This document shows positions 1 to 60,911 of a stretch of 60,911 bases of DNA, one piece after another. The position numbers and the translations under genes are program-made. Numbering within the stretch: the stretch's first letter is position 1; the number at the start of each line of letters is the position of its first letter. This DNA comes from a virus: positions 1 through 60,911 of the IMG/VR virus record IMGVR_UViG_3300037193_002766; one strand, given 5' to 3'. A model generated the notes under the pieces. The model saw only the letters and a list, made by a program, of their open reading frames with translations. It was not told the origin of the DNA and made no database searches.

Positions 1-141
1 GTGATGGGCACCGCACCGGAGAGGAACCGGGCGGAGATCGGGAAGGCGAGGTTGTTACGGGCGCGTGAGAGTTGGTCGGTAGACCTCGACGCGGAAGTTC
101 ACGACGTACTCGTGCCGGCCGTTGGCGTCGCGTCCCATGTA
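1..141. repeat. Terminal direct repeat, copy 1 (identical to 60771-60911)
   Basis: Read directly: gtgatgggcaccgcaccgga...cgtcccatgta occurs at both ends. Confidence 0.95.
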
Positions 142-489
142 CTCCGGGCCGGAGCCGATGCCGATGGCGAGCTGCAACTCAGTTCCGCCCGCCAGCGGCT
201 GGTGTCCGAGCCCGTGTAACGCGGCGTAGATCGCGTCGGCCCGCCGTTTCGGCACGCGCGGATCAACGGCATCGCCGCGGCAGCGGACCTGCAACCGCGG
301 TTCGTCGTAGGGATCCAGCGAGCTGGACTCGCTGCCGCCGTAGAGAGCGAGCGTCGTGCACTCGTCCGGTTCGGACGGTGCGACAGGCCAGTACAGGTTT
401 CCGCCCGGCTCGGTCGGCTTGTACGTGCCGAGGCTGAGTTCCTGCAACAGCAGGGCGAGCTCCTCTTCCAGTACCAGCGGTGTGGTCAT
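55..489 (-). CDS. Tail terminator / tail completion protein (by position; DUF3168-like)
   Basis: 144 aa. Last neck gene before the major tail gene across the circular junction. 4-nt overlap with the upstream gene. Confidence 0.55.
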   Translation of the reverse strand: MTTPLVLEEELALLLQELSLGTYKPTEPGGNLYWPVAPSEPDECTTLALYGGSESSSLDPYDEPRLQVRCRGDAVDPRVPKRRADAIYAALHGLGHQPLAGGTELQLAIGIGSGPEYMGRDANGRHEYVVNFRVEVYRPTLTRP

Positions 490-833
490 CGCAGTGCCCG
501 CCGGATCTGCGTGGCGATCAGCGCGAGCATGGTGTCGGCTTCTTCGCGGTGCGGGTCTTCGAGGTACTTCGCCTTGCGACCTTCGTCGTGACGCCAGCCG
601 AGTTCTTCGTGCTGCCGCACCGCGTAGATCGTGTCGTAGGAGACAGCGCCGACGAGGTTCTGCTCGTCGACGACGGCGACGCCGGAGCGTTCGAGGGTGC
701 CTTCCTCGATCGGCACTTGCTTGCGTGACTCGGTCAGCAGGTGCTCCATCGCCAGGCCGAGTCCACGGGCGGCTGCCTCGCGGGCGCGGCGGCCAGCCAG
801 TTTGAAGTTGACGCTGCTGCGTACACGCTTCAC
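486..833 (-). CDS. HK97 gp10-like neck/tail component
   Basis: 115 aa. Size, position and sequence style of the HK97 gp10 family. Confidence 0.6.
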   Translation of the reverse strand: MKRVRSSVNFKLAGRRAREAAARGLGLAMEHLLTESRKQVPIEEGTLERSGVAVVDEQNLVGAVSYDTIYAVRQHEELGWRHDEGRKAKYLEDPHREEADTMLALIATQIRRALR

Positions 834-852
834 CGCGACACCCCCGATCCGT

Positions 853-1167
853 TTACTCGAGTAGAAGCTCGACGTGGTCCGGGGTCGGCAGGCCGCCGCC
901 GTCGTGGTCGAGGCGCTGCAGGACGGTGGTGACGCGGCCGTTGACGGTGACGCGGGACTGCACCGGGGCGACGGTGCCGGGCGGGCAGTAGCTCGTCGTG
1001 GACGACAGCGTCACATCGCCGCCCGTACCGCGGATCAACCGGCGCTTGTCTGCGTTGAACGACCGCACGGTGACCGGAGGGTCGTACAGCGGCCCGGTGG
1101 CGCTCATGCCCGTGTAGGGCTCGATGATGATCGTGTGCGGCAACAAAAAGCCTGGGATCGTACCCAT
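853..1167 (-). CDS. Head closure / head-tail joining protein (by position)
   Basis: Internal ATG at 1167 (MGTIPGF...) overlaps the upstream stop as ATGA. The longer 174-aa ORF prefix is Arg-rich shadow. Confidence 0.55.
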   Translation of the reverse strand: MGTIPGFLLPHTIIIEPYTGMSATGPLYDPPVTVRSFNADKRRLIRGTGGDVTLSSTTSYCPPGTVAPVQSRVTVNGRVTTVLQRLDHDGGGLPTPDHVELLLE

Positions 1168-1841
1168 CAGACCTGCCGCCCGTCGAAGTGCAGCACCGAA
1201 CCAGGCAGCAGACCCGCGTTCTCCAGGAACGTGACCGCGTTCGGCGTGAGCTCCCCGCCCGTGCCTGAGGCTGCGGCGCGGCCATCGAGGGCGACGCTGC
1301 CGATCTTCACGCTGCTCCACTGGCCACCAGCGCCAAGCGAATCGCCGGTCTCGCCCCACCACTCGACCTGAGCGCACACCGCGTCGCGCATCGCCGCTTT
1401 CACCGCAGTGTCGGTGGGGAAGCCGTTGTCATCCACGTCGTAGATTGCGGTCTTGGTGGCGCGTTCGACGTCGCGGGACGCCTGCCACAGCAAGCGCCGG
1501 GCGTTCGCGGGAGGCGCCTTCTCCAGGAAGTTCGCCAGGTCCGCGGTCGTGGCGTAGACATGCGGGCCGGCGACCACCACCGGGAGGGCGGGCCGGGCGG
1601 TCACGGCGGACTGCTCGGCGCCCGCCCCGGTGCCGGTGACGACCCACCGGATCAGGTACTCGCCGGGCAGTGTCAGCGGCAGCTGCGCCGTCCAGATCGA
1701 GCGGTCGCCGTTCGGCGTGGTGGTCGGTGAGGTGACGACCCCGGTGGGAGACGTGACCGTGACCGTCGCAGAGGTGTCCACACCGGACGGTGCGACGGTC
1801 AACGTGAGGGTGGCGATGTCGCCGACGTCGTTGATGGTCAC
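1167..1841 (-). CDS. Head-tail connector/adaptor with N-terminal Ig-like domain
   Basis: GTG at 1841 overlaps the upstream stop (GTGA). The C-terminal half resembles gp6-like connectors (YATTADLANFL...). The N-terminal half is Thr/Val-rich and beta-like. Confidence 0.5.
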   Translation of the reverse strand: MTINDVGDIATLTLTVAPSGVDTSATVTVTSPTGVVTSPTTTPNGDRSIWTAQLPLTLPGEYLIRWVVTGTGAGAEQSAVTARPALPVVVAGPHVYATTADLANFLEKAPPANARRLLWQASRDVERATKTAIYDVDDNGFPTDTAVKAAMRDAVCAQVEWWGETGDSLGAGGQWSSVKIGSVALDGRAAASGTGGELTPNAVTFLENAGLLPGSVLHFDGRQV

Positions 1842-2185
1842 AGAGGCTCCCAGGCGACGTAGTTGGACACCGACACCAGACCGTCGCGCGACGGATGTGG
1901 GTCCCACATCTCGCCGTCCACATACACCACGGAGTGCGCGACACCGCGCGGAGAGGGGCCGAAAGCCATGCCGAACTGGGGTGGCTCCGTCGGCGGCTTG
2001 TAGCTCACGGCGTACCCACGCCGCATCGCGAACTCGCACAACCGCTCCAGCCAGTCGGCATAGCACGCGAAGTGCGGCACCTCGTCGAGATCGAGTTCGA
2101 GCAGGCTGGCCACCGCCGCCTGGAGGCAGTTGCCGGGCAAGCCGCTGCCGTCGCCCACTGTGATTGTCTGGGTCACCTGCTTCAC
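1838..2185 (-). CDS. Small Cys/His protein, possible papain/C39-like peptidase fold
   Basis: 115 aa with a GNCLQAAVASLL motif (candidate nucleophile Cys) and a later AHSVVYVDG His. Translationally coupled on both sides. Confidence 0.35.
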   Translation of the reverse strand: MKQVTQTITVGDGSGLPGNCLQAAVASLLELDLDEVPHFACYADWLERLCEFAMRRGYAVSYKPPTEPPQFGMAFGPSPRGVAHSVVYVDGEMWDPHPSRDGLVSVSNYVAWEPL

Positions 2186-3102
2186 CGGGCCTCCAATCCC
2201 GCGACGGTGCTGCTTGCGGTGAGCTGGGCGACGGCAGTCGAGGCGGTGTGCCTGCCGGGCACGAGCAGGGCACCTCCGACGGTGATCGGCAGCGCGCTGT
2301 CTGTCTCGGTGGCCAGCGCGAGCGACACCGACCGGTAGTGGACTCCTGCGTGCGCCGTGTCGGTCTCAACGGCTTGTTCCAGCAGGACCGCCTTGGTTAC
2401 GGAGCCAGGCAGCCCAGTGTCGTTCTCGACGGCCTGCGCGAGAGGCACTGCCTTGGCGACGACCAGCTGGTGGCTGGTGTCGAGTTCGGTGGCGAGTGCG
2501 AGCGGCACCACGTGCACGGGCTCGCCCGCGTGCGCGGTGTCGGACTCGACCGCCAGGTCGAGGGTGACGACGATCCCGCCGGCCGGGTCGACGTCGGTGA
2601 GCACGATGTCGACCCAGTAGTTGCCGCCGTTGAACGACCCGTCGGGGTACGCCACAGCGCCGGTCTTGAACGTGCCCTGGCCGCCACCGTCTGCGGCACC
2701 GGTGTTCGGCGCGGTGAGGATTCCCTGGACGACGCCGCTCTCGCCAGGCCCGCCGGTAGTCCAGTAGCCGCCGCTCGCGACGTAGTGCGTGGGCATGTGC
2801 GCCACGACCTTGTACCGCACGCCGACGGTGAGCTGCACGGGCGTGATCGCTGAGGACTGCCAACCTGTCCCCGACGCCGCTGGCGAGGTGACCTCGGCCA
2901 GCACAGTGCCAGCGCTTGAGGAGTCGACCCGGTACAACCTCAGGTTGTCCGCGTTGACGTTCGTCGTGCCTCGCCACCAACGCAGATGTGTGACCCACGC
3001 GGTGGTGCTGACGTAGAACTCGGTGCCGACGTTGAGCGCGACGCCGTCGTCGAACGAGGAGAACGGGCCGTCGGTGGCAGGCCAGATCGAGTAGTCGGTC
3101 AC
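2182..3102 (-). CDS. DUF4082-like structural protein with C-terminal degenerate repeats
   Basis: 306 aa. GTG start preceded by GGAGGGGG. The N-terminal beta domain is recalled as DUF4082-like. The C terminus has about 5 repeats of A-x-E-x-D-T-[AS]-H. Confidence 0.55.
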   Translation of the reverse strand: MTDYSIWPATDGPFSSFDDGVALNVGTEFYVSTTAWVTHLRWWRGTTNVNADNLRLYRVDSSSAGTVLAEVTSPAASGTGWQSSAITPVQLTVGVRYKVVAHMPTHYVASGGYWTTGGPGESGVVQGILTAPNTGAADGGGQGTFKTGAVAYPDGSFNGGNYWVDIVLTDVDPAGGIVVTLDLAVESDTAHAGEPVHVVPLALATELDTSHQLVVAKAVPLAQAVENDTGLPGSVTKAVLLEQAVETDTAHAGVHYRSVSLALATETDSALPITVGGALLVPGRHTASTAVAQLTASSTVAGLEAR

Positions 3103-3116
3103 CGCGCCCCCTCCGG

Positions 3117-3578
3117 TCAGGCTGCGCGGGCCAGCCCGGCTGCGTTGACCTCGGCGACGAGGTTCGTGCCGTCGGTGGTGGCGACGAAGTCGAACGCCAC
3201 CAACGGAATCAGCGCGGCGTCGCCTGGGGTTGTGGTGTCCGGGTCGTAGGCGACGACGAGCTTGCCGAGGCTGTTGTTCGCCGCGCCACCAGCAGAGGAC
3301 CAGGTCTGGTCAGGGACGTCGATGTCGACGCGGTTGTTCGTGTTGTCCTGCGTGATGGTGATACTGCTGGTGATGGACTTCCTGGTGTAGTTGGTGAAGT
3401 CCGCCTCGTCGCTGGCGCCAGCGAGCAGCGCGGCGACGTCGGCGTAGTCGGCGAGCACGTCGTCGGAGACGAGGCCCGCCGACTTGAGCAGCAGCACCAC
3501 GAGGCCGTCGTTCGCCGCGGGCAGCCCGAAGTAGTGCCGGATGCTCCCTTTGGCGACGTTGAAGACGATCGGTGCCAC
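3117..3578 (-). CDS. Hypothetical virion protein
   Basis: 153 aa with strong GC3 bias, in the head module. Confidence 0.6.
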   Translation of the reverse strand: MAPIVFNVAKGSIRHYFGLPAANDGLVVLLLKSAGLVSDDVLADYADVAALLAGASDEADFTNYTRKSITSSITITQDNTNNRVDIDVPDQTWSSAGGAANNSLGKLVVAYDPDTTTPGDAALIPLVAFDFVATTDGTNLVAEVNAAGLARAA

Positions 3579-3588
3579 AGTCGCCTCC

Positions 3589-3936
3589 TCAGGCGTCCAG
3601 CGCCGCGACCATCACGCCCGTCGGCGTGGTGCCCGTGTAGTTGACGTGCACCGTGCCGTCCGTCTGGCGGTGCTCCAGGCCGACCGGGATCAGCCGGTAC
3701 TCCCCGGCGGGAATGGTGACCGAGGTGTCGGAGATGGTCAGCGCGCCACGGCCGATCGTGCCCGGCGTCGGGATCGTCACCGTCAGGGACGCGTCGTCGC
3801 CGTTGAGCACGTAGAGGAACCGGTGTGCCTTGTAGGTGAACGAGTTGCCGTCGGTGATCTCAGCCGCGCTGTCGACGGCTGCTGGGCTTGTTCCCGTGGG
3901 TGCCAGCTCCGTCGCCGTCAGTGGTTGCCTCGCCAT
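3589..3936 (-). CDS. Hypothetical beta-rich virion protein
   Basis: ATG at 3936 preceded by GAGGAA. Overlaps the acidic tail of the upstream gene by 77 nt. Confidence 0.5.
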   Translation of the reverse strand: MARQPLTATELAPTGTSPAAVDSAAEITDGNSFTYKAHRFLYVLNGDDASLTVTIPTPGTIGRGALTISDTSVTIPAGEYRLIPVGLEHRQTDGTVHVNYTGTTPTGVMVAALDA

Positions 3937-4225
3937 CAGGTTCCTCGCTCGTGTTCGGGCCAGCAACGCTGGCGTCGGGGGCGCTCACTGCGCCGTCGTG
4001 GTTCTCCGGGACCGCGTCCGCCGGAGGCGGCGGAGCGTCGTCGTCCTGCGCAGGTGCGGAGTTTTCCGAGGACTCGTTCGGTTGCGTGCTTCCTGCGAGG
4101 CGCCACTCGCTGTTGCCTTCCAGCACCAGCACGCCGATCCGGGTGTCCTCGTGGCTGCCGTCGATCGGCGTGACCCGTTCGACCACTTCGCCGTTGACCA
4201 CGCGTTCGTAGGTCGTCACGTGCAT
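3860..4225 (-). CDS. Hypothetical protein with acidic Pro/Asp-rich tail
   Basis: 121 aa. ATG at 4225 preceded by GAAAGG. Confidence 0.5.
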   Translation of the reverse strand: MHVTTYERVVNGEVVERVTPIDGSHEDTRIGVLVLEGNSEWRLAGSTQPNESSENSAPAQDDDAPPPPADAVPENHDGAVSAPDASVAGPNTSEEPDGEATTDGDGAGTHGNKPSSRRQRG

Positions 4226-4301
4226 GCGCCTTTCGCTGTGACCGCAGGCCCGTGCCCGGCTGGACTACTCCCCAGCCGGGCACGGGCGTGCCGTTGTTGG
4301 G

Positions 4302-4889
4302 TCAGCTGACGATCGCCAGCGGGCACTTCGCCACGCCGGTCTGCGTACCGGTCGTCGCCGGAGCCGTGCCGGCCAACGCGGAACCGAACGTGAAGCCGAG
4401 CGCCTTCGATCCGGTGTGGACGGCGGCCGAGGCGGTCACGATCGGCGCGCAGCCGATCAGCGTGTTCACCGTGGTCGCGGTCATCGAGGTGGCAGCGATG
4501 TACCAGCCGTCCTTCTCGATCTTCACCGGAGCGGACAAGGCCAGTTTCTTCGCCGTGTTCGCCGCCCACGCCGCGCTGCCCTGGTCGGCGGACTGCGCGA
4601 GCAACGCGCCGTCGGGGTCGTACAGGGCGTGGAACCAGTTCGTGATGGTCGCAGCGGCGGTGTTGCCGGACACGAACGTCAGGTTCGTGACGACGTCGCC
4701 CTTGCGCAGGAACACACGCGTGCCGATCGCGACGCCGGTGGCCGTGGCGGCGAGGTCCGACGTGCAGTTGTAGACCGGGATGTTCGACCGGACGAACAGG
4801 TCCTGGTCGACCCCGGGCAGGGCGTTGTAGGGGAAGTCGAGGGCGGGCGAGTCCGTGAGGACCCGCGGGTACCGGCCGTGGGTCGTCAC
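4302..4889 (-). CDS. Hypothetical virion protein
   Basis: 195 aa, GC3-biased, coupled to the upstream gene. Confidence 0.6.
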   Translation of the reverse strand: MTTHGRYPRVLTDSPALDFPYNALPGVDQDLFVRSNIPVYNCTSDLAATATGVAIGTRVFLRKGDVVTNLTFVSGNTAAATITNWFHALYDPDGALLAQSADQGSAAWAANTAKKLALSAPVKIEKDGWYIAATSMTATTVNTLIGCAPIVTASAAVHTGSKALGFTFGSALAGTAPATTGTQTGVAKCPLAIVS

Positions 4890-5419
4890 TTCGCGTCCTC
4901 CTTGTGGTACTTCGCGACGAGCTGGTCGCGGGTCATGTCGTTGGCGTCCACCGCCGCCATTCCGTCGTACTTGGTGGCGTACTCGACGAAGTCGGCCTTG
5001 GACGCGGACTTGTTCGGCGGCTTCGGCTTGTCGCCCTCACCACCCGCGTTCTTGGCCGCGGACTGTGTTGCCAACTCCTCCGAGCCGACGGGCGCGGGCT
5101 GCGTGGGCTCTGGCGCCTTCACCCCGCTGCCTGCGACGGCCTCCGGGGCGACCGCCCTCGATGCGGGCGTGCCCGGTGCTGCCGTGTCCTTGTCGAGCTT
5201 CGCGTCCTCTGCGGACTCGACCTTCTCGACCGTGTAGCCCTTGCGCTGGAAGTAGGCCAGCGCACGGTTCGGCTGCGGCAGCGACGTTGCTCCGTCAGTT
5301 CGCTCGGCGTCCGGGTCGACGGTGAGCAGCGCCTGTCCCTGGGAGAACACGACGTTCGCGACGGTGCCGTTGAAGCCCGCCACAGGTGCGGTGATCTTGT
5401 ACTGCGTCATCGTGGCCAA
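4886..5419 (-). CDS. Hypothetical head-associated protein (possible decoration protein)
   Basis: 177 aa, immediately downstream of the capsid gene. Confidence 0.5.
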   Translation of the reverse strand: MATMTQYKITAPVAGFNGTVANVVFSQGQALLTVDPDAERTDGATSLPQPNRALAYFQRKGYTVEKVESAEDAKLDKDTAAPGTPASRAVAPEAVAGSGVKAPEPTQPAPVGSEELATQSAAKNAGGEGDKPKPPNKSASKADFVEYATKYDGMAAVDANDMTRDQLVAKYHKEDAK

Positions 5420-5425
5420 CTCCTC

Positions 5426-6484
5426 TCAGGCGACCTTGACGTTGCGGAGCACGCCGCAGGACTTGGTGTTGCGCAGGACCATCGCGCCTGGGCCGATCTC
5501 GATCTCGCCGGACTTCACCGCGCCGGGCTGGGACCAGTCCGGCATGAAGGTCTCGACGAGCGGCTTGCCCGCCATCGCCGCGCCGTGGAACGAGTCCAGG
5601 CCGAAGCTGACGGCGTACAGGTCGGTGAGGCTGGTGATGTTGCCGCCCGCGCCGCCGCCGTCCGGGTCGCGCGTCTCGATCGGGATGATCGGGGACGCGG
5701 AGACCGCCTTGTCGCCGAGGTCCACGAGGGTCCACGGCCCGTAGGACTCGATCTGACGGCCCAGGTCGTCCTTGGTCTGGGTGTACTGCCCGGCCCACCG
5801 TGCGAGCGCCCGCATGCGGGTGATGCTCTTGGTGTTGCCCAGGATCGCGCGGCGACCGGCGGGAAGCCCGCCCGGTGCGCCGAGGTCGCCGCCGCCGACA
5901 CGCGACGGCACCAGGGTGGACAGCCAGTCGTCGACGATGTCGAGCTGGATGTTCGCCTTGGCCTGGGTGTCGATCGCACCAGGCGACCAGTCCGCGTACG
6001 AGATGCCGCTGGAGTTCGGCACGTACTCGGTGGTCGAGCCGGTGAGGAGCTTGTCGAGACCGTCGAAACCGTTGGCGTCAACGGCGACGTCACCGTTGAT
6101 GATCTCTTCCTGCAGCCGGATCGTCGCGCCGGTCATCAGTTCCTGCATCTGGAATGTGACCTCGTTGGTCTGCGCCGGACCCAGCGAGCGCAGAACGCGG
6201 TCGATGGAGAACGCGCCACCGAACGGCTTGAGCGTGACGCTCCTCTGCTCGCGGACCGCGGAGTCGACGGAGTACTCGGTGTTGAGCGCTCGGAACTGAC
6301 CGGAGCGCGGGGTCTTGAGCAGGGTGTAGCCGTAGATCAGCGAGGCACCACCCGTGCCAGGCGTCGCGGTGTCGTCCCACACGATCTGGTCCCACAGCCA
6401 GGAGTACTGGCGCAGGTTGCGGATGACCGCGTGGTCGATGTCAGCGCGGGCGTTGATCTCCGCCTGCGCAAGGGTGATGGGCAT
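5426..6484 (-). CDS. Major capsid protein (HK97-fold type)
   Basis: 352 aa, follows the scaffold gene. N terminus and length are typical of actinophage major capsid proteins. Confidence 0.8.
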   Translation of the reverse strand: MPITLAQAEINARADIDHAVIRNLRQYSWLWDQIVWDDTATPGTGGASLIYGYTLLKTPRSGQFRALNTEYSVDSAVREQRSVTLKPFGGAFSIDRVLRSLGPAQTNEVTFQMQELMTGATIRLQEEIINGDVAVDANGFDGLDKLLTGSTTEYVPNSSGISYADWSPGAIDTQAKANIQLDIVDDWLSTLVPSRVGGGDLGAPGGLPAGRRAILGNTKSITRMRALARWAGQYTQTKDDLGRQIESYGPWTLVDLGDKAVSASPIIPIETRDPDGGGAGGNITSLTDLYAVSFGLDSFHGAAMAGKPLVETFMPDWSQPGAVKSGEIEIGPGAMVLRNTKSCGVLRNVKVA

Positions 6485-6495
6485 GCGCCCCTCCT

Positions 6496-7320
6496 TTAGG
6501 TGCGGGTCATGGTTTTGGCGACGGCGGCGTGCAAGCTGCCCGTGCGCTCGCCCGTGCTGGTGCCGCCGTTCATGTGTTCGGAGCCGGACTTCTTCGGCTT
6601 CGGTGCCTCGCGGGCGTAGCGGGTCGGGTTGTCCTTGACCCGCTGCTTGATCAGCGCGGCGAGGTCGTCCGCGAACGACTTGTCGGTGGCGTCAAGCTCA
6701 CCGACCTCCTTGAGGAACTCGCGGGAGTCGAGCAGCGCGCTGGGGTCGGCGCCGTGCTTGTCGGCGGCCTTCCACACGGCGAGTTCCTGACGGGCGTTGT
6801 CGCGCTCGGAGTTGGCCTTCGTGACATCCGCAGTGAGCTGCTCCTGCAGCTTCGCCGGGTCGACGTCCTCGCCCTTCTTGAAGCCGAGGGCGATGGCGAT
6901 CTTTTCGAGCTGCTGCTTCGTGGACTCCTCCGCCGCGGAGGCCTTCGCGCGGTTGTCCGCTGCTTCCTTGCGGAGCTCGCGGATCAACTTCTGTGCAGCG
7001 GCAGGAAAGTCCTTGACTTCCTTGGGCTCCGGCTTCGTGTCTTGGCCGGACTTGCCGTCGTTCTGCGTCCCGTCGGCGCCCTGACCGGAGTTCGTTTGGC
7101 CGGTGCCATCGTTCGGCTTGTCCTGCTGCTGGCCGGAGTCACTCCCGCCAGCGGTGTCCGCCCCGTCGCCACTGGTGTCGCCGCCCTCGTCGGGGGCGCC
7201 ACCGAGCACAGGCCAGATCGGGCCACGGGAGCCGATGCCGATTGCCTGCAAGCCGGTGAGCGGGTGGACAGGAAGTTGGTCGCCGGACGCGTCAGGCGTC
7301 CCGAGCGTGGTCGAGCGCAT
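6496..7320 (-). CDS. Capsid scaffolding protein
   Basis: ATG at 7320 preceded by GGAGGG. Gly/Asp/Gln-rich linker followed by a coiled-coil-like, Lys/Glu-rich C terminus. The longer ORF prefix would overlap the + strand lipoprotein gene. Confidence 0.7.
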   Translation of the reverse strand: MRSTTLGTPDASGDQLPVHPLTGLQAIGIGSRGPIWPVLGGAPDEGGDTSGDGADTAGGSDSGQQQDKPNDGTGQTNSGQGADGTQNDGKSGQDTKPEPKEVKDFPAAAQKLIRELRKEAADNRAKASAAEESTKQQLEKIAIALGFKKGEDVDPAKLQEQLTADVTKANSERDNARQELAVWKAADKHGADPSALLDSREFLKEVGELDATDKSFADDLAALIKQRVKDNPTRYAREAPKPKKSGSEHMNGGTSTGERTGSLHAAVAKTMTRT

Positions 7321-7399
7321 GTGCCCTCCAGGGGCAATCTGGGCCGGGTCAGCCGGCCGCGGGGTGTAGCGGTTGGATCTGCCGCTGCGATAGCCCGGT

Positions 7400-7825
7400 G
7401 TGACCAGACGAATCGGAGCGGTAGCAGTGGGGCTGCTGGCGGCTGTGGTGGCCGGCTGTAGCAGCACGGGAGGCGGAGCAGTGCCGACTACGGGCGGGCC
7501 GACGAGCAGCAGCGCGGTACCGGACACGGCGGCGTTGGAGCAGCAGGTGCGCGCCTACTCGACGGCGTTCCTCGCCGGTGACGGCAACGCCGCGTATGAG
7601 CTGCTTTCTCAGCGCTGCAAGGAACGCAACACACGGCCGGACTTCGTGCGCCTCGTGCAGCAGACCGCGACGCTGTACGGGCCGCAGGAGATACGATCTT
7701 TGAAGGTCGATCAGGCGTCGGGGGATCTCGCCCGCGTGACCTACACCTACGACAAGGCCGAGCTGGATCAGCGCGGCGAACCGTGGGTGCGTGAGTCAGG
7801 CGTGTGGCGGATCGACGACTGTTGA
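7400..7825 (+). CDS. Lipoprotein (reverse-oriented moron inside the head module)
   Basis: 141 aa. Signal peptide with lipobox, MTRRIGAVAVGLLAAVVAGC. NTF2-like mature part. Confidence 0.75.
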   Translation: MTRRIGAVAVGLLAAVVAGCSSTGGGAVPTTGGPTSSSAVPDTAALEQQVRAYSTAFLAGDGNAAYELLSQRCKERNTRPDFVRLVQQTATLYGPQEIRSLKVDQASGDLARVTYTYDKAELDQRGEPWVRESGVWRIDDC

Positions 7826-7829
7826 CCAG

Positions 7830-7867
7830 GTGGGCCCCAGCCGCGGTCGGGGCTGGCTGGGGCCCAC
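7830..7867. terminator. Hairpin (13-bp perfect stem, 12-nt loop) between convergent gene ends
   Basis: GTGGGCCCCAGCC at 7830-7842 pairs with GGCTGGGGCCCAC at 7855-7867. Confidence 0.6.
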
Positions 7868-7910
7868 CCATACTCTCCGAACCGTCGCCGCCAGCCAGTT
7901 CGGGAGCGTC

Positions 7911-9038
7911 CTATCTGGCGACGCCGATCAGTTCGCGTTGTGGCTGCCGTTTCGCCGATGTCGACTCGACGTGTGCCCGGATCGCAGCCTGGCCTGCTCG
8001 CACGTCGGCGGCTGCCTTGGCTTTGGCGTCCGGGTCGATCGCGGCCTCCTCGCGCCGCTTGGCCGCTCGCACGTCCCGTTCGAGTGCCCGTAGCTTCTGC
8101 CGGTCCTTGTCGCCCTGCTCGTCACGCGTGTGCGTGATCGGCTTCGTCACCCCGGCCAGGTAGGCGCTGAGCGAGTGCCGGCAGTTCGGATGCATCAACC
8201 CGTCGCCGACTGCCTCGTCGACCGAACCCGCGACGTCGACGCGCACCATGCGGCCGTCGATCGTCGCATGTTCCACCTCGACCGTGCGCCGCCCTCCAGG
8301 CCCGTTGCGGGCCAGTACCTTGCCTTCCCATGGACGGCAGCGGGCGCACTCCTGAGGCGCGTTCGACACGATCACCAGATCGAGGCCACGGTCACCGAGC
8401 CGGTCCAGGTGGCCCTGCACCGCAGCCTGCGCGGTCGTCGTGCGCACCGCCATCTCCACATAGGAGGCCAGCTCCCAGTCGCGGCCAGCCCGGTCGGTGA
8501 ATCCGCTGATCCCCTTGCCCAGCAGGTCATCCAGCGCCCGCTGCGCGGTGCGCACCCGCGTGTCGGTGCCCTGCAGCGTGCCGGTCGCCACCGTGCGGGC
8601 GACGACACCGCGGTAGATGTCGGCCGTCTCCCGCACGATCCGCACATGCGTGCCCCGCGTGCGTGTCACGAGCGACCACACCAGCCGCTGCACCGCGGCG
8701 CTGCCTGGCAGCTCCGAGCGCACCGCCGCGAGCTCACCAGCACGTGCACCCCCCAGGCGGGCAAGTTCCTCGAGCGCGGCTTCACCGCCGCGCGTGTACG
8801 CAGCGGTGACGAGTTGGTCGATCGTGCCGAGACTGTCGCCAGCGAGCTTGGCGACGAGCTGTTCAGCGAACCGGCGCAGTGCGCCGAGCTGCAGCAGCTT
8901 GCGGTCCGCCCAGTCCGGCTTGGAGATGTCCGCGCGGAGCAGGATGCCGATCTGCCCGGCGAGCCGGGTTTCGGCGGCGGCGTACAGCTGGACGAGCGTG
9001 GCGGCGAGGTCCTCGGCGAGCGTGCGGTCGACCGGCAT
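7911..9038 (-). CDS. Head morphogenesis protein, Mu F / SPP1 gp7 family
   Basis: 375 aa downstream of the portal gene. Has the MHPNCRHSL motif typical of the Mu F family. Confidence 0.8.
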   Translation of the reverse strand: MPVDRTLAEDLAATLVQLYAAAETRLAGQIGILLRADISKPDWADRKLLQLGALRRFAEQLVAKLAGDSLGTIDQLVTAAYTRGGEAALEELARLGGARAGELAAVRSELPGSAAVQRLVWSLVTRTRGTHVRIVRETADIYRGVVARTVATGTLQGTDTRVRTAQRALDDLLGKGISGFTDRAGRDWELASYVEMAVRTTTAQAAVQGHLDRLGDRGLDLVIVSNAPQECARCRPWEGKVLARNGPGGRRTVEVEHATIDGRMVRVDVAGSVDEAVGDGLMHPNCRHSLSAYLAGVTKPITHTRDEQGDKDRQKLRALERDVRAAKRREEAAIDPDAKAKAAADVRAGQAAIRAHVESTSAKRQPQRELIGVAR

Positions 9039-9049
9039 CAGGTCTCACC

Positions 9050-10654
9050 TCACGCCTCAGACTGCTCGCCGCCCGCGCCCTGCTCGTCCTCGCCCTGCTG
9101 TGGCCGGTTGACCACGATCTGCCCGCCCGTGAAGGTGTCCGGGTTCTCGACTGGCGGCCCTTCGATCGCCTTGACCTCCTTGTCGACGCGCGTCTTGTCC
9201 CAGTCCGGGTGGACCATTTCGACCTTCGTCCGTGTCGACACCGCGGCGGCCGCGTCGAGCAGCTGCACGGTGCGCGCCACCGTTTCGAGGTCCTCCGCGA
9301 CACCGTCTGGCCACTCGATCTCAGGCTCGTCGACGTCGGAGGAGCCTCCGAAGTGCGCGTAGTCCAGCTGCAGCAACACCGACGACATCTCGACTAGCGC
9401 CGGCGACCAGTAGAGCGTTTTGTGGCCACGCGTGAGGTAGGTGTCCTCTTGATCGGCCGCAACCTCGGTCGCGGTCTTCAAGCCTCCCTGGGTCTGGAAC
9501 CCGAAGGTCTCGCCGCTGTACCCACAGTCCTGCACGATCGCTTGGGACAGCTCACGCGCGGTGCCCAGGTGCTCCTCGAAGCGGATCGCGAACTGCGCCA
9601 CCGTGATCGGCGTTTGGCTGCCGGGCTGCGGCAGCATGCTGAGCGCCGAGTAGACCTCGCGCTCCGGATCCCACGACGCACCTCGACCGGGGCCGTTGTT
9701 CTGCAGGTACGCGTCCGGGACGACGATGCGTCCCTTGGCGAGCCGAATGTCGCGGAGCAGCGACGTCCACACTTCGTCGAGCGCATCGAGCATCGGCTCC
9801 GCGCCGGCGATGTCCGCGCGGCCGAGCTCGCACGCGGCCGGGATCTTGCGCCAGTACTTGTTGGGCCTCATGTTGGGCACGTACCGGACCGTCAGATCCT
9901 TGATCAGGGTCTCGATGCGGTCGCCGTCCTCGACCACGTCCACGTACTCGGTGGTCTCCGCATGCTCGTTGAGCGGGATCCTGCGGCCGAGATGATCCGG
10001 GGTGCCTTCGTAGAGGCCGTGCAGGATCGCGCCCGGTTCGTGGCGTTCGAGGTGCCGGATGACCCGGTTGCCGTCGTCCTCCAGCACGCGCCAGAACGAG
10101 CACGCGGTGAGCTTGCCGCCCTGCCACTGTGGAACCGCTGCGTCCGCGTAGGTGGTGTGCATCCACGGCTTGTTGGAGATGTCGGAGTTCCACAGCGCCC
10201 GCAGGTACACGCCGCCGTGGCCGGCGCAGAGTTCGCCGGCTTCAAGGAGTGTGGCGCGGAAGCTGTGGCCGAGCAGTTCGTCGAGCCGGTCCTGGGTGGC
10301 CGTCTGTTTGGCCTTGAAGGTGGGCGGTTCGGAGAACAGCAGCTTCGACGACTTGGCCGCGATGTCGGAGGCGAGCGGGATGTGGAGCTTGGCGCGCTGC
10401 TCGCCGAGCGGAATCGGGGTACCCCAGAACCAGCGGGCAAGCCGGCCGACGACGCCACCGCGGTACTGGCTGGGGTGGTTGCTGAGCCGGTTGCGGCTGA
10501 CCGAGTCGTAGCCGTGGGCGTAGGTGCTGCCGTAGATGTCGGCTAGGTGGTCAGGGTCTCCGGTGTACCAGGCGTCCCAGGAGTCGATACGGGCGAAGAC
10601 GGGGTCGAGCTGGCGTGGTGGCCAGGCGGTGTTTCCGCCTTCGGGGAGCGGCAC
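9050..10654 (-). CDS. Portal protein
   Basis: 534 aa. GTG at 10654 preceded by GGGAG. Position after terminase. SPP1 gp6-like length. Confidence 0.85.
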   Translation of the reverse strand: MPLPEGGNTAWPPRQLDPVFARIDSWDAWYTGDPDHLADIYGSTYAHGYDSVSRNRLSNHPSQYRGGVVGRLARWFWGTPIPLGEQRAKLHIPLASDIAAKSSKLLFSEPPTFKAKQTATQDRLDELLGHSFRATLLEAGELCAGHGGVYLRALWNSDISNKPWMHTTYADAAVPQWQGGKLTACSFWRVLEDDGNRVIRHLERHEPGAILHGLYEGTPDHLGRRIPLNEHAETTEYVDVVEDGDRIETLIKDLTVRYVPNMRPNKYWRKIPAACELGRADIAGAEPMLDALDEVWTSLLRDIRLAKGRIVVPDAYLQNNGPGRGASWDPEREVYSALSMLPQPGSQTPITVAQFAIRFEEHLGTARELSQAIVQDCGYSGETFGFQTQGGLKTATEVAADQEDTYLTRGHKTLYWSPALVEMSSVLLQLDYAHFGGSSDVDEPEIEWPDGVAEDLETVARTVQLLDAAAAVSTRTKVEMVHPDWDKTRVDKEVKAIEGPPVENPDTFTGGQIVVNRPQQGEDEQGAGGEQSEA

Positions 10655-10956
10655 GGCTCACTCCCTTCGTCAAGCAGGCGTTGGAGTTCTGCGTTGGCGG
10701 CAGCAAGGGTGTGGAGTTCCCGTTGTTGTTCGACGAGGCGTTCTCGGTGGTAGCCGATGACGCAACCGTGCGCCGTCTGCTGAGCCTCGATGACATCGCC
10801 GATGTAGCGCAGTCGGTCGTTCGGCTCCATGGCGTTGAATCGGGCGAGCCACTGGCCGGGGTTCGGCCAGCACGCCGGGTTCACGGGCGTGTCGTCCTCA
10901 CCTGCGCGCAGCCGGATCAGATCGAGCGTCGTCTGGTGCAGTGCCTTGTCGGTCAC
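10543..10956 (-). CDS. Hypothetical protein
   Basis: 137 aa. The last 37 codons overlap the portal start, so the C-terminal tail is possibly not real. Confidence 0.5.
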   Translation of the reverse strand: MTDKALHQTTLDLIRLRAGEDDTPVNPACWPNPGQWLARFNAMEPNDRLRYIGDVIEAQQTAHGCVIGYHRERLVEQQRELHTLAAANAELQRLLDEGSEPCRSPKAETPPGHHASSTPSSPVSTPGTPGTPETLTT

Positions 10957-10964
10957 GTGCGCTC

Positions 10965-11123
10965 CTACTCGTCGACCTCGATGCGCACGAGCTGGTCGAC
11001 GGACACGCCGAGTTCGACGAGTCCGTTGAGGACCTGCTCGATGTGCTCGTCCGGCACGTCGTGCACGTACGGCTTGAGCTGGACGGCGAGTTCCGCCTGG
11101 TTGGCGAACCTGCGTCGCTTCAC
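10965..11123 (-). CDS. Hypothetical small protein
   Basis: GTG at 11123 overlaps the upstream stop (GTGA). The ORF track extends to 11153. Confidence 0.45.
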   Translation of the reverse strand: MKRRRFANQAELAVQLKPYVHDVPDEHIEQVLNGLVELGVSVDQLVRIEVDE

Positions 11124-11437
11124 CACGTGCAGTCTCCGATCACCCAGTGCCACGTGCCGCCGGCGGGCGGAACGGGCTTGCCCTCGACAGTGCGTTCGCC
11201 GGGCTGTTCACGCACGCAGCCGCCGTCATCGGCGAGCGGGTGGAAGAACAGACCGGTCGGGTTCGTGACGCAGAGACCGACCCGGTTGGGGTCGGTGGCG
11301 TCGACCTCGGTGACGGTCGCGGCGCGGCAGGTGGGCGGGAACTTGCCGTCCAGCGAACCCCGGCTGACGTAGTGGACTGACGCGCCCACGGCGGGCGGGT
11401 ACGGCGGAGGAACCTCAGTGGACAGCAGATTTGTCAT
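11120..11437 (-). CDS. Hypothetical protein
   Basis: 105 aa, GC3-biased. Confidence 0.6.
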   Translation of the reverse strand: MTNLLSTEVPPPYPPAVGASVHYVSRGSLDGKFPPTCRAATVTEVDATDPNRVGLCVTNPTGLFFHPLADDGGCVREQPGERTVEGKPVPPAGGTWHWVIGDCTW

Positions 11438-11610
11438 GCTGGCGAGTCCTCCTTGACCGCGACCGCGATCGGGTACTGGGCGAGCATCTCCGCGAGCCGC
11501 GTCCAGCTGTCCGCCACGTACGTGAGCGCCTGAGCGCGCTCAGGGGGGATGCACTTCTCCGCCTGCTCCAGTACTGCCGCCGCCCGGTTCGCGGCTTCCT
11601 GCGGGGTCAC
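11434..11610 (-). CDS. Hypothetical 58-aa protein (below the ORF-track cutoff)
   Basis: My translation: VTPQEAANRAAAVLEQAEKCIPPERAQALTYVADSWTRLAEMLAQYPIAVAVKEDSPA. GTGA overlap with the upstream stop and ATGA overlap with the downstream start. Confidence 0.6.
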   Translation of the reverse strand: MTPQEAANRAAAVLEQAEKCIPPERAQALTYVADSWTRLAEMLAQYPIAVAVKEDSPA

Positions 11611-11864
11611 GCAGAACCTTGAGGTGCCGAAACGGCCACAGGGGTGAAGTCGAGGTAGTACTGCTGGCCGAGTTCGAACTGGACGTTCGGATTGTCGACC
11701 GTGATCTCCAAGCTGCCACTCGGCGTGTACTTGGCGTACCGCTGATCCTCCGGCAGGTCAGCGTCGTACACGGCCTGGAACCTGTAGGTCCGGACGCCGT
11801 CGGCGACGTTGTAGGAGCTGCGCGTCTCGCTGATGCACATGAACTTCGCGCGGGTTGTGATCAT
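11607..11864 (-). CDS. Hypothetical protein
   Basis: 85 aa, coupled to terL. Confidence 0.6.
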   Translation of the reverse strand: MITTRAKFMCISETRSSYNVADGVRTYRFQAVYDADLPEDQRYAKYTPSGSLEITVDNPNVQFELGQQYYLDFTPVAVSAPQGSA

Positions 11865-13135
11865 GCTGCTTCCTCCATCGGTTCCAGCAGCTGGCCACGC
11901 CAGACCGCTTCCGTCGTGTAAATCGCGTACCGGCCGGCGTCGAGCGAGTGGTCCTCCGCCTTGATCGGCGCGTCCTCGCCCTTCTCACCCTTCTTCGGGT
12001 CCCAGCTGTAGCCACCGATCTCCTCGGTCCAGCCCTTGCACGACCGGTGCACCCGGAACTGGTCCATCGCGATCAGCGACGACACCGTGCGGATGCCGTC
12101 CACCACCGCGTTGTTCGCCAACGTCGGCGTCAGCGTCTTGTCGGCGTACAGCTGCGTCACGAACGACTTCGCCGACGGGTCCACCACCGTCCACTCCGGA
12201 TGCACCCGGAGCCCGGTCAGCCACGCGGTGAGGCGCTGGCTGTACTCGGAGTCGGTCAGCGGCCGGTGCGAGGCCTTGCTGTCGTAGCGCCACTCGTGCG
12301 CCAGGTACAGGCGCTTGTCGACACCCAAGCCGAGCAGGAGTGCGGCGAACGGGTTCGTCGTGCCGTAGTCGATGCCCAGCGCGATCCAGCGGGTCATCGT
12401 GGGCAGGATGTCCACGATCATCTTGTCGGACCAGGCGTCGTACACGGCGCCCTCGGCGAGGCACCACTCGCCCTTGATGAACCGGCGGAACCACAACCCG
12501 ACGTACTGCCGCTTGAGCCGCGCAACGTAGGCCGGCTCCAGCGATGGGTTGTCGGCGAGCTGGAAGTGCCAGTGCCGCATGCCGACGTCGGCGGCCTTGA
12601 GGATGAAGTTCTTCCGCAGCCAGTGACCCGGACCGTCAGGGTTCGTCGTGGCCATCAGCTTCGCGCCCGGTACGCGGAGTCGGGACAGCAGCATCATCCA
12701 GAACCCGACCGGCACGAGCGTGGCCTCGTCGACGTACGCGAGTGCGATGGTCATGCCTCGGATGCGGTCCTCGGCGCGGATGTCGTTGGCGCCGATGATG
12801 TGGACGGTGCGGCCGAGGATCGTGGCGGTGTTCGCGCCGCGGGTGTGGTGGACGAACGCGGCGAACGGGCCGAACAGCAGCGGGGACTGCAGGGGCTCGA
12901 TCAGGTTCCGCTCGATGGTGTCCTTCGTCTTGCCCATGATCACGATCAGGCCGTGCGACGGGGCGACGGTGATCGCGATCAGGAACGCCAGCAACGAGGC
13001 GATCGTCTTGCCGGACGACACCGCGCCGGACCAGAGCGCGATCTGCGGCGTCTCCTGCGCGCGGACGACGCTGCGGATCTGCTTGGGCGACAGGATCTTC
13101 GTGATGCGCTGAAGATCAATCGTCGGCGGCATCAT
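11861..13135 (-). CDS. terL: Terminase large subunit
   Basis: 424 aa. Walker A GAVSSGKT. Nuclease-like C-terminal half. Follows the small subunit. Confidence 0.85.
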   Translation of the reverse strand: MMPPTIDLQRITKILSPKQIRSVVRAQETPQIALWSGAVSSGKTIASLLAFLIAITVAPSHGLIVIMGKTKDTIERNLIEPLQSPLLFGPFAAFVHHTRGANTATILGRTVHIIGANDIRAEDRIRGMTIALAYVDEATLVPVGFWMMLLSRLRVPGAKLMATTNPDGPGHWLRKNFILKAADVGMRHWHFQLADNPSLEPAYVARLKRQYVGLWFRRFIKGEWCLAEGAVYDAWSDKMIVDILPTMTRWIALGIDYGTTNPFAALLLGLGVDKRLYLAHEWRYDSKASHRPLTDSEYSQRLTAWLTGLRVHPEWTVVDPSAKSFVTQLYADKTLTPTLANNAVVDGIRTVSSLIAMDQFRVHRSCKGWTEEIGGYSWDPKKGEKGEDAPIKAEDHSLDAGRYAIYTTEAVWRGQLLEPMEEAA

Positions 13136-13643
13136 CGGCGACGCCCTCGTCGTCGAGCTGGTCCGCGACCGCCTTCAAGCCGGCGAACAGCTGGGACACC
13201 ATGCTGCGCGCGCCCTCGGCACCACCGTCGGTGTCGTGGTGATCGAGCCGCATGGAGGCGGTGAGCGCCACCGAGCAGGCGTTCATGATGTCGCGCTGGT
13301 CCTTGAACAGCGGCCGGTCAACCTGCTTGCTGTTGTAGGTGTGGTCCTTGCCGCCGAAGCTGTGAATTGTCGTTGGTGCCCACAGCTGCAGGCGCAGCCT
13401 GTCGGCGTCCTCAAGCAGGGCAAGCATCATCTGCGCGCGGCGCTTCTTGGCGTCTGCTCGCATCGCGTCGGTCGCGGCGGCGACCTCGGGGCCGCGTTCG
13501 AAGGAGAGGCCTTCGGCTGCGGCGTGGTTGCTGATGGTCGATCCGGAGCGGTTCATCTCGCGGGCAATGTCGTTACGGGACATGCCCTCGGCGTGCAGTT
13601 GGTGGAGGCGGGCGGTGTCGTCGTCGGTCCATTCGTTGCCCAC
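13116..13643 (-). CDS. terS: Terminase small subunit (HTH)
   Basis: 175 aa. N-terminal HTH (MSRNDIAREMNRSGSTISNH). Immediately upstream of terL. Confidence 0.65.
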   Translation of the reverse strand: MGNEWTDDDTARLHQLHAEGMSRNDIAREMNRSGSTISNHAAAEGLSFERGPEVAAATDAMRADAKKRRAQMMLALLEDADRLRLQLWAPTTIHSFGGKDHTYNSKQVDRPLFKDQRDIMNACSVALTASMRLDHHDTDGGAEGARSMVSQLFAGLKAVADQLDDEGVADDAADD

Positions 13644-13756
13644 GGCGCACCCCCGCTCGCGTGTGGGTGGCCGCAGCCGTCGGTTCCGGCCGCCGCGTGG
13701 GGCGTGCCCACACCGGGTGGCGGCTGCGGCCTGTCTCCCGCACCCCTGCAGGGGAG

Positions 13757-13869
13757 TGGTCCCGGCGGGATTTGAACCCGCGACCCAAAGGTGGGCGTTC
13801 TCCGCAGTCGAGTTCTTCGCTCTACGGAAAGCGCCGCACCCCTGCTCTGCCGAACTGAGCTACGGGACC
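13757..13869 (-). tRNA. Aberrant tRNA-like gene (113 nt) with an oversized anticodon region
   Basis: Minus-strand read. Acceptor GGTCCCG/CGGGACC, D arm GCTC-AGTTCGGCA-GAGC, T arm GCGGG-TTCAAAT-CCCGC, discriminator A. 61 nt lie between the D and T arms where about 22 are expected. Confidence 0.5.
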
Positions 13870-13872
13870 AAG

Positions 13873-13914
13873 CACGAAGCCCCAGCCGCTTCGCACGCGG
13901 CTGGGGGCTTCGTG
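13873..13914. terminator. Strong hairpin (17-bp stem with one bulged G, 7-nt loop)
   Basis: cacgaagccccagccgc / gcggctgggggcttcgtg. Lies between the 14124 gene and the tRNA-like gene. Confidence 0.55.
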
Positions 13915-14123
13915 GTGGTGCCAGGCCCTGGCGGGCGGGCACCTTTCATCACTGTGGACAGGACCTCAAGGGGTCCTTCTTGATGAAGATTCCTTTGGCG
14001 AGTCCAGCGTCCGCCATATGACGCTGTGCCTCGGTGGCGGTCAGGATGGTCGATCCACGGGTGTCGAGCTGGTGTGGACACAGCTCTGGCTGGCGAAAGC
14101 GTCACACAGCCTGTGACCTGCGG

Positions 14124-14342
14124 TCAAGCAGACTCGCGTAAGTGGTCGCTGCGGTGGTCGCCACGCCGGTCGAGGTACGCGGTGATCTCGCCGAGGTCGT
14201 AGCCGCGGCCCTTGGAGATCAGGTTGCGGTACTTCCAGTTGCGTACGGCGCTGTCGCTGACGTTGTAGCGCTCGTCGCCGGTGCGCTCGTACTCCTGCCT
14301 GAGCGCGAGCATCACGAGGTCCAGCGGCACGCGGTCAGCCAC
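14124..14342 (-). CDS. Hypothetical small protein
   Basis: 72 aa, 8-nt overlap with the upstream gene. Confidence 0.55.
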   Translation of the reverse strand: MADRVPLDLVMLALRQEYERTGDERYNVSDSAVRNWKYRNLISKGRGYDLGEITAYLDRRGDHRSDHLRESA

Positions 14343-14682
14343 GGTAGTAACCCCCCTCTGCGAGGCGTGACAAGACGAGTTCGAGAGTCACCCCGGATGG
14401 GCTGGAGTCGTGCCACACGCCATGCAGTCGTAGGCCTCGTAGCCTCTCGTCCCGATCAACGAGGTAAAGAGACCGCCCGAACACGGTGCACAACCCGCGG
14501 CGAGGTGAAACGTTCATTCCGACGCCTGCGATGCGGAGCATCGGACGCACCACCTCGTTCAGCGCACGCGGGATGCTGTCCGTGACGAGAGCGAAAGCCG
14601 CTCGATCCGGGCTGGCTGCGATGATCCGCAGGAAGTCCACCAGCCGCGATTCGAGCCCGGACTGCTCACGCCCGGCGCTCAT
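14335..14682 (-). CDS. Hypothetical protein
   Basis: ATG at 14682 (MSAGREQSG...). The ORF track extends to 14718. Confidence 0.5.
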   Translation of the reverse strand: MSAGREQSGLESRLVDFLRIIAASPDRAAFALVTDSIPRALNEVVRPMLRIAGVGMNVSPRRGLCTVFGRSLYLVDRDERLRGLRLHGVWHDSSPSGVTLELVLSRLAEGGYYRG

Positions 14683-15343
14683 GACGCTCCTTCTGCTCGG
14701 CGAGACGTTGCAGATCAAGCCCGTTGTAGAGCCGGTGTCCGCCCCCCGAGCACGGCTCGCTGCACCGACCGCCCCGCGCGGTCTGGAACACCGTGCCCGC
14801 GCACCCAGGCGTGAGACACGACCCGAGCGGTTTCGGTGGTGCGTCGTGCGCCTGCCGGCATGTCTGCGCGTGCAGCTGCTTTACGACCAGCACGAACTGG
14901 TCGCCCCACGTCTGCCAGGTGCACCACTCGGCGTTGATTCGCAGGTAGCGGGCCAGGCTCGGCACTGTGAGCAGCGGTCGGCTGTCCGGGTGGTCGTCGT
15001 CGACCCGCCGAGACCACACGTACCGACCGATCTGGCTCAGGCTGCCCAGGATCGACAGCGTCGCCTCGTGCGGGTCGTCGTCCGTGCCGTTGCCGTCGAC
15101 GTGGCTGCGGTAGTCGAGTGCGACGAGCTTGTCGAGGTTGAGCGGTTCGCGTGGCCCGTAGCCGCCTGCGCGGGGGAGGCCGTCGAGGACGCTGCGGCTG
15201 GGAAGGAGGCCGACGGTGCCGATGATGATGACGTGGTCCTGGATCTCGTCGAGCCGGCGCCAGGTGTCGCGGACGCAGAGCGGGCAGGCCCAGCGCAGCG
15301 TGGTCGATTCGCGGTGGCAGACGCGGCAGGCTGTCGTGGCCAT
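14666..15343 (-). CDS. Hypothetical protein with Cys clusters at both ends (zinc-ribbon-like)
   Basis: 225 aa. CRVCHRESTTLRWACPLC at the N terminus and CLTPGC...CSEPC at the C terminus. Confidence 0.6.
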   Translation of the reverse strand: MATTACRVCHRESTTLRWACPLCVRDTWRRLDEIQDHVIIIGTVGLLPSRSVLDGLPRAGGYGPREPLNLDKLVALDYRSHVDGNGTDDDPHEATLSILGSLSQIGRYVWSRRVDDDHPDSRPLLTVPSLARYLRINAEWCTWQTWGDQFVLVVKQLHAQTCRQAHDAPPKPLGSCLTPGCAGTVFQTARGGRCSEPCSGGGHRLYNGLDLQRLAEQKERHERRA

Positions 15344-15347
15344 GGCG

Positions 15348-15536
15348 TCACTCGTCGAGGTTGCGGAGGCATTCGGCGGCCTCGGTGTGTCCAGCGGCCG
15401 TGAGGAGGTCGGCGTAGTGCGCTCGGATTTCGCCGGCGCGTCGGTCGACGAGTGTGGCGACAGCTTCTTCGAATGCCGGGTCGTTGACCAGGTCGTCGAT
15501 CGAGGTGCCTTGGGTGGGTTCGTGCAGCTCAGCCAT
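15348..15536 (-). CDS. Hypothetical small acidic protein
   Basis: ATG at 15536 preceded by GGGGAG. The ORF track extends to 15596, into the lower-GC spacer. Confidence 0.5.
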   Translation of the reverse strand: MAELHEPTQGTSIDDLVNDPAFEEAVATLVDRRAGEIRAHYADLLTAAGHTEAAECLRNLDE

Positions 15537-15753
15537 GGTGCTCCCCTGCGGCCTGGGGTTGGCTAGTTGATCTGCGGAATATAGGTCCTTTCGCACGTAA
15601 GTTCTATTCCATCCGCAGGTGTCTGGGTGGGTTGTTACCGCGGCCAGGAATGGGCAAGTCGAATGCGGAAATGAACGCGACCGCTATAAATGTCAGCAAT
15701 ACGAGACCTGTCGGTGTCGACACCCCGGCGAGTAGCTTGAGCAGGATCTAGTC

Positions 15754-15999
15754 GTGCAGACATACTCAAGCCGGGACTGGCCGTACAGAGGGGAGCCCGC
15801 CGTGGCGTTTCGATGCTTGGCGACCGAATCGTGCAAGGACGGATACACCTGCCCCAGCATCTGGGTCGACGACGCCGACCCAGAGCACGTCGTGGTAGTC
15901 GGCCAGCTGATCGATCCAGGCCCAGACGTTCCGATGGCCGACGGCGAGCGCGCAGTGCGACTCCGCCGAGACACCGTCATCCGCGCCAACCTGGCGTAA
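15754..15999 (+). CDS. Hypothetical 81-aa protein, first gene of the plus-strand cassette
   Basis: GTG start after a lower-GC 217-bp spacer. No family recognised. Confidence 0.5.
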   Translation: MQTYSSRDWPYRGEPAVAFRCLATESCKDGYTCPSIWVDDADPEHVVVVGQLIDPGPDVPMADGERAVRLRRDTVIRANLA

Positions 16000-16004
16000 A
16001 GCGC

Positions 16005-16529
16005 ATGGACCTCAAGGATGTAGCTCGCCTCTTCGAGCAGTCAGCGAAGTCCGCGTTCCGTCTGGAGACGCTCCCGACCTACCTCGTGCCGCAGGAAGAA
16101 GACGCGCTCGCCGCATGGCGAGCCGGAGACCGGCGCCTGGACACACCCCAGGACAGCCCCTGGCTCGCCCGAATCAGGGCGAGCACCAACACCGGCTACC
16201 AATGGTCACGCGTCCACGTGCTGGACTACCCGCTCACCGAATACAGCGAGTTCGAGCTGTTTGGCTACCAAGCGCTGGTGGCGGCCGGCGAGCAGGTCTA
16301 CGTCGCAGACCGCGCCGACTCTCCCGAGTTGGAGCAGCTGCGCGAGGACTTCTGGGTCCTCGACGACGCCACCGTCATTCGCATGATCTACGACGCCAAC
16401 GGCCGGTTCCTGCAACCGGAACTCGTCGACGACATCGACCCCTACCTCGAAAGCCGGGACGTCGCGTTGCGTCACAGCGAGCCTCTCGCCGTTTACCTGG
16501 CGCGGCGCGAGCCGCGGCTCATCGCATGA
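16005..16529 (+). CDS. DUF6879-like protein
   Basis: 174 aa from ATG 16005 (MDLKDVARLFEQSAKSAFRLETLPTYL...). Motifs FRLET, RVHVLDYPLTEY and DFWVLDD match my recollection of DUF6879. Confidence 0.6.
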   Translation: MDLKDVARLFEQSAKSAFRLETLPTYLVPQEEDALAAWRAGDRRLDTPQDSPWLARIRASTNTGYQWSRVHVLDYPLTEYSEFELFGYQALVAAGEQVYVADRADSPELEQLREDFWVLDDATVIRMIYDANGRFLQPELVDDIDPYLESRDVALRHSEPLAVYLARREPRLIA

Positions 16530-17383
16530 ACCCCACGCCGGACGACAAGGCGAGGCTCGCGTCGACGCTCAAGAATCTCCGCGTCGACGCCGGACTCTCG
16601 ACGACCAGGCTCGCTGGCGTGTTGGGCTGGTCGCAGTCGAAGGTCTCGAAGACCGAGACAGGGCGCACCATGCCCGCGCCGGACGACGTGGCCGCGTGGT
16701 GCCGCCAGGTCAACGCGCCCGCCGGGGTGCGCGAGGAGCTGGTCGAGATCGCCGCAGCGGCCGCGGCTCAAGCCACGGAGTGGCGTCGCGAGCTGGCGCC
16801 CGGCCGTCGTCGCAAGCAGGACGACATCCGGCGCATGGAGCACAAGGCGTCGGTGATCCGGGTCTTCGCGCCGGACGTGGTCGTCGGTCTCGCGCAGACC
16901 AGGGCGTACGTGGAGAAGATGTTCCGGCTCGGCCGCAAGATCGGGCCTGTCGACGAACCGGCCGAGGATGTGATCAACGCACGTCTCGCACGCGCTGAGG
17001 TGCTCGACCGCACGGACAAGGTGTTCGTCCTGCTGATGGGCGAGTTCGCGCTTCGCCGGACCCTCATCCCCGCCGAGGAGATGCGGGCACAGATCCAGTG
17101 GCTGATCGAACTGTCACATCGGCCGAACATCGACGTCGAGGTCATCCCGTTCGCGGCCGAGGAGAAGGTGCACCAGTACAACGGGTTCGCGATCTTGGGT
17201 GACCCGGATGTCGACGATGAGGCGATCGTGCTCGCCGAGACTCTGACGCGCGGTCTGAGCATCCGTTCGAGTGAAGAGATCCGGGAGTACATCGAGCACT
17301 TCGACGCCCTTCGTGTCGCCGCTATTCGGGGCGATGAGCTGCGGGAATTCCTTCAGGAGGTCATCGACGGGCTCCCCAGGTGA
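16526..17383 (+). CDS. XRE-family HTH regulator with DUF5753 domain (WhiJ/Scr1-like)
   Basis: 285 aa, ATGA overlap with the upstream gene. HTH LSTTRLAGVLGWSQSKVSKTETG. DUF5753-like IRVFAPDVVVGLAQTRAY and FALRRTL. Confidence 0.8.
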   Translation: MNPTPDDKARLASTLKNLRVDAGLSTTRLAGVLGWSQSKVSKTETGRTMPAPDDVAAWCRQVNAPAGVREELVEIAAAAAAQATEWRRELAPGRRRKQDDIRRMEHKASVIRVFAPDVVVGLAQTRAYVEKMFRLGRKIGPVDEPAEDVINARLARAEVLDRTDKVFVLLMGEFALRRTLIPAEEMRAQIQWLIELSHRPNIDVEVIPFAAEEKVHQYNGFAILGDPDVDDEAIVLAETLTRGLSIRSSEEIREYIEHFDALRVAAIRGDELREFLQEVIDGLPR

Positions 17384-17484
17384 TTCCTCACGGCCTTGCC
17401 TAGTCTTGCTCTTCATTTGAAGTCGCGACTAACCTCGTTGGCGACATACGCGCCATAGCGAGCACGACGACCGAGGGAGAGCGG

Positions 17485-17712
17485 ATGAGCGGCCAGACAA
17501 CCTCAGGGCCGGCCGACGCCGAGCCCGTCTACACCCTCAAGGAGATCGCGCGGCCCTTGCGGGTGAGCACCGCCACCCTGCGGCGCCGGATCGCTTCAGG
17601 CGAGCTCGACGCGTTCCGGGTGGGACGCGGCCTGCGTGTCACCGAGTCGGCGCGCGACGCCTACTTCGAGCGGATCGGCTACAAGCCGCAGCGGGCGCAG
17701 GTGACGACGTGA
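17485..17712 (+). CDS. Excisionase-family (MerR-like) HTH DNA-binding protein
   Basis: 75 aa. YTLKEIARPLRVSTATLRRRIASGELDAFRVGRGLRV. RBS GAGGGAG. Confidence 0.7.
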   Translation: MSGQTTSGPADAEPVYTLKEIARPLRVSTATLRRRIASGELDAFRVGRGLRVTESARDAYFERIGYKPQRAQVTT

Positions 17713-18278
17713 CCATCACGGTGAACTGCGCGATCACCAGCGACGTCACCAGGCACCGCGCCTGGAACACCGGCAGCGGCAACGGCGAGGTGTGGCGCGT
17801 CTCCTGGAACCCCAGCCAGGCCTACACCCACGAGCAGGCCATCACCGCCATGTACATCGCCGAACTCGTCGGCAGCAACTACGCCAGCCCCCAGGACGGC
17901 ATCACCTCCCTGCCCGGCTGGGCGATCGAGCTCGGCCTGACCGCCAGCGACGCCGTGCGGCTCCTGCTCAACCACCAGTCCTGGGGCTACGCCGTCCGCC
18001 ACAGCACGCTGCCGTGGCAGCACAAGTCGCTCCTGCTGCTGCTCGGCACCTACCTGGACACCGACGGCACCTACCACCGCCCCGCCGCCAGCGAGATCTC
18101 GGACGTTGCCGGTCTCGGCGAGCAGGACACCGTCGATCTGCTCATGGAACTCGAAGCCGCGGGCTGGTTCTCCTGGCACACGGTCACCGGCACGGACGTC
18201 AACGGCCGATCGGCGCAGGACAGCTTTGCCCCCGTCCACACGGGACCCGCGCCTCCGCCACCCGCCGAGGCGATCTGA
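17709..18278 (+). CDS. Hypothetical protein (possible winged-helix C-terminal part)
   Basis: 189 aa, GTGA overlap with the upstream gene. Confidence 0.6.
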   Translation: MTITVNCAITSDVTRHRAWNTGSGNGEVWRVSWNPSQAYTHEQAITAMYIAELVGSNYASPQDGITSLPGWAIELGLTASDAVRLLLNHQSWGYAVRHSTLPWQHKSLLLLLGTYLDTDGTYHRPAASEISDVAGLGEQDTVDLLMELEAAGWFSWHTVTGTDVNGRSAQDSFAPVHTGPAPPPPAEAI

Positions 18279-18313
18279 CTACCCACTAGCCGACGAGCAC
18301 GAGGGGACACACC

Positions 18314-18508
18314 ATGCCGAACCTGGACGAGATCAGCGACGAGGAAGCCGAAGCCGGCGCGCTCACCGCCATGTGGGGACAGCTGGAGGCGTTCGCCGCC
18401 CGCTCCGGCCTGGACCTGCGGGCGGAAGTCCTTGAGGACCTCACGGACGAGGAATTCGCCGAGGCGCAGCGGACCGTCGCGTTCATGCGCGCAGGGTTCG
18501 AGGGGTAG
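18314..18508 (+). CDS. Hypothetical small acidic protein
   Basis: 64 aa, RBS GAGGGGA. Confidence 0.55.
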   Translation: MPNLDEISDEEAEAGALTAMWGQLEAFAARSGLDLRAEVLEDLTDEEFAEAQRTVAFMRAGFEG

Positions 18509-18512
18509 CGCC

Positions 18513-19016
18513 ATGCCGGTCACCGCTACCCAGGCCGCACAGCTCGCGCCCGGCTGGGAGACCACCTCGTACCACGAGGCCGGCCACGCCCTCGCGGCGC
18601 TCGAACTCGGCTTGCCGGTGCACCAGGTCAGCCTCCGCTACGAGCGCCGGTTCCTGCGATGGGCCGTGGTCGGGCAGACCGCGGTCGCACCGCCCGGTCA
18701 CACGATCGAGGTCGACGAGACCCGCGAACTGCTGTTCACCGTCGCGGGCATCGAGGCCGAGGCGCAGTGGCTCGTCTGGCGCGACAACATCGACTTCCCG
18801 CAGGAACGCCGCCTGGCCGAGTCGAACCCGGTGAACCAGGCCGGGGACATGGCCGAGATCGCAGCGTGCCTGCCCGCCGCCACCTTCACCTACGCCGAGG
18901 CCCAGCAGTGGGCGTTCAACCTGTTCGCCATCCACTGGCACACCGTCTCGACCATCGCCCAGCGGCTCCGCGACACCGGGCACATCACCGGCCGCCAGCT
19001 CGCCCACCTCGCCTGA
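18513..19016 (+). CDS. Stand-alone FtsH-like (M41-type) HEXXH metalloprotease domain
   Basis: 167 aa from ATG 18513. TSYHEAGHALAALELG matches the FtsH protease-domain signature. No AAA+ module. Confidence 0.65.
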   Translation: MPVTATQAAQLAPGWETTSYHEAGHALAALELGLPVHQVSLRYERRFLRWAVVGQTAVAPPGHTIEVDETRELLFTVAGIEAEAQWLVWRDNIDFPQERRLAESNPVNQAGDMAEIAACLPAATFTYAEAQQWAFNLFAIHWHTVSTIAQRLRDTGHITGRQLAHLA

Positions 19017-19033
19017 GCAAGGAGACCAGCGCC

Positions 19034-19237
19034 ATGCCCCGAACTCTGCCTTCCGAGTTCACCGCTGACGAACTCGACGCGATGCGCGACTGGCTCGACG
19101 ACGCCTGCCGTCAGTCCCTCGCCGACGAGGGCTTCACCGTTGACGACCTCGACGACGAGGACGTCCTGATCGGCATCAACACCCACCACATCGACGGCAT
19201 CCGGGGATTCCTCAACCTCTTCCACGACGAGGACTGA
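19034..19237 (+). CDS. Hypothetical small highly acidic protein
   Basis: 67 aa, RBS AAGGAGA, Asp/Glu-rich. Confidence 0.55.
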   Translation: MPRTLPSEFTADELDAMRDWLDDACRQSLADEGFTVDDLDDEDVLIGINTHHIDGIRGFLNLFHDED

Positions 19238-19264
19238 CCCAGCCCCGAGCAAGGAGACCCGCCT

Positions 19265-20149
19265 GTGAACACCGCCCAGCCTGTCAAGCCGCCCCGAGCA
19301 CCGGGCTTCTGGTGGGCCCTCGCCGGCTTCGGCCTGGGCTCCCTCGTCTCGGTCGGCTTCAACCTCCAGTCCGCCTGGCTCCCCGCCGCCGAACACGGAC
19401 CGAACTGGTCGCCGAGCCTCGCTTCCCAGGCCGCCGCCGTCGTGTGGCCGCTGACGCTCATCGTCAGCGTCGAGGTCCTCTCCCGCGTCACCTGGCCCGA
19501 CGGCAACGGCTGGAAGCTCGTCCGCTTCAGCGGCATCCTCGCCGTCGCCCTCGGCTCCGCAACCATCTCCTACGGCCACATCTACGAGGTCCTCATCGCC
19601 TGGGGCTACGACCGGCACCAGGCGATCGTCGGCCCGCTCGTCGTCGACGGCCTGATGCTCATCTCCGGCTTCGCCTTGGTCGCGCTCGGGAGGGCCGCCC
19701 GCGACGCGCTCCACGTCTCCCAGGAGGCCGTCGCCGAGCCTCCCGCAGTGCCCTCCCGCACCCCTGTCGTTCCTCGCCGCCCCGTCCCCTCAGGTGGCGA
19801 GGAACCCGCCGTCCCGGTCGCGTCCATCCCCCCGACCCCCGCGACCGGGACGGCACCTCAGGAGGCCTCCCAGCTTCGTCCTGAGGAGGCCTCCCAGGCG
19901 GCTCCCGAGGAGGCACGCGCCGCCCTCCATCTCGTGCAGACCAGGCGCGTCAGGAAGACCTCCCGGAAGACCTCCCGCACCGACGTCAGCAACGAGGACG
20001 TGTTCGCCGAGATCGCCTCCTACGCACGGGAGCACGACGGCGACCTCCCGACCGCGAACTGGCTGAAGAACAAGCTCACGATCGGCGCCTCCCGCGCCAA
20101 GAACCTCCTCACGGAGTACACGAACGACAAGCAGGAGGCCCTGGCATGA
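19265..20149 (+). CDS. DUF2637-like integral membrane protein
   Basis: 294 aa with 4 TM segments. ISYGHIYEVL...GPLVVDGLMLISGFALVAL fits DUF2637, a family typical of actinomycete conjugative elements. Confidence 0.7.
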   Translation: MNTAQPVKPPRAPGFWWALAGFGLGSLVSVGFNLQSAWLPAAEHGPNWSPSLASQAAAVVWPLTLIVSVEVLSRVTWPDGNGWKLVRFSGILAVALGSATISYGHIYEVLIAWGYDRHQAIVGPLVVDGLMLISGFALVALGRAARDALHVSQEAVAEPPAVPSRTPVVPRRPVPSGGEEPAVPVASIPPTPATGTAPQEASQLRPEEASQAAPEEARAALHLVQTRRVRKTSRKTSRTDVSNEDVFAEIASYAREHDGDLPTANWLKNKLTIGASRAKNLLTEYTNDKQEALA

Positions 20150-21849
20150 GCTGGCCCCCCGAAGGCTCGCAGCCGCCCAGCCCACCCCGCGTCACGCCCG
20201 CACCGCGGCCGCGTCCGGAGCGACCCTCACCGCCTGCCTCACCTGGTGAGGCGAAGGTGAAACCGCAGGCCAACACACCTGCGGCGCAGCCGCCGCAGTT
20301 CGGGCACGACGGCATCGACCCGCGCCGCGCCGCCCTGATCCTCGGCCTGCCGCTGCTCGCGATCGCAGGCACGCTGCTCTTCCTGTTCGCCTCGCCGCTG
20401 GTGTGGTGGATCGCCGTCGGCGTGGCCGTGGCGGGCGTGGCGGGAGGTGTGTTGCTGCGCCGCTCCGGGAGGGCGCGGGGTGCTCTCGGCCGTCTGCCCG
20501 GTGCCGGGAGGCTGTCGGCCGGGTTGCGGCGTGCCGCGAACGGGAGGTTCGCCCGGTCACCTCTCGGGAGGGTGGTCAACCGCGCGCTCGGGAGGCGACC
20601 GGCGGCCGCGTCAGGAGGCTCCTCGGGAGGGCCCGCGTCCCGACCGAAGGGGCTCGGCGGGAGGCTGCGGTCGATGCTCCCGTCGTGGGCGGGAGGCACC
20701 CGCGCGAAGCGTCCAGGAGGGCCGGGAGGCACCTCCTCGGGAGGCAAGCCGGGAGGCAAGCCGGGAGGCAAGCCGGGAGGCCGGCTGCGGTCGATGCTGT
20801 CCCGTCTCAAGCCGGGCGGGAGGCGTCCCGCTGGCTCCTCCGGCAGCCTGACGGGAGGCCGTTCCGGAAGGGCGGGAGCCGCCTCCCACGGCGGCTCGAA
20901 GCCGAAGCCTGGGAGCCTCCTCGGGAGGGCGTCCCGCACCGCCGGGAGGGCCGGTCGCGCGGTCGGGTCGAAGCTGTTCGGCATCCGCCGCCCCACCGCC
21001 CCGGCGGGCACGGGCGGCTCCAGCAAACCGAAGGGCAAAGGCAGGACTCCCGCCGGCGGCTCCGGCAACGGCTCGACGCTGGAGCTGGGCGTGGTGTGGA
21101 CCGGCGTCGGCAAGGCCGGCCGCCTACTCGGCCGCGGCCTGGGCGGCCTCGTCGGGCGGTTCCGGAACCGGAAGCACACCGACGAGGACACCGACGACTT
21201 CGATCCGGACTCGACCTACGAGATCGGCATCGAGGGTGAGGTCGTCAACGGCAAGCACACCGACAGCGAACTCGCTGAAATCGCGAAACAAGCGAAGAAG
21301 CTGGCCAAGAAGCGCGCGAAGAGCGCCCCGGTGTGGCCGAACGTCGACCTCGACACCCTCCCGCCCCCGCCTGCTCCCACGCCACCGCCTACTCCGCAGA
21401 ACTGGCCGGACTACGACGTCGACGACTACGCCCCCACGCCGGAGCAGCCGCCCAAGCAGTCGTTACCGGCCGAGCGGGACCACGACCCGCCGCCCTCACC
21501 ACCCGTCTCACCCACGCCTCACCGTGAGGCACCCCGCATCACCAGCACAAACGGAGGAAAAACGATGGCCGTCTCACCCACCAAGTACAACGACCTGATC
21601 ACCACCGCCACCAGCCGCACCCAGGGCTGGCAGGCCGCCGCCGACGCGTTCCGCCGCGACGCCACCGAGCTGGACGAGAAGGCGAAGGAGCACGACAACG
21701 CCGCCGCAGTGTTCGAGCAGGCCGGCAACCACGCGGCCGCCGAGGAACGGCGCGACGAGGCCCGCCAGCTTCGCGACGACGCCAACACGTGCCTCACCTA
21801 CGCCGGACGGATGCAGGAGAAGGCCAACAACGAGGTCTCCGCCGCCTGA
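20146..21849 (+). CDS. Membrane-anchored Pro/Gly/Arg-rich low-complexity protein (Spd-like by context)
   Basis: 567 aa, ATGA coupling. TM region GLPLLAIAGTLLFLFASPLVWWIAVGVAVAGVAGGVLL. GGKP x3 and a duplicated GGRLRSML motif. Coiled-coil-like C terminus. Confidence 0.6.
   Translation: MSWPPEGSQPPSPPRVTPAPRPRPERPSPPASPGEAKVKPQANTPAAQPPQFGHDGIDPRRAALILGLPLLAIAGTLLFLFASPLVWWIAVGVAVAGVAGGVLLRRSGRARGALGRLPGAGRLSAGLRRAANGRFARSPLGRVVNRALGRRPAAASGGSSGGPASRPKGLGGRLRSMLPSWAGGTRAKRPGGPGGTSSGGKPGGKPGGKPGGRLRSMLSRLKPGGRRPAGSSGSLTGGRSGRAGAASHGGSKPKPGSLLGRASRTAGRAGRAVGSKLFGIRRPTAPAGTGGSSKPKGKGRTPAGGSGNGSTLELGVVWTGVGKAGRLLGRGLGGLVGRFRNRKHTDEDTDDFDPDSTYEIGIEGEVVNGKHTDSELAEIAKQAKKLAKKRAKSAPVWPNVDLDTLPPPPAPTPPPTPQNWPDYDVDDYAPTPEQPPKQSLPAERDHDPPPSPPVSPTPHREAPRITSTNGGKTMAVSPTKYNDLITTATSRTQGWQAAADAFRRDATELDEKAKEHDNAAAVFEQAGNHAAAEERRDEARQLRDDANTCLTYAGRMQEKANNEVSAA
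20739..20782 (+). repeat. 12-bp tandem repeat gggaggcaagcc x3.6 (encodes GGKP repeats)
   Basis: Read directly in the sequence. Confidence 0.9.
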
Positions 21850-21851
21850 CG

Positions 21852-21881
21852 TCTCACCTCTCACCTCACCCCCGTCTCACC
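21852..21881 (+). repeat. Cluster of four CTCACC motifs upstream of the translocase gene
   Basis: tctcacctctcacctcacccccgtctcacc. Motif copies start at 21853, 21860, 21865 and 21876. Confidence 0.85.
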
Positions 21882-21905
21882 GCCCTGACCTGCAAGGAGG
21901 TCGTC

Positions 21906-23954
21906 GTGTCGCTCAAGTCCTTCACCATCCTCGCGGGTCTGGGCGTGACGGTGCTCGCCGCCGTCGTCCTCGCGCTGTTCCGCACGTACATGGAGGGGCC
22001 ACCGCTGTGGGCGATCGCGGCCGGCGGCCTCGGTGTGGTCGCGCTGGCCGCATGGTGGTGGCACGGCGAACTCGGCCGCGGCGCCAACTACGTCGAGTTC
22101 TCCAGCGAGGCCCGCCGCTGGATGGCCCGCATGATCACCGCTGCGGTGCTGGTGCACTGCGTGTGGCTCGTGTGGACCCTCGCCGACCTGGACTCGTGGA
22201 GGGCGCATGCGCTGCGGCTGATCGGATTGTCGCTGCTGGAGTGGGTGGTGGCGCTGGCGTGGGACCACCGCCTCACCCACCTCCTGCCGCAGGCCAAGCC
22301 CGCCGCCGAGGTCGAGGTGTACCGGCCGACGCTGGTCGCCAACAACGAGCCACGGCTGCAGCCCGCGGACGAGCGGATGCAGCTCATCCTGCAGCGAGGC
22401 GGCTGGCCGTATGTGCTGGTCACGAAGGTGTGGATGCTGCCGGACGGACACAAGGGGGCGACCTTCGAGTGCCGCGCGCTGTCCAAGAGCCTCGCATCCG
22501 AGCTCTCCGGCAAGGAGGTGAGCACGGTGAAGGCGATCGCGCCCGGCGACGAGGAAGACCTCGCGATTGCCGCCGAGGAAGAGCTGGGTGTGGACCTGGA
22601 GACCAGCTGGGTGCGCATTCAGCCGACCAGACGTCCCGGCCGGGTGCTGGTCACCATCGCCACCGAGGACATCTTCGCGAAGCCGCTCCCGTACCAGCTG
22701 GTCACCACGCTCGCGGACCCCGCCGAGCCGATCGTGCTCGGCTCCCAGGTCCACGGTGACCCTGCCGCGTTGAACGTTCGTCAGCACGGCGTGATCTGCG
22801 GTCCGACCGGATCCGGCAAGACCGGCCTGGTCAACGTGCTGTTCGCCGAGCTCACCCGCAGGCCAGGCCGGATCTTCGTCTGCGGCGTCGAGAAGATCTA
22901 CGACCTGGTCGGCCAATGGCTCGACGTCCACCTCGACACCGACAACGACCTGCCCATCACCGCGGTCGTCGGCATCGACGACACCCTGCAGCTGCTGGCC
23001 GAGGTGTACTACGAGGCCCGCCGCCGGCAGAACCTTGAGCACCACGAGCGCGCGAACCTGGAGCCCTGGTACATCGTCATCGAGGAAGCGCCTGCGGTCC
23101 TGAACAACAACGAACGCCAGATCGAGATCGAAGGCCGCAACTACAACGCATCAGCGCTGGTAGCGCACCTGGACCGCACGATCCTGTCGGTCGAGATGTA
23201 CATGAAGAAGCTGGCCCAGGAGTACGACAACGCGATGTTCGGCGACAGCGCGGCGTCGATCAAAGGCAACTCCGGCTACAAGATCCTCATGCGGTCGCAG
23301 TCCGGCGACGAGCGGTCCCGCGCGTTCGGCCGGGGCTACGCCGCGCTGCGCGACCTCAACCACCCCGGCGAGATGTACATCAAGGACAACGCCGACCCCT
23401 ACGCCGCGAAGTGCCGCTACATCAACGAGATGCACGCCAACAAGAAGCGCCTGCACGAGGGCGTTGACATCGCCACCGTGTCGCTCGCGCGATCTGCGCT
23501 GGTCAAAGCACGCGCCAAGGGGCCGTTGTCGCCGTGGATGGCGGCGTTGCCGACCCGCATGACCCGCAGTTACCGCGACTACCTGCAGGGCAAGTGCGCC
23601 CTGCCGATGGATGCGGGAACCAGCCGCATCGCGATCGAGGCCGTCGACGCCGGCACGCTGGTCGACAAGGCGATCGCCGATTTGGAGGCGCAGCTCGACG
23701 AGCGAGACGCGCGTCGCCTGCGCGTGGTCGACAACGAGCCCGCCAAGCCGCGGATGCGGGACTTCATCGCCACCACGCTGGCCGACAACACCGACGGGAT
23801 GACCACCGACGAGGTGCTGTCCGCGGTGCTCGCCGCCGGCTACGAGCAGGCGTCGAAGTCGAGCGTGGAGAACGCGTTGACCGCGCTGCGCGGCAAGGGC
23901 CGGATCCGGTCCGTCGACGGCCCCTCGGGCCGCCGCGTGCACCAGGCCGCCTAG
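21906..23954 (+). CDS. FtsK/SpoIIIE-family DNA translocase, TraB/TraSA-like
   Basis: 682 aa from GTG 21906 (RBS AAGGAGG). N-terminal TM segments. Walker A GPTGSGKTG and Walker B YIVIEEAP. C-terminal winged-helix-like tail. Confidence 0.8.
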   Translation: MSLKSFTILAGLGVTVLAAVVLALFRTYMEGPPLWAIAAGGLGVVALAAWWWHGELGRGANYVEFSSEARRWMARMITAAVLVHCVWLVWTLADLDSWRAHALRLIGLSLLEWVVALAWDHRLTHLLPQAKPAAEVEVYRPTLVANNEPRLQPADERMQLILQRGGWPYVLVTKVWMLPDGHKGATFECRALSKSLASELSGKEVSTVKAIAPGDEEDLAIAAEEELGVDLETSWVRIQPTRRPGRVLVTIATEDIFAKPLPYQLVTTLADPAEPIVLGSQVHGDPAALNVRQHGVICGPTGSGKTGLVNVLFAELTRRPGRIFVCGVEKIYDLVGQWLDVHLDTDNDLPITAVVGIDDTLQLLAEVYYEARRRQNLEHHERANLEPWYIVIEEAPAVLNNNERQIEIEGRNYNASALVAHLDRTILSVEMYMKKLAQEYDNAMFGDSAASIKGNSGYKILMRSQSGDERSRAFGRGYAALRDLNHPGEMYIKDNADPYAAKCRYINEMHANKKRLHEGVDIATVSLARSALVKARAKGPLSPWMAALPTRMTRSYRDYLQGKCALPMDAGTSRIAIEAVDAGTLVDKAIADLEAQLDERDARRLRVVDNEPAKPRMRDFIATTLADNTDGMTTDEVLSAVLAAGYEQASKSSVENALTALRGKGRIRSVDGPSGRRVHQAA

Positions 23955-23955
23955 C

Positions 23956-24046
23956 TCTCACCTCACCTCTCACCTCACCACCCGCACACGCTCATGTGTG
24001 CAGGTAGGGACGTGTGTCCGAGGGTGAGGTGAGAGGTGAGGTGAGA
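23956..24046. repeat. Perfect 24-bp inverted repeat built from CTCACC units (43-nt spacer)
   Basis: tctcacctcacctctcacctcacc at 23956-23979 is the exact reverse complement of 24023-24046. The spacer holds a GCACAC/GTGTGC mini-hairpin. Starts 2 nt after the translocase stop. Confidence 0.9.
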
Positions 24047-24074
24047 CGCCCAACCCAACCAGAAGGAGCACCCC

Positions 24075-24359
24075 ATGTACGACACCGACCAACGCGAACT
24101 GACCGAGGTCGAGCAGGCGGTGTACCTGACCTACCTGCAGCTCTCCGAATGCCCGCAAGACTGGATCCGGATCGCCCGCATCCACGAGCACCTCGACTAC
24201 CACCCCGACGACATCAGCGACGCCATCGTCTCCCTCGTCCACAACGGCGACGCCCACATCGCACCCGAGTCGAACACGAAGGTCCTCACCGCCGAAGACC
24301 ACGCCGCGGCGATCCGGGAAGGCAGCGAAGCCTGCCACCTGATCCTGTTCGAGGACTGA
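24075..24359 (+). CDS. Hypothetical protein
   Basis: 94 aa, RBS GAAGGAG. Confidence 0.6.
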   Translation: MYDTDQRELTEVEQAVYLTYLQLSECPQDWIRIARIHEHLDYHPDDISDAIVSLVHNGDAHIAPESNTKVLTAEDHAAAIREGSEACHLILFED

Positions 24360-24361
24360 CG

Positions 24362-24700
24362 ATGATCACCGCCAGAGCACTCCGACGCCATCTGACTGCG
24401 CTCGGCAAGGAACTAGCCGACAACTGCTACTGCGAAGACCTGAACTGCGAATCGGACCTGTACCACCCCTACGAAGGCACCGGCCTCGGCGTCCCCCCAT
24501 ACGGCCTGACGCTCGTCACCCCCGACGGGAAACTCGACGAGGCCCGCAACAAGGAGTACATCGCGTACTGGTGGGGCAAGAGCGCGCACCTGGACGAGGT
24601 CCAGGATCAGATCGACGTGCTGGATGACTGGGCTGAGATCCTCTGCGTGATCGAACATCGCACCGGCAGGTTCTGGCGTGGTACCGACTTCGCTGGTTGA
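24362..24700 (+). CDS. Hypothetical protein
   Basis: 112 aa from ATG 24362. The ORF-track N-terminal extension reads through the inverted repeat and is discarded. Confidence 0.55.
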   Translation: MITARALRRHLTALGKELADNCYCEDLNCESDLYHPYEGTGLGVPPYGLTLVTPDGKLDEARNKEYIAYWWGKSAHLDEVQDQIDVLDDWAEILCVIEHRTGRFWRGTDFAG

Positions 24701-24705
24701 TCCCC

Positions 24706-24746
24706 GTAGGTGTTGCCTGCCGGGGCAGGCAACGGACAACACCTAC
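24706..24746. terminator. Interrupted GC-rich hairpin after the 24362 gene
   Basis: gtaggtgttgcctgcc / ggcaggcaac...caacacctac. Confidence 0.5.
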
Positions 24747-24778
24747 CCGCTGGTGTCCGCTGCGGTGAGGCTGGACTC

Positions 24779-25201
24779 ATGAAGTTCACCCCGACGCGCC
24801 CCGACGCGCTCATCGTGACGCGCGGCTTCCTGCACCCGCTCCCGGACGGACTCCCGCCCGTCGACCTGGTCCTCGACCTGCGCCGGATCCTCGCCGACCC
24901 GGCGCACCGACCCGAGGGCGACATGCTCGACATGAACGGCCTGCAGCGCGAGGTGCGCGACTTCGTGCTCGCCACACCCGGTGCCGAGGCGCTGCTCGCG
25001 GGCGCAGTGCCGCTGCTGTCCGCAGTGGCCACGGCGAGGTTCGTCGTGGTGATGGTCGGCTGCTCCGGCGGGAAGCACCGCGCGCCGGCGATCGGCGCCG
25101 AGCTCGGCGCGCGTCTGCGGGCTGAGGGGCTGGTGGTGCCGGTGCGTCATCTGCACGTGCACCTGCCGCGCGTCGTCCGGCCGACGGAGCTCGCCGCCTG
25201 A
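24779..25201 (+). CDS. RapZ C-terminal-domain-like protein
   Basis: 140 aa from ATG 24779. VVVMVGCSGGKHRAPAIGAELGARL resembles the RapZ C-terminal IGCTGGxHRS motif. No P-loop domain. Confidence 0.45.
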   Translation: MKFTPTRPDALIVTRGFLHPLPDGLPPVDLVLDLRRILADPAHRPEGDMLDMNGLQREVRDFVLATPGAEALLAGAVPLLSAVATARFVVVMVGCSGGKHRAPAIGAELGARLRAEGLVVPVRHLHVHLPRVVRPTELAA

Positions 25202-25261
25202 GGGGGCATTCCTGGCGAGGTGTGCTTACGATGCCTGCACCCGTCAGCACTGGAGGTCGAC

Positions 25262-25477
25262 ATGCTCGTCGTGCGTGACCGCAGCCGCAACGGCAAAGCC
25301 GTCTCCTGGGGCACAGACCACGTCCGGATGCGCGAGATCGAGGCACTGGACCGCAACTTCGAGGCTGTCCCGGACTTCGGTGCCGCTCGCTACTACTGCC
25401 ACGTCAAGCGGCAGGGCCTTGCCTGGGAGCACCCGTACGACAGGGACGCCCGCCTGTACGCCGAGATCAAGCCCTGA
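25262..25477 (+). CDS. Hypothetical protein
   Basis: 71 aa from ATG 25262, preceded by GGAGG. Confidence 0.55.
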   Translation: MLVVRDRSRNGKAVSWGTDHVRMREIEALDRNFEAVPDFGAARYYCHVKRQGLAWEHPYDRDARLYAEIKP

Positions 25478-25707
25478 TGCCCGCGCTGGTGCGCCTCGAC
25501 CGGGACGACCTCGACGCCCTGGCCGCATGGCTCCGCACCCAGATCGACGACGACAAGGCCGGCCGCGCGCACGCCGCGATGCTCCAGGCGATCACACCGC
25601 ATCTGCACCAGCACTCGACCGCCGGCCAGCTCGCACGCCACACGCTCATGCAGCTCGGCTCGATCTACGACGACCAGCCCGGCTACCGCGAAGAGTGGCG
25701 GCCCTGA
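25477..25707 (+). CDS. DUF6221-like protein (short paralog of 38929-39372)
   Basis: 76 aa. C-terminal DDQPGYREEWRP matches ADRPGYRAEWRP in the other copy. Confidence 0.6.
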   Translation: MPALVRLDRDDLDALAAWLRTQIDDDKAGRAHAAMLQAITPHLHQHSTAGQLARHTLMQLGSIYDDQPGYREEWRP

Positions 25708-25756
25708 CAACGACAGCGGCCCCCGAACCGAGCTGGTTCGGGGGCCGCTGTCGTTG
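25708..25756. terminator. Bidirectional terminator hairpin (22-bp perfect stem, 5-nt loop)
   Basis: caacgacagcggcccccgaacc-gagct-ggttcgggggccgctgtcgttg, between convergent genes. Confidence 0.8.
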
Positions 25757-25757
25757 T

Positions 25758-26420
25758 TCAGGTCAGCGGGGGTATCGGCTCGACGTCGTTGCAGTACAGC
25801 TCCCAAGCCTCCACGATCCGGCTGGCCGTCCATCCCTGCCTGGCCGCATATTCCAGCAGCGTGGTGATGCCAGCCAGCGCCGCGTCACGCGCAGGTCGGT
25901 AGGCATCCACCAGTTGGTCAGTGGGCAGGCCAGTGACGGCCAAGGCCTGCTCGGCAATGGTGCCGATGGCGTGGTCGATCTGCTCGGCGACCTCGCACGG
26001 CTCCGGCAGCGTTCCGGCCCACTCGACGCCGTGCTGGTCGCCCAGCTCGGACAGCAGCTCACGCACCTGATCCTCGTCGGGCGGCGCCATCGGCGCGAAC
26101 CACAGCTCTACCTGGAACTCGCCGGGCGGCACCACGAGCAACTTGATGCTGTAGCTCGGGAGGTGCTCCTCGTCTAGGTGCTCATGGCAGGCCCAGTCCA
26201 GTACGCGCGGGTCCGGTGTCGGTTCCGTCAGCGCCAGGGGTGCGTCCTCGTCGAACTCACCGTCGGGCCGGGGTTCGGGTGGCAGAGCGTCCAGAGCCGC
26301 CTGTGTGGGCCGGTTCAACGCGGCGGACAGGGCATGGATGTCATGGAATCCGCGGACGATGGGAGCGCGCAGTTTGGGGCGTGCGATTTCCCAGAGGTGA
26401 AGCCTTGGATGGCTGGGCAC
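25758..26420 (-). CDS. Hypothetical protein
   Basis: 220 aa, GTG start preceded by GAAGGGA. Confidence 0.6.
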   Translation of the reverse strand: MPSHPRLHLWEIARPKLRAPIVRGFHDIHALSAALNRPTQAALDALPPEPRPDGEFDEDAPLALTEPTPDPRVLDWACHEHLDEEHLPSYSIKLLVVPPGEFQVELWFAPMAPPDEDQVRELLSELGDQHGVEWAGTLPEPCEVAEQIDHAIGTIAEQALAVTGLPTDQLVDAYRPARDAALAGITTLLEYAARQGWTASRIVEAWELYCNDVEPIPPLT

Positions 26421-26506
26421 TCGTGATCCCTTCGGGTTGAGGTCTGTCCTTTGGTACCGCGCACGCGGTTGTTGTGCGCACGACCCGCATGGATGTCCTG
26501 TATCTG

Positions 26507-26701
26507 TCAGGTTTCTGCCGTGGTCGTGTCAGAAACCGCAGAGGCGTTGAGGCCGAGCATGTCGAGCAGCCGTGCGCAGTCCTCAACGTCGATCGCGTTG
26601 CCCGCCACCGTGAGCGCGGCAGGCCTGCACAACTCGGCCCGGATCTGCGGCATGACCGCGGGCACCGAGTGCGCGTGGTCGAACGCTTCCTCGTGCGGCA
26701 C
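26507..26701 (-). CDS. Hypothetical small protein
   Basis: 64 aa, abuts the ruvC-like stop. Confidence 0.5.
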   Translation of the reverse strand: MPHEEAFDHAHSVPAVMPQIRAELCRPAALTVAGNAIDVEDCARLLDMLGLNASAVSDTTTAET

Positions 26702-27256
26702 CTACACCACCGCGTCCAGCTCAGCGCGCAACCCGTCCACGACCGCAGTCCGGTACGAGTAGAGCGGGAACGGGCACGGACCGTAGAGCAGCTGCATCCC
26801 GATGCCCGCGAGAGCGAGCGCGTCGGCGGTGTCGTTCTTGATGCCCTCCACCGCCGGCCACATGCGCGCGGCCGCGAGTATCATGTCGTCCTTGTCGGCG
26901 TTGCCCTTGCCGGTCGCCCACTTCTTCGCCGACGCCGGCGGCACGACGAGGATCGGAGCCGGGTAGTGCTCGATCGCGTCGTAGACCTTGCCCCAGAACC
27001 ACGAGCGGTCGTGAGACGCCGGCGACTTCGAGTTGAACGACGGACCCTCCAGCACGACCAGGTTCGCGGGCAGCACGTGCTCAGTGATCGCATGGGCGAG
27101 GTCGCGGAGCCGCTTCGAGCGCATCGGCCACGTGTCGGTCAGCTTTCCGACGGACTGCACGCGATGGATGTCGGTGACGACGCTGGTGTCGATCCAGGTG
27201 ATGCGGGAAATGCCGGTGCTGGTGAGCGAAAGATCCAGCCCAATCACTGTGGTCAC
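26702..27256 (-). CDS. ruvC: RuvC-like Holliday junction resolvase
   Basis: GTG at 27256 (VTTVIGLDLSLTSTG...). Has the catalytic-type D near the N terminus, LEGPSF and NDTADALALA motifs. GTGA overlap with the HNH stop. Confidence 0.8.
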   Translation of the reverse strand: MTTVIGLDLSLTSTGISRITWIDTSVVTDIHRVQSVGKLTDTWPMRSKRLRDLAHAITEHVLPANLVVLEGPSFNSKSPASHDRSWFWGKVYDAIEHYPAPILVVPPASAKKWATGKGNADKDDMILAAARMWPAVEGIKNDTADALALAGIGMQLLYGPCPFPLYSYRTAVVDGLRAELDAVV

Positions 27257-27771
27257 TGTGCTGCTCCCTTCCTCTGGCGGTAACGCCGTGTGGCCTCGGC
27301 GGCACGGGCCTTCTGCTCCGGCGACTTCTCCCTCCCCTTCTCTCGATCGCACGCTCGACATCTCCGTGCGCCGCTGGGTCGGATGTGCGTGTTGGTCTCG
27401 TCGTAGGGGTGGTTCCGTGGGCAGTGCGTGATGGATCGCTGGCGGTTGCCGTTGACTTGGCCGACGATCCCTCGCAACGCGTTCTCGGAGGGCGTGACCT
27501 CCTCAAGGTGGCGCGGGTTCACGCACGCGGGCGTCCGGCATAGGTGGTCGGTGTGCATGCCATTCTCGGGCAAGCGGCCGTGCTCGAGCAGGAAGGCCAC
27601 GCGATGCGCGTTGACCATCCCGCCTGCTCGCCCACCCAGGCTGAACCTGCCGTAGCCGTTGTGGTCACGCTTCGCGATCCACAGCCAGCAGTCGTTTTCG
27701 TCGACCTTCTTCACCTTGGGCCAGAACCGTGTGGCGATCTTCGCCAGGTCCAGCCCGATGACAGTGGTCAC
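27253..27771 (-). CDS. HNH endonuclease
   Basis: 172 aa. NAHRVAFLLEHGRLPENGMHTDHLCRTPACVNPRHLE. The first nine residues duplicate the RuvC N terminus. Confidence 0.85.
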   Translation of the reverse strand: MTTVIGLDLAKIATRFWPKVKKVDENDCWLWIAKRDHNGYGRFSLGGRAGGMVNAHRVAFLLEHGRLPENGMHTDHLCRTPACVNPRHLEEVTPSENALRGIVGQVNGNRQRSITHCPRNHPYDETNTHIRPSGARRCRACDREKGREKSPEQKARAAEATRRYRQRKGAAQ

Positions 27772-28217
27772 GCCTTCACCTTCCGCAGCTCGGCGAGCAG
27801 GTCGTCCAGCTCGCCCGGCGTGATCAGGACGTCGCGTGCTCGTGCACCGTCCGCCGGGCCGACCACACCAAGTTCGTGGAGCCGGTCGAGGATGCGGTGG
27901 CTTTCCGCGAACTTGACGCCCAGCCTGCGCTGCAGGAACGACGCTGATCCGAACTGGGCGCCGACGACAAGTTCGGCGGCCTGGATGATCTGTTCGTTGG
28001 TGGGCATGGGAGGTTCCTCCTCGAGGAGGCCGCGGCGGAGTGCCTCGGCGACGGTGTGGGTGATGTGGCGGGTGCCGAGCGCGCGGGCAGCGTGCTGGCA
28101 GCGGTGCTTGGCGGCGTTCTCGCTGATGCCGAGCTGCTCTCCGGATGTGCGGTAGGTGTGGCCGTCGGCGTAGAGGCGGAGCACCGCGACCTGCTCGGCG
28201 GTCAGCACGGGCCTCAC
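27768..28217 (-). CDS. Fusion of LuxR-type HTH and FtsK-gamma-like winged helix
   Basis: 149 aa from GTG 28217. LTAEQVAVLRLYADGHTYRTSGEQLGISENAAKHR, followed by AAELVVGAQFGSASFLQRRLGVKFAESHRILDRLHELGVVGPADGARARDVL. Confidence 0.7.
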   Translation of the reverse strand: MRPVLTAEQVAVLRLYADGHTYRTSGEQLGISENAAKHRCQHAARALGTRHITHTVAEALRRGLLEEEPPMPTNEQIIQAAELVVGAQFGSASFLQRRLGVKFAESHRILDRLHELGVVGPADGARARDVLITPGELDDLLAELRKVKA

Positions 28218-28543
28218 GACGTGGCCTCGGCGTACGTGTGGCGCGCGGGCTCGATGCCAGTGGCGTCGATCAAGCACACGTTCTGCTCGACGTTCCACAG
28301 CGACGCAGGGAACCCGCACCAGCCGTCGTACGTGTGCTCCTGCAGAAACTCGCCGGCTGCACGTGCGATCGGCAGGTGTTCGGTGCACGTGGCGAGAGCG
28401 ACCGCGCCGTAGGCGGGGTCGTACGTGCGCAGGTGCATCGTGGCGGGCTTTCCGCACTGAGGCTCGCCTGGGCGCAGGCTGTAGACGCAAACGGCTCGGT
28501 GCTCGGTGCTTTCGCCGCCGACGCGGGGAAGTTCGTCGTTCAC
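28214..28543 (-). CDS. Hypothetical protein
   Basis: 109 aa, GTGA coupling at both ends. Confidence 0.6.
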   Translation of the reverse strand: MNDELPRVGGESTEHRAVCVYSLRPGEPQCGKPATMHLRTYDPAYGAVALATCTEHLPIARAAGEFLQEHTYDGWCGFPASLWNVEQNVCLIDATGIEPARHTYAEATS

Positions 28544-28680
28544 GGCTCGTGCCTTTCGATCTCGGAGTTCGCGTACAGCTCGGTCAGTACCAAGTCGGGT
28601 TCCTCGCCTGCCTGTGCACGCTGCAGCGCGTCACGAAGCTGGCTGTCCGAGATGACGAACCATCCTTCTGGCGCGGTCAT
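28540..28680 (-). CDS. Hypothetical 46-aa protein
   Basis: ATG 28680 (MTAPEGWFVISDSQL...) with ATGA/GTGA coupling. Confidence 0.5.
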   Translation of the reverse strand: MTAPEGWFVISDSQLRDALQRAQAGEEPDLVLTELYANSEIERHEP

Positions 28681-28886
28681 GTGGTGCCGTCCGGGTGGCT
28701 GTCGTAGTGCTTGCCTCCGCCGTCGCACCACGGGTGTTGCTGGCCGGGCTGGGTCTTCTTCTTGGTGCGGTGCTTGGCGCGCAGCGCGGTGGCCTTGTTG
28801 ACGACGATGTTCGGCCGCTGGCAGTGGTTGCAGGTGACGCTGCCCGGCGTGGCCGCACGCACCGCCGTCCAGTTGATCGTCTTCAC
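28677..28886 (-). CDS. Hypothetical small basic Cys-containing protein
   Basis: GTG 28886 overlaps the upstream stop. Contains CNHC...C. Confidence 0.5.
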   Translation of the reverse strand: MKTINWTAVRAATPGSVTCNHCQRPNIVVNKATALRAKHRTKKKTQPGQQHPWCDGGGKHYDSHPDGTT

Positions 28887-29137
28887 CGCACCACCGCCGG
28901 GTCGAGTTCGGCGAGCGTGAGCCAACCGCGGCGCAGGCACTCAACGACGGTGTGCGCCGTCGTGTGGGTGTCGAGCACTAGGCCGATGCGATAGAAGCGC
29001 ATGTTGATGGCGCTGGTGCTGACGCCAAACAAGTCGGCGATTTTCTCGTGGCTGGCACCGGTGGCGGCGAGCTTGATGGTGCGCAGCTCGACCGCAGTGA
29101 GCTCGGTTCCGGGCTGCACGTTACGAAGTCGGGCCAT
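28883..29137 (-). CDS. LuxR-type HTH regulator
   Basis: 84 aa. LTAVELRTIKLAATGASHEKIADLFGVSTSAINMRF. Confidence 0.7.
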   Translation of the reverse strand: MARLRNVQPGTELTAVELRTIKLAATGASHEKIADLFGVSTSAINMRFYRIGLVLDTHTTAHTVVECLRRGWLTLAELDPAVVR

Positions 29138-29435
29138 CGTCGGCTTCTCCTTCCCGCGTCAGGTGGTCGCGGAGGTCGAGCAGCCGCAAAGCCGTGTCGC
29201 GGTCGCTGCTCTTGGCCAGCTCCATCAGCACTGCGGATACGACGTTCCGCGCGACTGGGCGGGCGTCGGCGATGACGGGGATCGCGTACCGCTTCGGCAG
29301 ATTGACGTCCTCGGCGCACTGGGCGTCGGTGTGCTCAACGACGTCCCACTTGGCGACCATCTCGTTGTCGCTGTCGGGTTCGAGTGGCAGCGCCTGGAGG
29401 GCGGCGTTGACGAGCAGCTCGTGCAGCTCAGCCAC
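29121..29435 (-). CDS. Hypothetical protein
   Basis: 104 aa, GTG start. Confidence 0.55.
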   Translation of the reverse strand: MAELHELLVNAALQALPLEPDSDNEMVAKWDVVEHTDAQCAEDVNLPKRYAIPVIADARPVARNVVSAVLMELAKSSDRDTALRLLDLRDHLTREGEADDGPTS

Positions 29436-30216
29436 GGCGGACCTCCAGCACCTCGGCGAGCGGGCCGCGCTTGCGCACCAACGTCCACCACGTGATCGGC
29501 AGCCGGTCCTTCGCTTTCCACAGGCCGTCGGCGTTGCGGGTCCACAGAAGCCCGGCGGCGTCGGTCACCTGTGTGCAGTCGTCCGGTTCGGTCTCGCAGT
29601 CTGCGAGGTCCCACACGCGGGGCTGCCGGATCGGTGGTGCCGCGCGCAACTCGGCCAGCTCGGCGTCCTGCTCGCGGATCCTCCGCGCCATCGCGTCGAC
29701 CTGCATCTGCATCGACCGGAACCCGGCCCTCAGCAGCGCCACTGACAGCGACGCATCCGCCAGCGGCACGTCGCCAGCGAGCTTGTCGGCCTGCCACACC
29801 AACACCTCGGCCGCTGCCTTCGCGACGTAGCCAGCCCGGAGGTTGTCGCCCTGGACGTCGTCGCGGCCGAGCGGGTGGGTGCGCAGGAACGGCAGCAGCG
29901 CGTCCAGCACGCGGTCGCAGTCCTCGGAGCGGTACTGGAGCCGATGCCGCACCATGTCGACGACGTCCAGCAGGGTCGGTGGGCTGTCATCGTCGTACTC
30001 GGCTGCGACCAGTTCGAACAACTGCTCACGCGCCGCGCTGTGGTCGGTGCCGCACTGGCGGGCCAGGTCCAGGAGGCACGCGAGGTCCATCCACGACAGC
30101 GGCTGGTCGGCGACCCGGTAGGTCCGCTCGGTGTCGGCGGCGTCGACCACGGCCTTCAACCGTGCGACTGCCTGCTCGACCGCGGACTCGGCCCAGTGCA
30201 CTCGCATCGTCTTCAT
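29428..30216 (-). CDS. Hypothetical protein
   Basis: 262 aa from ATG 30216 (MKTMRVHW...), ATGA coupling. Confidence 0.6.
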   Translation of the reverse strand: MKTMRVHWAESAVEQAVARLKAVVDAADTERTYRVADQPLSWMDLACLLDLARQCGTDHSAAREQLFELVAAEYDDDSPPTLLDVVDMVRHRLQYRSEDCDRVLDALLPFLRTHPLGRDDVQGDNLRAGYVAKAAAEVLVWQADKLAGDVPLADASLSVALLRAGFRSMQMQVDAMARRIREQDAELAELRAAPPIRQPRVWDLADCETEPDDCTQVTDAAGLLWTRNADGLWKAKDRLPITWWTLVRKRGPLAEVLEVRRG

Positions 30217-30659
30217 CGAACGAGGCCCTTCCGGAAGTCGAGCGGGACGTCGAGGTCCCACAGGTATTCGTGGCCGCGCGCGGGGAACGGCTTCGCCAGC
30301 ACGCGCGGGTTGGCCAGTTGCCAGTGCGTGGACCTCGGCCGTGCCCACGGCCCGCAGTCGCACACCACGGTCGCCTCGTGACGGCTCGCGGTGCACACAC
30401 CGGTCACGTCGACCACAGCGAGCACCAGACCGGTGTCAGTCAGTGGGTCGTCGCGCATCGATTCCGGGACCGTGAAGCCCTGCGATTGCGCAAGGTGGAC
30501 GACCTGGCGCAACGCATCTTCTCCGGCGTCGTCCCACTTCTTGCCGGCGTGGATGCCAAGTGGACCGCGGTGGTTCGTGATGCGCGACCGGTTCTCGATG
30601 TTCTTCCACCCGTGCGCGATCGCCGATGCGTTCGGCTGCCGGACAGTCAACATCTTCAT
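30213..30659 (-). CDS. ASCH-domain protein
   Basis: 148 aa from ATG 30659 (MKMLTVRQPNASAIAHGWKNIENR...). Confidence 0.7.
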   Translation of the reverse strand: MKMLTVRQPNASAIAHGWKNIENRSRITNHRGPLGIHAGKKWDDAGEDALRQVVHLAQSQGFTVPESMRDDPLTDTGLVLAVVDVTGVCTASRHEATVVCDCGPWARPRSTHWQLANPRVLAKPFPARGHEYLWDLDVPLDFRKGLVR

Positions 30660-31519
30660 GCGGGCACCTCGACGCTGTAGGTCCTGGCCATCGCGGGCAA
30701 CACGGCGCACTCCGATGCCCGCACGAGCACCTCGACCTGACCCTCGTACTCGCCCGCCCACGAACCAGCCGTCACCGTGCACGCCCCGCACACGACGAGA
30801 TCCGAGGCCGCGAAACACTCGCCGGACTTGGTGTCGTGGCCGCAGTCGCCCTCACAACACCAGGCAGGCAGGAACACCTGCGGACGGTGCTCGGACGCGA
30901 CGGCGAGCAGCTGCACGAACCGCTCCGCAGGCCCTTCGTCTTCCAGGTCCCGCAGGAGCTTGCGGCAGATTTCGAGGTACAGCAGCGGGTTCGGCAGCTC
31001 CCGCACCAACGTGTCGTGCTGCGCGGCCGACGCCGGGTGTAGTGCGACGAGCTCGCGGTGCGTGTTGCCGGTGGCGATCGCGACAGTCCACGCGCAGTAG
31101 GCGCAGGCGCCGTGCGTGTCGAGGTGCTCGTTGCCGCGCTCGAACACACCCCACTTCGGGAAAACCTTGACCGCGGCACCGCACTCGGCCTCGACGGTCC
31201 GGAGTTCGCCCATGGTGGAGTCAGCGACACTCGGCCGGATCGCGTGCAGGCCGCGTCCGTCGTTACCGCCGATCGCCCACGCCTCGGAGGCGGGGCCTGC
31301 GGCGAGGACCTCGGTGGGCCACCAGGTGGAGGTGGTGACGGTGCGGCTCATCAGCTGGCCGGCGCGCGTGGTTCTGGCGAGGCCTTCGCGGAGGAGGTGC
31401 TGGGCGCGGACGCGGGGCCAGGGGCCGGAGTAGAACTCGGTGCCGTCTTCGGCGCGCCAGTGGACGCCGAACTCTTCGCGCTCGGTGGCGTTGTTCGGCT
31501 CGACGTGTGGCTCAGGCAT
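30656..31519 (-). CDS. Hypothetical Cys-rich protein
   Basis: 287 aa from ATG 31519. CAYCAW and AWCCEGDCGHDTKSGEC...CGAC clusters. Confidence 0.6.
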   Translation of the reverse strand: MPEPHVEPNNATEREEFGVHWRAEDGTEFYSGPWPRVRAQHLLREGLARTTRAGQLMSRTVTTSTWWPTEVLAAGPASEAWAIGGNDGRGLHAIRPSVADSTMGELRTVEAECGAAVKVFPKWGVFERGNEHLDTHGACAYCAWTVAIATGNTHRELVALHPASAAQHDTLVRELPNPLLYLEICRKLLRDLEDEGPAERFVQLLAVASEHRPQVFLPAWCCEGDCGHDTKSGECFAASDLVVCGACTVTAGSWAGEYEGQVEVLVRASECAVLPAMARTYSVEVPA

Positions 31520-31859
31520 CGCTGGCCTCGACCGCCGTGAAGAACTCCTCGATCGAGCCCTTGTACAGCTCGTTCGCCCGCTCGCCGAGGTCGTCGGGGC
31601 AGACGAACCGGCCGACGACCTTGTTGTGTGCGGGCATGTAGCCGTCGTCGTCGCAGTTGTCGACGAGGGCGTCGACATCAGCCTCGGACATCAGCGTGTC
31701 GTCGAGGGTGTAGTCCAGCCCGATCTTGGAGCGTTTGGCGGCGGCGCTGAGCAGTCGCCGGAGCTTCGTGATCTGTTCTTCGTTGCCGTCGACCTGGAGG
31801 TAGAAGCGCCAGGTCTCGCCTTCCCACTCGTTGCGTTCGGTGAGCTTGATGAACTGCAT
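31512..31859 (-). CDS. Hypothetical protein
   Basis: 115 aa from ATG 31859, preceded by GGAGGA. Confidence 0.6.
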   Translation of the reverse strand: MQFIKLTERNEWEGETWRFYLQVDGNEEQITKLRRLLSAAAKRSKIGLDYTLDDTLMSEADVDALVDNCDDDGYMPAHNKVVGRFVCPDDLGERANELYKGSIEEFFTAVEASDA

Positions 31860-31884
31860 GGTGTCCTCCGTGGACGGTTGACGG

Positions 31885-32124
31885 CTAGAAAGGGAACTCG
31901 TCGTCGAACGGCCCCGTGTACGCGGGCTCCAGCCGGTCGGGCGCGTCCCACATCTCGTACTCGTCGACCACACGCTCGAAGCAGTCGACGCAGTCACAGT
32001 GCGGATGGTGCGAGCAGGATGAGCAGCCGGAGTCGTTGCACAGAAAGCAGTCGGGCTCTTCCTTGACCGGGCCGAGGTTGTCGTCCCAGCCGTCGAACGG
32101 GTCATCGCTGTACTTGCCGGTCAC
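31885..32124 (-). CDS. Small Cys-rich protein
   Basis: 79 aa. CFLCNDSGCSSCSHHPHCDCVDC. Confidence 0.6.
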   Translation of the reverse strand: MTGKYSDDPFDGWDDNLGPVKEEPDCFLCNDSGCSSCSHHPHCDCVDCFERVVDEYEMWDAPDRLEPAYTGPFDDEFPF

Positions 32125-34214
32125 GCGACAGCCTCCGAGCGGTGCAGGGCTTCACGGAGCCGCGCACCGATCCACTCGCCAACGGCCGGCGTGACGGCGT
32201 TGCCGAACCCGTCCGTCTGGTCCCGCGCCGAACCCCACACGACGAAGCTGCCCTCGTAGCCATAGCCGGGGAAGCTGACGTCGAAGCCGCAGCCGCGGCC
32301 GATCTCGTGCGGGCCCAACATGCGGAAGTAGCAGTCCTCCAAGGAGATCTTGGAGAGCGTGTCGCGCCACTCTGCGGACAGCACGGCGGTGGTGTCGCGG
32401 CCGGTGAGGGTGCCGAGCGGGTCGGTCAGCGGGTGCGGCGCGGTCGCGTCTTCGGAGCTGCCGTTCTGCTTGTACCAACCCGAGAACAGCAGCGCCTGGT
32501 TGGAAGCCGACGCCACGACGGTGCCCAGCGGATCGCTCACCGGGTGCGCGCGGTACTGGGCTTCGTCGATCGAGCCGTTGTTCTTGATGGTGCCGGCTGC
32601 GGTGAGCAGGCCGGGGATCTGTTCGGAGGTGAAGGTCGGCATCGGCTCGCCGTGCGTGGTCGGCACGGTGTTCTTGCGGAACGGGACCACGCCGGAGGAG
32701 AGAACGCCGAGCCCGCCCGATCCAGCGCCCGCGACGATCGTCTCCATCGGCTCACCCAGGTCGCGGCTAGTTGCGTGGGTGCGGTTCGGCATGACCCGAG
32801 CGGACAGCAAGCCGAGGGTTTCCGAGCCGGGCTGTGTTGGCAGCGGTTGGTCTGTTCCGCGCGGAGCGCCCTGGAAGTTGTTGACCGCGGCCAGCAGCAC
32901 CGCCTTCTCATGAGTCGACGTCACGGTGTCCATCGGCCTGCTGATGTGCTGGCCGTCGCCGTTGTGTCGGTGCGCGGCGATGACTTGGCCCGTGAGCGCG
33001 ATCGGCGGGGTCACCATGCCGACCGTGTTCGTCGCAGTCTGCGCCCACAGCGGCTGCGACAGGTCGCGTGAGCGGCAGTCGGATCCTGGCCGCTCGTAGG
33101 TGTTGCCAGCGGCGACCATGACCGCCCCGGTCGACAGCAGCGCGGTCTCCTGCTGGCTGGTCTGGGTGGCCATGGGCTGCCACGGGTGCTTCTCCGTGCC
33201 GTGCGTGGCCTTGGCTGGCAGGAGGACCGCGGGGAACTCGGCGAAGCGGCTGCGGCAGCGCTCGGCACGCGCCATGGTCGCCGGGGCGAGAGGCTTGGTG
33301 CGGTCGCCGATGCGGGTGCCGAGGTTCGTGAGGTCCAGGGCGTTGATCGACGGCGCCATCGGCGGGATGACCTGGCGGCGGCAGCTGGGGCAGGTGTAGT
33401 TGTACTGCTTGCCGTACCTGACGCTGCCGGTCGCGGGGAGTCCGGTCTTCCATGTCCACTTGGCTTCCACGACCGTCTGGCAGCGGTCGCACCACGAGAT
33501 GGGCCTGTGGTCCAGGTCTGGCGCGGGAATGCTGCGGTCCCACATGGCGATGAACAGGCGATCCCTAGACTGCGGGACGCCGAAGAATGCCGTGTTCAAG
33601 TACATGATCTTGTGGTCGTAGCCGAGCAGCGTGAACTGCTTGAGCCACCACCTGAACGTCGTGCCGTCACCGACCTTCGGCCGGCCGGGGATCGCTGGTC
33701 CCCACGAGGTGAGTTCGGTCGTGCACTCGACCAGGATCATGCGCGGGTGGTGCTTCTCGGCGTAGTGCAGCACGCAGTTCGCCGTCGCCCGGTCACGCTC
33801 GCTGCGGGTCACGTTGGCCTCGTAGTCCGGATCGTCCATTCCGAACAACGTCAAGCCTTGCTCGTAGGCCTTGATCGTGTTGGCCTGCGAGTGGTTCTTG
33901 CAGCTGACTCCTGCCACCAGGATGTCCGCGGGCGGGAGGTCGCGGGCGTCGTGGTAGTCCGAGGAGTCGGGGTCGACGAGGTCGGCGATCCAGTGCTCGG
34001 CATCCGGATGGTTCGCCTCGTGCACCTCGACCTTGTAGGAGTTGTGGTTCGCGGCCATGATCGTCGTGAATCCGGCGCGCCGGATTCCCTCGGTGAGGCC
34101 GCCGAAGCCTGAGAACAAGTCGACGGCGATGAGCTCGTCGTGACGGAATCGGCGGCGGCGGGTCGCCGGCCGGTGGGTCGCGACGCGCTGCATGCGCTGG
34201 GCGGCACGGCTCAT
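32121..34214 (-). CDS. DNA (cytosine-5)-methyltransferase-like protein, long form with repeated TRD-like modules
   Basis: 697 aa from ATG 34214 (ATGA coupling). Motif I DLFSGFGG, motif VIII QSRDR, motif X GNAV. Motif IV reads GVSCKNHS and motif VI reads VECT, neither being the canonical PCQ/ENV. Confidence 0.75.
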   Translation of the reverse strand: MSRAAQRMQRVATHRPATRRRRFRHDELIAVDLFSGFGGLTEGIRRAGFTTIMAANHNSYKVEVHEANHPDAEHWIADLVDPDSSDYHDARDLPPADILVAGVSCKNHSQANTIKAYEQGLTLFGMDDPDYEANVTRSERDRATANCVLHYAEKHHPRMILVECTTELTSWGPAIPGRPKVGDGTTFRWWLKQFTLLGYDHKIMYLNTAFFGVPQSRDRLFIAMWDRSIPAPDLDHRPISWCDRCQTVVEAKWTWKTGLPATGSVRYGKQYNYTCPSCRRQVIPPMAPSINALDLTNLGTRIGDRTKPLAPATMARAERCRSRFAEFPAVLLPAKATHGTEKHPWQPMATQTSQQETALLSTGAVMVAAGNTYERPGSDCRSRDLSQPLWAQTATNTVGMVTPPIALTGQVIAAHRHNGDGQHISRPMDTVTSTHEKAVLLAAVNNFQGAPRGTDQPLPTQPGSETLGLLSARVMPNRTHATSRDLGEPMETIVAGAGSGGLGVLSSGVVPFRKNTVPTTHGEPMPTFTSEQIPGLLTAAGTIKNNGSIDEAQYRAHPVSDPLGTVVASASNQALLFSGWYKQNGSSEDATAPHPLTDPLGTLTGRDTTAVLSAEWRDTLSKISLEDCYFRMLGPHEIGRGCGFDVSFPGYGYEGSFVVWGSARDQTDGFGNAVTPAVGEWIGARLREALHRSEAVA

Positions 34215-34720
34215 GCCGACTCCTTGGTGCTGGTGATGACGGTCCGCCGGCAGGCGGTGCAGACGTAGCGGTGGTGCCCGGAGCGGGTGGGCGGTCCGTC
34301 GTAGGCGGCGTCGATGACGAGCCGCCCGTCGACCAGGCGGGCGCCGAGGAGGTCGTAGGTCTCGACGGCGTGGTCCTCGACGCGGATCTGGTCGTGCTGG
34401 CCGCAGTCGCTGTAGGGGCAGACGAGGACCAGGTGGCCGTTCGTGTCCTGCGCGGTGCCGACCGGCATGGCGGGGCGGGCGTTGAGCGGGAGCAGGCCTT
34501 TGGCGACGAGCCAGCCGAGGACTTCTTCGGTCGAGGGGCGCGGCATGGCGCTGACCTGGTCGAGGGTCTTGCAGTCCGGCTTGGTGCAGTTGCAGAGGTC
34601 TTCGTGCAGGCCGGTGGCGTGGGAGGCGTCGATGAGGTCGCCGAGGAACAGCAGCTGGTCGTAGGCGTCGTCGGGCAGGCCTGCGAGGTCCTGGTTGTCG
34701 CGGAACGGCAAGTAGCTCAC
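34211..34720 (-). CDS. Hypothetical protein with Cys pairs
   Basis: 169 aa. Confidence 0.6.
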   Translation of the reverse strand: MSYLPFRDNQDLAGLPDDAYDQLLFLGDLIDASHATGLHEDLCNCTKPDCKTLDQVSAMPRPSTEEVLGWLVAKGLLPLNARPAMPVGTAQDTNGHLVLVCPYSDCGQHDQIRVEDHAVETYDLLGARLVDGRLVIDAAYDGPPTRSGHHRYVCTACRRTVITSTKESA

Positions 34721-35094
34721 GCGGGAATCTCCTCGGCCTCGGCGGCGGCCGCGAAGTCCTCGGTGAGCTCGGCGATGCGGGTCTTGGTCCTGGCCGTGAT
34801 CTTCTGTCCGGTGCGGTGGTAGGCAGCGGCGATCGCGTCGGCGTTGGCGCGCATCGTGTTGAGCTGCAGCCGCATGGCCTCGATGTCGATGTGCTCAACG
34901 CCGGTGTCGGCGTACGACTTGTCGCCGCACTCGTCCATCTCCTGCGGGAAGCACTGGTTGGGCATCTTGTCGAGGACGTCGTCGAGGAGGTTGGCCCAGG
35001 CACTCCAGGCGCGGCCAGCGACATCGACGCTGTGCGCGTGGTGGTCGCCGAAGTTGCGCATGGTGGTGAAGAGCGAGTTCGTCTCGTTGTCCAT
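34717..35094 (-). CDS. Hypothetical protein
   Basis: 125 aa. Confidence 0.6.
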   Translation of the reverse strand: MDNETNSLFTTMRNFGDHHAHSVDVAGRAWSAWANLLDDVLDKMPNQCFPQEMDECGDKSYADTGVEHIDIEAMRLQLNTMRANADAIAAAYHRTGQKITARTKTRIAELTEDFAAAAEAEEIPA

Positions 35095-35097
35095 GGC

Positions 35098-35505
35098 TCA
35101 GTTCTCCTTGGCGGTGAAGGTGATGCGCGGCGCGTCGTCGAGGACCTGGATGTCGTCGAGGCCGAGGTAGGCGCCGTATTGGGTGTTGATCGGCTCGTTG
35201 CGGTCGACCATGTGCCGGACGATGCAGGAGGCCTGGCAGACGATGACGTAGTCGAGCGGTTCGCCGTCTCGGCGGTGGTCCCAGGTGGCGACAACGGTGA
35301 GCGGCAGCTGCGGGACGGCGACGCCGTTGGAGACGGTGCCGGGCTTGGCCAGGATTTGGGTGCCGACCGCAGGCAGGGGCGGGCAGGTGCAGGCGTCGGG
35401 GCAGCCCTTGCAGCTGGAGCAGTGCGCGGTCGTGGACTCGCCGCACTCAGGCGCCTGACCGGCTGCGAGGAGGTCCATGCACACCAACGGGTCCGGCGCG
35501 GTCAT
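35098..35505 (-). CDS. Hypothetical protein with Cys-dense N terminus
   Basis: 135 aa. CGESTTAHCSSCKGCPDACTC. Confidence 0.6.
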   Translation of the reverse strand: MTAPDPLVCMDLLAAGQAPECGESTTAHCSSCKGCPDACTCPPLPAVGTQILAKPGTVSNGVAVPQLPLTVVATWDHRRDGEPLDYVIVCQASCIVRHMVDRNEPINTQYGAYLGLDDIQVLDDAPRITFTAKEN

Positions 35506-35939
35506 GCCGCGACCGCCCCGGTGTCGACTGCGGGCACGTCGCCGATCTGGATGCGGCGCAACGAGTGCACCGTCACTTCCGACAGGCTGCCGAGGTAGTC
35601 GGCGGCCTGAGAGCCGTGGATGCCGCAGAAGGCCTTGAGTCGCCGGCCACGGAAGGTTCCGTCGACCTCGATGTGAACACCAGGCTGGCCGGTGTTCTCG
35701 GAGTTGCTGACGTCGAGACGGGCGTCGTCCAGCAGGTAGAACCAGGTGATGACCGCCGCTGCGGTGTCCTCAGGCCTGGTGTCCCTGCTGAAAGAGAAGA
35801 TCTGGGCCTGGCTGTAGCTGCTGTTGACGCCGATGCCGGTGAGCGGCCCGAGCTTGTCGCCGTGCTGGTTGATGAACTCGACGAAGATGCCGAGATCGTC
35901 GAGGCGCTGGAGCGTCATGGCGTGCTGAACGGCGGTCAT
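35502..35939 (-). CDS. Hypothetical protein
   Basis: 145 aa. Confidence 0.6.
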   Translation of the reverse strand: MTAVQHAMTLQRLDDLGIFVEFINQHGDKLGPLTGIGVNSSYSQAQIFSFSRDTRPEDTAAAVITWFYLLDDARLDVSNSENTGQPGVHIEVDGTFRGRRLKAFCGIHGSQAADYLGSLSEVTVHSLRRIQIGDVPAVDTGAVAA

Positions 35940-36439
35940 CGGGTCTCTCCGGTGGTGTCGGTGGTGGACGGCGTCCAGGTGAGCTGGAGTCCGCCGCGGA
36001 GGGTGTGGCGGCCGCGGATCGCGCCGGCGGGCCGGGTGATGCCGTGCTCGGCGAGCGCGGCGGCGAGCTCGTCTTCGGTGAGGCCGCGGCGGATGGTTTC
36101 GCTGGCGCTGGTGGCCTCGGGGTCGCCGACGGTCAGGAAGCCGGTCGTCAGGTCGTAGGTCTGCGCGGCGGGCTCGGTGTCGTTGTGCCGCTTGGCGAAG
36201 GGGTTGTCTTTGTCGGAGGGCAGGGCGTCGCGGTGGTACTCGGACCAGTGCCGGTCAACCGCGCGGTCGGCGGCGCGGAGCGCGAGCCAGCTGGACAGGA
36301 CCGCGGCGGCGAGGAACGTGTAGAAGGTGCGGTCGCTGAGGGGCACGGCCGAGGCGATGAGGAGACCGACGAGGTTGATGCCGGCGATCGTGGTGAGGAG
36401 GCGGTGGTTGTCGAGGATGCGGCGGACCGTGTGTTTCAT
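35936..36439 (-). CDS. Membrane protein (2 TM)
   Basis: 167 aa from ATG 36439 (MKHTVRRILDNHRLLTTIAGINLVGLLIASAV...). Confidence 0.6.
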   Translation of the reverse strand: MKHTVRRILDNHRLLTTIAGINLVGLLIASAVPLSDRTFYTFLAAAVLSSWLALRAADRAVDRHWSEYHRDALPSDKDNPFAKRHNDTEPAAQTYDLTTGFLTVGDPEATSASETIRRGLTEDELAAALAEHGITRPAGAIRGRHTLRGGLQLTWTPSTTDTTGETR

Positions 36440-36687
36440 CGGGTGGCTGCCTCTCGGATGGCGTCGGCGGGGGTCTGGGTGTCGGGGTGGTTCTTGCGGG
36501 ACCAGATGCCGTCGCGGATGCGGTAGATGGCGTCTTCGGGGCGGCAGTGGAGGGCGCGGGCAGCTCGGCACATGGCGGGCCAGCGGCGGTGGGTGGGTCC
36601 GAGGACGCCTTCGTTGACGAGGTCCCGGACCGTGGCGATGTGGCGGTCGCGTCGGCTGCGTTGTCTCGGGACGTCGTCTGCGGTCAT
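36436..36687 (-). CDS. Hypothetical basic protein
   Basis: 83 aa. Confidence 0.5.
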   Translation of the reverse strand: MTADDVPRQRSRRDRHIATVRDLVNEGVLGPTHRRWPAMCRAARALHCRPEDAIYRIRDGIWSRKNHPDTQTPADAIREAATR

Positions 36688-37016
36688 GACGTGCTGCCGG
36701 CCTGGATGGTGGCGATGGCGGTGTCGACGTCGACCAGCTCGGGGATCGAGCTCTGCTCGACGTCGTCGCGCCAGCCGAGGAGCGCGGCGTCCAGGTCGTC
36801 GATCGGTCCGGTGCCGGGGGTGGCGGAGCCGAGGCGGTCGAGCAACTGGTCGTCGTCGCGGATCTGGGCGGCGATGGCGTCGTGCTCGTCGGCGACGCGG
36901 AGAGCGGCCTCGCGGGCGGAGGTGCTCACCGCGTAGGTGGCGGCCATCTCGCGCAGGCGGGCGGCCATGTTCTCGTGCTCTTCGGCGGTCTGCGGCGGCG
37001 TGGCGTTAAGGCTCAT
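36684..37016 (-). CDS. Hypothetical protein
   Basis: 110 aa from ATG 37016 (MSLNATPPQ...). Confidence 0.55.
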   Translation of the reverse strand: MSLNATPPQTAEEHENMAARLREMAATYAVSTSAREAALRVADEHDAIAAQIRDDDQLLDRLGSATPGTGPIDDLDAALLGWRDDVEQSSIPELVDVDTAIATIQAGSTS

Positions 37017-37107
37017 CGGTTCTCTGGTCTCCGTGTGGGCGGGGGAGGTGGTGTGGGTGGCGCCGCGCTGCCCGGTGTGGGGAGGCACGGGCAGTGCGGC
37101 GCCGTGC

Positions 37108-37416
37108 TCAGCGGGACCGCGACCTGGTGCGGACCCTGGGCGCCATGGGGGTGCGGAACTCGTCCGGCATGCGCTGCATGCGGGGACGGCGCTCGACCTC
37201 GCTCTGTCCGCCCCAGACGCCGGCGTCCTGGCCGTTCTCCAACGCCCAGGTGAGGCAGTCGGAGATGACGGGGCAGCGGTGGCAGACGGCCTTGGCTTCG
37301 TTGATCTGTGCGACGACAGCGGGGTTGGGGGTGCCGCCGGGGAAGAGTTCGTCGCCGATGGGGAAGAACAGTTCGGGGTCCTCGTAGCGGCAGATCGCGC
37401 GGCGGCGCCAGTTCAT
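37108..37416 (-). CDS. whiB: WhiB-family transcription factor
   Basis: 102 aa with four Cys (C9, C45, C48, C54) and a GVWGG turn. Confidence 0.9.
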   Translation of the reverse strand: MNWRRRAICRYEDPELFFPIGDELFPGGTPNPAVVAQINEAKAVCHRCPVISDCLTWALENGQDAGVWGGQSEVERRPRMQRMPDEFRTPMAPRVRTRSRSR

Positions 37417-37431
37417 GGCGGGTCCTTCCGG

Positions 37432-37803
37432 CTAGCGCGCGTAGGCGCGGAGGTTGGCCTTGTCGAGCAGCTCGTCCGCGGTGATCGCGTACGCCGCCTC
37501 GTCCCACAGCTGCCAGTAGGTCGCGTTGGGCGGGTCGGTCGGGGCCGGGTGGTACGAGTCGGCCTCGAAGGCGGCCTTGTCGTCGGTGAAGTCGGGCTCG
37601 AAGCCGCGGGCGCGCCACTCGACGAGCAGGTGGTCGCGGATCAGGTCGTAGGCGGCCTGGTCGATGTCGTCGCGGAAGCCGGCGACCCACTCGAAGCCGT
37701 AGCGCTCGCGGAGGTCGACGATCGCGGGCTGGTCGCTGTTGTCCCAGGCGTAGGCGGGGCAGTCGATGACCTTGATGCGGGGTTCGGTGGTCGTGGTGGT
37801 CAT
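37432..37803 (-). CDS. Hypothetical protein, first gene after promoter copy A
   Basis: 123 aa, RBS GGAGAC. Confidence 0.6.
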   Translation of the reverse strand: MTTTTTEPRIKVIDCPAYAWDNSDQPAIVDLRERYGFEWVAGFRDDIDQAAYDLIRDHLLVEWRARGFEPDFTDDKAAFEADSYHPAPTDPPNATYWQLWDEAAYAITADELLDKANLRAYAR

Positions 37804-37836
37804 CGAGGTCTCCGTAGGTTCTGCGGCTGCTGTAGT

Positions 37837-37871
37837 GCCTACATTACGCCTACAAAACGCCTACAAACAAG
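37837..37871 (-). promoter_or_regulatory. 35-bp promoter/operator cassette, copy A (identical to 46787-46821)
   Basis: gcctacattacgcctacaaaacgcctacaaacaag, three GCCTACA boxes 11 bp apart. The minus strand reads TTGTTT...TAATGT. Confidence 0.6.
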
Positions 37872-38012
37872 CCTCCGTGACACTTTCGTGTCTCGCCCGC
37901 AGGGGTCCAGATCGCCGCCGCACGCCTCATGACCTGCGGTGCATCCCATCGCCCGCATATTGCGCGAACCGCCTACACCGACCGGTCGCCGGTCGCGGTG
38001 CCGGGTTCGTCT

Positions 38013-38308
38013 GCAGGGTTTGGTGCAGGGTTTGCAGGGTTTGGGTTGGTGGATGCAGGGTTTGCGGCTGGTGTGGAATTTGTGGGTTGACCTGGGGTTT
38101 GCAGGGTTTGCCGGGTTTGCAGGGTTTGTTTTTGACCTCTACGTGTGGTGTGCGCGTGCGCATGTGCGCGTGTGCGCGCAGTGGCGGCGCCAGAAACCCT
38201 GCAAAGCCTGCAAAGCCTGCAATGTGCTGGTCAGGGGTGGTTTGGGTGGCGTTTGCAAACCCTGCATCTGGGCGGGAGAAACCCTGCGGGTAACCCTGCA
38301 AACCCTGC
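38013..38308. repeat. Iteron field: six GCAGGGTTTG direct copies, then seven inverted CAAA[C/G]CCTGC-type copies
   Basis: Plus-orientation copies start at 38013, 38025, 38034, 38055, 38101 and 38119, with partial copies at 38094 and 38112. Inverted copies start at 38193, 38202, 38211, 38256, 38278, 38290 and 38299. Confidence 0.85.
38148..38180. repeat. 33-nt perfectly alternating purine-pyrimidine tract (GTGCGC-type repeats)
   Basis: gtgtgcgcgtgcgcatgtgcgcgtgtgcgcgca at the centre of the iteron field. Confidence 0.85.
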
Positions 38309-38318
38309 GGCGCGTGGA

Positions 38319-38336
38319 TGTAGGCGCTGTGTAGGC
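38319..38336 (+). promoter_or_regulatory. Two TGTAGGC boxes (11-bp spacing) abutting the start codon of the 38339 gene
   Basis: gaTGTAGGCgctgTGTAGGCggATG. Same box as in the 35-bp cassette, in opposite orientation. Confidence 0.5.
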
Positions 38337-38338
38337 GG

Positions 38339-38929
38339 ATGCTGAGGTGCGACGATGGCCGAATGGAGCGCTTCTTCGTGTCCCTGCCGGTCGACCCCTG
38401 CTCGTTGTTCGGCTACGACGAGGCTGGCGTTCGTACGTTCACGCGGAATGTCGAGCGGATGGCGGTCGAGGAGCTGGAGGGGCGCTTGGGCGTCGGTCAC
38501 CGTGAGCAGATCGCGGTGCAGTGGACGGCTCGTGTCCGCGGTGCGGGCGGGGAGATGGTCGAGGCGTTGTGGACGCCGCCCGCGTATGTGAAGGGGTGCG
38601 GGATGTTCACGTGCACCGCGTGGGTCGTGGATGAACCGCACCTGCTCGGTGGCGCGTTCGCGCTCTCGCCGGCCGAGGCCAGTAATCCTGTCGTCGTGAT
38701 GAGTGTTGCTCGGCTTGCCGATCAGCAGCTGGAGGTCGACGCGGCGAAGGCGGGCCAGGTGATCACGAGTCGCCCGGATCCGACGTGGACGATCGAGCGT
38801 CGGTCGGAGGACGGCGCGATCGCTGAGGAGCGTTGGCAGCCGGGGGAGTCCGTGGTGGGGGCTCTGCGCGTGGTTTATCGGGCTGAGGCGATTACGGCGC
38901 AGCTGCCGGCGGCATGGGTGGGGGCGTGA
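38339..38929 (+). CDS. Hypothetical protein
   Basis: 196 aa, plus-strand island next to the iteron field. Confidence 0.55.
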   Translation: MLRCDDGRMERFFVSLPVDPCSLFGYDEAGVRTFTRNVERMAVEELEGRLGVGHREQIAVQWTARVRGAGGEMVEALWTPPAYVKGCGMFTCTAWVVDEPHLLGGAFALSPAEASNPVVVMSVARLADQQLEVDAAKAGQVITSRPDPTWTIERRSEDGAIAEERWQPGESVVGALRVVYRAEAITAQLPAAWVGA

Positions 38930-39372
38930 TGGATGAGCTGGTGACGTGGCTGCGCGAGCAGATCACCGAGGATCGGCAGTTCGCGACGGAGGCCATGCAC
39001 GACCGCGACGGCACGTGGACGCACGTCGTGACACCCGGCGGTGACAACAAGGTGGTCGACGATCTCGGCTATTCGGTGAGTGGTCACTACGACATCGACA
39101 GCGAGCCGTGGTGGACGCAGCCACACATCGCTCGGCACGACCCGCGCACCGTGCTGGCCGTGTGCAACGCGTACACAGCGATCCTCGACCGCTACGAAAC
39201 CAGCCTGCGTATCCCTCTCAGCAAAATCTCCGGTTTCGTGCGCGGGCAGGACGACGGTTACCAGCAGGCGTGCCTCGACGCGATTCGTGACATTGCCGCC
39301 TCGATGGCGGACCGCCCTGGCTATCGAGCCGAGTGGCGGCCTACGACGCCTTTGTCCACTGCGGACTGCTGA
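38929..39372 (+). CDS. DUF6221-like protein
   Basis: 147 aa from ATG 38929 (TGATG overlap). HIARHDPRTVLAVCNAY...ADRPGYRAEWRP. Confidence 0.65.
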   Translation: MDELVTWLREQITEDRQFATEAMHDRDGTWTHVVTPGGDNKVVDDLGYSVSGHYDIDSEPWWTQPHIARHDPRTVLAVCNAYTAILDRYETSLRIPLSKISGFVRGQDDGYQQACLDAIRDIAASMADRPGYRAEWRPTTPLSTADC

Positions 39373-39565
39373 ACGACTCCGGCTTGTACATGCTGGGCTG
39401 GTATTGGCCGTCCGGTCGTTCCCACCAGGTATGGCCGGCGCCGGTGTCGTCGGTCCACACGAGCCACCGGCCGCCGAGGTGGGGCGTCGTCTCGGTGTAG
39501 ACCTCGGCCTGGGCGGGGTCGAGGTGGTCGGGGAGTTCGGGGCGCGAGTCGAACTGGCTTGGCAT
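39341..39565 (-). CDS. Hypothetical protein
   Basis: 74 aa with strong GC3 bias. Convergent 32-nt overlap with the previous gene. Confidence 0.55.
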   Translation of the reverse strand: MPSQFDSRPELPDHLDPAQAEVYTETTPHLGGRWLVWTDDTGAGHTWWERPDGQYQPSMYKPESFSSPQWTKAS

Positions 39566-39636
39566 GGTCGGGATCTTGCCATCTGCGTGACGGAGCGCCC
39601 GGCAGCTGGTGCTGACCGGGCGCTCGTGTGGTGTGT

Positions 39637-40095
39637 TCAGCAGGCGGTGCTGATGCTGCGGAGGATCGAGCGAGGATCGTGTAGCCGGGCATCGATCGAC
39701 CCGTATCCGCCGATGATGCGGGCGAGTCGCTGGTTCTGCAGCTCCGCCGGCGTCGGTGGCGTGAAGAACACCGGCGCGGGTTGTGACCTGAGGATCTCCT
39801 CGAAGACTTCCTCAAGCACCTCGCTCAGAAGGGCGGGCATGGTCAGCTGCCTGCGGTCGTTCCAGATGCGCCGGGCCTCCTGTAGTTCCTCGCGGAGCAG
39901 GTGTGCGTCGACGAGGTGGTCGTCGGTTAGCGGAAGGGCGGGGCTGCTGGCGTACCGCGCGAGCCAGCGTTCCTGGTGCTCCTCGCAGCAGTAGTTCGGC
40001 GACGACGAGTCCGCGGTGAGCGGGGCCTGGCACCAGCCGCACACGGTGACGGCGTCGATCGCGTCGAGGGTGCGCCGCAGGGCGTCCGTGTCCAT
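39637..40095 (-). CDS. Hypothetical protein with CxxC...CC motif
   Basis: 152 aa from ATG 40095, preceded by GGAGG. Confidence 0.6.
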   Translation of the reverse strand: MDTDALRRTLDAIDAVTVCGWCQAPLTADSSSPNYCCEEHQERWLARYASSPALPLTDDHLVDAHLLREELQEARRIWNDRRQLTMPALLSEVLEEVFEEILRSQPAPVFFTPPTPAELQNQRLARIIGGYGSIDARLHDPRSILRSISTAC

Positions 40096-40108
40096 CGTTC
40101 CTCCCTGG

Positions 40109-41686
40109 TCAGGATCCCACGGCTTCGACGCGGTAGCGCCAGGTCGCGGTGCGGGTCTTACCGCGGGTGAGCCGCAGGTGCTGCCCGGCTTCGTTCGTTC
40201 CCAGCACGGCGCCGCGCTTGCCGGACAGCAGCCGGCCGAGCGACTTCGGGCTGGTGAAGTGGTCGATACCAAGCGGGAGTTCGGAGATGGTCTTGGTGTG
40301 CTGCTCGCGCAGGACCTTGAGCAGCTCGCTGGCCGTGACGCCTTCGACAGGCACGTCGCCGTTCTCTTCGAGCTGGGCGTAGGTGAGGGCGAACTGCTCC
40401 CACAGCTGCGACTCCTCGTCGACCTGGTCGAGCTGTTCTTCGCGGCCGTGCATGAGGCCTTCGACTCCGGCGTTGCGGAGGATGCCGTCGATCACCCGCG
40501 TCCAGGCCTCGAAGGAGGGGAGCACGGCTTCGCCGTCGGGCATGCCGGCGGCGATCCACGCTTGGACGAGGGTGGCGAGGGCGGCCTGGATGTTGCCGCG
40601 GTTCTTGGTGGCCCAGCGGTCGAGGTCCTTGTGCCGCCAGGCGTTGTAGTCGCGGGGGTGCGGCTCGATGCGGATGATCATCGAGCGGCGGGACATCTCG
40701 GCGGACATGCTCATGCCGTTGCCGGTGATGACCCAGGCGGCCGGTGAGGCGAGTTCGATGTTGTCCGAGGTGCCGAGGATGCGTGCTTCCCAGGCGGGGT
40801 AGGCGGTGACGGCGGCGGCGAAGGTTCCGGAGTCGACGACGTCGTTGACGTTGTCGAAGATCATGACGGCGCGGCCCTTGCGGGCCTGGGAGACGAGCGC
40901 CTTGGCCCACTCGTCGGCGTTGGTCGGCGCGGTGGGCAGGGTGGCGTCGCCGATGGCGTGGCCGGTGACCATCTTGGTGAGCTTGGTTTTGCCGGATCCG
41001 GCGCTGGGGGCGTCGAACACGTAGAGCGGCCGGGGACCGTTGATCAGCTCGGAGACGAGCGGGGTCAGCATGAGGCCGAGGACCGCGGGCAGGTCGCCGA
41101 CGGGGTTGGTGAACAGGAAGTCGCCGAGCAGTTCTTCACGGAGCAGCTGCAGCGCGGCCTGGACCTCGTCGCCGGTGGGGTTCTCGGGGACAGGCGGGAG
41201 GTAGAGGCCGGCTTCGGGGGCGTAGTAGGTGCTGGTTTCGGGGATGTAGCCGGGGCGATCGTGGTAGGCGCCGTCGGCGTCGAAGACGGGGCACATGGTG
41301 ACCTGCTTGAGCCGCGGCACGCTGAGTGCGTGGGCGCGGTCGTAGAGGCCGGAGAGGTCGTCGAGGGAGGGCTTGGCGGGCATCATCGCGTAGCCCTTCT
41401 TCGCGTCGAGCTTGACGGTTTCGACCATCGCGACGACTCGGCTGCGGAACGCGCTGGCCGTCATGTCCCGAAGGGACGGTGCCTCGCCGTCGCGGCCGGG
41501 GTCGACCTCGACGAGGCGTCCGCCGCGGATGTAGACGAGCGGGTTGCCGTTGAGGTCGTTGCGTTCGCGGATGTGCCTGGTGAGTTCGACCTCCAGTTCG
41601 TGGAGGTCCCTGTCGCTGATCACGACTCGTGGCCTGTCCGTCTCGTCGGGTTCTGGTGCGGGCACCGGTGCGAGGTGCGTGGTCAT
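40109..41686 (-). CDS. SF3-type replicative NTPase/helicase (P4 alpha / VirE C-terminal-like)
   Basis: 525 aa. Walker A APSAGSGKTK, Walker B VMIFDNV. Confidence 0.65.
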   Translation of the reverse strand: MTTHLAPVPAPEPDETDRPRVVISDRDLHELEVELTRHIRERNDLNGNPLVYIRGGRLVEVDPGRDGEAPSLRDMTASAFRSRVVAMVETVKLDAKKGYAMMPAKPSLDDLSGLYDRAHALSVPRLKQVTMCPVFDADGAYHDRPGYIPETSTYYAPEAGLYLPPVPENPTGDEVQAALQLLREELLGDFLFTNPVGDLPAVLGLMLTPLVSELINGPRPLYVFDAPSAGSGKTKLTKMVTGHAIGDATLPTAPTNADEWAKALVSQARKGRAVMIFDNVNDVVDSGTFAAAVTAYPAWEARILGTSDNIELASPAAWVITGNGMSMSAEMSRRSMIIRIEPHPRDYNAWRHKDLDRWATKNRGNIQAALATLVQAWIAAGMPDGEAVLPSFEAWTRVIDGILRNAGVEGLMHGREEQLDQVDEESQLWEQFALTYAQLEENGDVPVEGVTASELLKVLREQHTKTISELPLGIDHFTSPKSLGRLLSGKRGAVLGTNEAGQHLRLTRGKTRTATWRYRVEAVGS

Positions 41687-42282
41687 GCGACACCGGTCCG
41701 GGAGGTGTCGGTGACGGTGGGGGCGTCGGCGCCAGTGGCGCGGCGGTGCCGACGCCAGAGGTCACCGAGCGCCGCGCGGTCGCCCAGTTCTTGCTCGAAC
41801 TCGGGAAGGCCGCGTTCCTCAGCGGCTTGGGTGATGCGGATGGCGTACTCGATTCCGGCTCGTCGGTAGGCCTGCTCAAGAACGACTCCGGCGAGCCACG
41901 CGGCGTTGGACACCGCGGCGTGGAACTTCGCGTCGATGAGCCTGTCGGTGAGCAGCTGGAGGTTCGGGGTGCTGATGCCCACGGTTTGGGCGTGGGCGAG
42001 CACGGTGGCGCACGTAGGGGTGACGCCGTGGGCGACGAGGTCGCGGATGAGGGCGAGTGCGTGCTGCTCAACCTGGCCGTCGAGGTCTTCGTCGCGGACG
42101 AGCTCGAGCAGCGGGGTGATCTCGGCGGGCGGCATGTTGAGCAGGCAGCCGACGAATTCGGTACTGGCGGAGAGGATCGCGGGGCCGGAGCAGGAGGTGC
42201 GGGGGTCTGCGCGGGCGATGGGGCCGCGCGCGTTGTGAGTCGCGGCGGAGGTGTCCCGCTCGGTGCGGTTGGTGCTTGTCAC
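41683..42282 (-). CDS. DnaB N-terminal-domain-like protein
   Basis: 199 aa. FVGCLLNMPPAEITPLLELVRDEDLDG...ALIRDLVAHG pattern. Confidence 0.5.
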   Translation of the reverse strand: MTSTNRTERDTSAATHNARGPIARADPRTSCSGPAILSASTEFVGCLLNMPPAEITPLLELVRDEDLDGQVEQHALALIRDLVAHGVTPTCATVLAHAQTVGISTPNLQLLTDRLIDAKFHAAVSNAAWLAGVVLEQAYRRAGIEYAIRITQAAEERGLPEFEQELGDRAALGDLWRRHRRATGADAPTVTDTSRTGVA

Positions 42283-42362
42283 GGTTCACCTCGGGTGGTT
42301 GGGCGCGGTGCGCGGTGCTGGGGTGCGGCCGGGCCGTGGGGGAGCCGGTCCGGCCGCACGGG

Positions 42363-42530
42363 CTAGCTGTGGTGCGGTGTGCGGTGCAGTGAGACGAGTT
42401 CGTCGAGGTCGACTTCCCAGCCGGGGTGGGTCGGTGTTTCGCGGTGGCGGCCGGGGTTGCCGGCGACGGCCATCTGGTGGTGGTAGGCCACGGCAATGAG
42501 GAGGAAAGCGGCGAGCAGTGCCGCGATCAC
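42363..42530 (-). CDS. Small membrane protein
   Basis: 55 aa from GTG 42530 (GTGA coupling). VIAALLAAFLLIAVAY TM segment. Confidence 0.45.
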   Translation of the reverse strand: MIAALLAAFLLIAVAYHHQMAVAGNPGRHRETPTHPGWEVDLDELVSLHRTPHHS

Positions 42531-43015
42531 GCGGCACGCTCCGGGTCGAACAACGCACGTCCCGAGCGAAGCCTGTTCCGCGACTGGTTCAGGCCGATGA
42601 TCTCCAGCCGAAGCACGTCGCGTGCGGCGCGCGGGTCGTAGTCCGGCCCGAACCACGGGAAGGGGTCTTCGCATCGCCCGAAGTCGAGGTGCTCCTGGAG
42701 TTCGAGGGCGATCTGGGCCTGCGCCTGCTTGATGCGGAGGAAAGGCTGCAGGTCGGAGATGACCTGGACGGCGTTGACGCCGTGCCGCACCCACTGGAAC
42801 TGCGGCCTGTGCTCGGGGTTCTTCGGGGTGAAGCACCCGACGTTCCCGCCCCAGATCGACGCCGCGAGGTCGTGGGGCTGGCGTCGAGTCCCCGCGATGC
42901 CGACCTGTGCGGCGTGGTACGCAACGCCCTTCCGGACGGAACGAGTGATCGTGATGTAGCCGTCGCTGTCGATGACGCCAGCGAGGTAGGCGAGGTCGAG
43001 AGGATCAGGCGACAT
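42527..43015 (-). CDS. LAGLIDADG-type homing endonuclease-like protein
   Basis: 162 aa from ATG 43015. LAYLAGVIDSDGYITI motif. Confidence 0.7.
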   Translation of the reverse strand: MSPDPLDLAYLAGVIDSDGYITITRSVRKGVAYHAAQVGIAGTRRQPHDLAASIWGGNVGCFTPKNPEHRPQFQWVRHGVNAVQVISDLQPFLRIKQAQAQIALELQEHLDFGRCEDPFPWFGPDYDPRAARDVLRLEIIGLNQSRNRLRSGRALFDPERAA

Positions 43016-43377
43016 CAGAACGGCTCCTTGGCAGTGGCGAGGTGGACGTCGTGGAACCAGTTGAGGACCAGGTCGAGTGGCGGATCGATCACCATGCGGC
43101 CGGGCCGTCCGCGCTCGAACGAGAACAACGCGTCGCCGGCCGCCACGCTCACACTCCGATCGCGGGCTTGTGCGAGCTGCCGGGTGGCGTCGTTGGCGAG
43201 GAACCTTCCGATGCCGGGCATGACCTCCTCGGCCTGTCGGACCTGAGGGCAGGTCGGGCACTCCGGGCAGCACGGCGTGCAGTCGGCCGGGTCGCAGCAC
43301 AACTTGTGACGTCCAGCGGCGTGGTCGCCGCAGCAGTGCGTCACCGCGCCCAGCGGCACCAGCGCGGCCGCGGTCAT
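43015..43377 (-). CDS. Hypothetical protein with extremely Cys-dense N terminus
   Basis: 120 aa. HCCGDHAAGRHKLCCDPADCTPCCPECPTCP. Confidence 0.6.
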   Translation of the reverse strand: MTAAALVPLGAVTHCCGDHAAGRHKLCCDPADCTPCCPECPTCPQVRQAEEVMPGIGRFLANDATRQLAQARDRSVSVAAGDALFSFERGRPGRMVIDPPLDLVLNWFHDVHLATAKEPF

Positions 43378-44240
43378 TGCTCGTCCTCAGGTGTGACCAC
43401 CTCGGCGTCGATGACGTCGCTGTCCTCCAGGAGCGCGCCGCTGACGTCGATGGGCTCGCCGTTCGGACCGGTCGGCGCGGGCGCGAACGATTCGGTCTCG
43501 CCCACGACGTCCTGTACGGCACGGAGCTGCTCGCGTCGGTACTCCGCGCTGGTCGGCACCCACTTCGCGAGCTGTCGCACGGCGGACTTCAGCCACATCG
43601 CGGCCTCGTGCTTCTGCCACGGTGAGTACTCGGTGTGCGAACCCTGCGACGACTTCTTGATCGTCTCGATCGCGGCCTTGTTCAACACCACGACCTTCGA
43701 CGTCGCGCCGTCCTTCATGACCGCGTAGGCGTAGACCAGGCGCAGCGTGCCCCGGTCGTCGGCGTCCCAGTCGATGTGGTGCACCGGCCGCTCATCGACA
43801 CCAGGCTGGAACCGGAATTCGTCCTTGGAGTACACGCACTCCGCGACCACCGAGGAGATGGCGCCCGCCCGGTACATCAGCTCGATGTAGCCCTGGTAGC
43901 CGACGATGCCCAGGATCTCCAGCTGGCCGCCCTTCTTTCGCGGCGTGAGGTAGTACTGCTCAGTGCCGGGCTCCAGGCCGAGCCGTGCGGCCTCCAGGAG
44001 CGAGGCGAGGAACAACGTCGGGTTGTTGTTCGCGGCCAACTCCAGCTCGGTGACCGTTTGACCGGTCTGCGGGTTCCGGACTCGCTTGCCCTTCTTCAGG
44101 GCGCCCTGTGCGAGCCGGACCCAGGTGGCGGGCTTGACGTGTGAGGGCAGCACGGCGGCGAAGTCGTTGCGGTAGTCCGCCACAAGGGCGCGTGGCGAGT
44201 TGTCGCGCTGGGCGACAGCGGTGGAGATGGTCTCGGTCAT
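43374..44240 (-). CDS. recT: RecT-family single-strand annealing protein
   Basis: 288 aa from ATG 44240. The ORF-track N-terminal 199 aa is an Arg-rich shadow. Confidence 0.85.
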   Translation of the reverse strand: MTETISTAVAQRDNSPRALVADYRNDFAAVLPSHVKPATWVRLAQGALKKGKRVRNPQTGQTVTELELAANNNPTLFLASLLEAARLGLEPGTEQYYLTPRKKGGQLEILGIVGYQGYIELMYRAGAISSVVAECVYSKDEFRFQPGVDERPVHHIDWDADDRGTLRLVYAYAVMKDGATSKVVVLNKAAIETIKKSSQGSHTEYSPWQKHEAAMWLKSAVRQLAKWVPTSAEYRREQLRAVQDVVGETESFAPAPTGPNGEPIDVSGALLEDSDVIDAEVVTPEDEQ

Positions 44241-45142
44241 CAGGCGGCGCTCACTTTCAGGCCCGCGGTCTTGCGGGTGGTGGCTTGGAGGTGGGGCAGG
44301 TTGTCGCCCTTGGCGATGCGCATGGCGATCTGGTCGCCGTCGAAGAAGGCGCGGCGGGCGTTGCCCATGAAGTCGGCGAGCACGGATCCGGCGCGTTGCT
44401 TCTCGGCCTTGGCCTTCTTGTAGGCCTCGTTCGCGTCGAGGTACGGGACGGCGATGGTGCCGGGAACGTCGACTCGAACGTCCTCGATGTCGGGGTGCAG
44501 CTCGCGGACGATGGCGTAGGTCGCGTCGTGATCGTCGATGCTCGGCCGTTCGCGGCGCTCGACGGTGCCGAGGAATGCGAGTGCGCGTTCGCGCATGAAC
44601 TCGGCTTCTTCGGCGGAGGCGGTTACTTGGTACTCGCGGTACTCGGAGCCGCCGATGAGCACGGCCAGGTGGCACAGGTCCAGGCCGAACACGTCGAGGT
44701 ACCAGAGGACCTGGGCGCGGTAGTAGACCGGGATCTCGTCGGTGCCTTCTTCGCCCCATCCGTCGTCGGTGCGCGCGGTTTTCGCTTCGAAGAGCAGGCG
44801 GTCGCCGATCAGGCCGTCCGGGTTGGCGATCTGCCACGGGCGGTCGACGTGGCGCCAGGTACCAGCCTCGACGGCGTTGAGTCCGTCGTCAGCGTGGCGG
44901 CGGTTGAACTCCTCGCGGATCGTTCGTTCGAGGAGTTTGCCCCAGTACATGACGTCGTTCTCGGCGGTGGGGGCGGCGAGTCCTGCCTTGCGGTGCCAGA
45001 GACTGAACAGCGATTCCCAGGGGGAGAGGCCGAGGACGGGGGCGATCTCGCTGCCGCCGAGTCCGTTGGCGCGGGCGGCGTGCCACTCGGGTGAGCCGAC
45101 AGCGAAGTGGCCGACGAGCTCGGCGGCGTTCAGGCGGTTCAT
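44240..45142 (-). CDS. YqaJ/lambda-exonuclease-like recombination exonuclease
   Basis: 300 aa from ATG 45142. GGSEIAPVLGLSPWES and FEAKT motifs. Confidence 0.8.
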   Translation of the reverse strand: MNRLNAAELVGHFAVGSPEWHAARANGLGGSEIAPVLGLSPWESLFSLWHRKAGLAAPTAENDVMYWGKLLERTIREEFNRRHADDGLNAVEAGTWRHVDRPWQIANPDGLIGDRLLFEAKTARTDDGWGEEGTDEIPVYYRAQVLWYLDVFGLDLCHLAVLIGGSEYREYQVTASAEEAEFMRERALAFLGTVERRERPSIDDHDATYAIVRELHPDIEDVRVDVPGTIAVPYLDANEAYKKAKAEKQRAGSVLADFMGNARRAFFDGDQIAMRIAKGDNLPHLQATTRKTAGLKVSAA

Positions 45143-45909
45143 GCTGCGGGCCCGCTCTCGGCGTAGGGGATCAGCGGCCACTCGCGGTTGATGTGGACGG
45201 CGGCGATCTCGGCCTCGGACTCGCCGGCCGCGGCCTTGGTGCGGCGCACGTAGCCCTCGTAGTTGTCGGCCCACGCCCGGTGCCAGGCTCGCTGGGCGCC
45301 CCACAGTGAGCGCAGGTCGCGGCGGCCGACCTTCACGGCGTGACGCTTGGCCTGGGCGGTGAGCACGCGACCGGCGGCTTCGGCGTCGGCGGCGCTGTTG
45401 TGCGCGTTGATCAGCGTGACGCCGTAGAACTGGCACATGTCCGGGAGCTTGCGAGGGCCCTTGCGGTAGCGGTCGACGCCGCGGTCAATCACGAGCGGGT
45501 CCAGAACCGGACCGGTGATCTTCAGCTCGCGGTCGTGGTGGCGGCGCAGCTCGCGGTCGGTGGCGGTGAGGTCGTAACAGGCGTTGAACGCGACGACCGG
45601 CAGACCGCGGGTCCAGGCGGCTTCCAGGTCGTCGAGCACGAGCAGCGCGACCTCGGCGGCGGGCTGGCCGTGCGTGCGGGCGTACTCGGTGGTGATGCCG
45701 TGGACCTCGGTGGCTTCGGCGGGGATCTCGACGCCGGGGTCGGCGAGGTAGCTCTTGTGGGCGGCGATGGTGCCGTCGACCGGGTTCAGCCAGAGGGTGT
45801 CCGCGGTGACGATGCGGGCCGTGGTGGGGTCGGGTCCGGTGGTTTCGAGGTCGAAGCACACGAGGTAGTTCTGGTGCCACGCGCTCTTAGTGGTTTCAGT
45901 GCTGGTCAA
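45139..45909 (-). CDS. DnaQ-like DEDD 3-prime to 5-prime exonuclease
   Basis: 256 aa, TTG start. CFDLETTG Exo I motif and HNSAADAEA Exo III-like motif. Confidence 0.8.
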   Translation of the reverse strand: MTSTETTKSAWHQNYLVCFDLETTGPDPTTARIVTADTLWLNPVDGTIAAHKSYLADPGVEIPAEATEVHGITTEYARTHGQPAAEVALLVLDDLEAAWTRGLPVVAFNACYDLTATDRELRRHHDRELKITGPVLDPLVIDRGVDRYRKGPRKLPDMCQFYGVTLINAHNSAADAEAAGRVLTAQAKRHAVKVGRRDLRSLWGAQRAWHRAWADNYEGYVRRTKAAAGESEAEIAAVHINREWPLIPYAESGPAA

Positions 45910-45971
45910 AACAATCAGGCCTTCCGGTGCCAGGGGTGCGAGCGGAAGCGGTGAAAAGTGCTGGTGAGCGG

Positions 45972-46439
45972 CTACGAGGCGCGGTGCGCGGGCTGGTAGC
46001 GGATCGGCTCGTCGTGACCAGCGAGGTAGTCGAGGATCACGTGGCCAGGCAGGAACAGCCGGGTGCCTCGGCGCTCTGCCGTGATCTTGGCGTCAGTGCC
46101 GTGGGTGAGGCGGTGCGCGATCTGGTACGGCACGCCGAGGAATGCGGCGAGGTTCTTGAGGAAGTACTCGCGGTCCGGATCGATGACCCGTCGCGGGTCG
46201 GTGATCCCGTCAGGCGTGCGGCCGAGGATGTCGACGATGGTCGCGCCGCTGACGAGGTACTGCTTGCCGGTGTTGCGGGTCGGCAGCTCCCCGTTGCGGA
46301 TCAACCGCCACACAGTGGACGGTGAGGCGTCGAAGACCTCGATCGTTTTCTCCGCGCTGTAGGCGACCTGCGGAACGTCCTGGTCGGCGTTGCCGAACAG
46401 GATGGTGCGGATCACCGACGGCGTGCTGGGGGTGCTCAT
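45972..46439 (-). CDS. Excisionase/MerR-type HTH DNA-binding protein
   Basis: 155 aa. STVWRLIRNGELP. Confidence 0.55.
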   Translation of the reverse strand: MSTPSTPSVIRTILFGNADQDVPQVAYSAEKTIEVFDASPSTVWRLIRNGELPTRNTGKQYLVSGATIVDILGRTPDGITDPRRVIDPDREYFLKNLAAFLGVPYQIAHRLTHGTDAKITAERRGTRLFLPGHVILDYLAGHDEPIRYQPAHRAS

Positions 46440-46783
46440 GCCACCTCCTGTGCCGTCTTCGACCGCGGGCCGGGCAGGGCTGCGGTGGCGTGCTCGATGC
46501 GCTCGCTGAGGACGGCCACCTGCTCGCGGAGGTCATCGAGCTGCTCCTCAGCGGCCGGGTTGTCGGCGAAGTCGGCGCGCAGTTTGTCGGCCGGGATGCC
46601 GAGCGCCTTGGCGAGGCGGACGACGGTCCGCGGCCGAGGCCGGCGGCGGCCCGCTTCGAGGTGCTGCACGCCGGACTCGGACATGCCGGCGCGTTGGGCG
46701 AGCTCGGCGAGCGAGAGTCCGGCCTTGGTGCGGTAGTGGCGGAGGCTGTGCCACCGGGGCGGTGGCGCGGTGGGCGGGTTCAT
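46436..46783 (-). CDS. Cro-like XRE-family HTH regulator, probably leaderless
   Basis: 115 aa. LSLAELAQRAGMSESGVQHLEAG. The ATG lies 7 nt after the TAATGT -10-like hexamer of promoter copy B, with no SD. Confidence 0.75.
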   Translation of the reverse strand: MNPPTAPPPRWHSLRHYRTKAGLSLAELAQRAGMSESGVQHLEAGRRRPRPRTVVRLAKALGIPADKLRADFADNPAAEEQLDDLREQVAVLSERIEHATAALPGPRSKTAQEVA

Positions 46784-46786
46784 GCC

Positions 46787-46821
46787 GCCTACATTACGCC
46801 TACAAAACGCCTACAAACAAG
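46787..46821 (-). promoter_or_regulatory. 35-bp promoter/operator cassette, copy B (identical to 37837-37871)
   Basis: Exact repeat read directly. Lies in the divergent CI/Cro-like intergenic region. Confidence 0.65.
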
Positions 46822-46894
46822 GGTTGGGTCGATCTTGTTGCTCCACCTGCCCTAACCGGGCGTGACACGGCCTACCAGGGCGTAGCGGTCTGCG

Positions 46895-47422
46895 ATGCTT
46901 TGCGGGACGATGCGCCCCATGAGCGACACGGCACACGAGTGGCCCCTGGGAGAACGCGTGCGTGAGGCGCGCGGCGAGGAGTCGCACAAGTCGGTCGCTC
47001 GCCGCGCCGGGATCGGGGCGGAGACGGTCTGGCAGATCGAGAACGGGCGGCGCCGCGCCGTCGGGCCATTCAGTCGGCCTAAGCCGGACACGATCGCGAA
47101 GCTCGCGCGGGCGCTGGGCATCCCCGTCTCGGAGGCGCTGACCCTCGCCGGGTACAACCCGGAGAACTACGTCAACCTGCTGGACGAGGGTGTCGAAACG
47201 GCGCTGGCCCGGAAGATGGCGAAGCTTCAGCCGGAAGAGCAGCGGGCTCTCGAGATCCTCGTCGACGGCCTGCTGGTGGCACGCGGGCACATGAGTGCCG
47301 GGGGCGGCGCCACGGTCGACGTCGTGGTGCGGTCCGCTGGGGAAGAAGTCAAGACCGACGTCCAGTCTCACGGCGAACCGGTCAACGGTGCGGTGCCGTC
47401 GCGGCAGCCGCAGGAGGACTAG
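46895..47422 (+). CDS. CI-like XRE-family HTH repressor candidate
   Basis: 175 aa, with alternative starts at 46910 and 46919. SVARRAGIGAETVWQIENG. Divergent from the cro-like gene. Confidence 0.7.
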   Translation: MLCGTMRPMSDTAHEWPLGERVREARGEESHKSVARRAGIGAETVWQIENGRRRAVGPFSRPKPDTIAKLARALGIPVSEALTLAGYNPENYVNLLDEGVETALARKMAKLQPEEQRALEILVDGLLVARGHMSAGGGATVDVVVRSAGEEVKTDVQSHGEPVNGAVPSRQPQED

Positions 47423-47694
47423 CTGGCAGTGCGGCGCCGGCGCTGCGTTCGGGAGTCTTCGATCGCGTCGGCGAGAATGCCGCGCTCGGTGCTGGGGTCC
47501 AGCTCTCCGTACGGGTAGATGCGGTGAATGTCGTACCGCTTGCCGTTCTCGTCCTCGGTGAAGGTTTGCACCACGGTGACGCAGTGCGTAATGACGGTGG
47601 TCGAGTCGAGTTTTCCGGCTTGTCTTAATGCCTCGGCAACGCCGTCACCAAGGGTGAGGTGGGAACTGCTCTCGCGGTCCATGCTCTCCGTCAT
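47419..47694 (-). CDS. Hypothetical protein between repressor and attP
   Basis: 91 aa from ATG 47694, preceded by GGGGGA. The ORF track extends to 47757. Confidence 0.5.
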   Translation of the reverse strand: MTESMDRESSSHLTLGDGVAEALRQAGKLDSTTVITHCVTVVQTFTEDENGKRYDIHRIYPYGELDPSTERGILADAIEDSRTQRRRRTAS

Positions 47695-47894
47695 CGTTCT
47701 GGTCCCCCGGCGGCTTTGGATGGCTTCGGGCTGGAATGTGGGTTCGAGGCATTCCACCTAAGCAGGACCACTCTGAGGATGCGAACCGCTTCGATGGTTG
47801 ATCGTTCGTGTTCCCCCTATCGGGCTAGTGGTCGAGGTGGGGCACTGCGATCTTCGGTGCTACTTCGTCGATCGGCGCAACTAGTTGCGGGCGC

Positions 47895-48043
47895 AATCGT
47901 TTGTCAGAACATGATCGTTCCAAACGATTACCCAACGCCTACAAGCAAGAACGTGCGGTAGGTTAGCGCAAGCGTGCACACGGTCAACGCAACGGACACG
48001 CAACTCTGGGGCAGGTCAACGCGACACTGTCGCGGATCAACGG
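47895..48043. promoter_or_regulatory. attP left arm with repeat elements (candidate arm-type sites)
   Basis: 9-bp inverted repeat AATCGTTTG/CAAACGATT (47895-47903 and 47921-47929). CCCAACGCCTAC at 47931-47942. [G/A]TCAACG-containing repeats starting at 47982, 48014 and 48035. Confidence 0.5.
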
Positions 48044-48084
48044 AACGTAACCGTAAGTGAGCAAAAGATGGAACGCACACCCGT

Positions 48085-48117
48085 CCAGTCTGGGTTCGAC
48101 TCCCAGTGGGGGCACAA
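48085..48117 (+). other. Putative attP core: 3-prime fragment of a tRNA gene
   Basis: T arm CTGGG-TTCGACT-CCCAG (48090-48106), acceptor strand TGGGGGC (48107-48113), discriminator A. About 100 bp upstream of the integrase start. Confidence 0.65.
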
Positions 48118-48127
48118 GAAACCGCAG

Positions 48128-48196
48128 GTAGGCGGGCTAGACACCCGCCTACAAAGCGCCTACATTGGTCGCACCCAACGAAAACCCAACGCTTAC
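48128..48196. promoter_or_regulatory. attP right arm / int control region
   Basis: Inverted repeat GTAGGCGGG-7 nt-CCCGCCTAC (48128-48152). GCCTACA boxes at 48147 and 48158, 11 bp apart. CCCAACG at 48174 and CCCAACGCTTAC at 48185. Confidence 0.55.
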
Positions 48197-48215
48197 GCGA
48201 GGTCGGGGGTGCACC

Positions 48216-49454
48216 GTGGCTAGGCCTCCGCTGGAGATCGGCACCTACGGAGAGATCTACAGGTCAGCGCGCGTGGACGGCAGATGGATGCCGTTGGACG
48301 ATGTTCCCGAGGGCGCCACGCCTGACCAGTTCAAGGCGTCGGCCCGCTACCGCCCCAAGGACGGGCACACGCGGCAGATGGAGCGCGTCGGGACCACCGT
48401 GAACAAGGCGGTGCAGAACCTCAAGAAGGCACTCGCCGAGCGACTCGGTAACAGCAAGACCGGCAAAATCACCGCAGGCACGCGGTTCAGCGTTGCCGCG
48501 GCGGAGTACCTCAGCCTCGTGCGCCAACGACAGGTCGGTACCACCTACGACAGGTACAAGGGCCGCTACAAGTGCCACCTGGCGCCCGCACTCGACGGGC
48601 TGTTGATTCGCGAGTGCACGCCGAAAAGGCTCACCGAGGTCTTCCGCGAATTGGAGGCCGCTGGCCTATCCGCCCAAACGCGGCGTGGCATCAAGACCGT
48701 CCTCAGCGGCATTCTGCAAGAGGCCATCAACCAAGGCGCCCTGGAGGTCAACCCGGCGCGGTCGATGGAGCGCATCAAGGGGCAGCGCCGCAAGAAGCAG
48801 GTCGCGCTCGACGGCACCGCGCTCGTCACCTTCTTCGCGCGGCTCGACGGCGACGATGTCGCATGCCGGCAGGACCTGCCGGACTTCCTTCGACTGCTCT
48901 TCGGCGTCGGGTGCCGCTACGGCGAGGCGCTCGCCCTGCGGTGGCGCGACATCAACCTGACCGACGAAACGGTCATCGCCGAAGACGGCTACGGCAACGA
49001 GGTCGAGCTGCCTCCTCGCAGCATCTGGTTCAACGGCAACCTGGTGCACATCACCGGTCAGGGCGTCGTTCGCCACGAGGGCAAGACCTTCACGAGTAAC
49101 GGCGTGGTCATCATGCCGGAGTTCCTGTACCTGATGCTGTTGATCCGCAAGCCTGTCGGTGCCGGGCTTGACGACCCGGTGTTCCCGAGCCAGACGATGG
49201 GGTGGCGGTCGCCGTCCAACATGCAGCGGTCGGTGCGGCGGATGCGGATCCGCATCGGTTACCCGAAGCTGAGGACCCACGACGGCCGGCGGTCCGTCGC
49301 GACGGCGCTCGACAAGGCCGGGCAGACCGGTCGGGTCATCGCTCAGGTGCTGCGGCAGGCGAAGCCGTCGATGGCGCAGGACCGGTACATGGATCTGCGG
49401 TCGCCGAGCGCTGAAGCGGCGGCTGCGCTGGATCGCCTTCATGGGGCGGCCTGA
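48216..49454 (+). CDS. int: Tyrosine integrase
   Basis: 412 aa from GTG 48216 (the ORF track starts at TTG 48165). Arg in CRYGEALALRWRDI, H-x-x-R in THDGRRSVAT, and a C-terminal Tyr in AQDRYMD. Confidence 0.9.
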   Translation: MARPPLEIGTYGEIYRSARVDGRWMPLDDVPEGATPDQFKASARYRPKDGHTRQMERVGTTVNKAVQNLKKALAERLGNSKTGKITAGTRFSVAAAEYLSLVRQRQVGTTYDRYKGRYKCHLAPALDGLLIRECTPKRLTEVFRELEAAGLSAQTRRGIKTVLSGILQEAINQGALEVNPARSMERIKGQRRKKQVALDGTALVTFFARLDGDDVACRQDLPDFLRLLFGVGCRYGEALALRWRDINLTDETVIAEDGYGNEVELPPRSIWFNGNLVHITGQGVVRHEGKTFTSNGVVIMPEFLYLMLLIRKPVGAGLDDPVFPSQTMGWRSPSNMQRSVRRMRIRIGYPKLRTHDGRRSVATALDKAGQTGRVIAQVLRQAKPSMAQDRYMDLRSPSAEAAAALDRLHGAA

Positions 49455-49473
49455 GCGGCCCGGAGAACGACGA

Positions 49474-49531
49474 AACGCCCCTCCCGCGGCTCGACCCAGG
49501 CGGAAGCTGGGGAGCACGCGGGAGGGGCGTT
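49474..49531. terminator. Bidirectional hairpin (15-bp perfect stem, long loop) between int and the lysis cassette
   Basis: aacgcccctcccgcg pairs with cgcgggaggggcgtt. Confidence 0.6.
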
Positions 49532-49595
49532 GTCGTGCCGCGCAGGAGGTGCGGCATCCGGGGTGGGCTCACTGCGGTGGGATCGCGGCGAGCGT

Positions 49596-49898
49596 CTACA
49601 GCACGTGGCCGTCGACGACGAGTGGCCGGCCGCTGTTGTCGACTGGGTCGCTGACCGGCGTCACCTTCGGCTCTGCGGACTTCACGACGCCGAACGCGGA
49701 GAGAAGTGATGTCACGAGCGCGACAACGCCAGGGATCGCGCCAAGAAGGCCGTTGACCGCGTCGCCTTGTGTGGCGCTGATGATGCCCCACCCGACCAGG
49801 CTCGTCACGATCGAGCCGATCAGTGCGACTGCCGAGCCGACAGACTTGAACGCTTCGAGGATTGGCCGCGGGCGGGTACGGATGTCGACTGTGGACAT
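49596..49898 (-). CDS. Holin-like protein (2 TM)
   Basis: 100 aa, RBS AGGAG. TM1 SVGSAVALIGSIVTSLVGWGIISA, TM2 GLLGAIPGVVALVTSLLSAFGVV. Confidence 0.6.
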   Translation of the reverse strand: MSTVDIRTRPRPILEAFKSVGSAVALIGSIVTSLVGWGIISATQGDAVNGLLGAIPGVVALVTSLLSAFGVVKSAEPKVTPVSDPVDNSGRPLVVDGHVL

Positions 49899-49901
49899 GG
49901 A

Positions 49902-50963
49902 TCACTCCTGCTTCTGGTTCGAGCCGTCGGCGGGGGTGCCGGCGGGGGCGGGAACGCGCGTGAGGCGGACGTCCGCGATCGCGCGGTCGACCTTTTGGTC
50001 CACGAGCTGCATCAGGGCTTCGGGGTCGAGGCCGTTGGACATGGCCAGTGCCTTGACGACCTCGGTGAGAACGCTGGCGTGGAAGGCGAATCGGGCGCCG
50101 GTGCCGACGACGTTCGCCAAGGTGTCCCACCAGCCGACCTGGCGCTGCTCGCCGGGGTTGTCCGGGTCGTCCTCCATCACGGGCGTGCCGTCCGGGTTGA
50201 CCTCCGGAACCCAGATCGGCGAGTTGCCGAGCACCTCGGCGAAGTCTTGCCGCGCCCGCACGACATCCGGGTGCTCGCTGTCGCTCGCGAGCTCGTGGAA
50301 GTAGCTGGAGATCCCGTTGTGCGCGTCCGCTGCGGACATGGTGTCGCCTCCGATGGGTTCGAACTGCTTGACGAGGTCCGCCTCGACCGGCGGTTCGCCG
50401 GGGTAGATGCGGCCGTTGTTCCACTGGTAAATGGCGATGCCCGGTCGCCAGCCCGACTCCGCGCCGCACAGCCACAGCTCGTCGACGACGTTGCGGTCCT
50501 GTAGGCGGTAGATCACGTCCTTGAACCCGTAGCCGCCCGCCAGATAGCCGGCCGCGCGGACCACCTCGGCGAACGCAGCGAAGAATTGCTCCGCGACGTC
50601 GAGGTTGTAGGAGCCGATCGGTGCGTCGCCACAGGCGTAGATCGGCTCGCCTGTGCGGTAGCCAATCGAGCGCGCGTACGCGACCGCGGCATGCCCGAAC
50701 TCGCGACCGCGCGCTGCACCGCCCATCGGGTCGTGGGTGCCGCGCTGGTAGATCAGCAACGAGCGGATGCCAGCGGCGAGGTGCGACTCGTACTCGGCCT
50801 TCGTCAGCACTGCATGCTGCTGGCCAGGGAAGTCCGCGTACCTCAGGACGAATGAGAGCCGCCACTGCTGGAAACCCGAATCGGTGTACCTGAAGCGGCT
50901 CAACGCGTCGCCGTGGATCTGTCGGGCGCTCCAGTCGGCGCCGTACGCGATGGGTGTGGCCAT
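49902..50963 (-). CDS. Putative endolysin, Rv2525c/DUF1906-like glycoside-hydrolase fold
   Basis: 353 aa in the lysis cassette. The N-terminal domain pattern is recalled as DUF1906-like. The C-terminal half is unknown. Confidence 0.55.
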   Translation of the reverse strand: MATPIAYGADWSARQIHGDALSRFRYTDSGFQQWRLSFVLRYADFPGQQHAVLTKAEYESHLAAGIRSLLIYQRGTHDPMGGAARGREFGHAAVAYARSIGYRTGEPIYACGDAPIGSYNLDVAEQFFAAFAEVVRAAGYLAGGYGFKDVIYRLQDRNVVDELWLCGAESGWRPGIAIYQWNNGRIYPGEPPVEADLVKQFEPIGGDTMSAADAHNGISSYFHELASDSEHPDVVRARQDFAEVLGNSPIWVPEVNPDGTPVMEDDPDNPGEQRQVGWWDTLANVVGTGARFAFHASVLTEVVKALAMSNGLDPEALMQLVDQKVDRAIADVRLTRVPAPAGTPADGSNQKQE

Positions 50964-50967
50964 GGCC

Positions 50968-51747
50968 TTACCTCACGGTGGGGAGTAGGGAAATGCCCGT
51001 GGTGGTTGTGGGTGTCGGCGTCACGGTCGAGGTCGTGCAGGCGTTGCCCGCGTCCTCGGTGGCACCGTCGGTGTAGGTGACCCGCCACCGGCAGTCGACG
51101 ACCTCGGCCCGCTGCACACCGCGACCCGGCGGACCTACTGGAAGTGGCCCGGCGTCTTGTGTGGTGCCGTCGGTGTACGTGACGACCAGGCGGCCCTCGA
51201 CGGCCGCCACGGAGGTGACACCCCGGCCGGGTGCACCGTCGTCGCCGTCGGTTCCAACGACCTGGCCCACGTCTTCGGTAGAGCCGTCGCTGTACGACAG
51301 CACCAGACGCCCAGCGACGATCGCCGTACCAACCACACCCCGCCCGGCCGCACCGTTCGCGCCAGGCTGGCCGACGACCGGGCCGACGTCACGGGAAGTA
51401 CCGTCGTCGTAGGCGATCAGCAGGCGGCCGTCCACGATGGCCGTGCCCGCGATGCCGCGCCCTGCGGGCCCCGGTTCGCCTGGCGGGCCACGTTCAGGTT
51501 CCGGCGGCTGAACCACCGGCACACCGCCAAGCTTTTCCACCTGGTCGGCGAGCACCTGCGCCACCCGCGCGTTGTCATCAGCCCGCGTGCCAAGGGAATC
51601 GACGCTGCGGAACAGCATCACCATCGCGGCTGCCGCGCTTACAAGGCCGAGAACTAACACTGCGAACCCGATCCACAGCCCTCGGTGCCGCCGGTCATCA
51701 CGGGCAGCGTGCGCTGCTTGTTCAACCACCTGCTCGATCCGGGTCAC
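50968..51747 (-). CDS. Membrane-anchored protein with short collagen-like Gly tracts and four ~35-aa tandem repeats
   Basis: 259 aa with an N-terminal TM segment. The unit G-x-x-GRG-[IV]...IV-x-GRL...Y-x-DGT-x-x-D-x-G occurs 4 times. Confidence 0.65.
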   Translation of the reverse strand: MTRIEQVVEQAAHAARDDRRHRGLWIGFAVLVLGLVSAAAAMVMLFRSVDSLGTRADDNARVAQVLADQVEKLGGVPVVQPPEPERGPPGEPGPAGRGIAGTAIVDGRLLIAYDDGTSRDVGPVVGQPGANGAAGRGVVGTAIVAGRLVLSYSDGSTEDVGQVVGTDGDDGAPGRGVTSVAAVEGRLVVTYTDGTTQDAGPLPVGPPGRGVQRAEVVDCRWRVTYTDGATEDAGNACTTSTVTPTPTTTTGISLLPTVR

Positions 51748-52001
51748 GTCTCGTCGCCTCCCTCGGGGAGCTCTTCGAGCGCGCCGGCCAGCTCGTCGGG
51801 CGTGATCTCGCCGTCTTCCGCGGCTGCGACGAGCGCTTTGACGAACGCCGCCATCTCGTCGGCTCCAGCCTGTGCCGCTGTCTTCCGCTCGCGCCGCGAC
51901 ATGCGCCTGGTGTTGGCGATGAGCACGTAGGCACCGGCAATCGCGGTGACGAGCCCGCCGAGGCCGCTGATCGCCGTGATGAGCGCTGCAACTTCACCCA
52001 C
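51744..52001 (-). CDS. Small membrane protein (holin/lysis accessory candidate)
   Basis: GTG 52001 preceded by GGAGG (the ORF track extends to 52028). One TM segment plus a charged C terminus. Confidence 0.55.
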   Translation of the reverse strand: MGEVAALITAISGLGGLVTAIAGAYVLIANTRRMSRRERKTAAQAGADEMAAFVKALVAAAEDGEITPDELAGALEELPEGGDET

Positions 52002-52173
52002 CCACACCTCCTGACCTTTGTTGTGCACGCCAGGTGAGTTGGTCGTGACGGCTGGTGGTGGCCGTGCTCTGATCGGGTGCCAACTTCAACCAGCAGGTAG
52101 CGCCAGGCGTCCTTGATTCCGATACAGCCAGGGAGTGCCCTCGGATGCGGGCGCCGTTCAAGGGGAGTTCCGC

Positions 52174-52581
52174 GTGAAGAAGCAGGCCACTGTGTTGGCA
52201 GCCGCAGGTGTCGTTGTCGCCACGATGGCAGCGGCGGGTGCGACCTTGCTGTCCAGCACGGGCGGTGAGCCGCCGGCGCGGGATACCGTGCCAGCTGGAC
52301 AGTTTGTTTCGACGCCCGCGTCGTCCGCGCCCACCAGTTCGACTGAGCTCAACGCGGCGGTGGCGAGCGAGACCGCGAAGGACACCGCCGTGACGAACCC
52401 TCAAGCGCCGCAGCCGGTGCAGCCGCAACCGCCCGCAGACGCATCCACGAACGCGCCAGCGCCGGATCCGGTGCCGACGGCGGACAACGGTGCGCCGCTC
52501 AACCCGCCGCCCCCGCCGCCGGCGGCGCCCGGTTCCAACCCGAACGGTGTGCCCAACCCGGATCCCGCGCCGACGACCTGA
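52174..52581 (+). CDS. Secreted or membrane-anchored Pro-rich protein (reverse-oriented moron in the tail module)
   Basis: 135 aa from GTG 52174, preceded by AAGGGGAG. Signal/anchor KKQATVLAAAGVVVATMAAAGATLL, then a Pro/Ala/Thr-rich region. Confidence 0.6.
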   Translation: MKKQATVLAAAGVVVATMAAAGATLLSSTGGEPPARDTVPAGQFVSTPASSAPTSSTELNAAVASETAKDTAVTNPQAPQPVQPQPPADASTNAPAPDPVPTADNGAPLNPPPPPPAAPGSNPNGVPNPDPAPTT

Positions 52582-52582
52582 G

Positions 52583-53275
52583 TCAGGGTGTCTGGCGCAT
52601 CGAGCAGCGGAACACCCCGCCGACCGCGCCTGCGCCGTTGGTGCGCTGCACCTCAAGCTCAAGCCGGACACGGTCGTTGTAGTTGCCAGGAAGAGCAACC
52701 GTCTGGATCGCCTGCCAGGCGAACAATCCGGACGTGACCGGCATGACGGACCCGATCGGTGAGCCGTTGCACGTGAACCGGGCGTTGCCGATGCCGCCTC
52801 CGGTCGAGAGAACCAACGCCTCCAGTTCGGCATACGGCTGCTGCTTGATGACCTGCCCGCTGGACTGCATGGCGATGTAGGTGGCACTGGACGTGGTTGG
52901 GATCTCGGTCGACAGCACGTTGATGACCGGGTGTGGAAGCCACGGCCGGGCGAGCCCCTGCCCGGCCGCCGCGTCGTCGGACAGCACGACGTTCGCCGCG
53001 CGGTCCCAGCCAGCCCAGAACTGGTCTCCACTCCCAGTTGTGCCCAGTTCGATCGCGGCGGTCCCATCGTCGCGCCGCAGCGAGAAGAAGTACTTGCCTC
53101 CGGCACCCAAGCCGACCTTCAGCAACCAGGTGCCGAGATTGGCGTGCAGCACCTGGAACTCGCCGCGGAATGAGCTCGACGACAGGCCCTTGTTCTTCCT
53201 CAGCTCGGCGAGCTGGAGTCGCAGGTCCTTGATCTGATCGATCAGGGTCGTCGGGAGGTTGTTGCCCGCCATCAC
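52583..53275 (-). CDS. Minor tail protein
   Basis: 230 aa, last tail-tip gene. Confidence 0.6.
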   Translation of the reverse strand: MMAGNNLPTTLIDQIKDLRLQLAELRKNKGLSSSSFRGEFQVLHANLGTWLLKVGLGAGGKYFFSLRRDDGTAAIELGTTGSGDQFWAGWDRAANVVLSDDAAAGQGLARPWLPHPVINVLSTEIPTTSSATYIAMQSSGQVIKQQPYAELEALVLSTGGGIGNARFTCNGSPIGSVMPVTSGLFAWQAIQTVALPGNYNDRVRLELEVQRTNGAGAVGGVFRCSMRQTP

Positions 53276-53284
53276 GGCCTCCCG

Positions 53285-54433
53285 TCAGGCGACGTCGTCC
53301 AGCAGCGGCGCCATCGTCAACTCGACGCTCTCGTCCTGGTCCTCCGTGGCGGGAGTGACGTCGGCACGCATGATCCGCATCGTGGTGTCGATCCCGTTCG
53401 GGAACCAGTCGTCCTCGATGCGGACGCGGCCGTCGTCGCCAACACCCCACTCGCCGATCCGCGGTGAGCGGTCGCCACGCACGACGAGCCTCGGCAGCAC
53501 CACAGGAAGCCGGGCCAGTTGCTGGTCGGAGTCCGCGTGCGACTGGAGCACGGTTGGGTCGGTAACGCTGGAGTAGCCGGTCTCGGACTCCATCAGGGGC
53601 CATGCCGCGCGAGCCTCGCTGGTGTCCTCGGCGACAGCGATCGGCTGGGCGAACTCGTTGCCCGAGCCGGCGGCGAACACGCGCTTGGCGTAGCGGGCGC
53701 CGTCGCTGGGCCAGGTGTAGTCGGTGATGTTGCCGTCGGTCTCCCACACCCACGCCGAGCCCTGCTGACCGAGCAGCGGCGTTCCAGTGCGCATGATCCG
53801 CACGGGGCGGCCGTTGGCGTCGGGGCTAGGGGAGACCCCGAACGTGATGTCCGGGCCGTCCACGATCGCTGTGAGGCGCCGCAGTTCCTGGCCGACGTCG
53901 GCGAGTTCGTAGCCGTACCACGTGCGGTCACGCAGGATGCCGCTGGTGACGGCGTCGAGGCTGATGTTGAGGTTGCCGCCGGAGTGGGACTGGGCGAGCG
54001 TCACGAGGTACCGAGCGAGAGCGTTCTGGTCGACGCCGGTCTGCGTGACCGACAGGTTGGCGATCTCGAACTGCACGTCGATCGGTGGCGTGAGCAGCGG
54101 CAGGAGTTTGCGGTGGTCGAAGTACGTCCACCAGTCGCCCGCCTGCAGCTGCACGACGCCGGAACTCTTGCTGTAGGTGCGGGTCCAGATGATGCCGCCC
54201 CACTGCGGGACGCCGTCCCGCAGGGCGTAGATGCAGCGTCGGCACGGAAGCGTTGCGTCGTAAGGGTCTTTGACCCGCCGCTTCGCGGCCGTCCGGGAGT
54301 CGACCTTGAACGAGCCGCGGAGCTGGCCGGCGTCGTTGAGCACCAGGCTGTAGCCGACGCCGGTCAACGGCAACTCGGTGATGAGGACGTTCGTCAGCAG
54401 GTCGTGCACGGTGTATGTCCAGGTAGCGACCAT
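53285..54433 (-). CDS. Minor tail protein (Tal-like by position)
   Basis: 382 aa from ATG 54433 (ATGA coupling). Confidence 0.6.
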   Translation of the reverse strand: MVATWTYTVHDLLTNVLITELPLTGVGYSLVLNDAGQLRGSFKVDSRTAAKRRVKDPYDATLPCRRCIYALRDGVPQWGGIIWTRTYSKSSGVVQLQAGDWWTYFDHRKLLPLLTPPIDVQFEIANLSVTQTGVDQNALARYLVTLAQSHSGGNLNISLDAVTSGILRDRTWYGYELADVGQELRRLTAIVDGPDITFGVSPSPDANGRPVRIMRTGTPLLGQQGSAWVWETDGNITDYTWPSDGARYAKRVFAAGSGNEFAQPIAVAEDTSEARAAWPLMESETGYSSVTDPTVLQSHADSDQQLARLPVVLPRLVVRGDRSPRIGEWGVGDDGRVRIEDDWFPNGIDTTMRIMRADVTPATEDQDESVELTMAPLLDDVA

Positions 54434-55704
54434 CAGGGTCCAACCCAGCGCAGGTCGAGCTGGCACCAGCCCTCGTCGGTGGAGTTGGCCTCGGAGGCGG
54501 CGTTGTTGCCACCACCACCACCGCTGTTACCGGTCCTGATTCCAGCGATGCAGATGATGTCGCCAGCAGCGAACCGGCGGCGGACGGCCACTGCGAGGTT
54601 GGTCGAGTTGGTGTCGGCCAGCGGCTCGTTCACCGTGGTGACCTTGTAGGCGCTTGTGCCGGGCGAAGCGCCGGGGAAGATGCCGAGCTGGTAGCGCATC
54701 GCCGCGACGTTGGTGATGTTGGCGCGGACGCTGGCGTCGATGTCCCAGGTGCCACCGCGCTGCAACGTGAACTGGTCGGACGAGCCGTTCGGCACGACGT
54801 CGGCAGAGGTATTGACCGCCACGTCGAACGCCTGCCGGACCCAGGTCGCGGCGACGAACGCGTTGGCCTGGGCACTGGTGCGCTTGTACTTGGCGTGTCC
54901 GCCGTTCACGGCGGTGTGCAGCACACCGAGCCACGCCGAGCCGGTCCACCGGTACAGCATGCTGTCCGTGGACAGGATGACGAGCTGGCCGCTGTACGGG
55001 TCGGTGACGTCGGCGAGCGCGGCGACGGTGACCAGGCCGCGGATGCGCCAGGCGGCGCCGTCGGACGTTTCGTGCCAGCCCTTGTCGAGGCGGTAGATGG
55101 TGAACCCGGCCCAGTGCGTGAGGGTCGCGCGGTCGGTGAGGGACTTGACGGGCAGCACGCCGCCGAGCGCGACGACCCAGCCGGGCCGCAGGTCGTCGAT
55201 CATCGCGTTGGTGATCGTTGTCGCGCCAGCGGTCACGCGCACGCGCGCCAGCGGGATGTAGTCGGGGTACGCGGCGAGCGACGGGTCCGCTGGCGTGGCG
55301 GACGGCGTGCCCTGCACGCGGATCGCACCTGACAGGGTCGACGGGTCGCTGTAGTAGGTGTCGAGCTGCCGGTAGATGATCAGGTCGTTGCGCTGATTAC
55401 TCGGATCCGCCGGCACGTCCAGGATCGGCACGGTGATCTGTGCTGGCTCCGTGACGATGTACGGAGGGTTGTTCGTGCCGCGCGTGGCGGGCAGGCCGCC
55501 TTGGAACGCCTGCACCGTCACGTTCGCACCAGGTGTGCCGGTAGCCGCGACCAGACCCGGTGATCCAGGCCCTGGCCGAAGCCCTTGACGGGTGTTGAGC
55601 GCGCTGCTTCCCGGCGTCCACAGTGCACCGATCGCGTGCCGCGCGTCCTCAGCGTCGACCAGGCGGCTCGAACCGTTCATCACGGCCCACGGATCACGCG
55701 CCAC
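54433..55704 (-). CDS. Minor tail protein
   Basis: 423 aa, GTG start preceded by AAGGGGG. Confidence 0.65.
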   Translation of the reverse strand: MARDPWAVMNGSSRLVDAEDARHAIGALWTPGSSALNTRQGLRPGPGSPGLVAATGTPGANVTVQAFQGGLPATRGTNNPPYIVTEPAQITVPILDVPADPSNQRNDLIIYRQLDTYYSDPSTLSGAIRVQGTPSATPADPSLAAYPDYIPLARVRVTAGATTITNAMIDDLRPGWVVALGGVLPVKSLTDRATLTHWAGFTIYRLDKGWHETSDGAAWRIRGLVTVAALADVTDPYSGQLVILSTDSMLYRWTGSAWLGVLHTAVNGGHAKYKRTSAQANAFVAATWVRQAFDVAVNTSADVVPNGSSDQFTLQRGGTWDIDASVRANITNVAAMRYQLGIFPGASPGTSAYKVTTVNEPLADTNSTNLAVAVRRRFAAGDIICIAGIRTGNSGGGGGNNAASEANSTDEGWCQLDLRWVGP

Positions 55705-55719
55705 AGCAGACCCCCTTTG

Positions 55720-56607
55720 CTAGTGCCATGCGTGCCGCCAGCGGGCGACGAGCTGAGAAGCCGGGTCGTAGACCGCGGCGCCGAACGAGATGGGTGTGGA
55801 GACACCGGGTTGCAGCGGTGCCCACTGGTCGACGATGAGGTTCTGCCGCACGCTGACCCCGCTGATTTCGACGGTGTGCCAGGTCGGGCGGGTGTCGATG
55901 GTCATCGTCTGGCCGGCGAGCACGACGAAGTCGGACTTGAACCTGAGCGTGCGGCCGGAGTACGTGATGGTCGGCCCGGTGCAAGGGCCGATGATGTCGA
56001 ACGCGGGCCACGTGGGCACGTGGCCCGCGTTGAGAGCAGTGATCACGCCGTTCTGCTGCGCGCCACCGAAGTCCAGCCCGCCGCCGCTGAAGTCGAGGCC
56101 ACCAGAGCTGAAGTCCAGACCGGACACCGACCCGGTCGCGAGGTTGGTGCTGAGGGTCTCCTCGTTGATGCTGTAGAGCCGCGGATCGGTGGCCTCCCAC
56201 ACGATCAGGCCCTCGGTGTAGCCGACCGTGTAGCGCTTGTCCGTGGGAATGAAACGGCGGTGCACACGCGCCCAGCACAGCCGCGGCTTGCCATCCAACT
56301 GGACCGCGAGGGCTTCTTCTGCTGGATCCTCGTCCGGCGCGGTGATCTGCAGCAGTTGATCGATCGCGTCGGGGAACTCCGCGCGCGGCGTGTTCTTGGT
56401 CTTGAAATGAAACTCGACGTACCGCTCGGTCGAGAGCTTCCGGCCAGGGAACGCGCCGTGCCGGTTGGGCAGCGGAGCATTGCCGCCCCGCTGCCCAGGC
56501 AAGTCCCACCAGCCGATGATCTGCTTGGTGCTGAAGGCCGTTCCGCTGCCGAGCACCGTGTTGCGCCACTCCAGTTGCGCATCCGCGGTGAGCAGCTCGC
56601 CTGCCAT
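55720..56607 (-). CDS. Distal tail protein (Dit-like)
   Basis: 295 aa, directly after the tape measure gene. Confidence 0.7.
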   Translation of the reverse strand: MAGELLTADAQLEWRNTVLGSGTAFSTKQIIGWWDLPGQRGGNAPLPNRHGAFPGRKLSTERYVEFHFKTKNTPRAEFPDAIDQLLQITAPDEDPAEEALAVQLDGKPRLCWARVHRRFIPTDKRYTVGYTEGLIVWEATDPRLYSINEETLSTNLATGSVSGLDFSSGGLDFSGGGLDFGGAQQNGVITALNAGHVPTWPAFDIIGPCTGPTITYSGRTLRFKSDFVVLAGQTMTIDTRPTWHTVEISGVSVRQNLIVDQWAPLQPGVSTPISFGAAVYDPASQLVARWRHAWH

Positions 56608-59600
56608 TAGCCACCTGCCTTCGAGATCCAGTCCAGGTCCTGGGCGGTGGCATACGGGTCGTCGCCCTTGGGCGGGTAGTAGTTCTCGATGTTCACCAGA
56701 GCCCGCTGACCATCGCCGGCGCTCGTGCTGTCGTGGCCGAATGCCGAGGCCTGGCGAGGATCGGCGGGAACCGAGCCGCCAGACGGCATGAGCGTTGCCG
56801 ACTGGGCACCGGCTTCCGCGAGCCGGTCACCGAGCGAACCGACGTACCCGAACAGCTCGGCCTCTTGCGATCGCAGTCCCGCAAGCAGGCCGTGCATGAT
56901 CGCCTGACCTGCTGGTACCAGCAGCTTGCGGTCGTAGGGCAGCGGGCCCTTCAGCTCGCGGATCTTGTCGGCGATCCCGGAGACGTAGTTGTACACGTCC
57001 TGGGCCGCGTCCTTGATGCCGCGCAGCAGGCCGTTGAGCAAGTCCTTGCCCGCTTGCCAGAGCTTGCTGCCCAAATCGCCGATGCCCTCGACGATCCGGC
57101 CAGGCAGGCCCTTTGCCCACTCGACGAGCTCGCGGCCCTTCTCCTCGGCCCCGTCTTTCGCCCTCTGCCAGGCATCCCTGGCCCACTGACCGATTCGGGC
57201 GTTGAGGTCCGAGACGGCCTCGACGATGCGTCCGGGTAGATCCTCCGCCCAGTCGAGCAGCTCCTGGCCCTTACGGGCCGCCGTGTCCTTGGCGTTCTGC
57301 CAGGCTTGCCGTGCCCACTCGCCGATCTTGGCGTTGAACTCGGCAAGAGCCTCAACGATCCGACCGGGCAACCCCGTGGCCCACTCGATCAACTCCGTGG
57401 TCTTCGTGACCGCCGTGTCCTTGGCCCACTGCCAGGCGTCGCCGATCCACTCGATCAGCTTCGATCCCAGTTCTCCGCCAGCCTCAACCAGCTTGAACGG
57501 CAACACGATCGCCCACGCGATCGCCCACTGAAGGCCCTCGGTGAGGGCCCACTTGATGCCCTCGACCGCAGCGTCGAACCAGCCCTTGGCCTGCTCTCCC
57601 AGACCTGAGAGGCCCTGGCCGATCTTCGCCGGGAGACTGATCACCCAGGCGACCAGCTCATCCAGCTTCCGAACCGCTGAGTCCTTGACCTGCCCGAACC
57701 AGGTCTCGACCTTGCCTGGCAGCGACGTGATCCAGGACAGCGCATCGGAGATCCACTGGCCCGCATCCTTGAAGACCTGAACCGTGCCGTTCCAGGCGTC
57801 CTTGGCGTCGTCCTTGATCGCCTGCCAGTCGCCGCCCAGCAGTTCGACGAGCCCGCCGACGAGATTGTCGGCGGCGCCGATCGCGGCGTCGACCGCGCCG
57901 CCGACGATGCCTTCCACGCCGGCCCAGGCTTTCGACCAGTCACCGCTCAAGATCCCGGCGACGAGCTGAACCGCACCACGGATCATCTGGACCAGGCCCT
58001 CAAAAATCCTGATGGTGCCCTCGATCTTGGTCGCGACGGTGTCGATCCAGTCGCTGCTCTCCCACACGTCCTCGACGAACGCGATCGTCTCGGACACGGC
58101 CTTGGTGACCTCGTCGTAGAGGCGCTTGCCGCCGGCGACGATGCGGTCGATCTGCTCGCCGTGTGTGGATGCCCAGTCGCGGACGTCCTGCACGATGCCG
58201 TCGATCAGTTCGCGGCCCTGAGAGACGATGTTCTCGATGGCCGCCGGGACGCCAGTCAGCTTCAGGCCGTCCATGAGCGCCGACAGCGACGGCAGGACGT
58301 TGTTGCCGATGAAGTTGACCAGGCCGTGTTCCATCGTCCGCTTAAAGCTCTCGATGCGGGTGGAGGCGTTGTCGGCGAGCGTCTCGCCCATCTTGTCCGC
58401 CGCGCCCTCGACCTGTCCGAGTGCCGCGACAGCCTCGCTGGGGTCGAGCGCGAAGAGGCTGTCGGCGAGATCCTCGGCCTTGGTGCCGAACAACGCGACG
58501 GCGGCGGCGTTGCGCTCGACGGGGTCTTCCATGTTCCGCAGCCGGTCGAGGACGGTGTCGAGCGCCTGGGAGGCTTCAGGGCCGCCGCGGGCGAAGATCG
58601 CCGTCATCTCCTTGGCGTTCAAGCCAATGGCCTCGAACCCCTCGGCGCTGGTGGTGCTGGCGTCCTGCGCGCGGATCGCGAATTCCTTCAGTGCGTCGGC
58701 GACGGTGTCGCTGTCGCGTGCGCCCGCGCGCAGGCCCTGGCTGATCAGCCCCATCGCCTGCTCACCGGACAGGCCGAGGTCGCGGAACATCGTGGGGTAT
58801 TCGGAGAACGTGTCGAGCAGGTCTTCGGCCTCGTTCGCGCCCTGCTGGGCGCCACGGGTGAGGATGTCGAAGGCCTGGTCGGCGTTGTCCGCCAACCCGG
58901 TTTTGATCATTTTCGCGGCGGCGCGGGTGGCCTTGGTGACGTCCTCGCCGATCACCGTGGCGAAGTTCATCGCCTTCGCCGTGACTGCTTCGATTTCCGA
59001 CGCGAGGGCATCCTCGGGGATCAGCCCGGACTGCCACACGCTGCGTAGCGCCTCGGTCACGTCGGTCATGGACTCGCCGTAGGCGTCGGCGTATAGGTCA
59101 CCGGCGATCCGGCCGAACTCCTGCGACATCTCCGGCGTGGCGCCGATCTGCGCGGCGAGCTTGTCGACCGCGGCCTCGGCGTCGAGTGCTTTGGTGAACC
59201 CGGCGATCAGCACGGCGCCGATCGCCGCACCTGCGGCTGCCCAGCCGAGGCCCTTGAGCGAGCCCATCATCCCGGCGCCTGCGGTTTCCGCGCCGGCCTG
59301 TCCGGAGTCACCCAGCCCTTCGGAGAGGCCTTCACCGACGTCTTCACCGGCTCGGACGAACCGGCCCCTCGAATCCCGCAATCGCCCGTCCGCGCCGCGG
59401 GTGAACTCCTCCGCGACGTCCTCGCCGGAGCCGCGCGCGGCGTCCTCGGCGTCGTCGAACGCACGCTCGACGATGTCGTCCAGCTCGCGGAAGCCGCGTT
59501 CCATCTCCTCCGTGAAGGCCTCAGCCTCACGTTCGAACTGCCGCTCCAACTGCTCCAAGTCGGAGTCGATGTCCGCGATGAAGCGGTCGAATTGCCTTTC

Positions 59601-59672
59601 AGCGCTGGACAGTCCGGACTCGAACTCGCGGTCGTCGATGTCCATGTAGGCGGCGAGGGTGCCGACGTCCAT
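56607..59672 (-). CDS. Tape measure protein
   Basis: 1021 aa, helical, with three ~37-aa tandem repeats (...LPGRIVEA...NA[KR]IG[EQ]WAR.AWQ...). Confidence 0.9.
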   Translation of the reverse strand: MDVGTLAAYMDIDDREFESGLSSAERQFDRFIADIDSDLEQLERQFEREAEAFTEEMERGFRELDDIVERAFDDAEDAARGSGEDVAEEFTRGADGRLRDSRGRFVRAGEDVGEGLSEGLGDSGQAGAETAGAGMMGSLKGLGWAAAGAAIGAVLIAGFTKALDAEAAVDKLAAQIGATPEMSQEFGRIAGDLYADAYGESMTDVTEALRSVWQSGLIPEDALASEIEAVTAKAMNFATVIGEDVTKATRAAAKMIKTGLADNADQAFDILTRGAQQGANEAEDLLDTFSEYPTMFRDLGLSGEQAMGLISQGLRAGARDSDTVADALKEFAIRAQDASTTSAEGFEAIGLNAKEMTAIFARGGPEASQALDTVLDRLRNMEDPVERNAAAVALFGTKAEDLADSLFALDPSEAVAALGQVEGAADKMGETLADNASTRIESFKRTMEHGLVNFIGNNVLPSLSALMDGLKLTGVPAAIENIVSQGRELIDGIVQDVRDWASTHGEQIDRIVAGGKRLYDEVTKAVSETIAFVEDVWESSDWIDTVATKIEGTIRIFEGLVQMIRGAVQLVAGILSGDWSKAWAGVEGIVGGAVDAAIGAADNLVGGLVELLGGDWQAIKDDAKDAWNGTVQVFKDAGQWISDALSWITSLPGKVETWFGQVKDSAVRKLDELVAWVISLPAKIGQGLSGLGEQAKGWFDAAVEGIKWALTEGLQWAIAWAIVLPFKLVEAGGELGSKLIEWIGDAWQWAKDTAVTKTTELIEWATGLPGRIVEALAEFNAKIGEWARQAWQNAKDTAARKGQELLDWAEDLPGRIVEAVSDLNARIGQWARDAWQRAKDGAEEKGRELVEWAKGLPGRIVEGIGDLGSKLWQAGKDLLNGLLRGIKDAAQDVYNYVSGIADKIRELKGPLPYDRKLLVPAGQAIMHGLLAGLRSQEAELFGYVGSLGDRLAEAGAQSATLMPSGGSVPADPRQASAFGHDSTSAGDGQRALVNIENYYPPKGDDPYATAQDLDWISKAGG

Positions 59673-59683
59673 GACGGATCACC

Positions 59684-60297
59684 TCACCCTCGCCGTGCGA
59701 ACGCCCTGAGTGCTTCGCGGCCGTCTTCGCCGGACAGGACGATCGGTTCCTTGGATGCCACCTGCCGCCACCTGGACTGGTCGGACAGGCCGACGAGCTG
59801 GAACCGGAACTGGGTCCAGCTCAGGCCGTTGCGGAGCTCGGCGCGGAGGTCGCTTCGGTACTCGCGGCGCCAGTCGGCGACGAGGAGTGCCCAGAAGCGG
59901 ATGACGAGGTCGAGCCAGTGGGTTCCGGGGCCGCCCCCTTCGGGGCGTTCGCTTCCCCCGCGTCGTCCGCGTCAGCGTTCTTGTTGTTGCGCTTGCGGTA
60001 GACGGCCATGCATCGCTGGAGTACGTCGCCGAGCCGGTCGATGCCGATGCCGCGCTCGACGATCTCCTCGACCGCGTCGGCGCCGATGAGGACACCGACC
60101 ATGCTCTTGATCTCGGTGATCCCGACGTTGCGTTTGGCGTCGTCCTCGCCGGTTTTGACGCGGTGCACGAACAGCACGAGCTTGGCTGGCAGGGTGGCGG
60201 GCAGCGTGTAGATCTTGCCCATGAGCCGGATCTTCGGCGCTGATGCGTCTTCCTCGGCCCAGTCCTCGTCGAAGTCGATCGCCAGATCGTCGAGCAT
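59684..60297 (-). CDS. Tail assembly chaperone G-T fusion via -1 programmed frameshift
   Basis: The -1 frame is open from 59971 to the TGA at 59684-59686 and has no start codon of its own. It reads ...THWLDLVIRFWALLVADWRREYRSDLRAELRNGLSWTQFRFQLVGLSDQ.... Candidate slip runs are GGGGGAA at 59953-59959 and G5 at 59934-59938. Confidence 0.7.
59821..60297 (-). CDS. Tail assembly chaperone (G form)
   Basis: 158 aa from ATG 60297 (ATGA overlap with the major tail stop). Lies between the tail tube and tape measure genes. Confidence 0.75.
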   Translation of the reverse strand: MLDDLAIDFDEDWAEEDASAPKIRLMGKIYTLPATLPAKLVLFVHRVKTGEDDAKRNVGITEIKSMVGVLIGADAVEEIVERGIGIDRLGDVLQRCMAVYRKRNNKNADADDAGEANAPKGAAPEPTGSTSSSASGHSSSPTGAASTEATSAPSSATA

Positions 60298-60749
60298 CAG
60301 GCCACCGCCGCGGTGGTGGCTGGGCCAGACCGGGTGACCGTGCAGGACCACGAGCTCTTGTCGTTGGTGCCGCCGCCCTGCTCGCCGACCTTGAACGTGG
60401 CGTTCCAGATCGTCCAGGTGGTGTCCATGACGTCGCGGAACCGGATCTTGCCGAGGGAGTCGTAGCCGATGGCGTCGGCGAGAACTTCGCACCGTGCCTG
60501 GCCGGGATCCTTGACGCCGGTGGATCGGTCCTTGGTCTTGAATCCCTCCAGGGTGAACGCGGCGCCGCGCTGCATGACCTCTTCTTCGTAGGCGCCGTCG
60601 CTGTCCATTGTGGTGGTGTCAGCGGTTTCCTCGTTCGCGGAGCGATCGAAGCCGATGGTGTTGAGGTTCGCGATTTCCGTCCACGTGGTGCCGTCGGCTT
60701 CGGCGACCTGGACGATCTGGTCGCGGGCGTTGACCTTGACCATGACCAT
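60297..60749 (-). CDS. Major tail (tube) protein
   Basis: 150 aa, RBS GGAGGA. Position before the chaperones. Confidence 0.65.
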   Translation of the reverse strand: MVMVKVNARDQIVQVAEADGTTWTEIANLNTIGFDRSANEETADTTTMDSDGAYEEEVMQRGAAFTLEGFKTKDRSTGVKDPGQARCEVLADAIGYDSLGKIRFRDVMDTTWTIWNATFKVGEQGGGTNDKSSWSCTVTRSGPATTAAVA

Positions 60750-60770
60750 GGTGTTGTCCTCCGGACATGC

Positions 60771-60911
60771 GTGATGGGCACCGCACCGGAGAGGAACCGG
60801 GCGGAGATCGGGAAGGCGAGGTTGTTACGGGCGCGTGAGAGTTGGTCGGTAGACCTCGACGCGGAAGTTCACGACGTACTCGTGCCGGCCGTTGGCGTCG
60901 CGTCCCATGTA
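60771..60911. repeat. Terminal direct repeat, copy 2 (identical to 1-141)
   Basis: Read directly. Confidence 0.95.

Follow-up and report, generated by a model that had tools for sequence, protein, structure and literature searches.

In Streptomyces plasmids, hexamers of the translocase TraB recognise repeated 8-bp sequences (TRS) in the locus clt through their C terminus, and the published clt repeats are direct ones (PMC4170104, PMC4447253). We analysed a window, i.e. a whole stretch of viral DNA of 60,911 nucleotides, in which clusters of the hexamer CTCACC surround a gene for a TraB/FtsK-like translocase. The window holds a complete temperate siphophage-like genome of ~60.8 kb from an actinobacterial phage, with terminase, portal, capsid, tape measure and integrase, and the translocase is encoded in a transfer-like island on the + strand. 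A plasmid or AICE identity was rejected because of the complete tailed-phage gene set, and no AICE-type Rep was found in the element; the Streptomyces plasmids to which an earlier note on this DNA had likened the locus give way to a temperate phage as its setting. We argue that the arrays are on balance probably cis-acting dsDNA sites akin to clt/TRS, read by a sequence-specific protein of this island, with the C-terminal winged helix of the translocase as the likeliest binder.

CTCACC arrays around the translocase gene

The window contains 92 copies of CTCACC, against 47 ± 7 in shuffled sequences, and none of 100 shuffles reaches 92. If a cluster is defined as at least three copies per 30 bp, five are seen, when first-order Markov simulations (n=300) average 0.01 and never exceed 1. 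This count against expectation was the check proposed by the earlier note, which had listed four clusters. All four are present, with some coordinates off by one, and a fifth, array A, had been missed (Table 1). The repeat units span 5-7 bp (TCACC, TCTCACC), with a 12-bp composite period. Arrays A, B and D are dyad-symmetric ('++--', '+++--' and '++++/----') and only C is purely direct. This is not the pattern of the published clt repeats, direct ones of 8 bp, and the difference runs counter to a clt/TRS reading.

Table 1. Positions of the arrays and of the genes of the island in the window.
Feature	Position	Strand	Detail
Regulator gene, HTH_31 + DUF5753	16115..17383	+	left of island; Pfam 4e-35
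Small excisionase-family HTH_17 protein	17485..17712	+	Pfam 1.4e-8 and TIGR01764
DUF2637-like membrane protein, 294 aa	19265..20149	+	weak Pfam match
Array A	20225..20260		CTCACC twice on +, then GGTGAG and GGTGA on -
530-aa gene	20257..21849	+	function without assignment; Pro-rich linker, helical C-terminal domain
Array B	21494..21529		three direct CTCACC (+ copies at 21495, 21507, 21518), then CCTCAC-C-GTGAGG (21517-21529); in coding frame
Array C	21851..21894	+	four direct copies (GTCTCACC TCTCACC TCACC ... GTCTCACC), then CCTGACCTGCA; CTCACC + copies at 21853, 21860, 21865, 21876
TraB/FtsK-like translocase, 682 aa	21906..23954	+	GTG 21906 to TAG 23954
D left arm	23956..23979	+	TCTCACC TCACC TCTCACC TCACC; CTCACC + copies at 23957, 23962, 23969, 23974
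D spacer	23980..24022		sub-hairpin (GCACAC 23984-23989 with GTGTGC 23996-24001) and conserved TGCAGGTAG (23999-24007)
D right arm	24023..24046	-	GGTGA GGTGAGA GGTGA GGTGAGA; CTCACC - copies at 24023, 24028, 24035, 24040
RapZ C-terminal RNA-binding domain protein	24779-25201		encoded downstream of D
Canonical hairpin, 23-bp stem, 5-nt loop	25707..25757		island end; likely a real bidirectional terminator

Array D starts 2 nt after the stop codon of the translocase gene. Its arms form the perfect inverted repeat that the earlier note had described: 24 nt each, 100% complementary and 43 nt apart, with the GCACAC/GTGTGC hairpin in the spacer. Across loci, D starts between -76 and +16 nt relative to the translocase stop, and the spacer does not vary in length (43 nt from one 24-nt arm to the other in the window, 44-46 under the cross-locus definition of the arms). 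Spacer orientation is inverted in two of the 11 loci (L003 and L018), and in L004 the right arm abuts the ATG of the next gene. As an intrinsic terminator D was rejected: it is absent from the sites of a terminator-like scan, has a 43-nt loop and no T-run, and is followed by co-oriented genes.

The other arrays lie further upstream. Array A, between the DUF2637 gene and the 530-aa gene, contains the palindrome CCTCACC-T-GGTGAGG, and its inverted copies overlap the Shine-Dalgarno sequence (SD) and the GTG start (20257) of the 530-aa gene, GGTGAGG within A being this SD. Array C is directly 5' of the SD of the translocase gene, 25 nt upstream of its start. A and C thus sit where operators or translational elements would, which also runs counter to a clt/TRS reading. 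Array B is not intergenic: it lies inside the 530-aa reading frame, open from GTG to stop in the window and in all ten other examined loci that cover the region. Two codon phases are represented among its cores, which draw on TCA, a rare Ser codon. Most loci, the distant L031 among them, have B ~410-505 nt before the translocase start, and it lies 70-100 nt from a conserved internal start of the 530-aa frame (SD and ATG at 21565, the 94-aa start). Over 42 nt, 21853-21894 is 76% complementary to 23999-24040, so that a long but imperfect inverted repeat encloses the translocase gene.

Among close relatives (12 loci, translocases 40-79% identical, identity profile over 11 of them), the arrays recur at the same places around the gene, and the twelfth locus has the same arrays. 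A is kept in L002, L004, L005, L006, L017, L018 and L019; the 40% clade (L003, L016) has neither A nor C. The arms of D are the most conserved 24-nt windows of the 4.2-kb region in the 11 loci (0.97 left and 0.98 right, mean 0.63). Among 2.9 million viral contigs, the exact 18-mer occurs in this phage family only, apart from one chance coding match. In L016, the repeat unit is replaced by GTCTCATCTCAC in the left arm of D, in its right arm and in array B. Because array B changed too, the requirement for a hairpin alone does not account for this concerted change. The arrays may have been homogenised by gene conversion rather than selected by a binding protein, two processes that are not separable here.

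In several distant relatives, too, the translocase gene has two inverted arrays at its 3' end. Three of them (L029, L031 and L038) retain the CTCAC core, and others show different motifs in the same layout: CAAAC (L042), GTCATATG (L035) and CTTCAC (L041). No arrays were seen in six distant loci. In helix 3 of the winged helix, the residue that precedes the invariant Asn varies along with the motif (E/D/N, Y, T, R, H), with one locus per motif type. The CTCACC core is unchanged across proteins 27-40% identical with differing helix-3 residues, and a conserved host partner protein fits this constancy as well as TraB does.

The translocase and its island

By its predicted structure, the translocase is of TraB architecture: membrane helices, an FtsK-type motor and a C-terminal winged helix. 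Sequence methods gave only sub-threshold P-loop matches on the motor. In the AF2 model of the whole protein (pLDDT 78.5), four long hydrophobic helices occupy residues 3-126 and a winged helix with the order H-H-H-beta-beta about residues 617-682 (nt 23754-23951), i.e. the N-terminal membrane association and terminal winged helix expected of TraB. An FtsK/SpoIIIE-type motor was recognised by Foldseek, whose best matches are the FtsK motor domains 6t8g, 6t8b and 2ius (E ~4e-12, TMt 0.55-0.59), followed by the coupling protein TcpA. The isolated C-terminal domain (pLDDT 89) matches DNA-binding wHTH domains of Fur, PadR and MarR in Foldseek (TM 0.70-0.76), and FtsK gamma is absent among its top 50 matches. 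This grouping with Fur/PadR/MarR and not with FtsK gamma is a further point counter to a clt/TRS reading. Proteins of the TraB class are carried by conjugative plasmids or AICEs with Rep and Spd functions, which is not the setting here.

The regulator at the left of the island changes between loci. L002, L003, L004, L006 and L018 have a GntR/UTRA regulator at this position, the window has HTH_31/DUF5753 in its place, and L019 has an HTH_31 regulator. The small HTH_17 protein is only 27-46% identical among loci and is thus a poor candidate for the binder of an invariant motif. Relatives encode a protein of 269-298 aa at the position of the DUF2637-like gene, whose product has no BLAST similarity to SpdB of pIJ101. 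The 530-aa protein received no Pfam, PHROG or NCBIfam assignment.

What the arrays might do

If the arrays are bound by the winged helix of the translocase, they constitute a clt/TRS-like locus. We favour this reading because the island's remaining DNA-binding proteins lack conservation (HTH_17) or are swapped between loci (HTH_31 versus GntR), and because array B preserves a DNA motif inside protein-coding sequence, across two codon phases and with the use of a rare codon. D would be the principal site, with two inverted arrays of four cores each, ~45 nt apart and abutting the stop codon. B would be a second site throughout the close family, and A and C accessory sites in the clade above 50% identity. 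The membrane-anchored hexameric motor might then assemble on the arrays of the circular (excised or replicating) phage genome and pump dsDNA through a septum or hyphal wall, in the way that TraB of Streptomyces moves plasmids. The earlier note's proposal of translocase-linked recognition sites is supported in part, by the conservation and positions of the arrays, by the concerted change in L016, by the distant loci with swapped motifs and by the pairing of motor and winged helix; the identity of the binder and DNA translocation itself are what we infer.

One might instead think of RNA. The arrays would act in a polycistronic mRNA, with the hairpin of D as a processing, stability or attenuation signal; CUCACC, mimicking the anti-Shine-Dalgarno, would sequester GGUGAGG or pair with the right arm of D, and the downstream RapZ-C-like protein may assist. 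The hairpin of D is indeed strong (-72.5 kcal/mol, z = -7.6), 95% of cells are paired, five pairs are changed on both sides, and the two single changes in the arms give U.G on the + strand. GAGGTGA is complementary to the 3' end of 16S rRNA, and serves as SD of other phage genes, of the 530-aa gene and of the gene after D in L004. The RapZ C-terminal RNA-binding domain protein is encoded close by. Yet shuffled sequences fold as well as arrays A, B and C do (z = -0.9, +0.25 and +0.6), and array B of L016 folds worse (z = +2.3). The GAGATGA of L016 loses the SD-like GG core, yet is present in three arrays, and none of the motifs of the distant loci (CAAAC, GTCATATG, CTTCAC) is related to an SD although the layout is kept. 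D has no U-tract, and L003 and L016 have a separate canonical terminator hairpin right after it. Rfam gave no family at gathering score; below it, there were only generic hairpin matches, to models of eukaryotic miRNA precursors. We regard an RNA role as unlikely. The view that D is not only a terminator stands as well, given the canonical terminators elsewhere and arrays A-C without RNA folding above shuffles.

Repression is a somewhat better candidate, if still an improbable one. In a circuit of the kil-kor type, a repressor on arrays before the cistrons (the 530-aa gene, the internal 94-aa start, the translocase and the downstream genes) would keep a toxic transfer operon silent in the lysogen. 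This repressor could be a small island protein, or the translocase itself through autoregulation by its wHTH. Such a circuit fits the dyad symmetry of A, B and D, which resembles that of operators of dimeric regulators, the overlap of A with an SD and start codon, the place of C just upstream of the translocase start, and the likeness of the C-terminal wHTH to the DNA-binding domains of Fur/PadR/MarR repressors; the traB gene of Streptomyces plasmids needs repression by TraR/KorA (PMC4447253). Against it, no sigma-70-like promoter was found at any array, the dedicated regulators vary (HTH_31/DUF5753 versus GntR/UTRA) when the motif is identical, and HTH_17 is poorly conserved. The sole universal site, D, is at the 3' end of the gene, the 40% clade does without A and C, and B sits in a coding frame away from the internal start. 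Far less probable still is an element of recombination or replication: an inversion switch, a hairpin-forming origin with initiator-binding repeats or a partition centromere. The inverted spacer of D in 2/11 loci and the inverted copies of a ~42-nt element bracketing the translocase gene would suit it, and RepAM of pMEA300 binds repeated 8-mers in a hairpin-forming ori (PMC2440964). But the island has no recombinase, Rep or ParA/ParB gene, the integrase and primase-polymerase are 16-24 kb away, and the translocase gene has the same orientation in all loci. Rare strand-switch flips at a perfect palindrome account for the inverted spacers, and recombinases are not known to invert segments as short as 43 nt.

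Sites for the translocase would have a wider consequence. It is conceivable, although we hold it only tentatively, that a family of temperate tailed phages of mycelial actinomycetes carries a full, self-specific dsDNA transfer system made of a TraB-like pump and clt-like arrays of its own. If so, the phage genome could spread between hyphae or across septa as naked dsDNA, without virions, i.e. as a conjugative phage. The arrays would define the exported DNA, and the inverted two-array layout with its fixed spacer would be a loading platform for the hexameric motor.

Comparison with known systems

The closest likeness is to TraB and clt of Streptomyces. In both, a gene for a membrane-anchored FtsK-like translocase with a terminal winged helix has a cluster of short repeats at its 3' end or just past it, as D is here. 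Each clade of elements seems to have a repeat sequence of its own, and in most relatives a GntR-type regulator lies beside the module, where the window and L019 have an HTH_31 regulator. Here, however, the host is a tailed temperate phage genome, the direct 8-bp repeats are replaced by two inverted arrays with a fixed ~45-nt spacer, and there are additional arrays, in front of three cistrons and within a coding frame. The translocase is collinear with Tra of pIJ101 but only remotely similar to it (hhalign E 3.8e-4).

FtsK gamma with KOPS and SpoIIIE with SRS offer a similar pairing, in that a hexameric FtsK-type motor has a C-terminal wHTH for short G-rich or C-rich dsDNA motifs, as the model would have it here. 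KOPS and SRS are dispersed, polar and chromosome-wide, whereas these arrays form a local dyad-symmetric cluster, and the C-terminal domain lacks gamma among its top 50 structural matches.

Omega of pSM19035 and ParR with parC are examples of small repressors that bind heptad or iteron arrays serving as operator and centromere. These systems share with ours consecutive 5-7-bp units, direct and inverted, before several genes, but the island yielded neither an RHH/ParR-type protein nor a partition ATPase.

The palindromes recall SpdA/SpdA2 and sps (CGTCACGTGACG) of Streptomyces plasmids (PMC4170104), since in both cases a short palindrome occurs one to three times in a gene beside traB or at its start. 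No SpdA homologue was identified here, the half-site is CCTCAC rather than CGTCAC, and the palindromes CCTCAC-C-GTGAGG and CCTCACC-T-GGTGAGG are embedded in longer arrays, which also build the large inverted repeat after traB. Yet, as with sps, the palindrome dictates a peptide motif in the protein encoded there, and it is conserved between elements that have otherwise diverged.

The + strand island and its repeat arrays

The first and last 141 nt of the window are identical, and the contig is therefore a complete genome of ~60.8 kb, circular or terminally redundant. It encodes, by PHROG matches, a large terminase, portal, major head protein, tape measure, minor tail protein, methyltransferase and primase-polymerase, and it carries a tyrosine integrase gene. 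The portal is nearest to Streptomyces phage portals (44% identity). No DNA-level similarity to isolate phages or plasmids was found by megablast, and this, together with the tailed-phage PHROG matches, led us to reject a plasmid origin or that of an AICE (a class of integrative conjugative element). Nearly all genes lie on the - strand, with the exception of a 10-kb + strand island that includes the gene of a TraB/FtsK-like translocase. This Streptomyces-type transfer-like module, set within a phage genome, is also present in other phage-like contigs of 27-61 kb. Its core proteins match no PHROG or PADLOC model. A defence system was considered and set aside, as PADLOC returned weak P-loop matches only.

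Features of the island and of the genome carrying it (window coordinates; distances are those in the translocase family)
Feature	Position	Strand	Description
Identical ends	1-141, 60771-60911
Island	15800-25707	+	10 kb
Regulator gene		+	first in island; HTH_31/DUF5753
Excisionase-type gene		+	second in order; HTH_17 protein
Membrane protein gene		+	third in order; DUF2637-like
530-aa protein gene	20257-21849	+	GTG start
Array A	20225-20260		about -1600 to -1700 from translocase start
Tandem repeat	20733-20781		12-nt unit CAAGCCGGGAGG, 3-4 copies, within 530-aa gene
Array B	21494-21529		CTCACC (+) at 21495, 21507, 21518, then palindrome CCTCAC-C-GTGAGG; about -410 to -450 from translocase start
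Conserved 33 nt	21530-21562		just upstream of the internal start
Internal SD and ATG	21552-21567		GGAGG and ATG, within 530-aa frame
Array C	21851-21894		CTCACC (+) at 21853, 21860, 21865, 21876; about -55 from translocase start
Translocase gene	21906-23954	+	GTG to TAG
Array D, left arm	23956-23979		CTCACC (+) at 23957, 23962, 23969, 23974; +3 to +9 from stop (L016: -27, within gene)
Array D, right arm	24023-24046		CTCACC (-) at 24023, 24028, 24035, 24040; +70 to +76 from stop (L016: +41)
Several small genes		+	after translocase
RapZ C-terminal domain gene	24779-25201	+	one of the small genes, three past translocase
Hairpin	25707-25757		perfect 23-bp stem, 5-nt loop; probably a bidirectional terminator
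Tyrosine integrase gene	48216-49454
GGTGAGGTGA-type copies	59679-59688, 9042-9050	-	just 5' of gene starts

The earlier note had described CTCACC clusters around the translocase gene, the two past its stop codon forming a perfect 24-nt inverted repeat. Every cluster it listed is present, and so is the inverted repeat, whose arms lie 43 nt apart; a fifth cluster, array A, had been overlooked. The motif occurs 92 times in the window versus 47 in dinucleotide-preserving shuffles (~2x), a count reached in 0 of 100 shuffles, and five clusters hold three or more copies within 30 bp, versus 0.01 expected. The stretch 5' of the translocase gene (21853-21894) is 76% complementary to 23999-24040. Lone copies of the motif have an ordinary explanation, because the GGTGAGGTGA-type sequences preceding the tape-measure gene and the gene at 7911-9038 appear to be the Shine-Dalgarno (SD) sites of these two genes.

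Some further features of the island deserve mention. The internal SD and ATG of the 530-aa frame are conserved in all loci, which suggests an internal start for a 94-aa helical product, and the 33 nt just upstream have a nucleotide-level conservation of 0.88. The product of one small gene is made of the RapZ C-terminal (RNA-binding) domain, and this gene is also found in L002, L005 and L006 (relatives' loci are given by such handles). The final hairpin stands at the junction between the island and the - strand early genes.

Conservation of the arrays in the translocase family

A word-indexed search found 29 translocase proteins of 40-100% identity, and DNA could be obtained from 11 further loci, of which three are IMG/VR viral contigs (50-61 kb) and several others carry phage genes, e.g. 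terminase, endolysin and methylases. No close relatives were found in species-representative genomes, and a metagenome scan added no new locus. The arrays recur in every locus, at positions fixed relative to the translocase gene; L016 also has the left D arm, within the 3' end of its translocase gene. In a 4.2-kb multiple alignment, the D arms are the best-conserved 24-nt windows (0.97-0.98 identity to the window versus 0.63 on average), approached by the most conserved protein motifs only. Among 2.9 million viral contigs, the exact 18-mer GGTGAGGTGAGAGGTGAG is found in this family only, plus one coincidental coding match in L024, the sole other viral contig having it. In L004 the right D arm directly abuts the ATG of the next gene (10119-10145) and would need to act as its ribosome-binding site.

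The D spacer has a constant length (44-46 nt by a common arm definition) and its left half exists in two unrelated versions. In 2 of the 11 loci it is reversed (L003 10011-10056 and L018 10063-10106, versus 23979-24023 in the window): these spacers show CTACCTGCA in place of TGCAGGTAG, and their identity to the reference spacers is 0.69-0.70 as reverse complement versus 0.53-0.59 forward. We discarded this conserved 9-mer as a third site. Its two further copies are probably due to chance, because they encode Tyr-Leu-Gln in frequent codons.

Sequence searches with the translocase returned P-loop matches below threshold only. Its AlphaFold model, built from 20 homologues (pLDDT 78.5), has three parts: an N-terminal part of four long hydrophobic helices, an alpha/beta domain in the centre and a C-terminal helix-helix-helix-hairpin domain. 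The PDB structures most like the model are FtsK motor domains (E ~4e-12), with the conjugative coupling protein TcpA next. Modelled alone, the C-terminal 77 residues reach a pLDDT of 89, and their fold matches the DNA-binding winged helix seen in Fur, Zur, PadR and MarR proteins (TM 0.70-0.76); FtsK gamma is absent among the first 50 structural matches of this domain. The family profile and the ATPase region of pIJ101 Tra can be aligned collinearly (E 3.8e-4). TraB is described as a membrane anchor, an FtsK-like motor and a C-terminal clt-recognition domain (PMC4447253). The modelled helices, the FtsK-motor and winged-helix matches and the pIJ101 Tra alignment indicate that the translocase, as modelled, has this architecture of anchor, motor and C-terminal domain. 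Its family is remote from characterised plasmid proteins.

An exhaustive profile search extended the family to 298 cluster representatives at E <= 1e-3, 98 of them at E <= 1e-30 and most of these full length. Thirteen further loci were fetched from viral contigs; for the distant representatives P0036, P0069 and P0042 none was found there. The CTCAC core is found in the same layout in three distant loci. L029 has CCTCACCTCAC-TCAC-TCACCTCACC, a 43-nt spacer and then the inverse array. In L031, CCTCACCTCAC-GGAC-CTCACCTCACC falls within the 3' end of the gene and the inverse array spans the stop codon; another array, of six copies, stands 505 nt upstream. At 15 nt past the stop, L038 carries ACTCACACACTCACTCACCT as an inverted repeat of 20 bp without mismatch, its arms separated by 51 nt. 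In three more loci the layout is kept but the motif differs: CAAAC/GTTTG in L042 (of 10 copies in 8.2 kb of the locus, seven fall within 125 nt past the stop), TGTCATATG in L035 (all four copies of the locus within that distance) and CTTCAC/GTGAAG in L041. The residue before the invariant Asn in helix 3 of the winged helix (wHTH) is E, D or N in the CTCACC group, Y in L038, T in L042, R in L035 and H in L041. With one locus per motif, these differences match the pattern expected if protein and site were cognate pairs. Six distant loci have no arrays, and several of them lack alignment over the C-terminal domain.

Two distant homologues are encoded by the Pseudonocardiaceae plasmids pAmyja1 and pGBA129-24a, beside 0.6-1.2 kb of repeat-rich non-coding DNA. 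Long non-coding stretches with many short direct and inverted repeats adjoin the plasmid homologues at L025 3613-4789 and L026 2222-3407 and 6549-7128, e.g. AGGCGGGAGA in L026 at 6529 (+), 6613 (-) and 6704 (+). In four proteins of 600-1000 aa (P0150, P0158, P0167 and P0176), the winged-helix region from the C terminus of the family is matched in tandem, 6-9 times over.

Competing readings of the arrays

What binds the arrays? Regulators differ among loci with identical arrays, being HTH_31-type in the window (with DUF5753) and L019, and GntR/UTRA in others. The HTH_17/excisionase protein is too poorly conserved (27-46% identity) to be the binder. The translocase wHTH is the most economical candidate, because no protein of the module is better conserved than the translocase, which is also the only one with a DNA-binding fold in all loci, and because the universal array D adjoins the end of its gene. 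We think that the arrays are, on balance, probably clt/TRS-like recognition sites, most likely for this predicted wHTH. The earlier note had proposed such sites; among the readings compared this one is the best supported. A conserved host partner may bind the arrays instead, since the CTCACC core stays the same across differing helix-3 sequences, but if this were the anti-SD of the ribosome, the GAGATGA variant of L016 and the non-SD motifs of L042, L035 and L041 would argue to the contrary.

The arrays might instead act as RNA elements. Folded as RNA, D would form a highly stable hairpin (-72.5 kcal/mol, z = -7.6), and its pairing is maintained in 95% of cells, with five pairs altered on both sides. 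Yet in L016 the unit became GTCTCATCTCAC not only in the two D arms but also in array B, at a distance of 2.4 kb. The reading frame that contains array B is open in all loci; the motif cores there stand in two codon phases and use TCA, a codon found for just 6 of the 108 Ser residues in five other coding regions of the island, and the encoded peptide differs among loci while the DNA motif is retained. Nor do the other arrays fold better than shuffled sequence (z = -0.9 for A, +0.25 for B, +0.6 for C and +2.3 for B of L016). Transcription need not stop at D: in most loci D is followed by co-oriented genes, a further, GC-rich hairpin with a short loop stands directly after D in L003 and L016, and the island of the window ends with such a hairpin. 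These genes and canonical hairpins led us to reject a simple terminator. Terminator-like sites nowhere coincide with the arrays, no sigma-70-like promoter was found anywhere in 15.5-26 kb, hence none at the arrays, and no Rfam family matches them. The concerted change in L016, the place of B in a coding frame, the folding of A to C and the location of D therefore argue that sequence matters, not pairing alone, and we regard the RNA reading as improbable. A role as operators would fit the dyad-symmetric form of A, B and D, the overlap of A with an SD and start codon, and the place of C, 25 nt before the translocase start; as the explanation this role seems unlikely to us, and it could coexist with one as recognition sites. 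A recombination, origin or centromere element is very improbable.

If the arrays are translocase loading sites, they provide a sequence-defined, readily testable clt for a previously undescribed TraB family. Its natural specificity variants (CTCACC, the TCTCATC variant, CAAAC, GTCATATG and CTTCAC) would then permit helix-swap studies of DNA choice by an FtsK-like motor. It would also mean that tailed temperate phages recruited conjugation-type dsDNA transfer modules, blurring the phage/AICE boundary and adding a virion-independent route of spread in mycelial bacteria. That this phage is itself conjugation-competent is conceivable, if doubtful. Even as operators or RNA elements, the arrays would represent unusual conservation of a code that regulates a toxic operon.

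Comparison with known loci

An origin of the RepAM type, in which a hairpin contains repeated 8-mers (PMC2440964), would be a formal alternative, but the island supplies no initiator. The small palindromes of arrays A and B resemble sps, the palindrome CGTCACGTGACG of Streptomyces plasmids to which SpdA2 binds and which is part of spdA, a neighbour of traB (PMC4170104); here no homologue of SpdA was found. Published clt loci are clusters in which the C terminus of TraB recognises 8-bp direct repeats (PMC4170104, PMC4447253). Compared with clt as described there, this locus has the position, clustering and protein type in common, and probably the element specificity. It differs in unit length, in the inverted two-array geometry with a fixed spacer, in the extra arrays that precede cistrons or lie within a coding frame, and in residing in a tailed-phage genome.

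Follow-up and report, generated by a model that had tools for sequence, protein, structure and literature searches.

Opposed iteron arrays linked to an SF3 helicase gene: a probable replication origin in an uncultured temperate phage

The Intergenic Region and Its Repeats

The window, meaning the whole stretch of 60,911 bp analysed here (IMG/VR virus record IMGVR_UViG_3300037193_002766), belongs to an uncultured high-GC temperate phage, whose genome is treated as a circle of 60,770 bp. A 535-bp region at 37804-38338 separates a leftward operon from a divergent rightward gene, and the gene for an SF3 helicase lies further to the right (Table 1). The region had been described as non-coding and its predicted ORFs as spurious, and this is borne out by the absence of a third-position signal: third codon positions have a GC fraction of 0.62-0.68 whichever frame of the region is read, and of 0.82-0.99 in the flanking genes. 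Rfam has no family in the region, where there is a sub-threshold snoRNA match only, and consensus scans for sigma-70 promoters and terminators gave no match there.

Two sets of iterons in opposite orientation, eight on the plus strand followed by seven on the minus strand, flank a centre of 64 bp. When one mismatch at most is allowed, GCAGGGTTTG has 15 matches in the window, of which 13 fall inside 38013-38308 (296 bp), seven on the top strand and then six on the bottom strand, accompanied by weaker copies. Dinucleotide-preserving shuffles of the 60,911-bp window (n = 100) gave a mean of 2.87 matches per whole window and reached 15 in 0 of 100 cases. No second cluster of GCAGGGT or GCAGGGTTTG was found elsewhere in the 60.9-kb genome. 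The initial annotation, which had listed six direct copies with two partial ones and seven complementary copies, is correct at all the listed starts of the direct copies, and the complementary copies divide into two that are exact, four with one mismatch and one with two. Its 10-bp iteron stands as a repeat and falls as a unit length, the functional period being 9 bp (GCAGGGTTT) with a 7-bp core of TGCAGGG; this period accounts for the one-base head-to-tail overlaps that had also been recorded. The inner four copies of the left arm are in tandem at 9 bp, with their TTT ends facing the centre. Both arms pair in register to form one imperfect palindrome of 308 nt with a single-strand folding z-score of -10.3, and complementarity between the inner 40 nt of each arm (38088-38127 and 38194-38233) is 80%. 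The auxiliary motif TGACCTGG has further copies at 38133-38137 and, inverted as CTGGTCAG, at 38226-38233. The related GCAGGTCAG/CTGACCTGC recurs at the putative origins of two loci with other iterons (L162 and L163) and also at L105 and L014.

Table 1. Features of the intergenic region and the helicase gene (window coordinates)
Feature	Position	Strand	Remarks
Operator/promoter cassette GCCTACATTACGCCTACAAAACGCCTACAAACAAG	37837..37871	-	three GCCTACA repeats, 11-bp spacing
Hairpin/palindrome GACAC-TTTC-GTGTC	37879..37892	.	just upstream of cassette; kept in 4/5 relatives (alignment A3)
CGCCTACA copy (37970-37977), palindrome CGACCGGTCG, CCGGTCG	37970..37996	.	outer border of left arm; 4/5 relatives
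Left iteron arm, eight copies (T)GCAGGGTTT(G)	38012..38128	+	starts 38013, 38025, 38034, 38055, 38092 (weak), 38101, 38110 (GCCGGG), 38119; cores invariant in five relatives
Exact GCAGGGTTTG	38013, 38025, 38034, 38055, 38101, 38119	+	
Near-GCAGGGTTTG copies	38110, 38092	+	1 mismatch and 2 mismatches, respectively
Auxiliary motif TGACCTGG	38088..38095	+	invariant columns in A3
T-rich patch GTTTGTTTTTGACC	38124..38137	.	candidate first melting site, from duplex stability
Perfect alternating purine/pyrimidine tract, 33 nt	38148..38180	.	CG and TG/CA steps; symmetry centre
Right iteron arm, seven inverted copies	38193..38308	-	first three (38193, 38202, 38211) tandem, 9 bp
GCAGGGTTTG complement, exact	38256, 38299	-	
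GCAGGGTTTG complement, 1 mismatch	38193, 38202, 38211, 38278	-	
GCAGGGTTTG complement, 2 mismatches	38290	-	
Two inverted CGCCTACA operator copies, 11 bp apart	38319..38337	-	directly upstream of 38339-38929 (+)
SF3 (D5-like) replicative helicase, proposed initiator	40109..41686	-	predicted fold

The 64-bp centre consists of a 14-bp T-rich patch and a remainder that is mostly a GC-rich purine/pyrimidine tract, and both elements are found where the initial annotation had indicated them. Duplex free energy in 25-step windows starting at 38115-38125 lies between -32.9 and -33.8 kcal/mol, where the genome averages -40.8 kcal/mol (sd 2.5) and only about 0.1% of windows are weaker than -33, which places the T-run among the ~0.1-0.3% least stable duplex segments genome-wide. 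An A5/T5 run stands at the equivalent position in five of five relatives (alignment A3), and T-runs are also present at the putative origins of L017, L157 and L160. The alternating tract is perfect over its whole length, and no other run of this kind in the genome exceeds 15 nt. In six relatives, too, the longest alternating run of the sequence examined is located at the putative origin centre: 29 nt in L022, 28 in L157, 25 in L021, 23 in L105, 18 in L020 and 16 in L017.

The edges of the region carry a second, independent repeat, CGCCTACA, at 37847, 37858 and 37970 on the plus strand and at 38319 and 38330 on the minus strand; the window holds 15 copies where 1.2 are expected. This repeat is absent from the initial annotation. 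The GCCTACATTACGCCTACAAAACGCCTACAAACAAG cassette, which does not belong to the iteron system, is placed upstream of the leftward operon beginning at 37803 and is kept in L020, L022, L023 and L014; only one other segment of the region has a comparably weak duplex. A near-identical cassette occurs at 46786-46820, between two genes for HTH regulators (46436-46783 and 46895-47422), and CGCCTACA is common to the immunity region and the region upstream of the integrase gene. The CGCCTACA repeats are putative repressor-type operator/promoter cassettes, separate from the origin proper, and their position at both edges would tie outward transcription in the two directions, and probably origin firing too, to the immunity switch.

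Conservation among Relatives

In an alignment of five relatives, 68 of 91 positions in the iteron cores (75%) are invariant, versus 49 of 211 (23%) in the intervening DNA (Fisher p = 8e-17), and the indels are of 1, 2, 7, 10 and 11 bp. On the question, raised in the earlier annotation, of whether relatives conserve iterons or coding capacity, the cores are kept and the DNA between them is not; this supports the view that the region is conserved as binding sites, not as code. Four relatives share the entire layout of opposed arrays, T-run and alternating purine/pyrimidine centre. The flanks of the iterons change in concert across both arms, being those of GCAGGGTTT in the window and L022, and GCAGGGGAT/GTT, again in both arms, in L020 and L023. 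The C-terminal 105 residues of the helicase are 80.6% identical between L020 and L023, whereas the N-termini group differently, L020 with the window (87.8%) and L023 with L022 (88.1%). That C-terminal domain and iteron type go together in L020 and L023 could simply be due to physical linkage.

Neither blastn nor megablast matched the region, or the 18 kb around it, to INPHARED phages, and a scan of viral contigs with the 123-aa flanking protein gave no relatives. A 9-sequence helicase alignment, when back-translated, yielded two IMG/VR relatives only and no close relative in GTDB genomes; an alignment of 40 sequences was too divergent for back-translation. A metagenome scan with a 19-mer gave 120 matches, most of them single two-unit occurrences outside any array, and the 19-mer by itself is therefore not a diagnostic marker. 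In the literature library searched, the iteron 15-mer was not found, and the 8-mer together with "iteron" occurs only in two unrelated papers.

The Helicase and Its C-Terminal Domain

The helicase has 525 residues and is modelled by AlphaFold with a pLDDT of 89.5. Foldseek matches the model in the PDB to ASFV PrimPol, MPXV E5/vaccinia D5, SaPI5 PriRep5 and the C-terminal region of NrS-1, with E values of 1e-8 to 1e-6 (about 1e-7 for PriRep5), and a profile search of PDB sequences gave no match. The product had been taken for an SF3/P4-alpha-like NTPase; the model upholds an SF3 D5-like fold, and searches of Pfam, NCBIfam and PHROGs found no primase domain in it. Most homologues are fusions with primases of the Prim-Pol, Toprim or zf-CHC2 kind; one is named as an NrS-1 polymerase family protein and several carry PF22763. 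The 525-aa protein aligns only with the helicase half of such fused relatives, being 27% identical over its full length to that half of the 936-aa prim-pol-helicase of L017. The family has no Pfam or NCBIfam model of its own, and its members in cultured phages are annotated as hypothetical or as PE-PGRS family protein.

The C-terminal ~110 residues of the helicase (about 412-525) are modelled as helices followed by a three-stranded sheet (beta-hairpin domain), and this domain is proposed to read the iterons. Searched alone against PDB folds, it gave no significant match; the best, at E values of 0.2-0.4, are winged-helix domains of BLM RQC and of plant O-methyltransferases, so that the winged-helix assignment is one of topology only. 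The motif PK[SA][LF]G[KR] was considered as a predictor of iteron type and rejected, as P0009 and P0010 (L162/L163) have the motif yet use GGTGAATG.

Linkage of Opposed Iterons to Helicase Genes

The association of such arrays with helicase genes extends well beyond the close relatives. In L014 and L021, whose helicase is 74% identical, the array starts ~70 bp past the helicase stop codon. The stop codon of the prim-pol-helicase fusions of L010, L017 and L105 (27% identical) is followed by 3+3 opposed copies of GCAGGGTTT, and iterons of the GCAGGGTTT type lie past the 3' end of the helicase or primase-helicase gene in L009 (52% GC) and in L128/L083. The gap between gene and array is 0-30 bp in L010, L017, L105, L009 and L128 and ~90 bp in L162/L163. 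Other lineages have other iterons directly after the gene: CATTCACC/GGTGAATG in 13-15 copies in L162/L163 (45% identical), GGTTAGGAC in 11 copies in L024 (42% identical), GTGAACC in L155, GTGAATGT in L157 and GTGAACGT in L160. Obvious iterons are absent downstream of the gene in three family members (L156, L158 and L159) and in the alphaproteobacterial homologues on chromosomes. Window-type and L017-type loci with the same iteron have no protein in common other than the helicase module. A distance of 1.8 kb, with four ORFs, separates the helicase stop codon of the window from the array, so that the adjacency looks ancestral and not current; it looks to have been broken by insertions in L020, L022, L023 and the window.

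Interpretation as a Replication Origin

From the sequence comparisons, 38012-38308 is probably a phage replication origin of the kind on which self-loading SF3 helicase-initiators act, SaPI Rep and P4 alpha among them. The origin proposed in the initial annotation is supported by the conservation of the cores, the architecture, the fold of the helicase and the linkage to its gene, and the computational tests able to contradict it all came out in its favour. On the other side, cumulative GC skew has no inflection at 38 kb. Induction would derepress the early operon starting at 46783 and lead to synthesis of the 40109-41686 helicase, whose C-terminal domain would recognise the 7-bp TGCAGGG together with 2-3 lineage-specific flanking bases. 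The 8 + 7 sites, with their T-rich ends inward, would then seat one helicase assembly to the left and one to the right of the 64-bp centre, in opposite orientations, and the duplex would open at the T-run (38124-38137) and/or the 33-nt purine/pyrimidine tract. The two helicase rings would subsequently close round single strands and travel away from each other. Host enzymes would have to prime and synthesise the DNA, because the ORFs scanned yielded neither a primase nor a DNA polymerase domain.

It is also conceivable, if improbable, that the region is an origin whose iterons are read by another protein, either the 199-aa product of 41683-42282 or a host factor, with the helicase recruited secondarily. 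The topology-only assignment of the winged helix leaves room for such a reader, and 41683-42282 is translationally coupled to the helicase gene, is kept in all close relatives and occupies the position of the Prim-Pol gene in other lineages. The identity of TGCAGGG across helicases that are only 27% identical is moreover unusual for co-evolving pairs of initiator and iteron. However, nothing detectably similar to the 199-aa protein is encoded in the modules of L017 or L024, yet L010, L017 and L105 share the iterons; the presence of the motif in contigs of 24% to 73% GC makes a host-factor reader unlikely; and the iteron type changes between helicase lineages. The same 199-aa product was rejected as a cryptic primase or shared binder, since neither the L024 Prim-Pol nor the L017 fusion is similar to it.

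The repeats lie between divergent genes, and dense operator arrays exist in other actinophages. An array of regulator sites for the divergent promoters of 37803(-) and 38339(+), which the initial annotation had offered as an alternative to an origin, is nevertheless very unlikely: these promoters carry their own operator motif, CGCCTACA, different from the iterons; in L014/L021, L020, L010 and L017 the arrays stand between co-directional genes with no divergent promoter; and the iteron motif follows helicase genes in unrelated phages. Some parS sites typically have opposed repeat arrays, the G-rich 8-mers recognised by gamma domains include E. coli KOPS (GGGNAGGG, which shares GCAGGG with the iteron when N = C), and the genome encodes an FtsK gamma domain protein (PF09397, E 4e-15), but a centromere-like or translocase-guiding site, be it a parS, as in the partition site once suggested for this region, or sites for the LuxR-HTH/FtsK-gamma protein within 27768-28490(-), is hardly credible, since, unlike in parABS systems, no ParA/ParB domain was found among the ~40 ORFs scanned, an integrase is present, the longest contigs listed for 34 database homologues of the gamma-domain protein include none with the length of those of L020, L021, L022, L023, L010, L017 or L009, tblastn found no match to it in the relatives' flanks examined, and the arrays track helicase genes. 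The FtsK-gamma protein was likewise set aside as a binder of the iterons, no co-conservation with the origin having been found.

Comparison with Known Origin Systems

By analogy with P4 and the staphylococcal pathogenicity islands, a helicase-initiator origin with iterons would follow a design that is already known. In the model for SaPI Rep, a C-terminal winged helix binds iterons immediately downstream of rep, which lie on both sides of an AT-rich centre in opposite directions (PMC9371898). The present locus resembles it in that the module itself encodes an SF3 helicase-initiator and no separate loader gene, the putative origin lies 3' of the helicase gene and abuts it in relatives (L014, L010, L017 and L105), and short iterons in two opposed sets flank a putative central melting region. 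It differs in having 15 iterons of 9-10 bp with a 7-bp core, where SaPIs have 6-12 of 5-6 bp; in a centre made mostly of a GC-rich purine/pyrimidine tract with a 14-bp T-rich patch, and not an AT-rich block; in the displacement of the origin by 1.8 kb from the helicase gene; in a helicase with no detectable sequence similarity to SaPI Reps (no PDB sequence match); and in belonging to a temperate phage of a high-GC host, not to a satellite.

The P4 alpha protein is said, from the work of Ziegelin, Lanka, Calendar and co-workers, to have a D5-like helicase and a C-terminal origin-binding domain that acts on short repeated octamers. The window helicase is of the same D5-like class, and GTGAACC, GTGAACGT and GGTGAATG of L155, L160, L162 and L163 are similar to the complementary strand of the type I iteron of P4, reportedly TGTTCACC. 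Alpha, however, unites primase, helicase and origin-binding domain, while the window protein has no primase domain, its iteron sequence differs and no distant second cluster comparable to crr is present. The SF3 initiators of SV40 (large T antigen) and papillomaviruses (E1) are loaded as two opposed hexamers at short repeats in inverted orientation, which adjoin an AT tract and a palindromic element for melting. These are eukaryotic viruses with central repeats between flanking melting elements, the reverse of the arrangement here, where the centre lies between the repeats; their origin-binding domain, N-terminal to the helicase, is unrelated.

The helicase module is homologous to those of NrS-1 polymerase (PMC7102993) and of the primase-helicase fusions of mobile elements (PMC5862659), but the helicase here is a stand-alone protein. 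The literature searches made found no origin of opposed-iteron layout for NrS-1. The intergenic iterons distinguish the locus from lambda-type origins, in which they lie inside the initiator gene, and the opposed, not unidirectional, arrays distinguish it from iteron plasmids that depend on Rep and DnaA, no Rep family having been found among the ORFs scanned.

The Z-DNA-prone 33-nt centre is an unusual feature of this putative origin, and the occurrence of the TGCAGGG core in contigs of 24-73% GC is a second. To our knowledge, few actinobacteriophage origins have been mapped. That opposed TGCAGGG iterons with a Z-DNA-prone tract constitute an undescribed class of phage and mobile-element origins spanning phyla is a speculative and rather unlikely reading. 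It would mean that one DNA-reading module has kept its 7-bp specificity in contigs from 24% to 73% GC, that a B-to-Z transition or weak pyrimidine-purine stacking would replace the AT-rich unwinding element in high-GC hosts, and that negative supercoiling from repressor-controlled divergent transcription would help to drive opening. The conserved alternating centre is a testable candidate for an unwinding element that is not AT-rich.

A rule that opposed short repeats follow the helicase gene would let origins be predicted in many uncultured phages and integrated elements, and would be a source of minimal replicons with which to work in high-GC hosts. The family also contains natural pairs of closely related helicases whose iterons differ, of the TTT and GAT types and with GGTGAATG in the 45%-identical outgroup, and these offer a way to study DNA recognition by SF3 initiators.

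Architecture of the iteron locus

All the features that the initial annotation listed for the intergenic region 37804-38338 are present there. Allowing one mismatch, GCAGGGTTTG has 15 matches in the window, 13 of them inside 38013-38308, while the shuffled window gives 2.9 (maximum 8). The repeats stand as first described, but their unit is 9 bp rather than 10 bp. The two arms are complementary in register, so that the locus reads as a single imperfect palindrome 308 nt long (folding z = -10.3). The T-rich iteron ends face a 64-bp centre, where the T-rich patch and alternating tract noted earlier correspond to GTTTGTTTTTGACC and to a perfect 33-nt alternating purine/pyrimidine (Pu/Py) tract, far longer than any other of its kind in the genome. 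In duplex stability, the T-run falls within the weakest ~0.1-0.3% of genome segments. The region is indeed non-coding, as no frame has a GC3 excess (0.62-0.68 versus 0.82-0.99 in the flanking genes), and no Rfam family matched in the iteron region.

An auxiliary motif adjoins the inner iterons. This motif, or GCAGGTCAG in other lineages, recurs in two of the compared contigs, L105 and L014, and in the downstream regions of two others, L162 and L163. In the alignment of five genomes its columns do not vary, and it also occurs in putative origins with differing iterons. In the stretch from the operator cassette to the left arm, two small palindromes are kept in four of five relatives.

Coordinates of the features discussed in the window
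Feature	Position	Strand	Remarks
Identical ends	1-141, 60771-60911		exactly 141 bp; 60,770 unique bp
DUF6879 gene paired with HTH_31/DUF5753 gene	15813-17383	+	strand opposite to structural genes
LuxR/GerE-type HTH and FtsK gamma protein	27768-28490	-	gamma domain (PF09397) C-terminal
Leftward operon left of iteron region	first gene starts 37803	-	runs down to WhiB and C5 methylase
Operator cassette GCCTACATTACGCCTACAAAACGCCTACAAACAAG	37837-37871		35 bp; near-exact second copy at 46786
Palindrome GACAC-TTTC-GTGTC	37879-37892
Palindrome CGACCGGTCG/CCGGTCG	37979-37996
Left iteron arm	38012-38128	+	8 copies: triplet, singleton, tandem quadruplet
Auxiliary motif TGACC(T/A)G	38088-38095, 38133-38137, 38226-38233
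Right iteron arm	38193-38308	-	7 copies: tandem triplet, singleton, triplet
Inverted CGCCTACA pair	38319-38337		precedes rightward gene at 38339
Two-gene rightward cassette	38339-39372	+	converges on early replication/recombination operon
Helicase gene	40109-41686	-	525 aa
ORF with LAGLIDADG-like motif	42527-43000	-
Early replication/recombination operon	46783 to 40109	leftward	XRE-type HTH protein (46783) to helicase (41686-40109)
Divergent XRE-type HTH genes	46436-46783, 46895-47422	-, +	immunity region; 46786 cassette between them
CGCCTACA sites, immunity region and integrase upstream	46784-46830, 47936-47943, 48146-48164		pair at 48146 and 48157 precedes integrase gene
tRNA T-arm-like sequence GGTTCGACTCCCAGTGGGGGCAC	48093-48115		just upstream of integrase gene

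The helicase and its relatives

The proposed initiator is without match in Pfam and NCBIfam, and its PHROGs matches are one family annotated as DNA polymerase/primase and two of unknown function. Its homologues carry a fused Prim-Pol, NrS-1-type polymerase, DUF3854, Toprim_3 or zf-CHC2 primase domain. The AlphaFold model is confident (pLDDT 89.5) and has D5-like SF3 helicases as fold matches, SaPI5 PriRep5 and the C-terminal region of NrS-1 among them, which bears out the initial assignment as an SF3/P4-alpha-like NTPase. In the model, the last ~110 residues fold into helices and then a three-stranded sheet; when this domain is modelled by itself, no match is significant, and winged-helix domains rank best. 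The origin of SaPI Rep is located immediately downstream of rep and has 6-12 iterons flanking an AT-rich centre, with at least two per side in opposite directions; the iterons are read by a C-terminal winged helix and the helicase self-loads without a loader (PMC9371898). The proposal for the iteron locus follows this logic.

The INPHARED homologues, for example those from Caulobacter phages C1, C2 and CcrBL9 and roseophage DSS3P8, are labelled hypothetical or, wrongly, PE-PGRS family protein. In Pas55 of Actinoplanes phage phiAsp2, the helicase module lies inside a 1415-aa putative polymerase fusion.

Conservation of the iterons and their link to the helicase gene

Four other contigs (L020, L021, which is the same contig as L014, L022 and L023) show helicase homologues with 74-83% identity in their gene context. 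All four keep the opposed arrays, the A5/T5 run, the alternating Pu/Py centre and then the operator cassette, with TGACC motifs adjoining the inner repeats. The initial annotation had proposed looking for conservation of the iteron sequence itself, and over the origin span 75% of the iteron-core positions are invariant versus 23% of the rest (p = 8e-17); indel lengths in this span are not multiples of three. The array starts ~70 bp past the helicase stop codon in L014/L021, four small co-directional genes are inserted between them in L020, and the window, L022 and L023 carry a further insertion, a reverse-oriented DUF6221 cassette. The interval thus appears to be a hot spot for insertions, and the gap of 1.8 kb in the window to be secondary.

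The three bases after the TGCAGGG core vary between genomes, with both arms changing together: the window and L022 have TTT, L021 has TTT/TCT/TGT, and L020 and L023 have GAT/ATT/GTT. The most divergent part of the helicase is its C-terminal 105 residues, in which L020 groups with L023 (80.6% identity), whereas in the N-terminal 120 residues L020 pairs with the window and L023 with L022. This pattern fits a C-terminal domain acting as a reader that co-evolves with the iterons, even though plain linkage could produce the same grouping.

Scanning IMG/VR and metagenomes for an exact 19-mer located the same iterons in unrelated contexts. In L010, L017 and L105, 3+3 opposed GCAGGGTTT copies directly follow prim-pol-helicase fusions of the 936-aa type, whose helicase half is 27% identical to the window helicase over the full length of the latter. 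The iterons lie between the 3' end of a helicase gene and a prim-pol gene in L009 (52% GC), 8 bp past a zf-CHC2 primase-helicase in L128/L083, and after a 666-aa ORF in L004, whose C-terminus looks P4-like on reading its sequence. L104 and L145 (24% GC) also have the array, with short flanks. Most other matches are isolated and probably fortuitous. Four phage contigs of proteobacterial GC (L003 at 5170, L011 at 6448, L015 at 1239, L071 at 1167) have 2-4 tandem GCAGGGTTT units in a single orientation, between a primase-similar gene region and a ParB-like/methylase gene; this site may be related but differently built.

Other members of the helicase family have the same layout with different repeats directly 3' of the gene: GGTGAATG/CATTCACC in L162 and L163 (13-15 copies; helicase 45% identical), GGTTAGGAC in L024 (11 copies), GTGAACC in L155, GTGAATGT in L157, which also has a T-run and a Pu/Py centre of 28 nt, and GTGAACGT in L160. 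No obvious repeats follow the gene in L156, L158, L159 and the chromosomal alphaproteobacterial homologues. Since lineages that differ in their iterons retain the Pu/Py tract as a property, it is probably functional.

Proposed origin function and alternatives

Convergent comparative evidence supports the initial interpretation of the iteron locus as a replication origin. The two arms would position two oppositely oriented helicase assemblies, and the duplex would open at the T-run, the Pu/Py tract or both, with priming and synthesis left to host enzymes. The Pu/Py tract might act via Z-DNA, through the flexibility of its Py-Pu steps or as the place where priming occurs. The unusual features of the locus are its deeply conserved TGCAGGG core and Z-prone centre, and it yields a usable prediction rule for the origins of this helicase family.

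Another protein may be the initiator that reads the iterons, but the helicase is the only protein common to window-type and L017-type loci. FtsK gamma domains read G-rich 8-mers, making the LuxR-HTH/FtsK-gamma protein an intriguing alternative binder, but it is not detectable in relatives with the same origin. Translation of this protein probably starts at the internal M of MVRPVL...; for a phage, a DNA-reading gamma domain that stands alone like this is unusual, and homologues are mostly on short metagenomic contigs.

The regulator array first raised as an alternative probably applies to the edges of the region rather than to the iterons. CGCCTACA occurs 15 times in the window versus 1.2 expected; its repeats are spaced 11 bp in the cassette, which is duplicated at two early leftward operons. 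These repeats are probably immunity (repressor) operators overlapping early promoters, and a regulator role is therefore already covered by this separate motif; moreover, iteron arrays in relatives also lie between co-directional genes. A partition site, also suggested initially, finds no ParA or ParB among the scanned window ORFs.

Host phage and gene setting

The identical ends indicate that the window is a complete genome, either closed into a circle or terminally redundant. The phage is temperate and siphovirus-like (68% GC), encoding terminase, portal, minor capsid and tape-measure proteins, a tyrosine integrase and an Rv2525c-like glycoside-hydrolase-domain protein. WhiB, DUF6221, DUF5753/HTH_31 and DUF6879 are actinobacterial hallmarks, and no relative at the DNA level was found among the cultured phages of INPHARED. 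The early operon further encodes an HTH_17 protein, an RNase T-like exonuclease, YqaJ, RecT, a DUF5131 homologue and a 199-aa protein. A LAGLIDADG-like motif, LAGVIDSDGYITI, was spotted by eye in an ORF translation where relatives have the DUF5131 gene; a Pfam scan of the ORF was without match, and the ORF may represent a homing endonuclease that went into that gene or beside it. ARAGORN finds no tRNA genes in the window, and the T-arm-like sequence is a candidate attP core matching the 3' end of a host tRNA gene. The DUF6879 and HTH_31/DUF5753 pair is a typical actinobacterial two-gene cassette, apparently carried as cargo.

What the first reader, a model, noticed from the sequence alone, without database searches (positions are those of the whole stretch)
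46781..46821. Exact 35-bp promoter/operator cassette present twice; one copy makes the Cro-like gene leaderless
gcctacattacgcctacaaaacgcctacaaacaag occurs identically at 46787-46821 and at 37837-37871. It contains three GCCTACA boxes spaced exactly 11 bp apart, about one helical turn. Read on the minus strand it gives TTGTTT...TAATGT, that is -35-like and TANNNT -10-like hexamers.
- At copy B the -10-like hexamer ends 7 nt before the ATG of the Cro-like gene (46783), with no Shine-Dalgarno sequence. This predicts a leaderless early transcript.
- At copy A the same promoter precedes the 37803 gene by about 30 nt, with an SD.
The early region is therefore split into two units driven by duplicated, presumably co-regulated promoters. 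The units are separated by the iteron field and a small plus-strand island. Same-face triple boxes suggest cooperative binding by the CI-like or Cro-like protein.
Basis: partly seen in the sequence, partly recalled or inferred. Interest (0 to 1): 0.65.

Follow-up and report, generated by a model that had tools for sequence, protein, structure and literature searches.

The report
Phage promoter-operator module, three copies
The duplicated 35-bp sequence is a real, conserved promoter built around three evenly spaced protein-binding boxes; an uncultured temperate actinobacteriophage uses it at two early operons and, in a two-box form, at its integrase promoter inside the attachment site, which is a normal kind of phage switch wiring whose binding protein is still unidentified.

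Summary
The 35-mer occurs exactly twice (0 expected). GCCTACA occurs 18 times against about 2.9 expected, and every neighbouring pair is exactly 11 bp apart.

Ten related uncultured phages keep the GTAGGC box cores, a TTG (-35) and a TAnnnT (-10), while the other spacer bases drift. All keep the Cro-like ATG 7 nt after the -10, with no room for a Shine-Dalgarno sequence. The promoter and the leaderless reading are therefore supported by conservation, but not by transcript mapping. Exact A = B identity is peculiar to this phage (27-32 of 35 in relatives).

Two boxes fill the spacer and -10 of a conserved integrase promoter inside attP. The attP core is a tRNA 3' end, and a lysogen junction contig supports it. 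A different motif, ACCCAACG, is the likely integrase arm site.

The boxes are best read as repressor operators that co-regulate three promoters. The binder is unresolved:
- CI-like repressor: narrowly favoured.
- A tandem Xis/BldC-like winged-helix protein in the early operon: close rival, Apl/Cox-like.
- Cro-like protein: least likely.

Overall this is a new member of known kinds and of moderate interest.

The parts
46787..46821 (-). Copy B (P_B): promoter-operator module. It holds three boxes (46787-93, 46798-804, 46809-15), a -35 TTGTTT at 46820->46815 and a -10 TAATGT at 46796->46791.
   Evidence: Exact repeat. The frame is conserved in 9 related switch regions. It contains the only TAnnnT on the minus strand of the 137-bp switch.
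46436..46783 (-). Cro-like XRE-HTH gene (115 aa). It is predicted to be leaderless: the ATG at 46783 lies 7 nt after the -10.
   Evidence: HTH_31/HTH_3 hits. The geometry CAT+3 nt+box 1 is invariant in all relatives. The N-terminus MxPP...PWHSLRH is conserved.
45972..46439 (-). HTH_17 protein (155 aa), the second gene of the P_B operon. It is a tandem Xis/BldC-like winged helix, the probable recombination directionality factor, and a candidate box binder.
   Evidence: Pfam HTH_17. AF2 model with pLDDT 80 shows two b-a-a-b-b-a units. Foldseek top hits are BldC-DNA, Pukovnik Xis and P2 Cox. The helix and wing are invariant.
46895..47422 (+). CI-like XRE-HTH repressor gene, divergent from the Cro-like gene. 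The start is ATG 46895, 46910 or 46919; gene callers chose 46919.
   Evidence: HTH_31 and PHROG repressor families. The model shows a 5-helix HTH, a 3-helix domain and a conserved disordered tail. Foldseek hits are DdrO, SinR, Stl and phage repressors.
46822..46918 (+). Nearly invariant non-coding block between the boxes and the CI-like start. It includes the near-box GCCTACC at 46871-46877 and the palindrome CGTGACACG at 46861-46869.
   Evidence: Alignment of 7 phages is almost identical, although the flanking proteins are about 65% identical.
37837..37871 (-). Copy A (P_A): the same module, with boxes at 37837-43, 37848-54 and 37859-65, a -35 at 37870->37865 and a -10 at 37846->37841. It has a leader of about 30 nt with a GGAG SD before ATG 37803.
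   Evidence: Exact repeat. Conserved in 5 of 5 relatives that cover it.
37432..37803 (-). First gene of the P_A operon (123 aa, no family hit). It is followed by a WhiB-like gene at 37108-37416 and further minus-strand genes.
   Evidence: GC3 gene map. Pfam WhiB hit. The first gene is only 29% identical in the sister phage.
37877..37894 (.). Conserved palindrome or hairpin GTGACAC-TTTC-GTGTCTC immediately upstream of the P_A -35.
   Evidence: Conserved in 5 of 5 relatives and perfect in L004. The fold is modest, about -11.8 kcal/mol for the 40-nt stretch folded. The motif is not enriched genome-wide.
48138..48166 (+). P_int: TAGACA-17-TACATT, with two boxes (48147-53, 48158-64) filling the spacer and the -10. 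It lies 50 nt upstream of the int GTG.
   Evidence: It is the only strict sigma-70 scan hit in 11 kb. TTGnnn-17/18-TACA(G/T)T with two boxes is conserved in 5 of 5 relatives.
48216..49454 (+). Tyrosine integrase (412 aa from GTG 48216).
   Evidence: Pfam Phage_integrase and PHROG_1. It is 79% identical in the sister phage.
48081..48114 (+). attP common core, equal to the 3' part of a tRNA gene (T-arm 48090-48106, acceptor strand 48107-48113, discriminator A 48114).
   Evidence: The T-stem covaries between phages, CTGGG/CCCAG against GTGCG/CGCAC. A contig in run X3 follows the phage from 48400 back to 48081 and then diverges into sequence resembling a tRNA D-arm and anticodon arm, as an attL junction would.
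47930..47937 (+). ACCCAACG, the probable Int arm-type site in the P arm. Two more copies lie at 48173-48180 and 48184-48191 in the P' arm.
   Evidence: These are the only three copies in the genome and all are in attP. They are invariant in relatives. The motif also lies next to integrases 28-57% identical in L033, Rothia and Tsukamurella.
47937..47943 (+). Single box in the attP P arm, the end of a degenerate three-unit array at 47915-47949 (69% identical to the 35-mer).
   Evidence: It is only partly conserved in relatives: GCCTACC or GCCTACT in most, lost in L005.
48128..48152 (.). Inverted repeat GTAGGCGGG-N7-CCCGCCTAC, that is an inverted box facing the first P' box, with the P_int -35 in the loop.
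   Evidence: Perfect 9-nt arms. The arms change in a compensatory way in L005 and L006. The predicted hairpin is -20.8 kcal/mol.
38319..38336 (+). Two boxes (TGTAGGC-gctg-TGTAGGC, 11 bp apart) just upstream of the plus-strand island gene (ATG 38339 or 38363).
   Evidence: Only the second box is well conserved in relatives. No TAnnnT is evident here.
37971..37977 (+). Single conserved box at the left edge of the iteron field, followed by GACCGGTC-type repeats.
   Evidence: Conserved in 5 of 5 relatives.

Best explanation
The 35-mer is one instance of a conserved composite promoter-operator.

**The module.** A housekeeping-sigma-type promoter (TTG, 17-18 nt, TAnnnT) has its spacer, -10 and start site tiled by three 7-bp boxes (TGTAGGC in the direction of transcription). 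The boxes are spaced one helical turn apart, so all lie on one face of the DNA.

**Where the phage uses it.**
- P_B fires directly into the ATG of the Cro-like gene, giving a leaderless early operon: Cro-like, Xis-like, exonuclease, recombination genes, primase.
- P_A drives a second early operon (unknown gene, WhiB-like and others) through a leader of about 30 nt with an SD.
- A two-box version on the other strand forms the integrase promoter in the attP P' arm.

**How it most likely works.** A phage-encoded protein binds the boxes cooperatively, head to tail, and blocks RNA polymerase. This shuts P_A, P_B and P_int together. The three-box sites would be held more tightly than the two-box P_int.

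**Who binds (inferred, not shown).**
- I narrowly favour the CI-like repressor (about 0.45). Some prophage-expressed protein must silence both early promoters, and the boxes are the only element the two promoters share.
- The Xis/BldC-like tandem winged-helix protein may use the same boxes as an Apl/Cox-type regulator (about 0.35-0.4). The two are not mutually exclusive.

Shown here: the sequence facts, the conservation pattern, the attP assignment and the protein folds. Inferred: promoter activity, transcription start sites, repression and the identity of the binder.
For: - Exact duplicate and box enrichment. All neighbouring boxes are 11 bp apart.
- In 14 arrays from 10 phages the GTAGGC cores, the TTG and the TA of spacer 1 are kept. 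The second spacer and the other positions drift. There are always three boxes at P_A and P_B.
- The -10-to-ATG distance is invariant at P_B. This ATG is the only start upstream of the HTH.
- P_int (TTGnnn-17/18-TACAGT with two boxes) is conserved in 5 of 5 relatives and is the sole strict sigma-70 scan hit.
- The boxes lie between -35 and +1, a repressor position rather than an activator position (read directly from the sequence).
- Copy A is retained upstream of a replaced gene.
- Synteny int / CI-like / Cro-like / HTH_17 holds in all relatives.
- The CI-like helix 3 is invariant.
- Precedent: the BPs repressor controls four promoters, with O_R between -35 and -10 (PMC4557955).
- Precedent: lambda has triple operators at two early promoters, and P2 C binds direct repeats (my own knowledge).
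Against: - No transcript 5' ends or binding data exist. Runs X1-X4 are assembled contigs with flat depth.
- The hexamers are weak against the E. coli consensus (3 of 6 each) and fail the strict scan.
- The CI-like protein has the fold of dimeric XRE repressors (DdrO, SinR, 434, P22 c2). Those normally read dyad-symmetric sites, not direct repeats.
- A homologue with the same recognition helix (P0018, in L064) sits in an element without box arrays.
- The box core never varies in the family, so no covariation test could assign the binder.
Confidence: 0.7

Rival explanations
1. Apl/Cox-type reading. The boxes are the operators of the tandem Xis/BldC-like winged-helix protein (45972-46439), which would be a dual-purpose recombination directionality factor.

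- It would be made from P_B after infection or induction.
- It would coat the phased boxes in the attP/attL P' arm to direct excision and shut P_int.
- It would feed back negatively on P_B and P_A.
- The immunity repressor would act through other, unidentified sites.
For: - Direct repeats of a 6-7-bp unit at 11-bp spacing, in arrays of 2-3, present both at att and at early promoters. This is the stated signature of RDFs such as Apl, which also needs three adjacent operators. RDFs repress int promoters in KplE1 and P4 (PMC7498355).
- The AF2 model shows two winged-helix units. Its best structural matches are BldC on direct-repeat DNA, Pukovnik Xis and P2 Cox.
- BldC binds 2-4 direct repeats head to tail (PMC5859096).
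- The D29 Xis homologue Gp36 represses phage genes through GC-rich direct repeats (PMC12266134).
- The P' boxes lie between the core and the ACCCAACG arm sites.
- The recognition helix and wing are invariant.
Against: - The arrays fill the whole core of P_A and P_B, leaving no room for a separate immunity operator. The protein is encoded in the operon it would have to silence in a lysogen, so it cannot be the maintenance repressor.
- A two-domain protein does not fit three boxes neatly.
- The second domain is not detectable by sequence.
- Other phased repeats in the P arm (GGTCAACGC at 47982 and 48014, GATCAACGG at 48036) could be the true RDF sites.
Confidence: 0.35
2. The Cro-like protein (46436-46783) is the box reader, autoregulating its own leaderless operon and P_A, as the first reader proposed as one option.
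For: It is the first product of P_B and sits at the divergent switch. In lambdoid phages Cro shares operators with CI (PMC7498355 discussion).
Against: Its predicted recognition helix comes in two variants (SESGVQHLE and SKS[HYF][IV]EHLE), which differ at typical base-contact positions, while the GTAGGC core is invariant in the same phages. It is an XRE-type HTH facing direct repeats.
Confidence: 0.12
3. The boxes are integrase arm-type sites. The promoter copies would be secondary Int-binding sites.
For: Boxes occur on both arms of attP, and three adjacent direct repeats resemble the lambda P'1-3 sites (the lambda comparison is my own knowledge).
Against: - ACCCAACG is the attP-restricted motif (3 of 3 genomic copies). 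It is invariant in relatives and travels with integrases down to 28% identity.
- L033 has a 57%-identical Int, the same core type and the ACCCAACG pair, but no GCCTACA boxes.
- The P-arm box is lost in L005.
- Most boxes lie 1.3-10 kb from attP.
Confidence: 0.03
4. A host OmpR/PhoB-type response regulator binds the arrays. Such regulators read 11-nt direct-repeat units of about 7 conserved and 4 variable bases, and would tie phage early transcription to a host signal.
For: The unit architecture (7 conserved + 4 variable, 11-bp period, 2-3 units) matches actinobacterial response-regulator boxes (my own knowledge). BldC paper discussion of response regulators that bind direct repeats.
Against: No known box of this sequence. 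The host is unknown. The sites are confined to phage regulatory regions and sit in repressor positions at three promoters, alongside phage-encoded candidates. This was not testable here.
Confidence: 0.05
5. Promoter only. The 11-bp periodicity would be a by-product of tandem duplication of a promoter fragment, and no protein reads the boxes.
For: The array is formally an 11-nt tandem repeat. Generic 11-nt GCCTAC tandem repeats are common in metagenomes.
Against: - Box cores are invariant while the spacers drift in 14 arrays, which is the opposite of a neutral tandem repeat.
- The copy number is fixed at three.
- The same box is used on the opposite strand at P_int, and as single or inverted copies elsewhere.
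Confidence: 0.04

Closest known systems
Apl of coliphage 186 and Cox of P2/HP1 (dual-purpose RDF and switch regulators)
   Same: Short (6-bp) operators as direct repeats 10-11 bp apart, present both at attP and at the early promoters. Binding is cooperative and needs about three adjacent sites. The regulator is a small winged-helix protein encoded at the start of the early lytic operon (PMC7498355). P2 Cox is among the structural matches of the HTH_17 protein.
   Different: In P2-like phages the promoters face each other, the Apl/Cox sites lie between them, and the immunity operators are distinct. Here the promoters are divergent and the boxes tile the promoter core itself. Here the candidate protein is a fused two-domain protein of 155 aa. 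Binding is untested. The host is an actinobacterium.
Mycobacteriophage BPs gp33 repressor system (cluster G, integration-dependent immunity)
   Same: An actinophage with the int / repressor / cro gene order (the presence of an xis gene downstream is my own recollection). One repressor controls several dispersed promoters. O_R sits between the -35 and -10 of the early lytic promoter (PMC4557955).
   Different: BPs operators are 12-bp palindromes with a variable second half-site. In BPs attP lies inside the repressor gene. Here attP is intergenic (48081-48114) and the sites are phased direct repeats. There is no detectable protein homology.
Lambda O_L/O_R
   Same: Two early promoters are co-regulated through triple operator arrays of the same sequence family. 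One of them sits at a divergent CI/Cro switch (my own knowledge).
   Different: Lambda operators are 17-bp dyads about 24 bp apart, and P_L and P_R diverge. Here the units are 7-bp direct repeats at 11 bp, both early promoters point the same way, and a third copy controls int.
BldC of Streptomyces, and D29/L5 Gp36 (Xis-type MerR-like proteins acting as transcription regulators)
   Same: Small Xis-like winged-helix proteins of Actinobacteria or their phages. They bind variable numbers of direct repeats head to tail and repress transcription (PMC5859096, PMC12266134). BldC is the top structural match.
   Different: BldC reads AT-rich AATT-N4-C units. Gp36 reads AGGCGGC-N13-AGGCGGC. Both are single-domain proteins. 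No attP/promoter duality has been shown for BldC.
KplE1 TorI/IntS and P4 Vis (int promoter embedded in the att region)
   Same: The integrase promoter lies inside the attachment-site arm and is overlapped by recombination or regulatory protein sites, so int is shut by the same proteins that act at att (cited in PMC7498355).
   Different: Those are enterobacterial prophages. Here the same boxes also control two distant early promoters.

Membership tests
Housekeeping-sigma (sigma-70/sigma-A type) promoter | A -10 hexamer TAnnnT, with a -35 TTGnnn 16-19 nt upstream | tested here: met
   TTGTTT-18-TAATGT at both copies. TTG and TAnnnT are kept in 14 of 14 arrays with a 17-18-nt spacer. P_int TAGACA-17-TACATT passes the strict scan. 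P_A and P_B fail that E. coli-tuned scan.
Housekeeping-sigma (sigma-70/sigma-A type) promoter | A transcription start mapped 6-8 nt downstream of the -10 | not testable with these tools
   The only runs that hold the phage are assembled contigs without 5'-end information.
Leaderless mRNA | Start codon at or within a few nt of the predicted +1, with no SD | tested here: met
   Seven nt lie between the -10 and the ATG, and the upstream sequence is the promoter itself. The geometry is invariant in 9 of 9 switch regions. It is the only start compatible with the HTH.
Leaderless mRNA | Experimental 5' end at the start codon and translation from it | not testable with these tools
   No transcriptome or proteome is available for this uncultured phage.
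Apl/Cox-type dual-function RDF operators | Direct repeats about one helical turn apart, in arrays | tested here: met
   All six neighbouring pairs are 11 bp apart, in arrays of 2 or 3.
Apl/Cox-type dual-function RDF operators | The same operators at the att site and at the early promoters | tested here: met
   Boxes lie in the attP P' arm (48147, 48158, inverted 48128), in the P arm (47937), and at P_A and P_B. attP is supported by the tRNA core and an attL-like junction.
Apl/Cox-type dual-function RDF operators | A winged-helix RDF encoded by the element binds them, bends DNA and stimulates excision | not testable with these tools
   A candidate exists (HTH_17, Xis/BldC/Cox-like fold). Binding and excision were not assayed.
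Lambdoid CI/Cro operators | Dyad-symmetric sites read by an HTH dimer | tested here: not met
   The arrays are head-to-tail direct repeats. No inverted repeat was found in the switch. The partial dyad TAC-A-GTA is explained by the overlapping -10 elements.
Lambdoid CI/Cro operators | Sites lie at a divergent repressor/cro switch and overlap the lytic promoter | tested here: met
   Divergent XRE genes are present, and the boxes span -35 to +1 of P_B.
Integrase arm-type sites | Restricted to attP arms and co-inherited with the integrase family | tested here: not met
   GCCTACA is mostly outside attP and is absent from the P' arm of L033, whose Int is 57% identical. ACCCAACG meets both criteria instead.
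Replication iterons / partition centromere | Identity with the repeats of the origin or par site | tested here: not met
   The iteron field repeats GCAGGGTTT, a different unit. Only a single box abuts it (37971).

The most novel reading that the evidence does not exclude
A covalently fused, two-domain Xis/BldC-like winged-helix protein is an actinophage counterpart of Apl/Cox. One protein would read the same helically phased 7-bp boxes in the attP arm, in the integrase promoter and in two early promoters. That would couple excision directionality, int shut-off and early-gene feedback. It would compete for, or share, the boxes with the immunity repressor.
Probability: 0.3. Interest if true: 0.55.

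Novelty: new member of a known kind. Interest (0 to 1): 0.4.

Why it matters
- **Regulatory map.** The work gives an uncultured, roughly 61-kb temperate actinophage lineage a fairly complete map: two early promoters, an int promoter, attP with its core and arm sites, and the candidate regulators. This lineage has no homologues of its switch proteins among 50,697 cultured phage records.
- **Compact, testable design.** The promoter is literally built from operator boxes. The box contributes to the -10 on either strand, and two- and three-box versions could give graded repression.
It would extend the Apl/Cox dual-function RDF principle from P2-like coliphages to high-GC Gram-positive phages, with a new fused-domain architecture.
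It would be an XRE repressor that reads phased direct repeats.
- **Practical use.** The 35-mer plus its repressor would make a small, portable, leaderless-compatible switch for actinobacterial genetics.

Tried and rejected
1. Megablast of the 12-kb region, and tblastn of the CI-like and HTH_17 proteins, against cultured phages found nothing. The primase and the integrase found only distant hits of 28-33%.
2. Single-protein bait searches of the viral and genome collections found only the sister contig.
3. A covariation test to assign the binder was impossible. All ten phages keep the same box core, and all three regulator families are confined to the same small phage group.
4. The P-arm pattern scan (ACGNTTACCCAACGCC) returned only chance hits and did not reach the other end of the L033 prophage.
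5. Array-only scans (GCCTAC-N5-GCCTAC-N5-GCCTAC) of the viral and metagenome collections returned unrelated 11-nt tandem repeats. None encoded any candidate protein.
6. L064, which carries a CI-like homologue with the same helix in an integrative-element-like context, has no arrays. This is inconclusive.
7. GTGACAC as a second shared operator is not enriched genome-wide, at 6 found against about 15 expected.
8. RNA structure in the invariant leader could not be assessed. There is no variation, so there is no covariation.
9. Transcript 5' ends could not be mapped. Only assembled contigs are available.
10. Internal sequence similarity between the two halves of the HTH_17 protein was not detected.
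11. The Int arm-site reading of the boxes was rejected in favour of ACCCAACG.
12. No tRNA gene is present in the window itself.
Full report
**1. The observation**

The 35-mer GCCTACATTACGCCTACAAAACGCCTACAAACAAG is present exactly twice, at 37837-37871 and 46787-46821. No other match exists at up to three mismatches, and none appeared in shuffles.

The duplication is present in the reads. In public runs X1 and X2 the 35-mer forms its own unitig at roughly double the flanking depth, and loose ends at its borders read into the copy-A flanks.

The 7-bp box GCCTACA occurs 18 times against 2.9 +/- 1.7 expected. Every pair of neighbouring boxes in the window is exactly 11 bp apart.

On the minus strand, copy B reads TTGTTT, 18 nt, TAATGT, then 7 nt, then the ATG at 46783 of a 115-aa XRE-HTH gene. 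Copy A has the same promoter about 30 nt upstream of a GGAG-preceded ATG at 37803.

**2. What the window is**

The window carries a 141-bp terminal overlap, is 68% G+C, and has no close relative among cultured phages. It encodes an SPP1-like portal, a tape-measure protein, a lysin-like protein and WhiB. It also encodes a primase-like protein, a tyrosine integrase and a divergent pair of XRE regulators. It is a circularly assembled genome of an uncultured temperate siphovirus-type actinobacteriophage.

The nearest integrases, at 28% identity, are in Gordonia, Arthrobacter, Mycobacterium, Rhodococcus and Tsukamurella phages.

**3. Comparative evidence for a promoter-operator**

I recovered related genomes and fragments from IMG/VR, JGI and Logan: L001/L031, L003, L004, L005, L006, L063, L065 and L066/L067. 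All share the order HTH_17 <- Cro-like <- | -> CI-like, small gene, attP, -> int.

Every switch region has CAT + 3 nt + [GCCTAC(A/T)-N4] x 3 + (A)CAAG. Read in the direction of transcription, the 14 arrays (9 P_B, 5 P_A) behave as follows:
- The three GTAGGC cores, the TTG and the TA of the spacer nearest the gene (giving TAATGT, TACTGT, TAGTGT, TACAGT or TATTGT) are kept.
- The second spacer and the remaining positions drift.

This is the pattern expected if both the promoter hexamers and the boxes are functional. The distance from the -10 to the Cro-like ATG never changes, and there is no room for an SD, so the leaderless prediction is conserved too.

Copy A is retained upstream of a first gene that is only 29% identical in the sister phage.

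Exact A = B identity is special to this phage. Relatives show 27-32 of 35. This suggests recent gene conversion, or drift towards the copy-A consensus, in this lineage. It does not indicate a conserved 35-bp cassette.

**4. A third copy, and attP**

The other box clusters led to the region upstream of int. Positions 48081-48114 are the 3' part of a tRNA gene (T-arm 48090-48106).
- The T-stem covaries between phages.
- A contig in run X3 follows the phage from 48400 back to 48081 and then switches to sequence that looks like a tRNA D-arm and anticodon arm, as an attL junction would.

ACCCAACG occurs only three times in the genome, all in the attP arms. It is invariant in relatives. It also accompanies integrases of 28-57% identity in L033, Rothia and Tsukamurella. 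L033 has that Int, that core and that pair but no GCCTACA boxes. ACCCAACG is therefore the likely Int arm-type site, and the boxes belong to a different system.

The two P' boxes (48147, 48158) fill the spacer and -10 of TAGACA-17-TACATT, the only strict sigma-70 hit in 11 kb. A TTGnnn-17/18-TACAGT frame with two boxes is conserved in 5 of 5 relatives.

The box thus contributes to a -10 on either strand: TAnnGT through its TGT, or TACAnT through its TACA.

Further sites:
- a P-arm box (47937), which is less conserved;
- an inverted box (48128) forming a 9-nt perfect inverted repeat around the P_int -35, with compensatory flank changes in L005 and L006;
- a pair before the plus-strand island (38319-38336);
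- a conserved single box at the iteron edge (37971).

**5. How it most likely works**

Boxes that run from just downstream of the -35 through the start site are in a repressor position. Helical phasing puts them on one face of the DNA, which suits cooperative head-to-tail binding.

I conclude, with confidence of about 0.7, that this is a composite promoter-operator that lets one protein shut P_A, P_B and P_int together. Three-box sites would probably be held more tightly than the two-box P_int.

In the 137-bp switch there is only one TAnnnT per strand, and the two overlap in box 1. The only sigma-A-type -10 candidate for the CI-like gene is therefore back-to-back with that of P_B, upstream of a nearly invariant ~100-nt block. 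This step is inference.

**6. Who binds the boxes**

- **CI-like protein (175 aa).** The model shows a 5-helix XRE HTH, a 3-helix domain and a conserved disordered tail. The nearest folds are DdrO, SinR, Stl and phage repressors. It is the only regulator positioned to be made in a lysogen, and it must silence two promoters whose only shared element is the box array. Its helix 3 is invariant. Against it: such dimers normally read dyads, and a homologue with the same helix (P0018, L064) has no arrays nearby.
- **HTH_17 protein (155 aa).** The AF2 model (pLDDT 80) shows two tandem winged-helix units. The best matches are BldC on direct-repeat DNA, Pukovnik Xis and P2 Cox. This fold class reads phased direct repeats. 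Apl of phage 186 does so both at attP and at the early promoters and needs three adjacent sites, and RDFs repress int promoters in KplE1 and P4 (PMC7498355). BldC and D29 Gp36 are actinobacterial examples of the fold class acting as regulators. Against it: it cannot be the maintenance repressor, no space is left for a separate immunity operator, two domains fit three boxes poorly, and the second domain is seen only in the model.
- **Cro-like protein.** Its recognition helix has two variants, while the box core is invariant. This lowers its odds.

My estimates, which are not mutually exclusive: CI-like about 0.45, HTH_17 about 0.35-0.4, Cro-like about 0.12, and host factor or none about 0.1.

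**7. Comparison with known systems, and novelty**

- The cis logic matches lambda (triple operators at two early promoters).
- It matches BPs (one repressor, several promoters, operator between -35 and -10; PMC4557955).
- It matches Apl/Cox (phased direct repeats at att and at promoters).
- Leaderless first genes are common in Actinobacteria (my own knowledge).

The finding is therefore a new member of known kinds in an uncharacterised phage lineage.

The interesting twists are the promoter built from operator boxes, its reuse on the opposite strand for P_int inside attP, and a possible fused-domain Apl/Cox analogue. I score interest at 0.4.

**8. Limits**

No transcription starts or binding data exist. 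The box never varies, so no covariation test was possible. The array-only and P-arm scans were uninformative. The host is unknown.

Noticed in passing
window 37985-38300: Iteron field: many copies of GCAGGGTTT in both orientations (for example the 40-nt arms 38088-38127 and 38194-38233). They flank an alternating purine-pyrimidine tract (GTGCGCGTGCGCATGTGCGCGTGTGCGCGC, about 38140-38180). The field is conserved in relatives with unit variants (GCAGGGGTT) and is a probable replication origin.
   Followed up: partly
window 46822-46918: The block between the boxes and the CI-like start is almost invariant at the nucleotide level in 7 phages, although the flanking proteins are only about 65% identical. 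It has no TAnnnT on the plus strand. It could be a long regulatory leader or a dense operator region. L063 lacks part of it.
   Followed up: partly
window 48128-48152 (also L005, L006): A perfect 9-nt inverted repeat (GTAGGCGGG / CCCGCCTAC) encloses the P_int -35. The three bases flanking the box differ between phages but stay complementary (GGG/CCC, GCC/GGC, ACC/GGT). This hints at selection for a hairpin, perhaps a terminator for the reconstituted tRNA after integration.
   Followed up: partly
window 47982-48044: Phased repeats lie in the attP P arm between the arm site and the core: GGTCAACGC at 47982 and 48014, and GATCAACGG at 48036. GGT(C/G)A(A/G)CG pairs are conserved in relatives and in L033. 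They are candidates for alternative RDF or host-factor sites.
   Followed up: no
window 47895-47929: A perfect 9-nt inverted repeat, AATCGTTTG / CAAACGATT, lies at the outer edge of the P arm. The left arm is conserved in relatives.
   Followed up: no
run X3 contig laid at window 48081: The probable attL junction reads ...CCCAATCGGCAGAGGCAGCGGACTCAAAAT | CCGTCCAGTCTGGGTTCGA.... The anticodon loop would read CAA, yet the variable region is short, so the identity of the target tRNA is unclear.
   Followed up: partly
window 45972-46439: The HTH_17 protein appears to be two winged-helix units fused in one chain. Only the first is recognised by Pfam, and the halves share no detectable sequence similarity.
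   Followed up: yes
window 47279-47422 (CI-like residues about 129-175): The CI-like C-terminal tail (DVVVRSAGEEV..DVQSHGEP) is conserved across the family but is predicted to be disordered. It may be a degradation or partner-docking motif relevant to induction. No S24 peptidase domain is present.
   Followed up: no
A5 alignment; arrays: The two Cro-like recognition-helix classes partly track the base after the box core. GTAGGC-A occurs at boxes 2 and 3 in the SKS-class phages L003, L004 and L006, and GTAGGC-G occurs in most SES-class phages. There are too few independent lineages to judge.
   Followed up: partly
window 47419-47682: A small conserved minus-strand gene (87 aa, no family hit) is tail-to-tail with the CI-like gene and lies next to attP. 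It looks locally lower in G+C by eye (not measured). Function unknown.
   Followed up: no
window 23956-24046 and 21853-21894: CTCACC-type repeats form a perfect 24-nt inverted repeat (23956-23979 / 24023-24046) just after a 721-aa plus-strand gene, with a related copy upstream of that gene. It is likely a strong terminator or regulatory hairpin.
   Followed up: no
L064 (Logan SRR23929182), 5620-6009: A 129-aa homologue of the CI-like HTH (60% identical, same recognition helix) sits in an element that looks integrative or conjugative, with GntR and a small HTH_17 gene and without box arrays.
   Followed up: partly
window 1-141 and 60771-60911: An exact 141-bp terminal direct repeat, consistent with a circular assembly overlap rather than a biological terminal repeat.
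   Followed up: no
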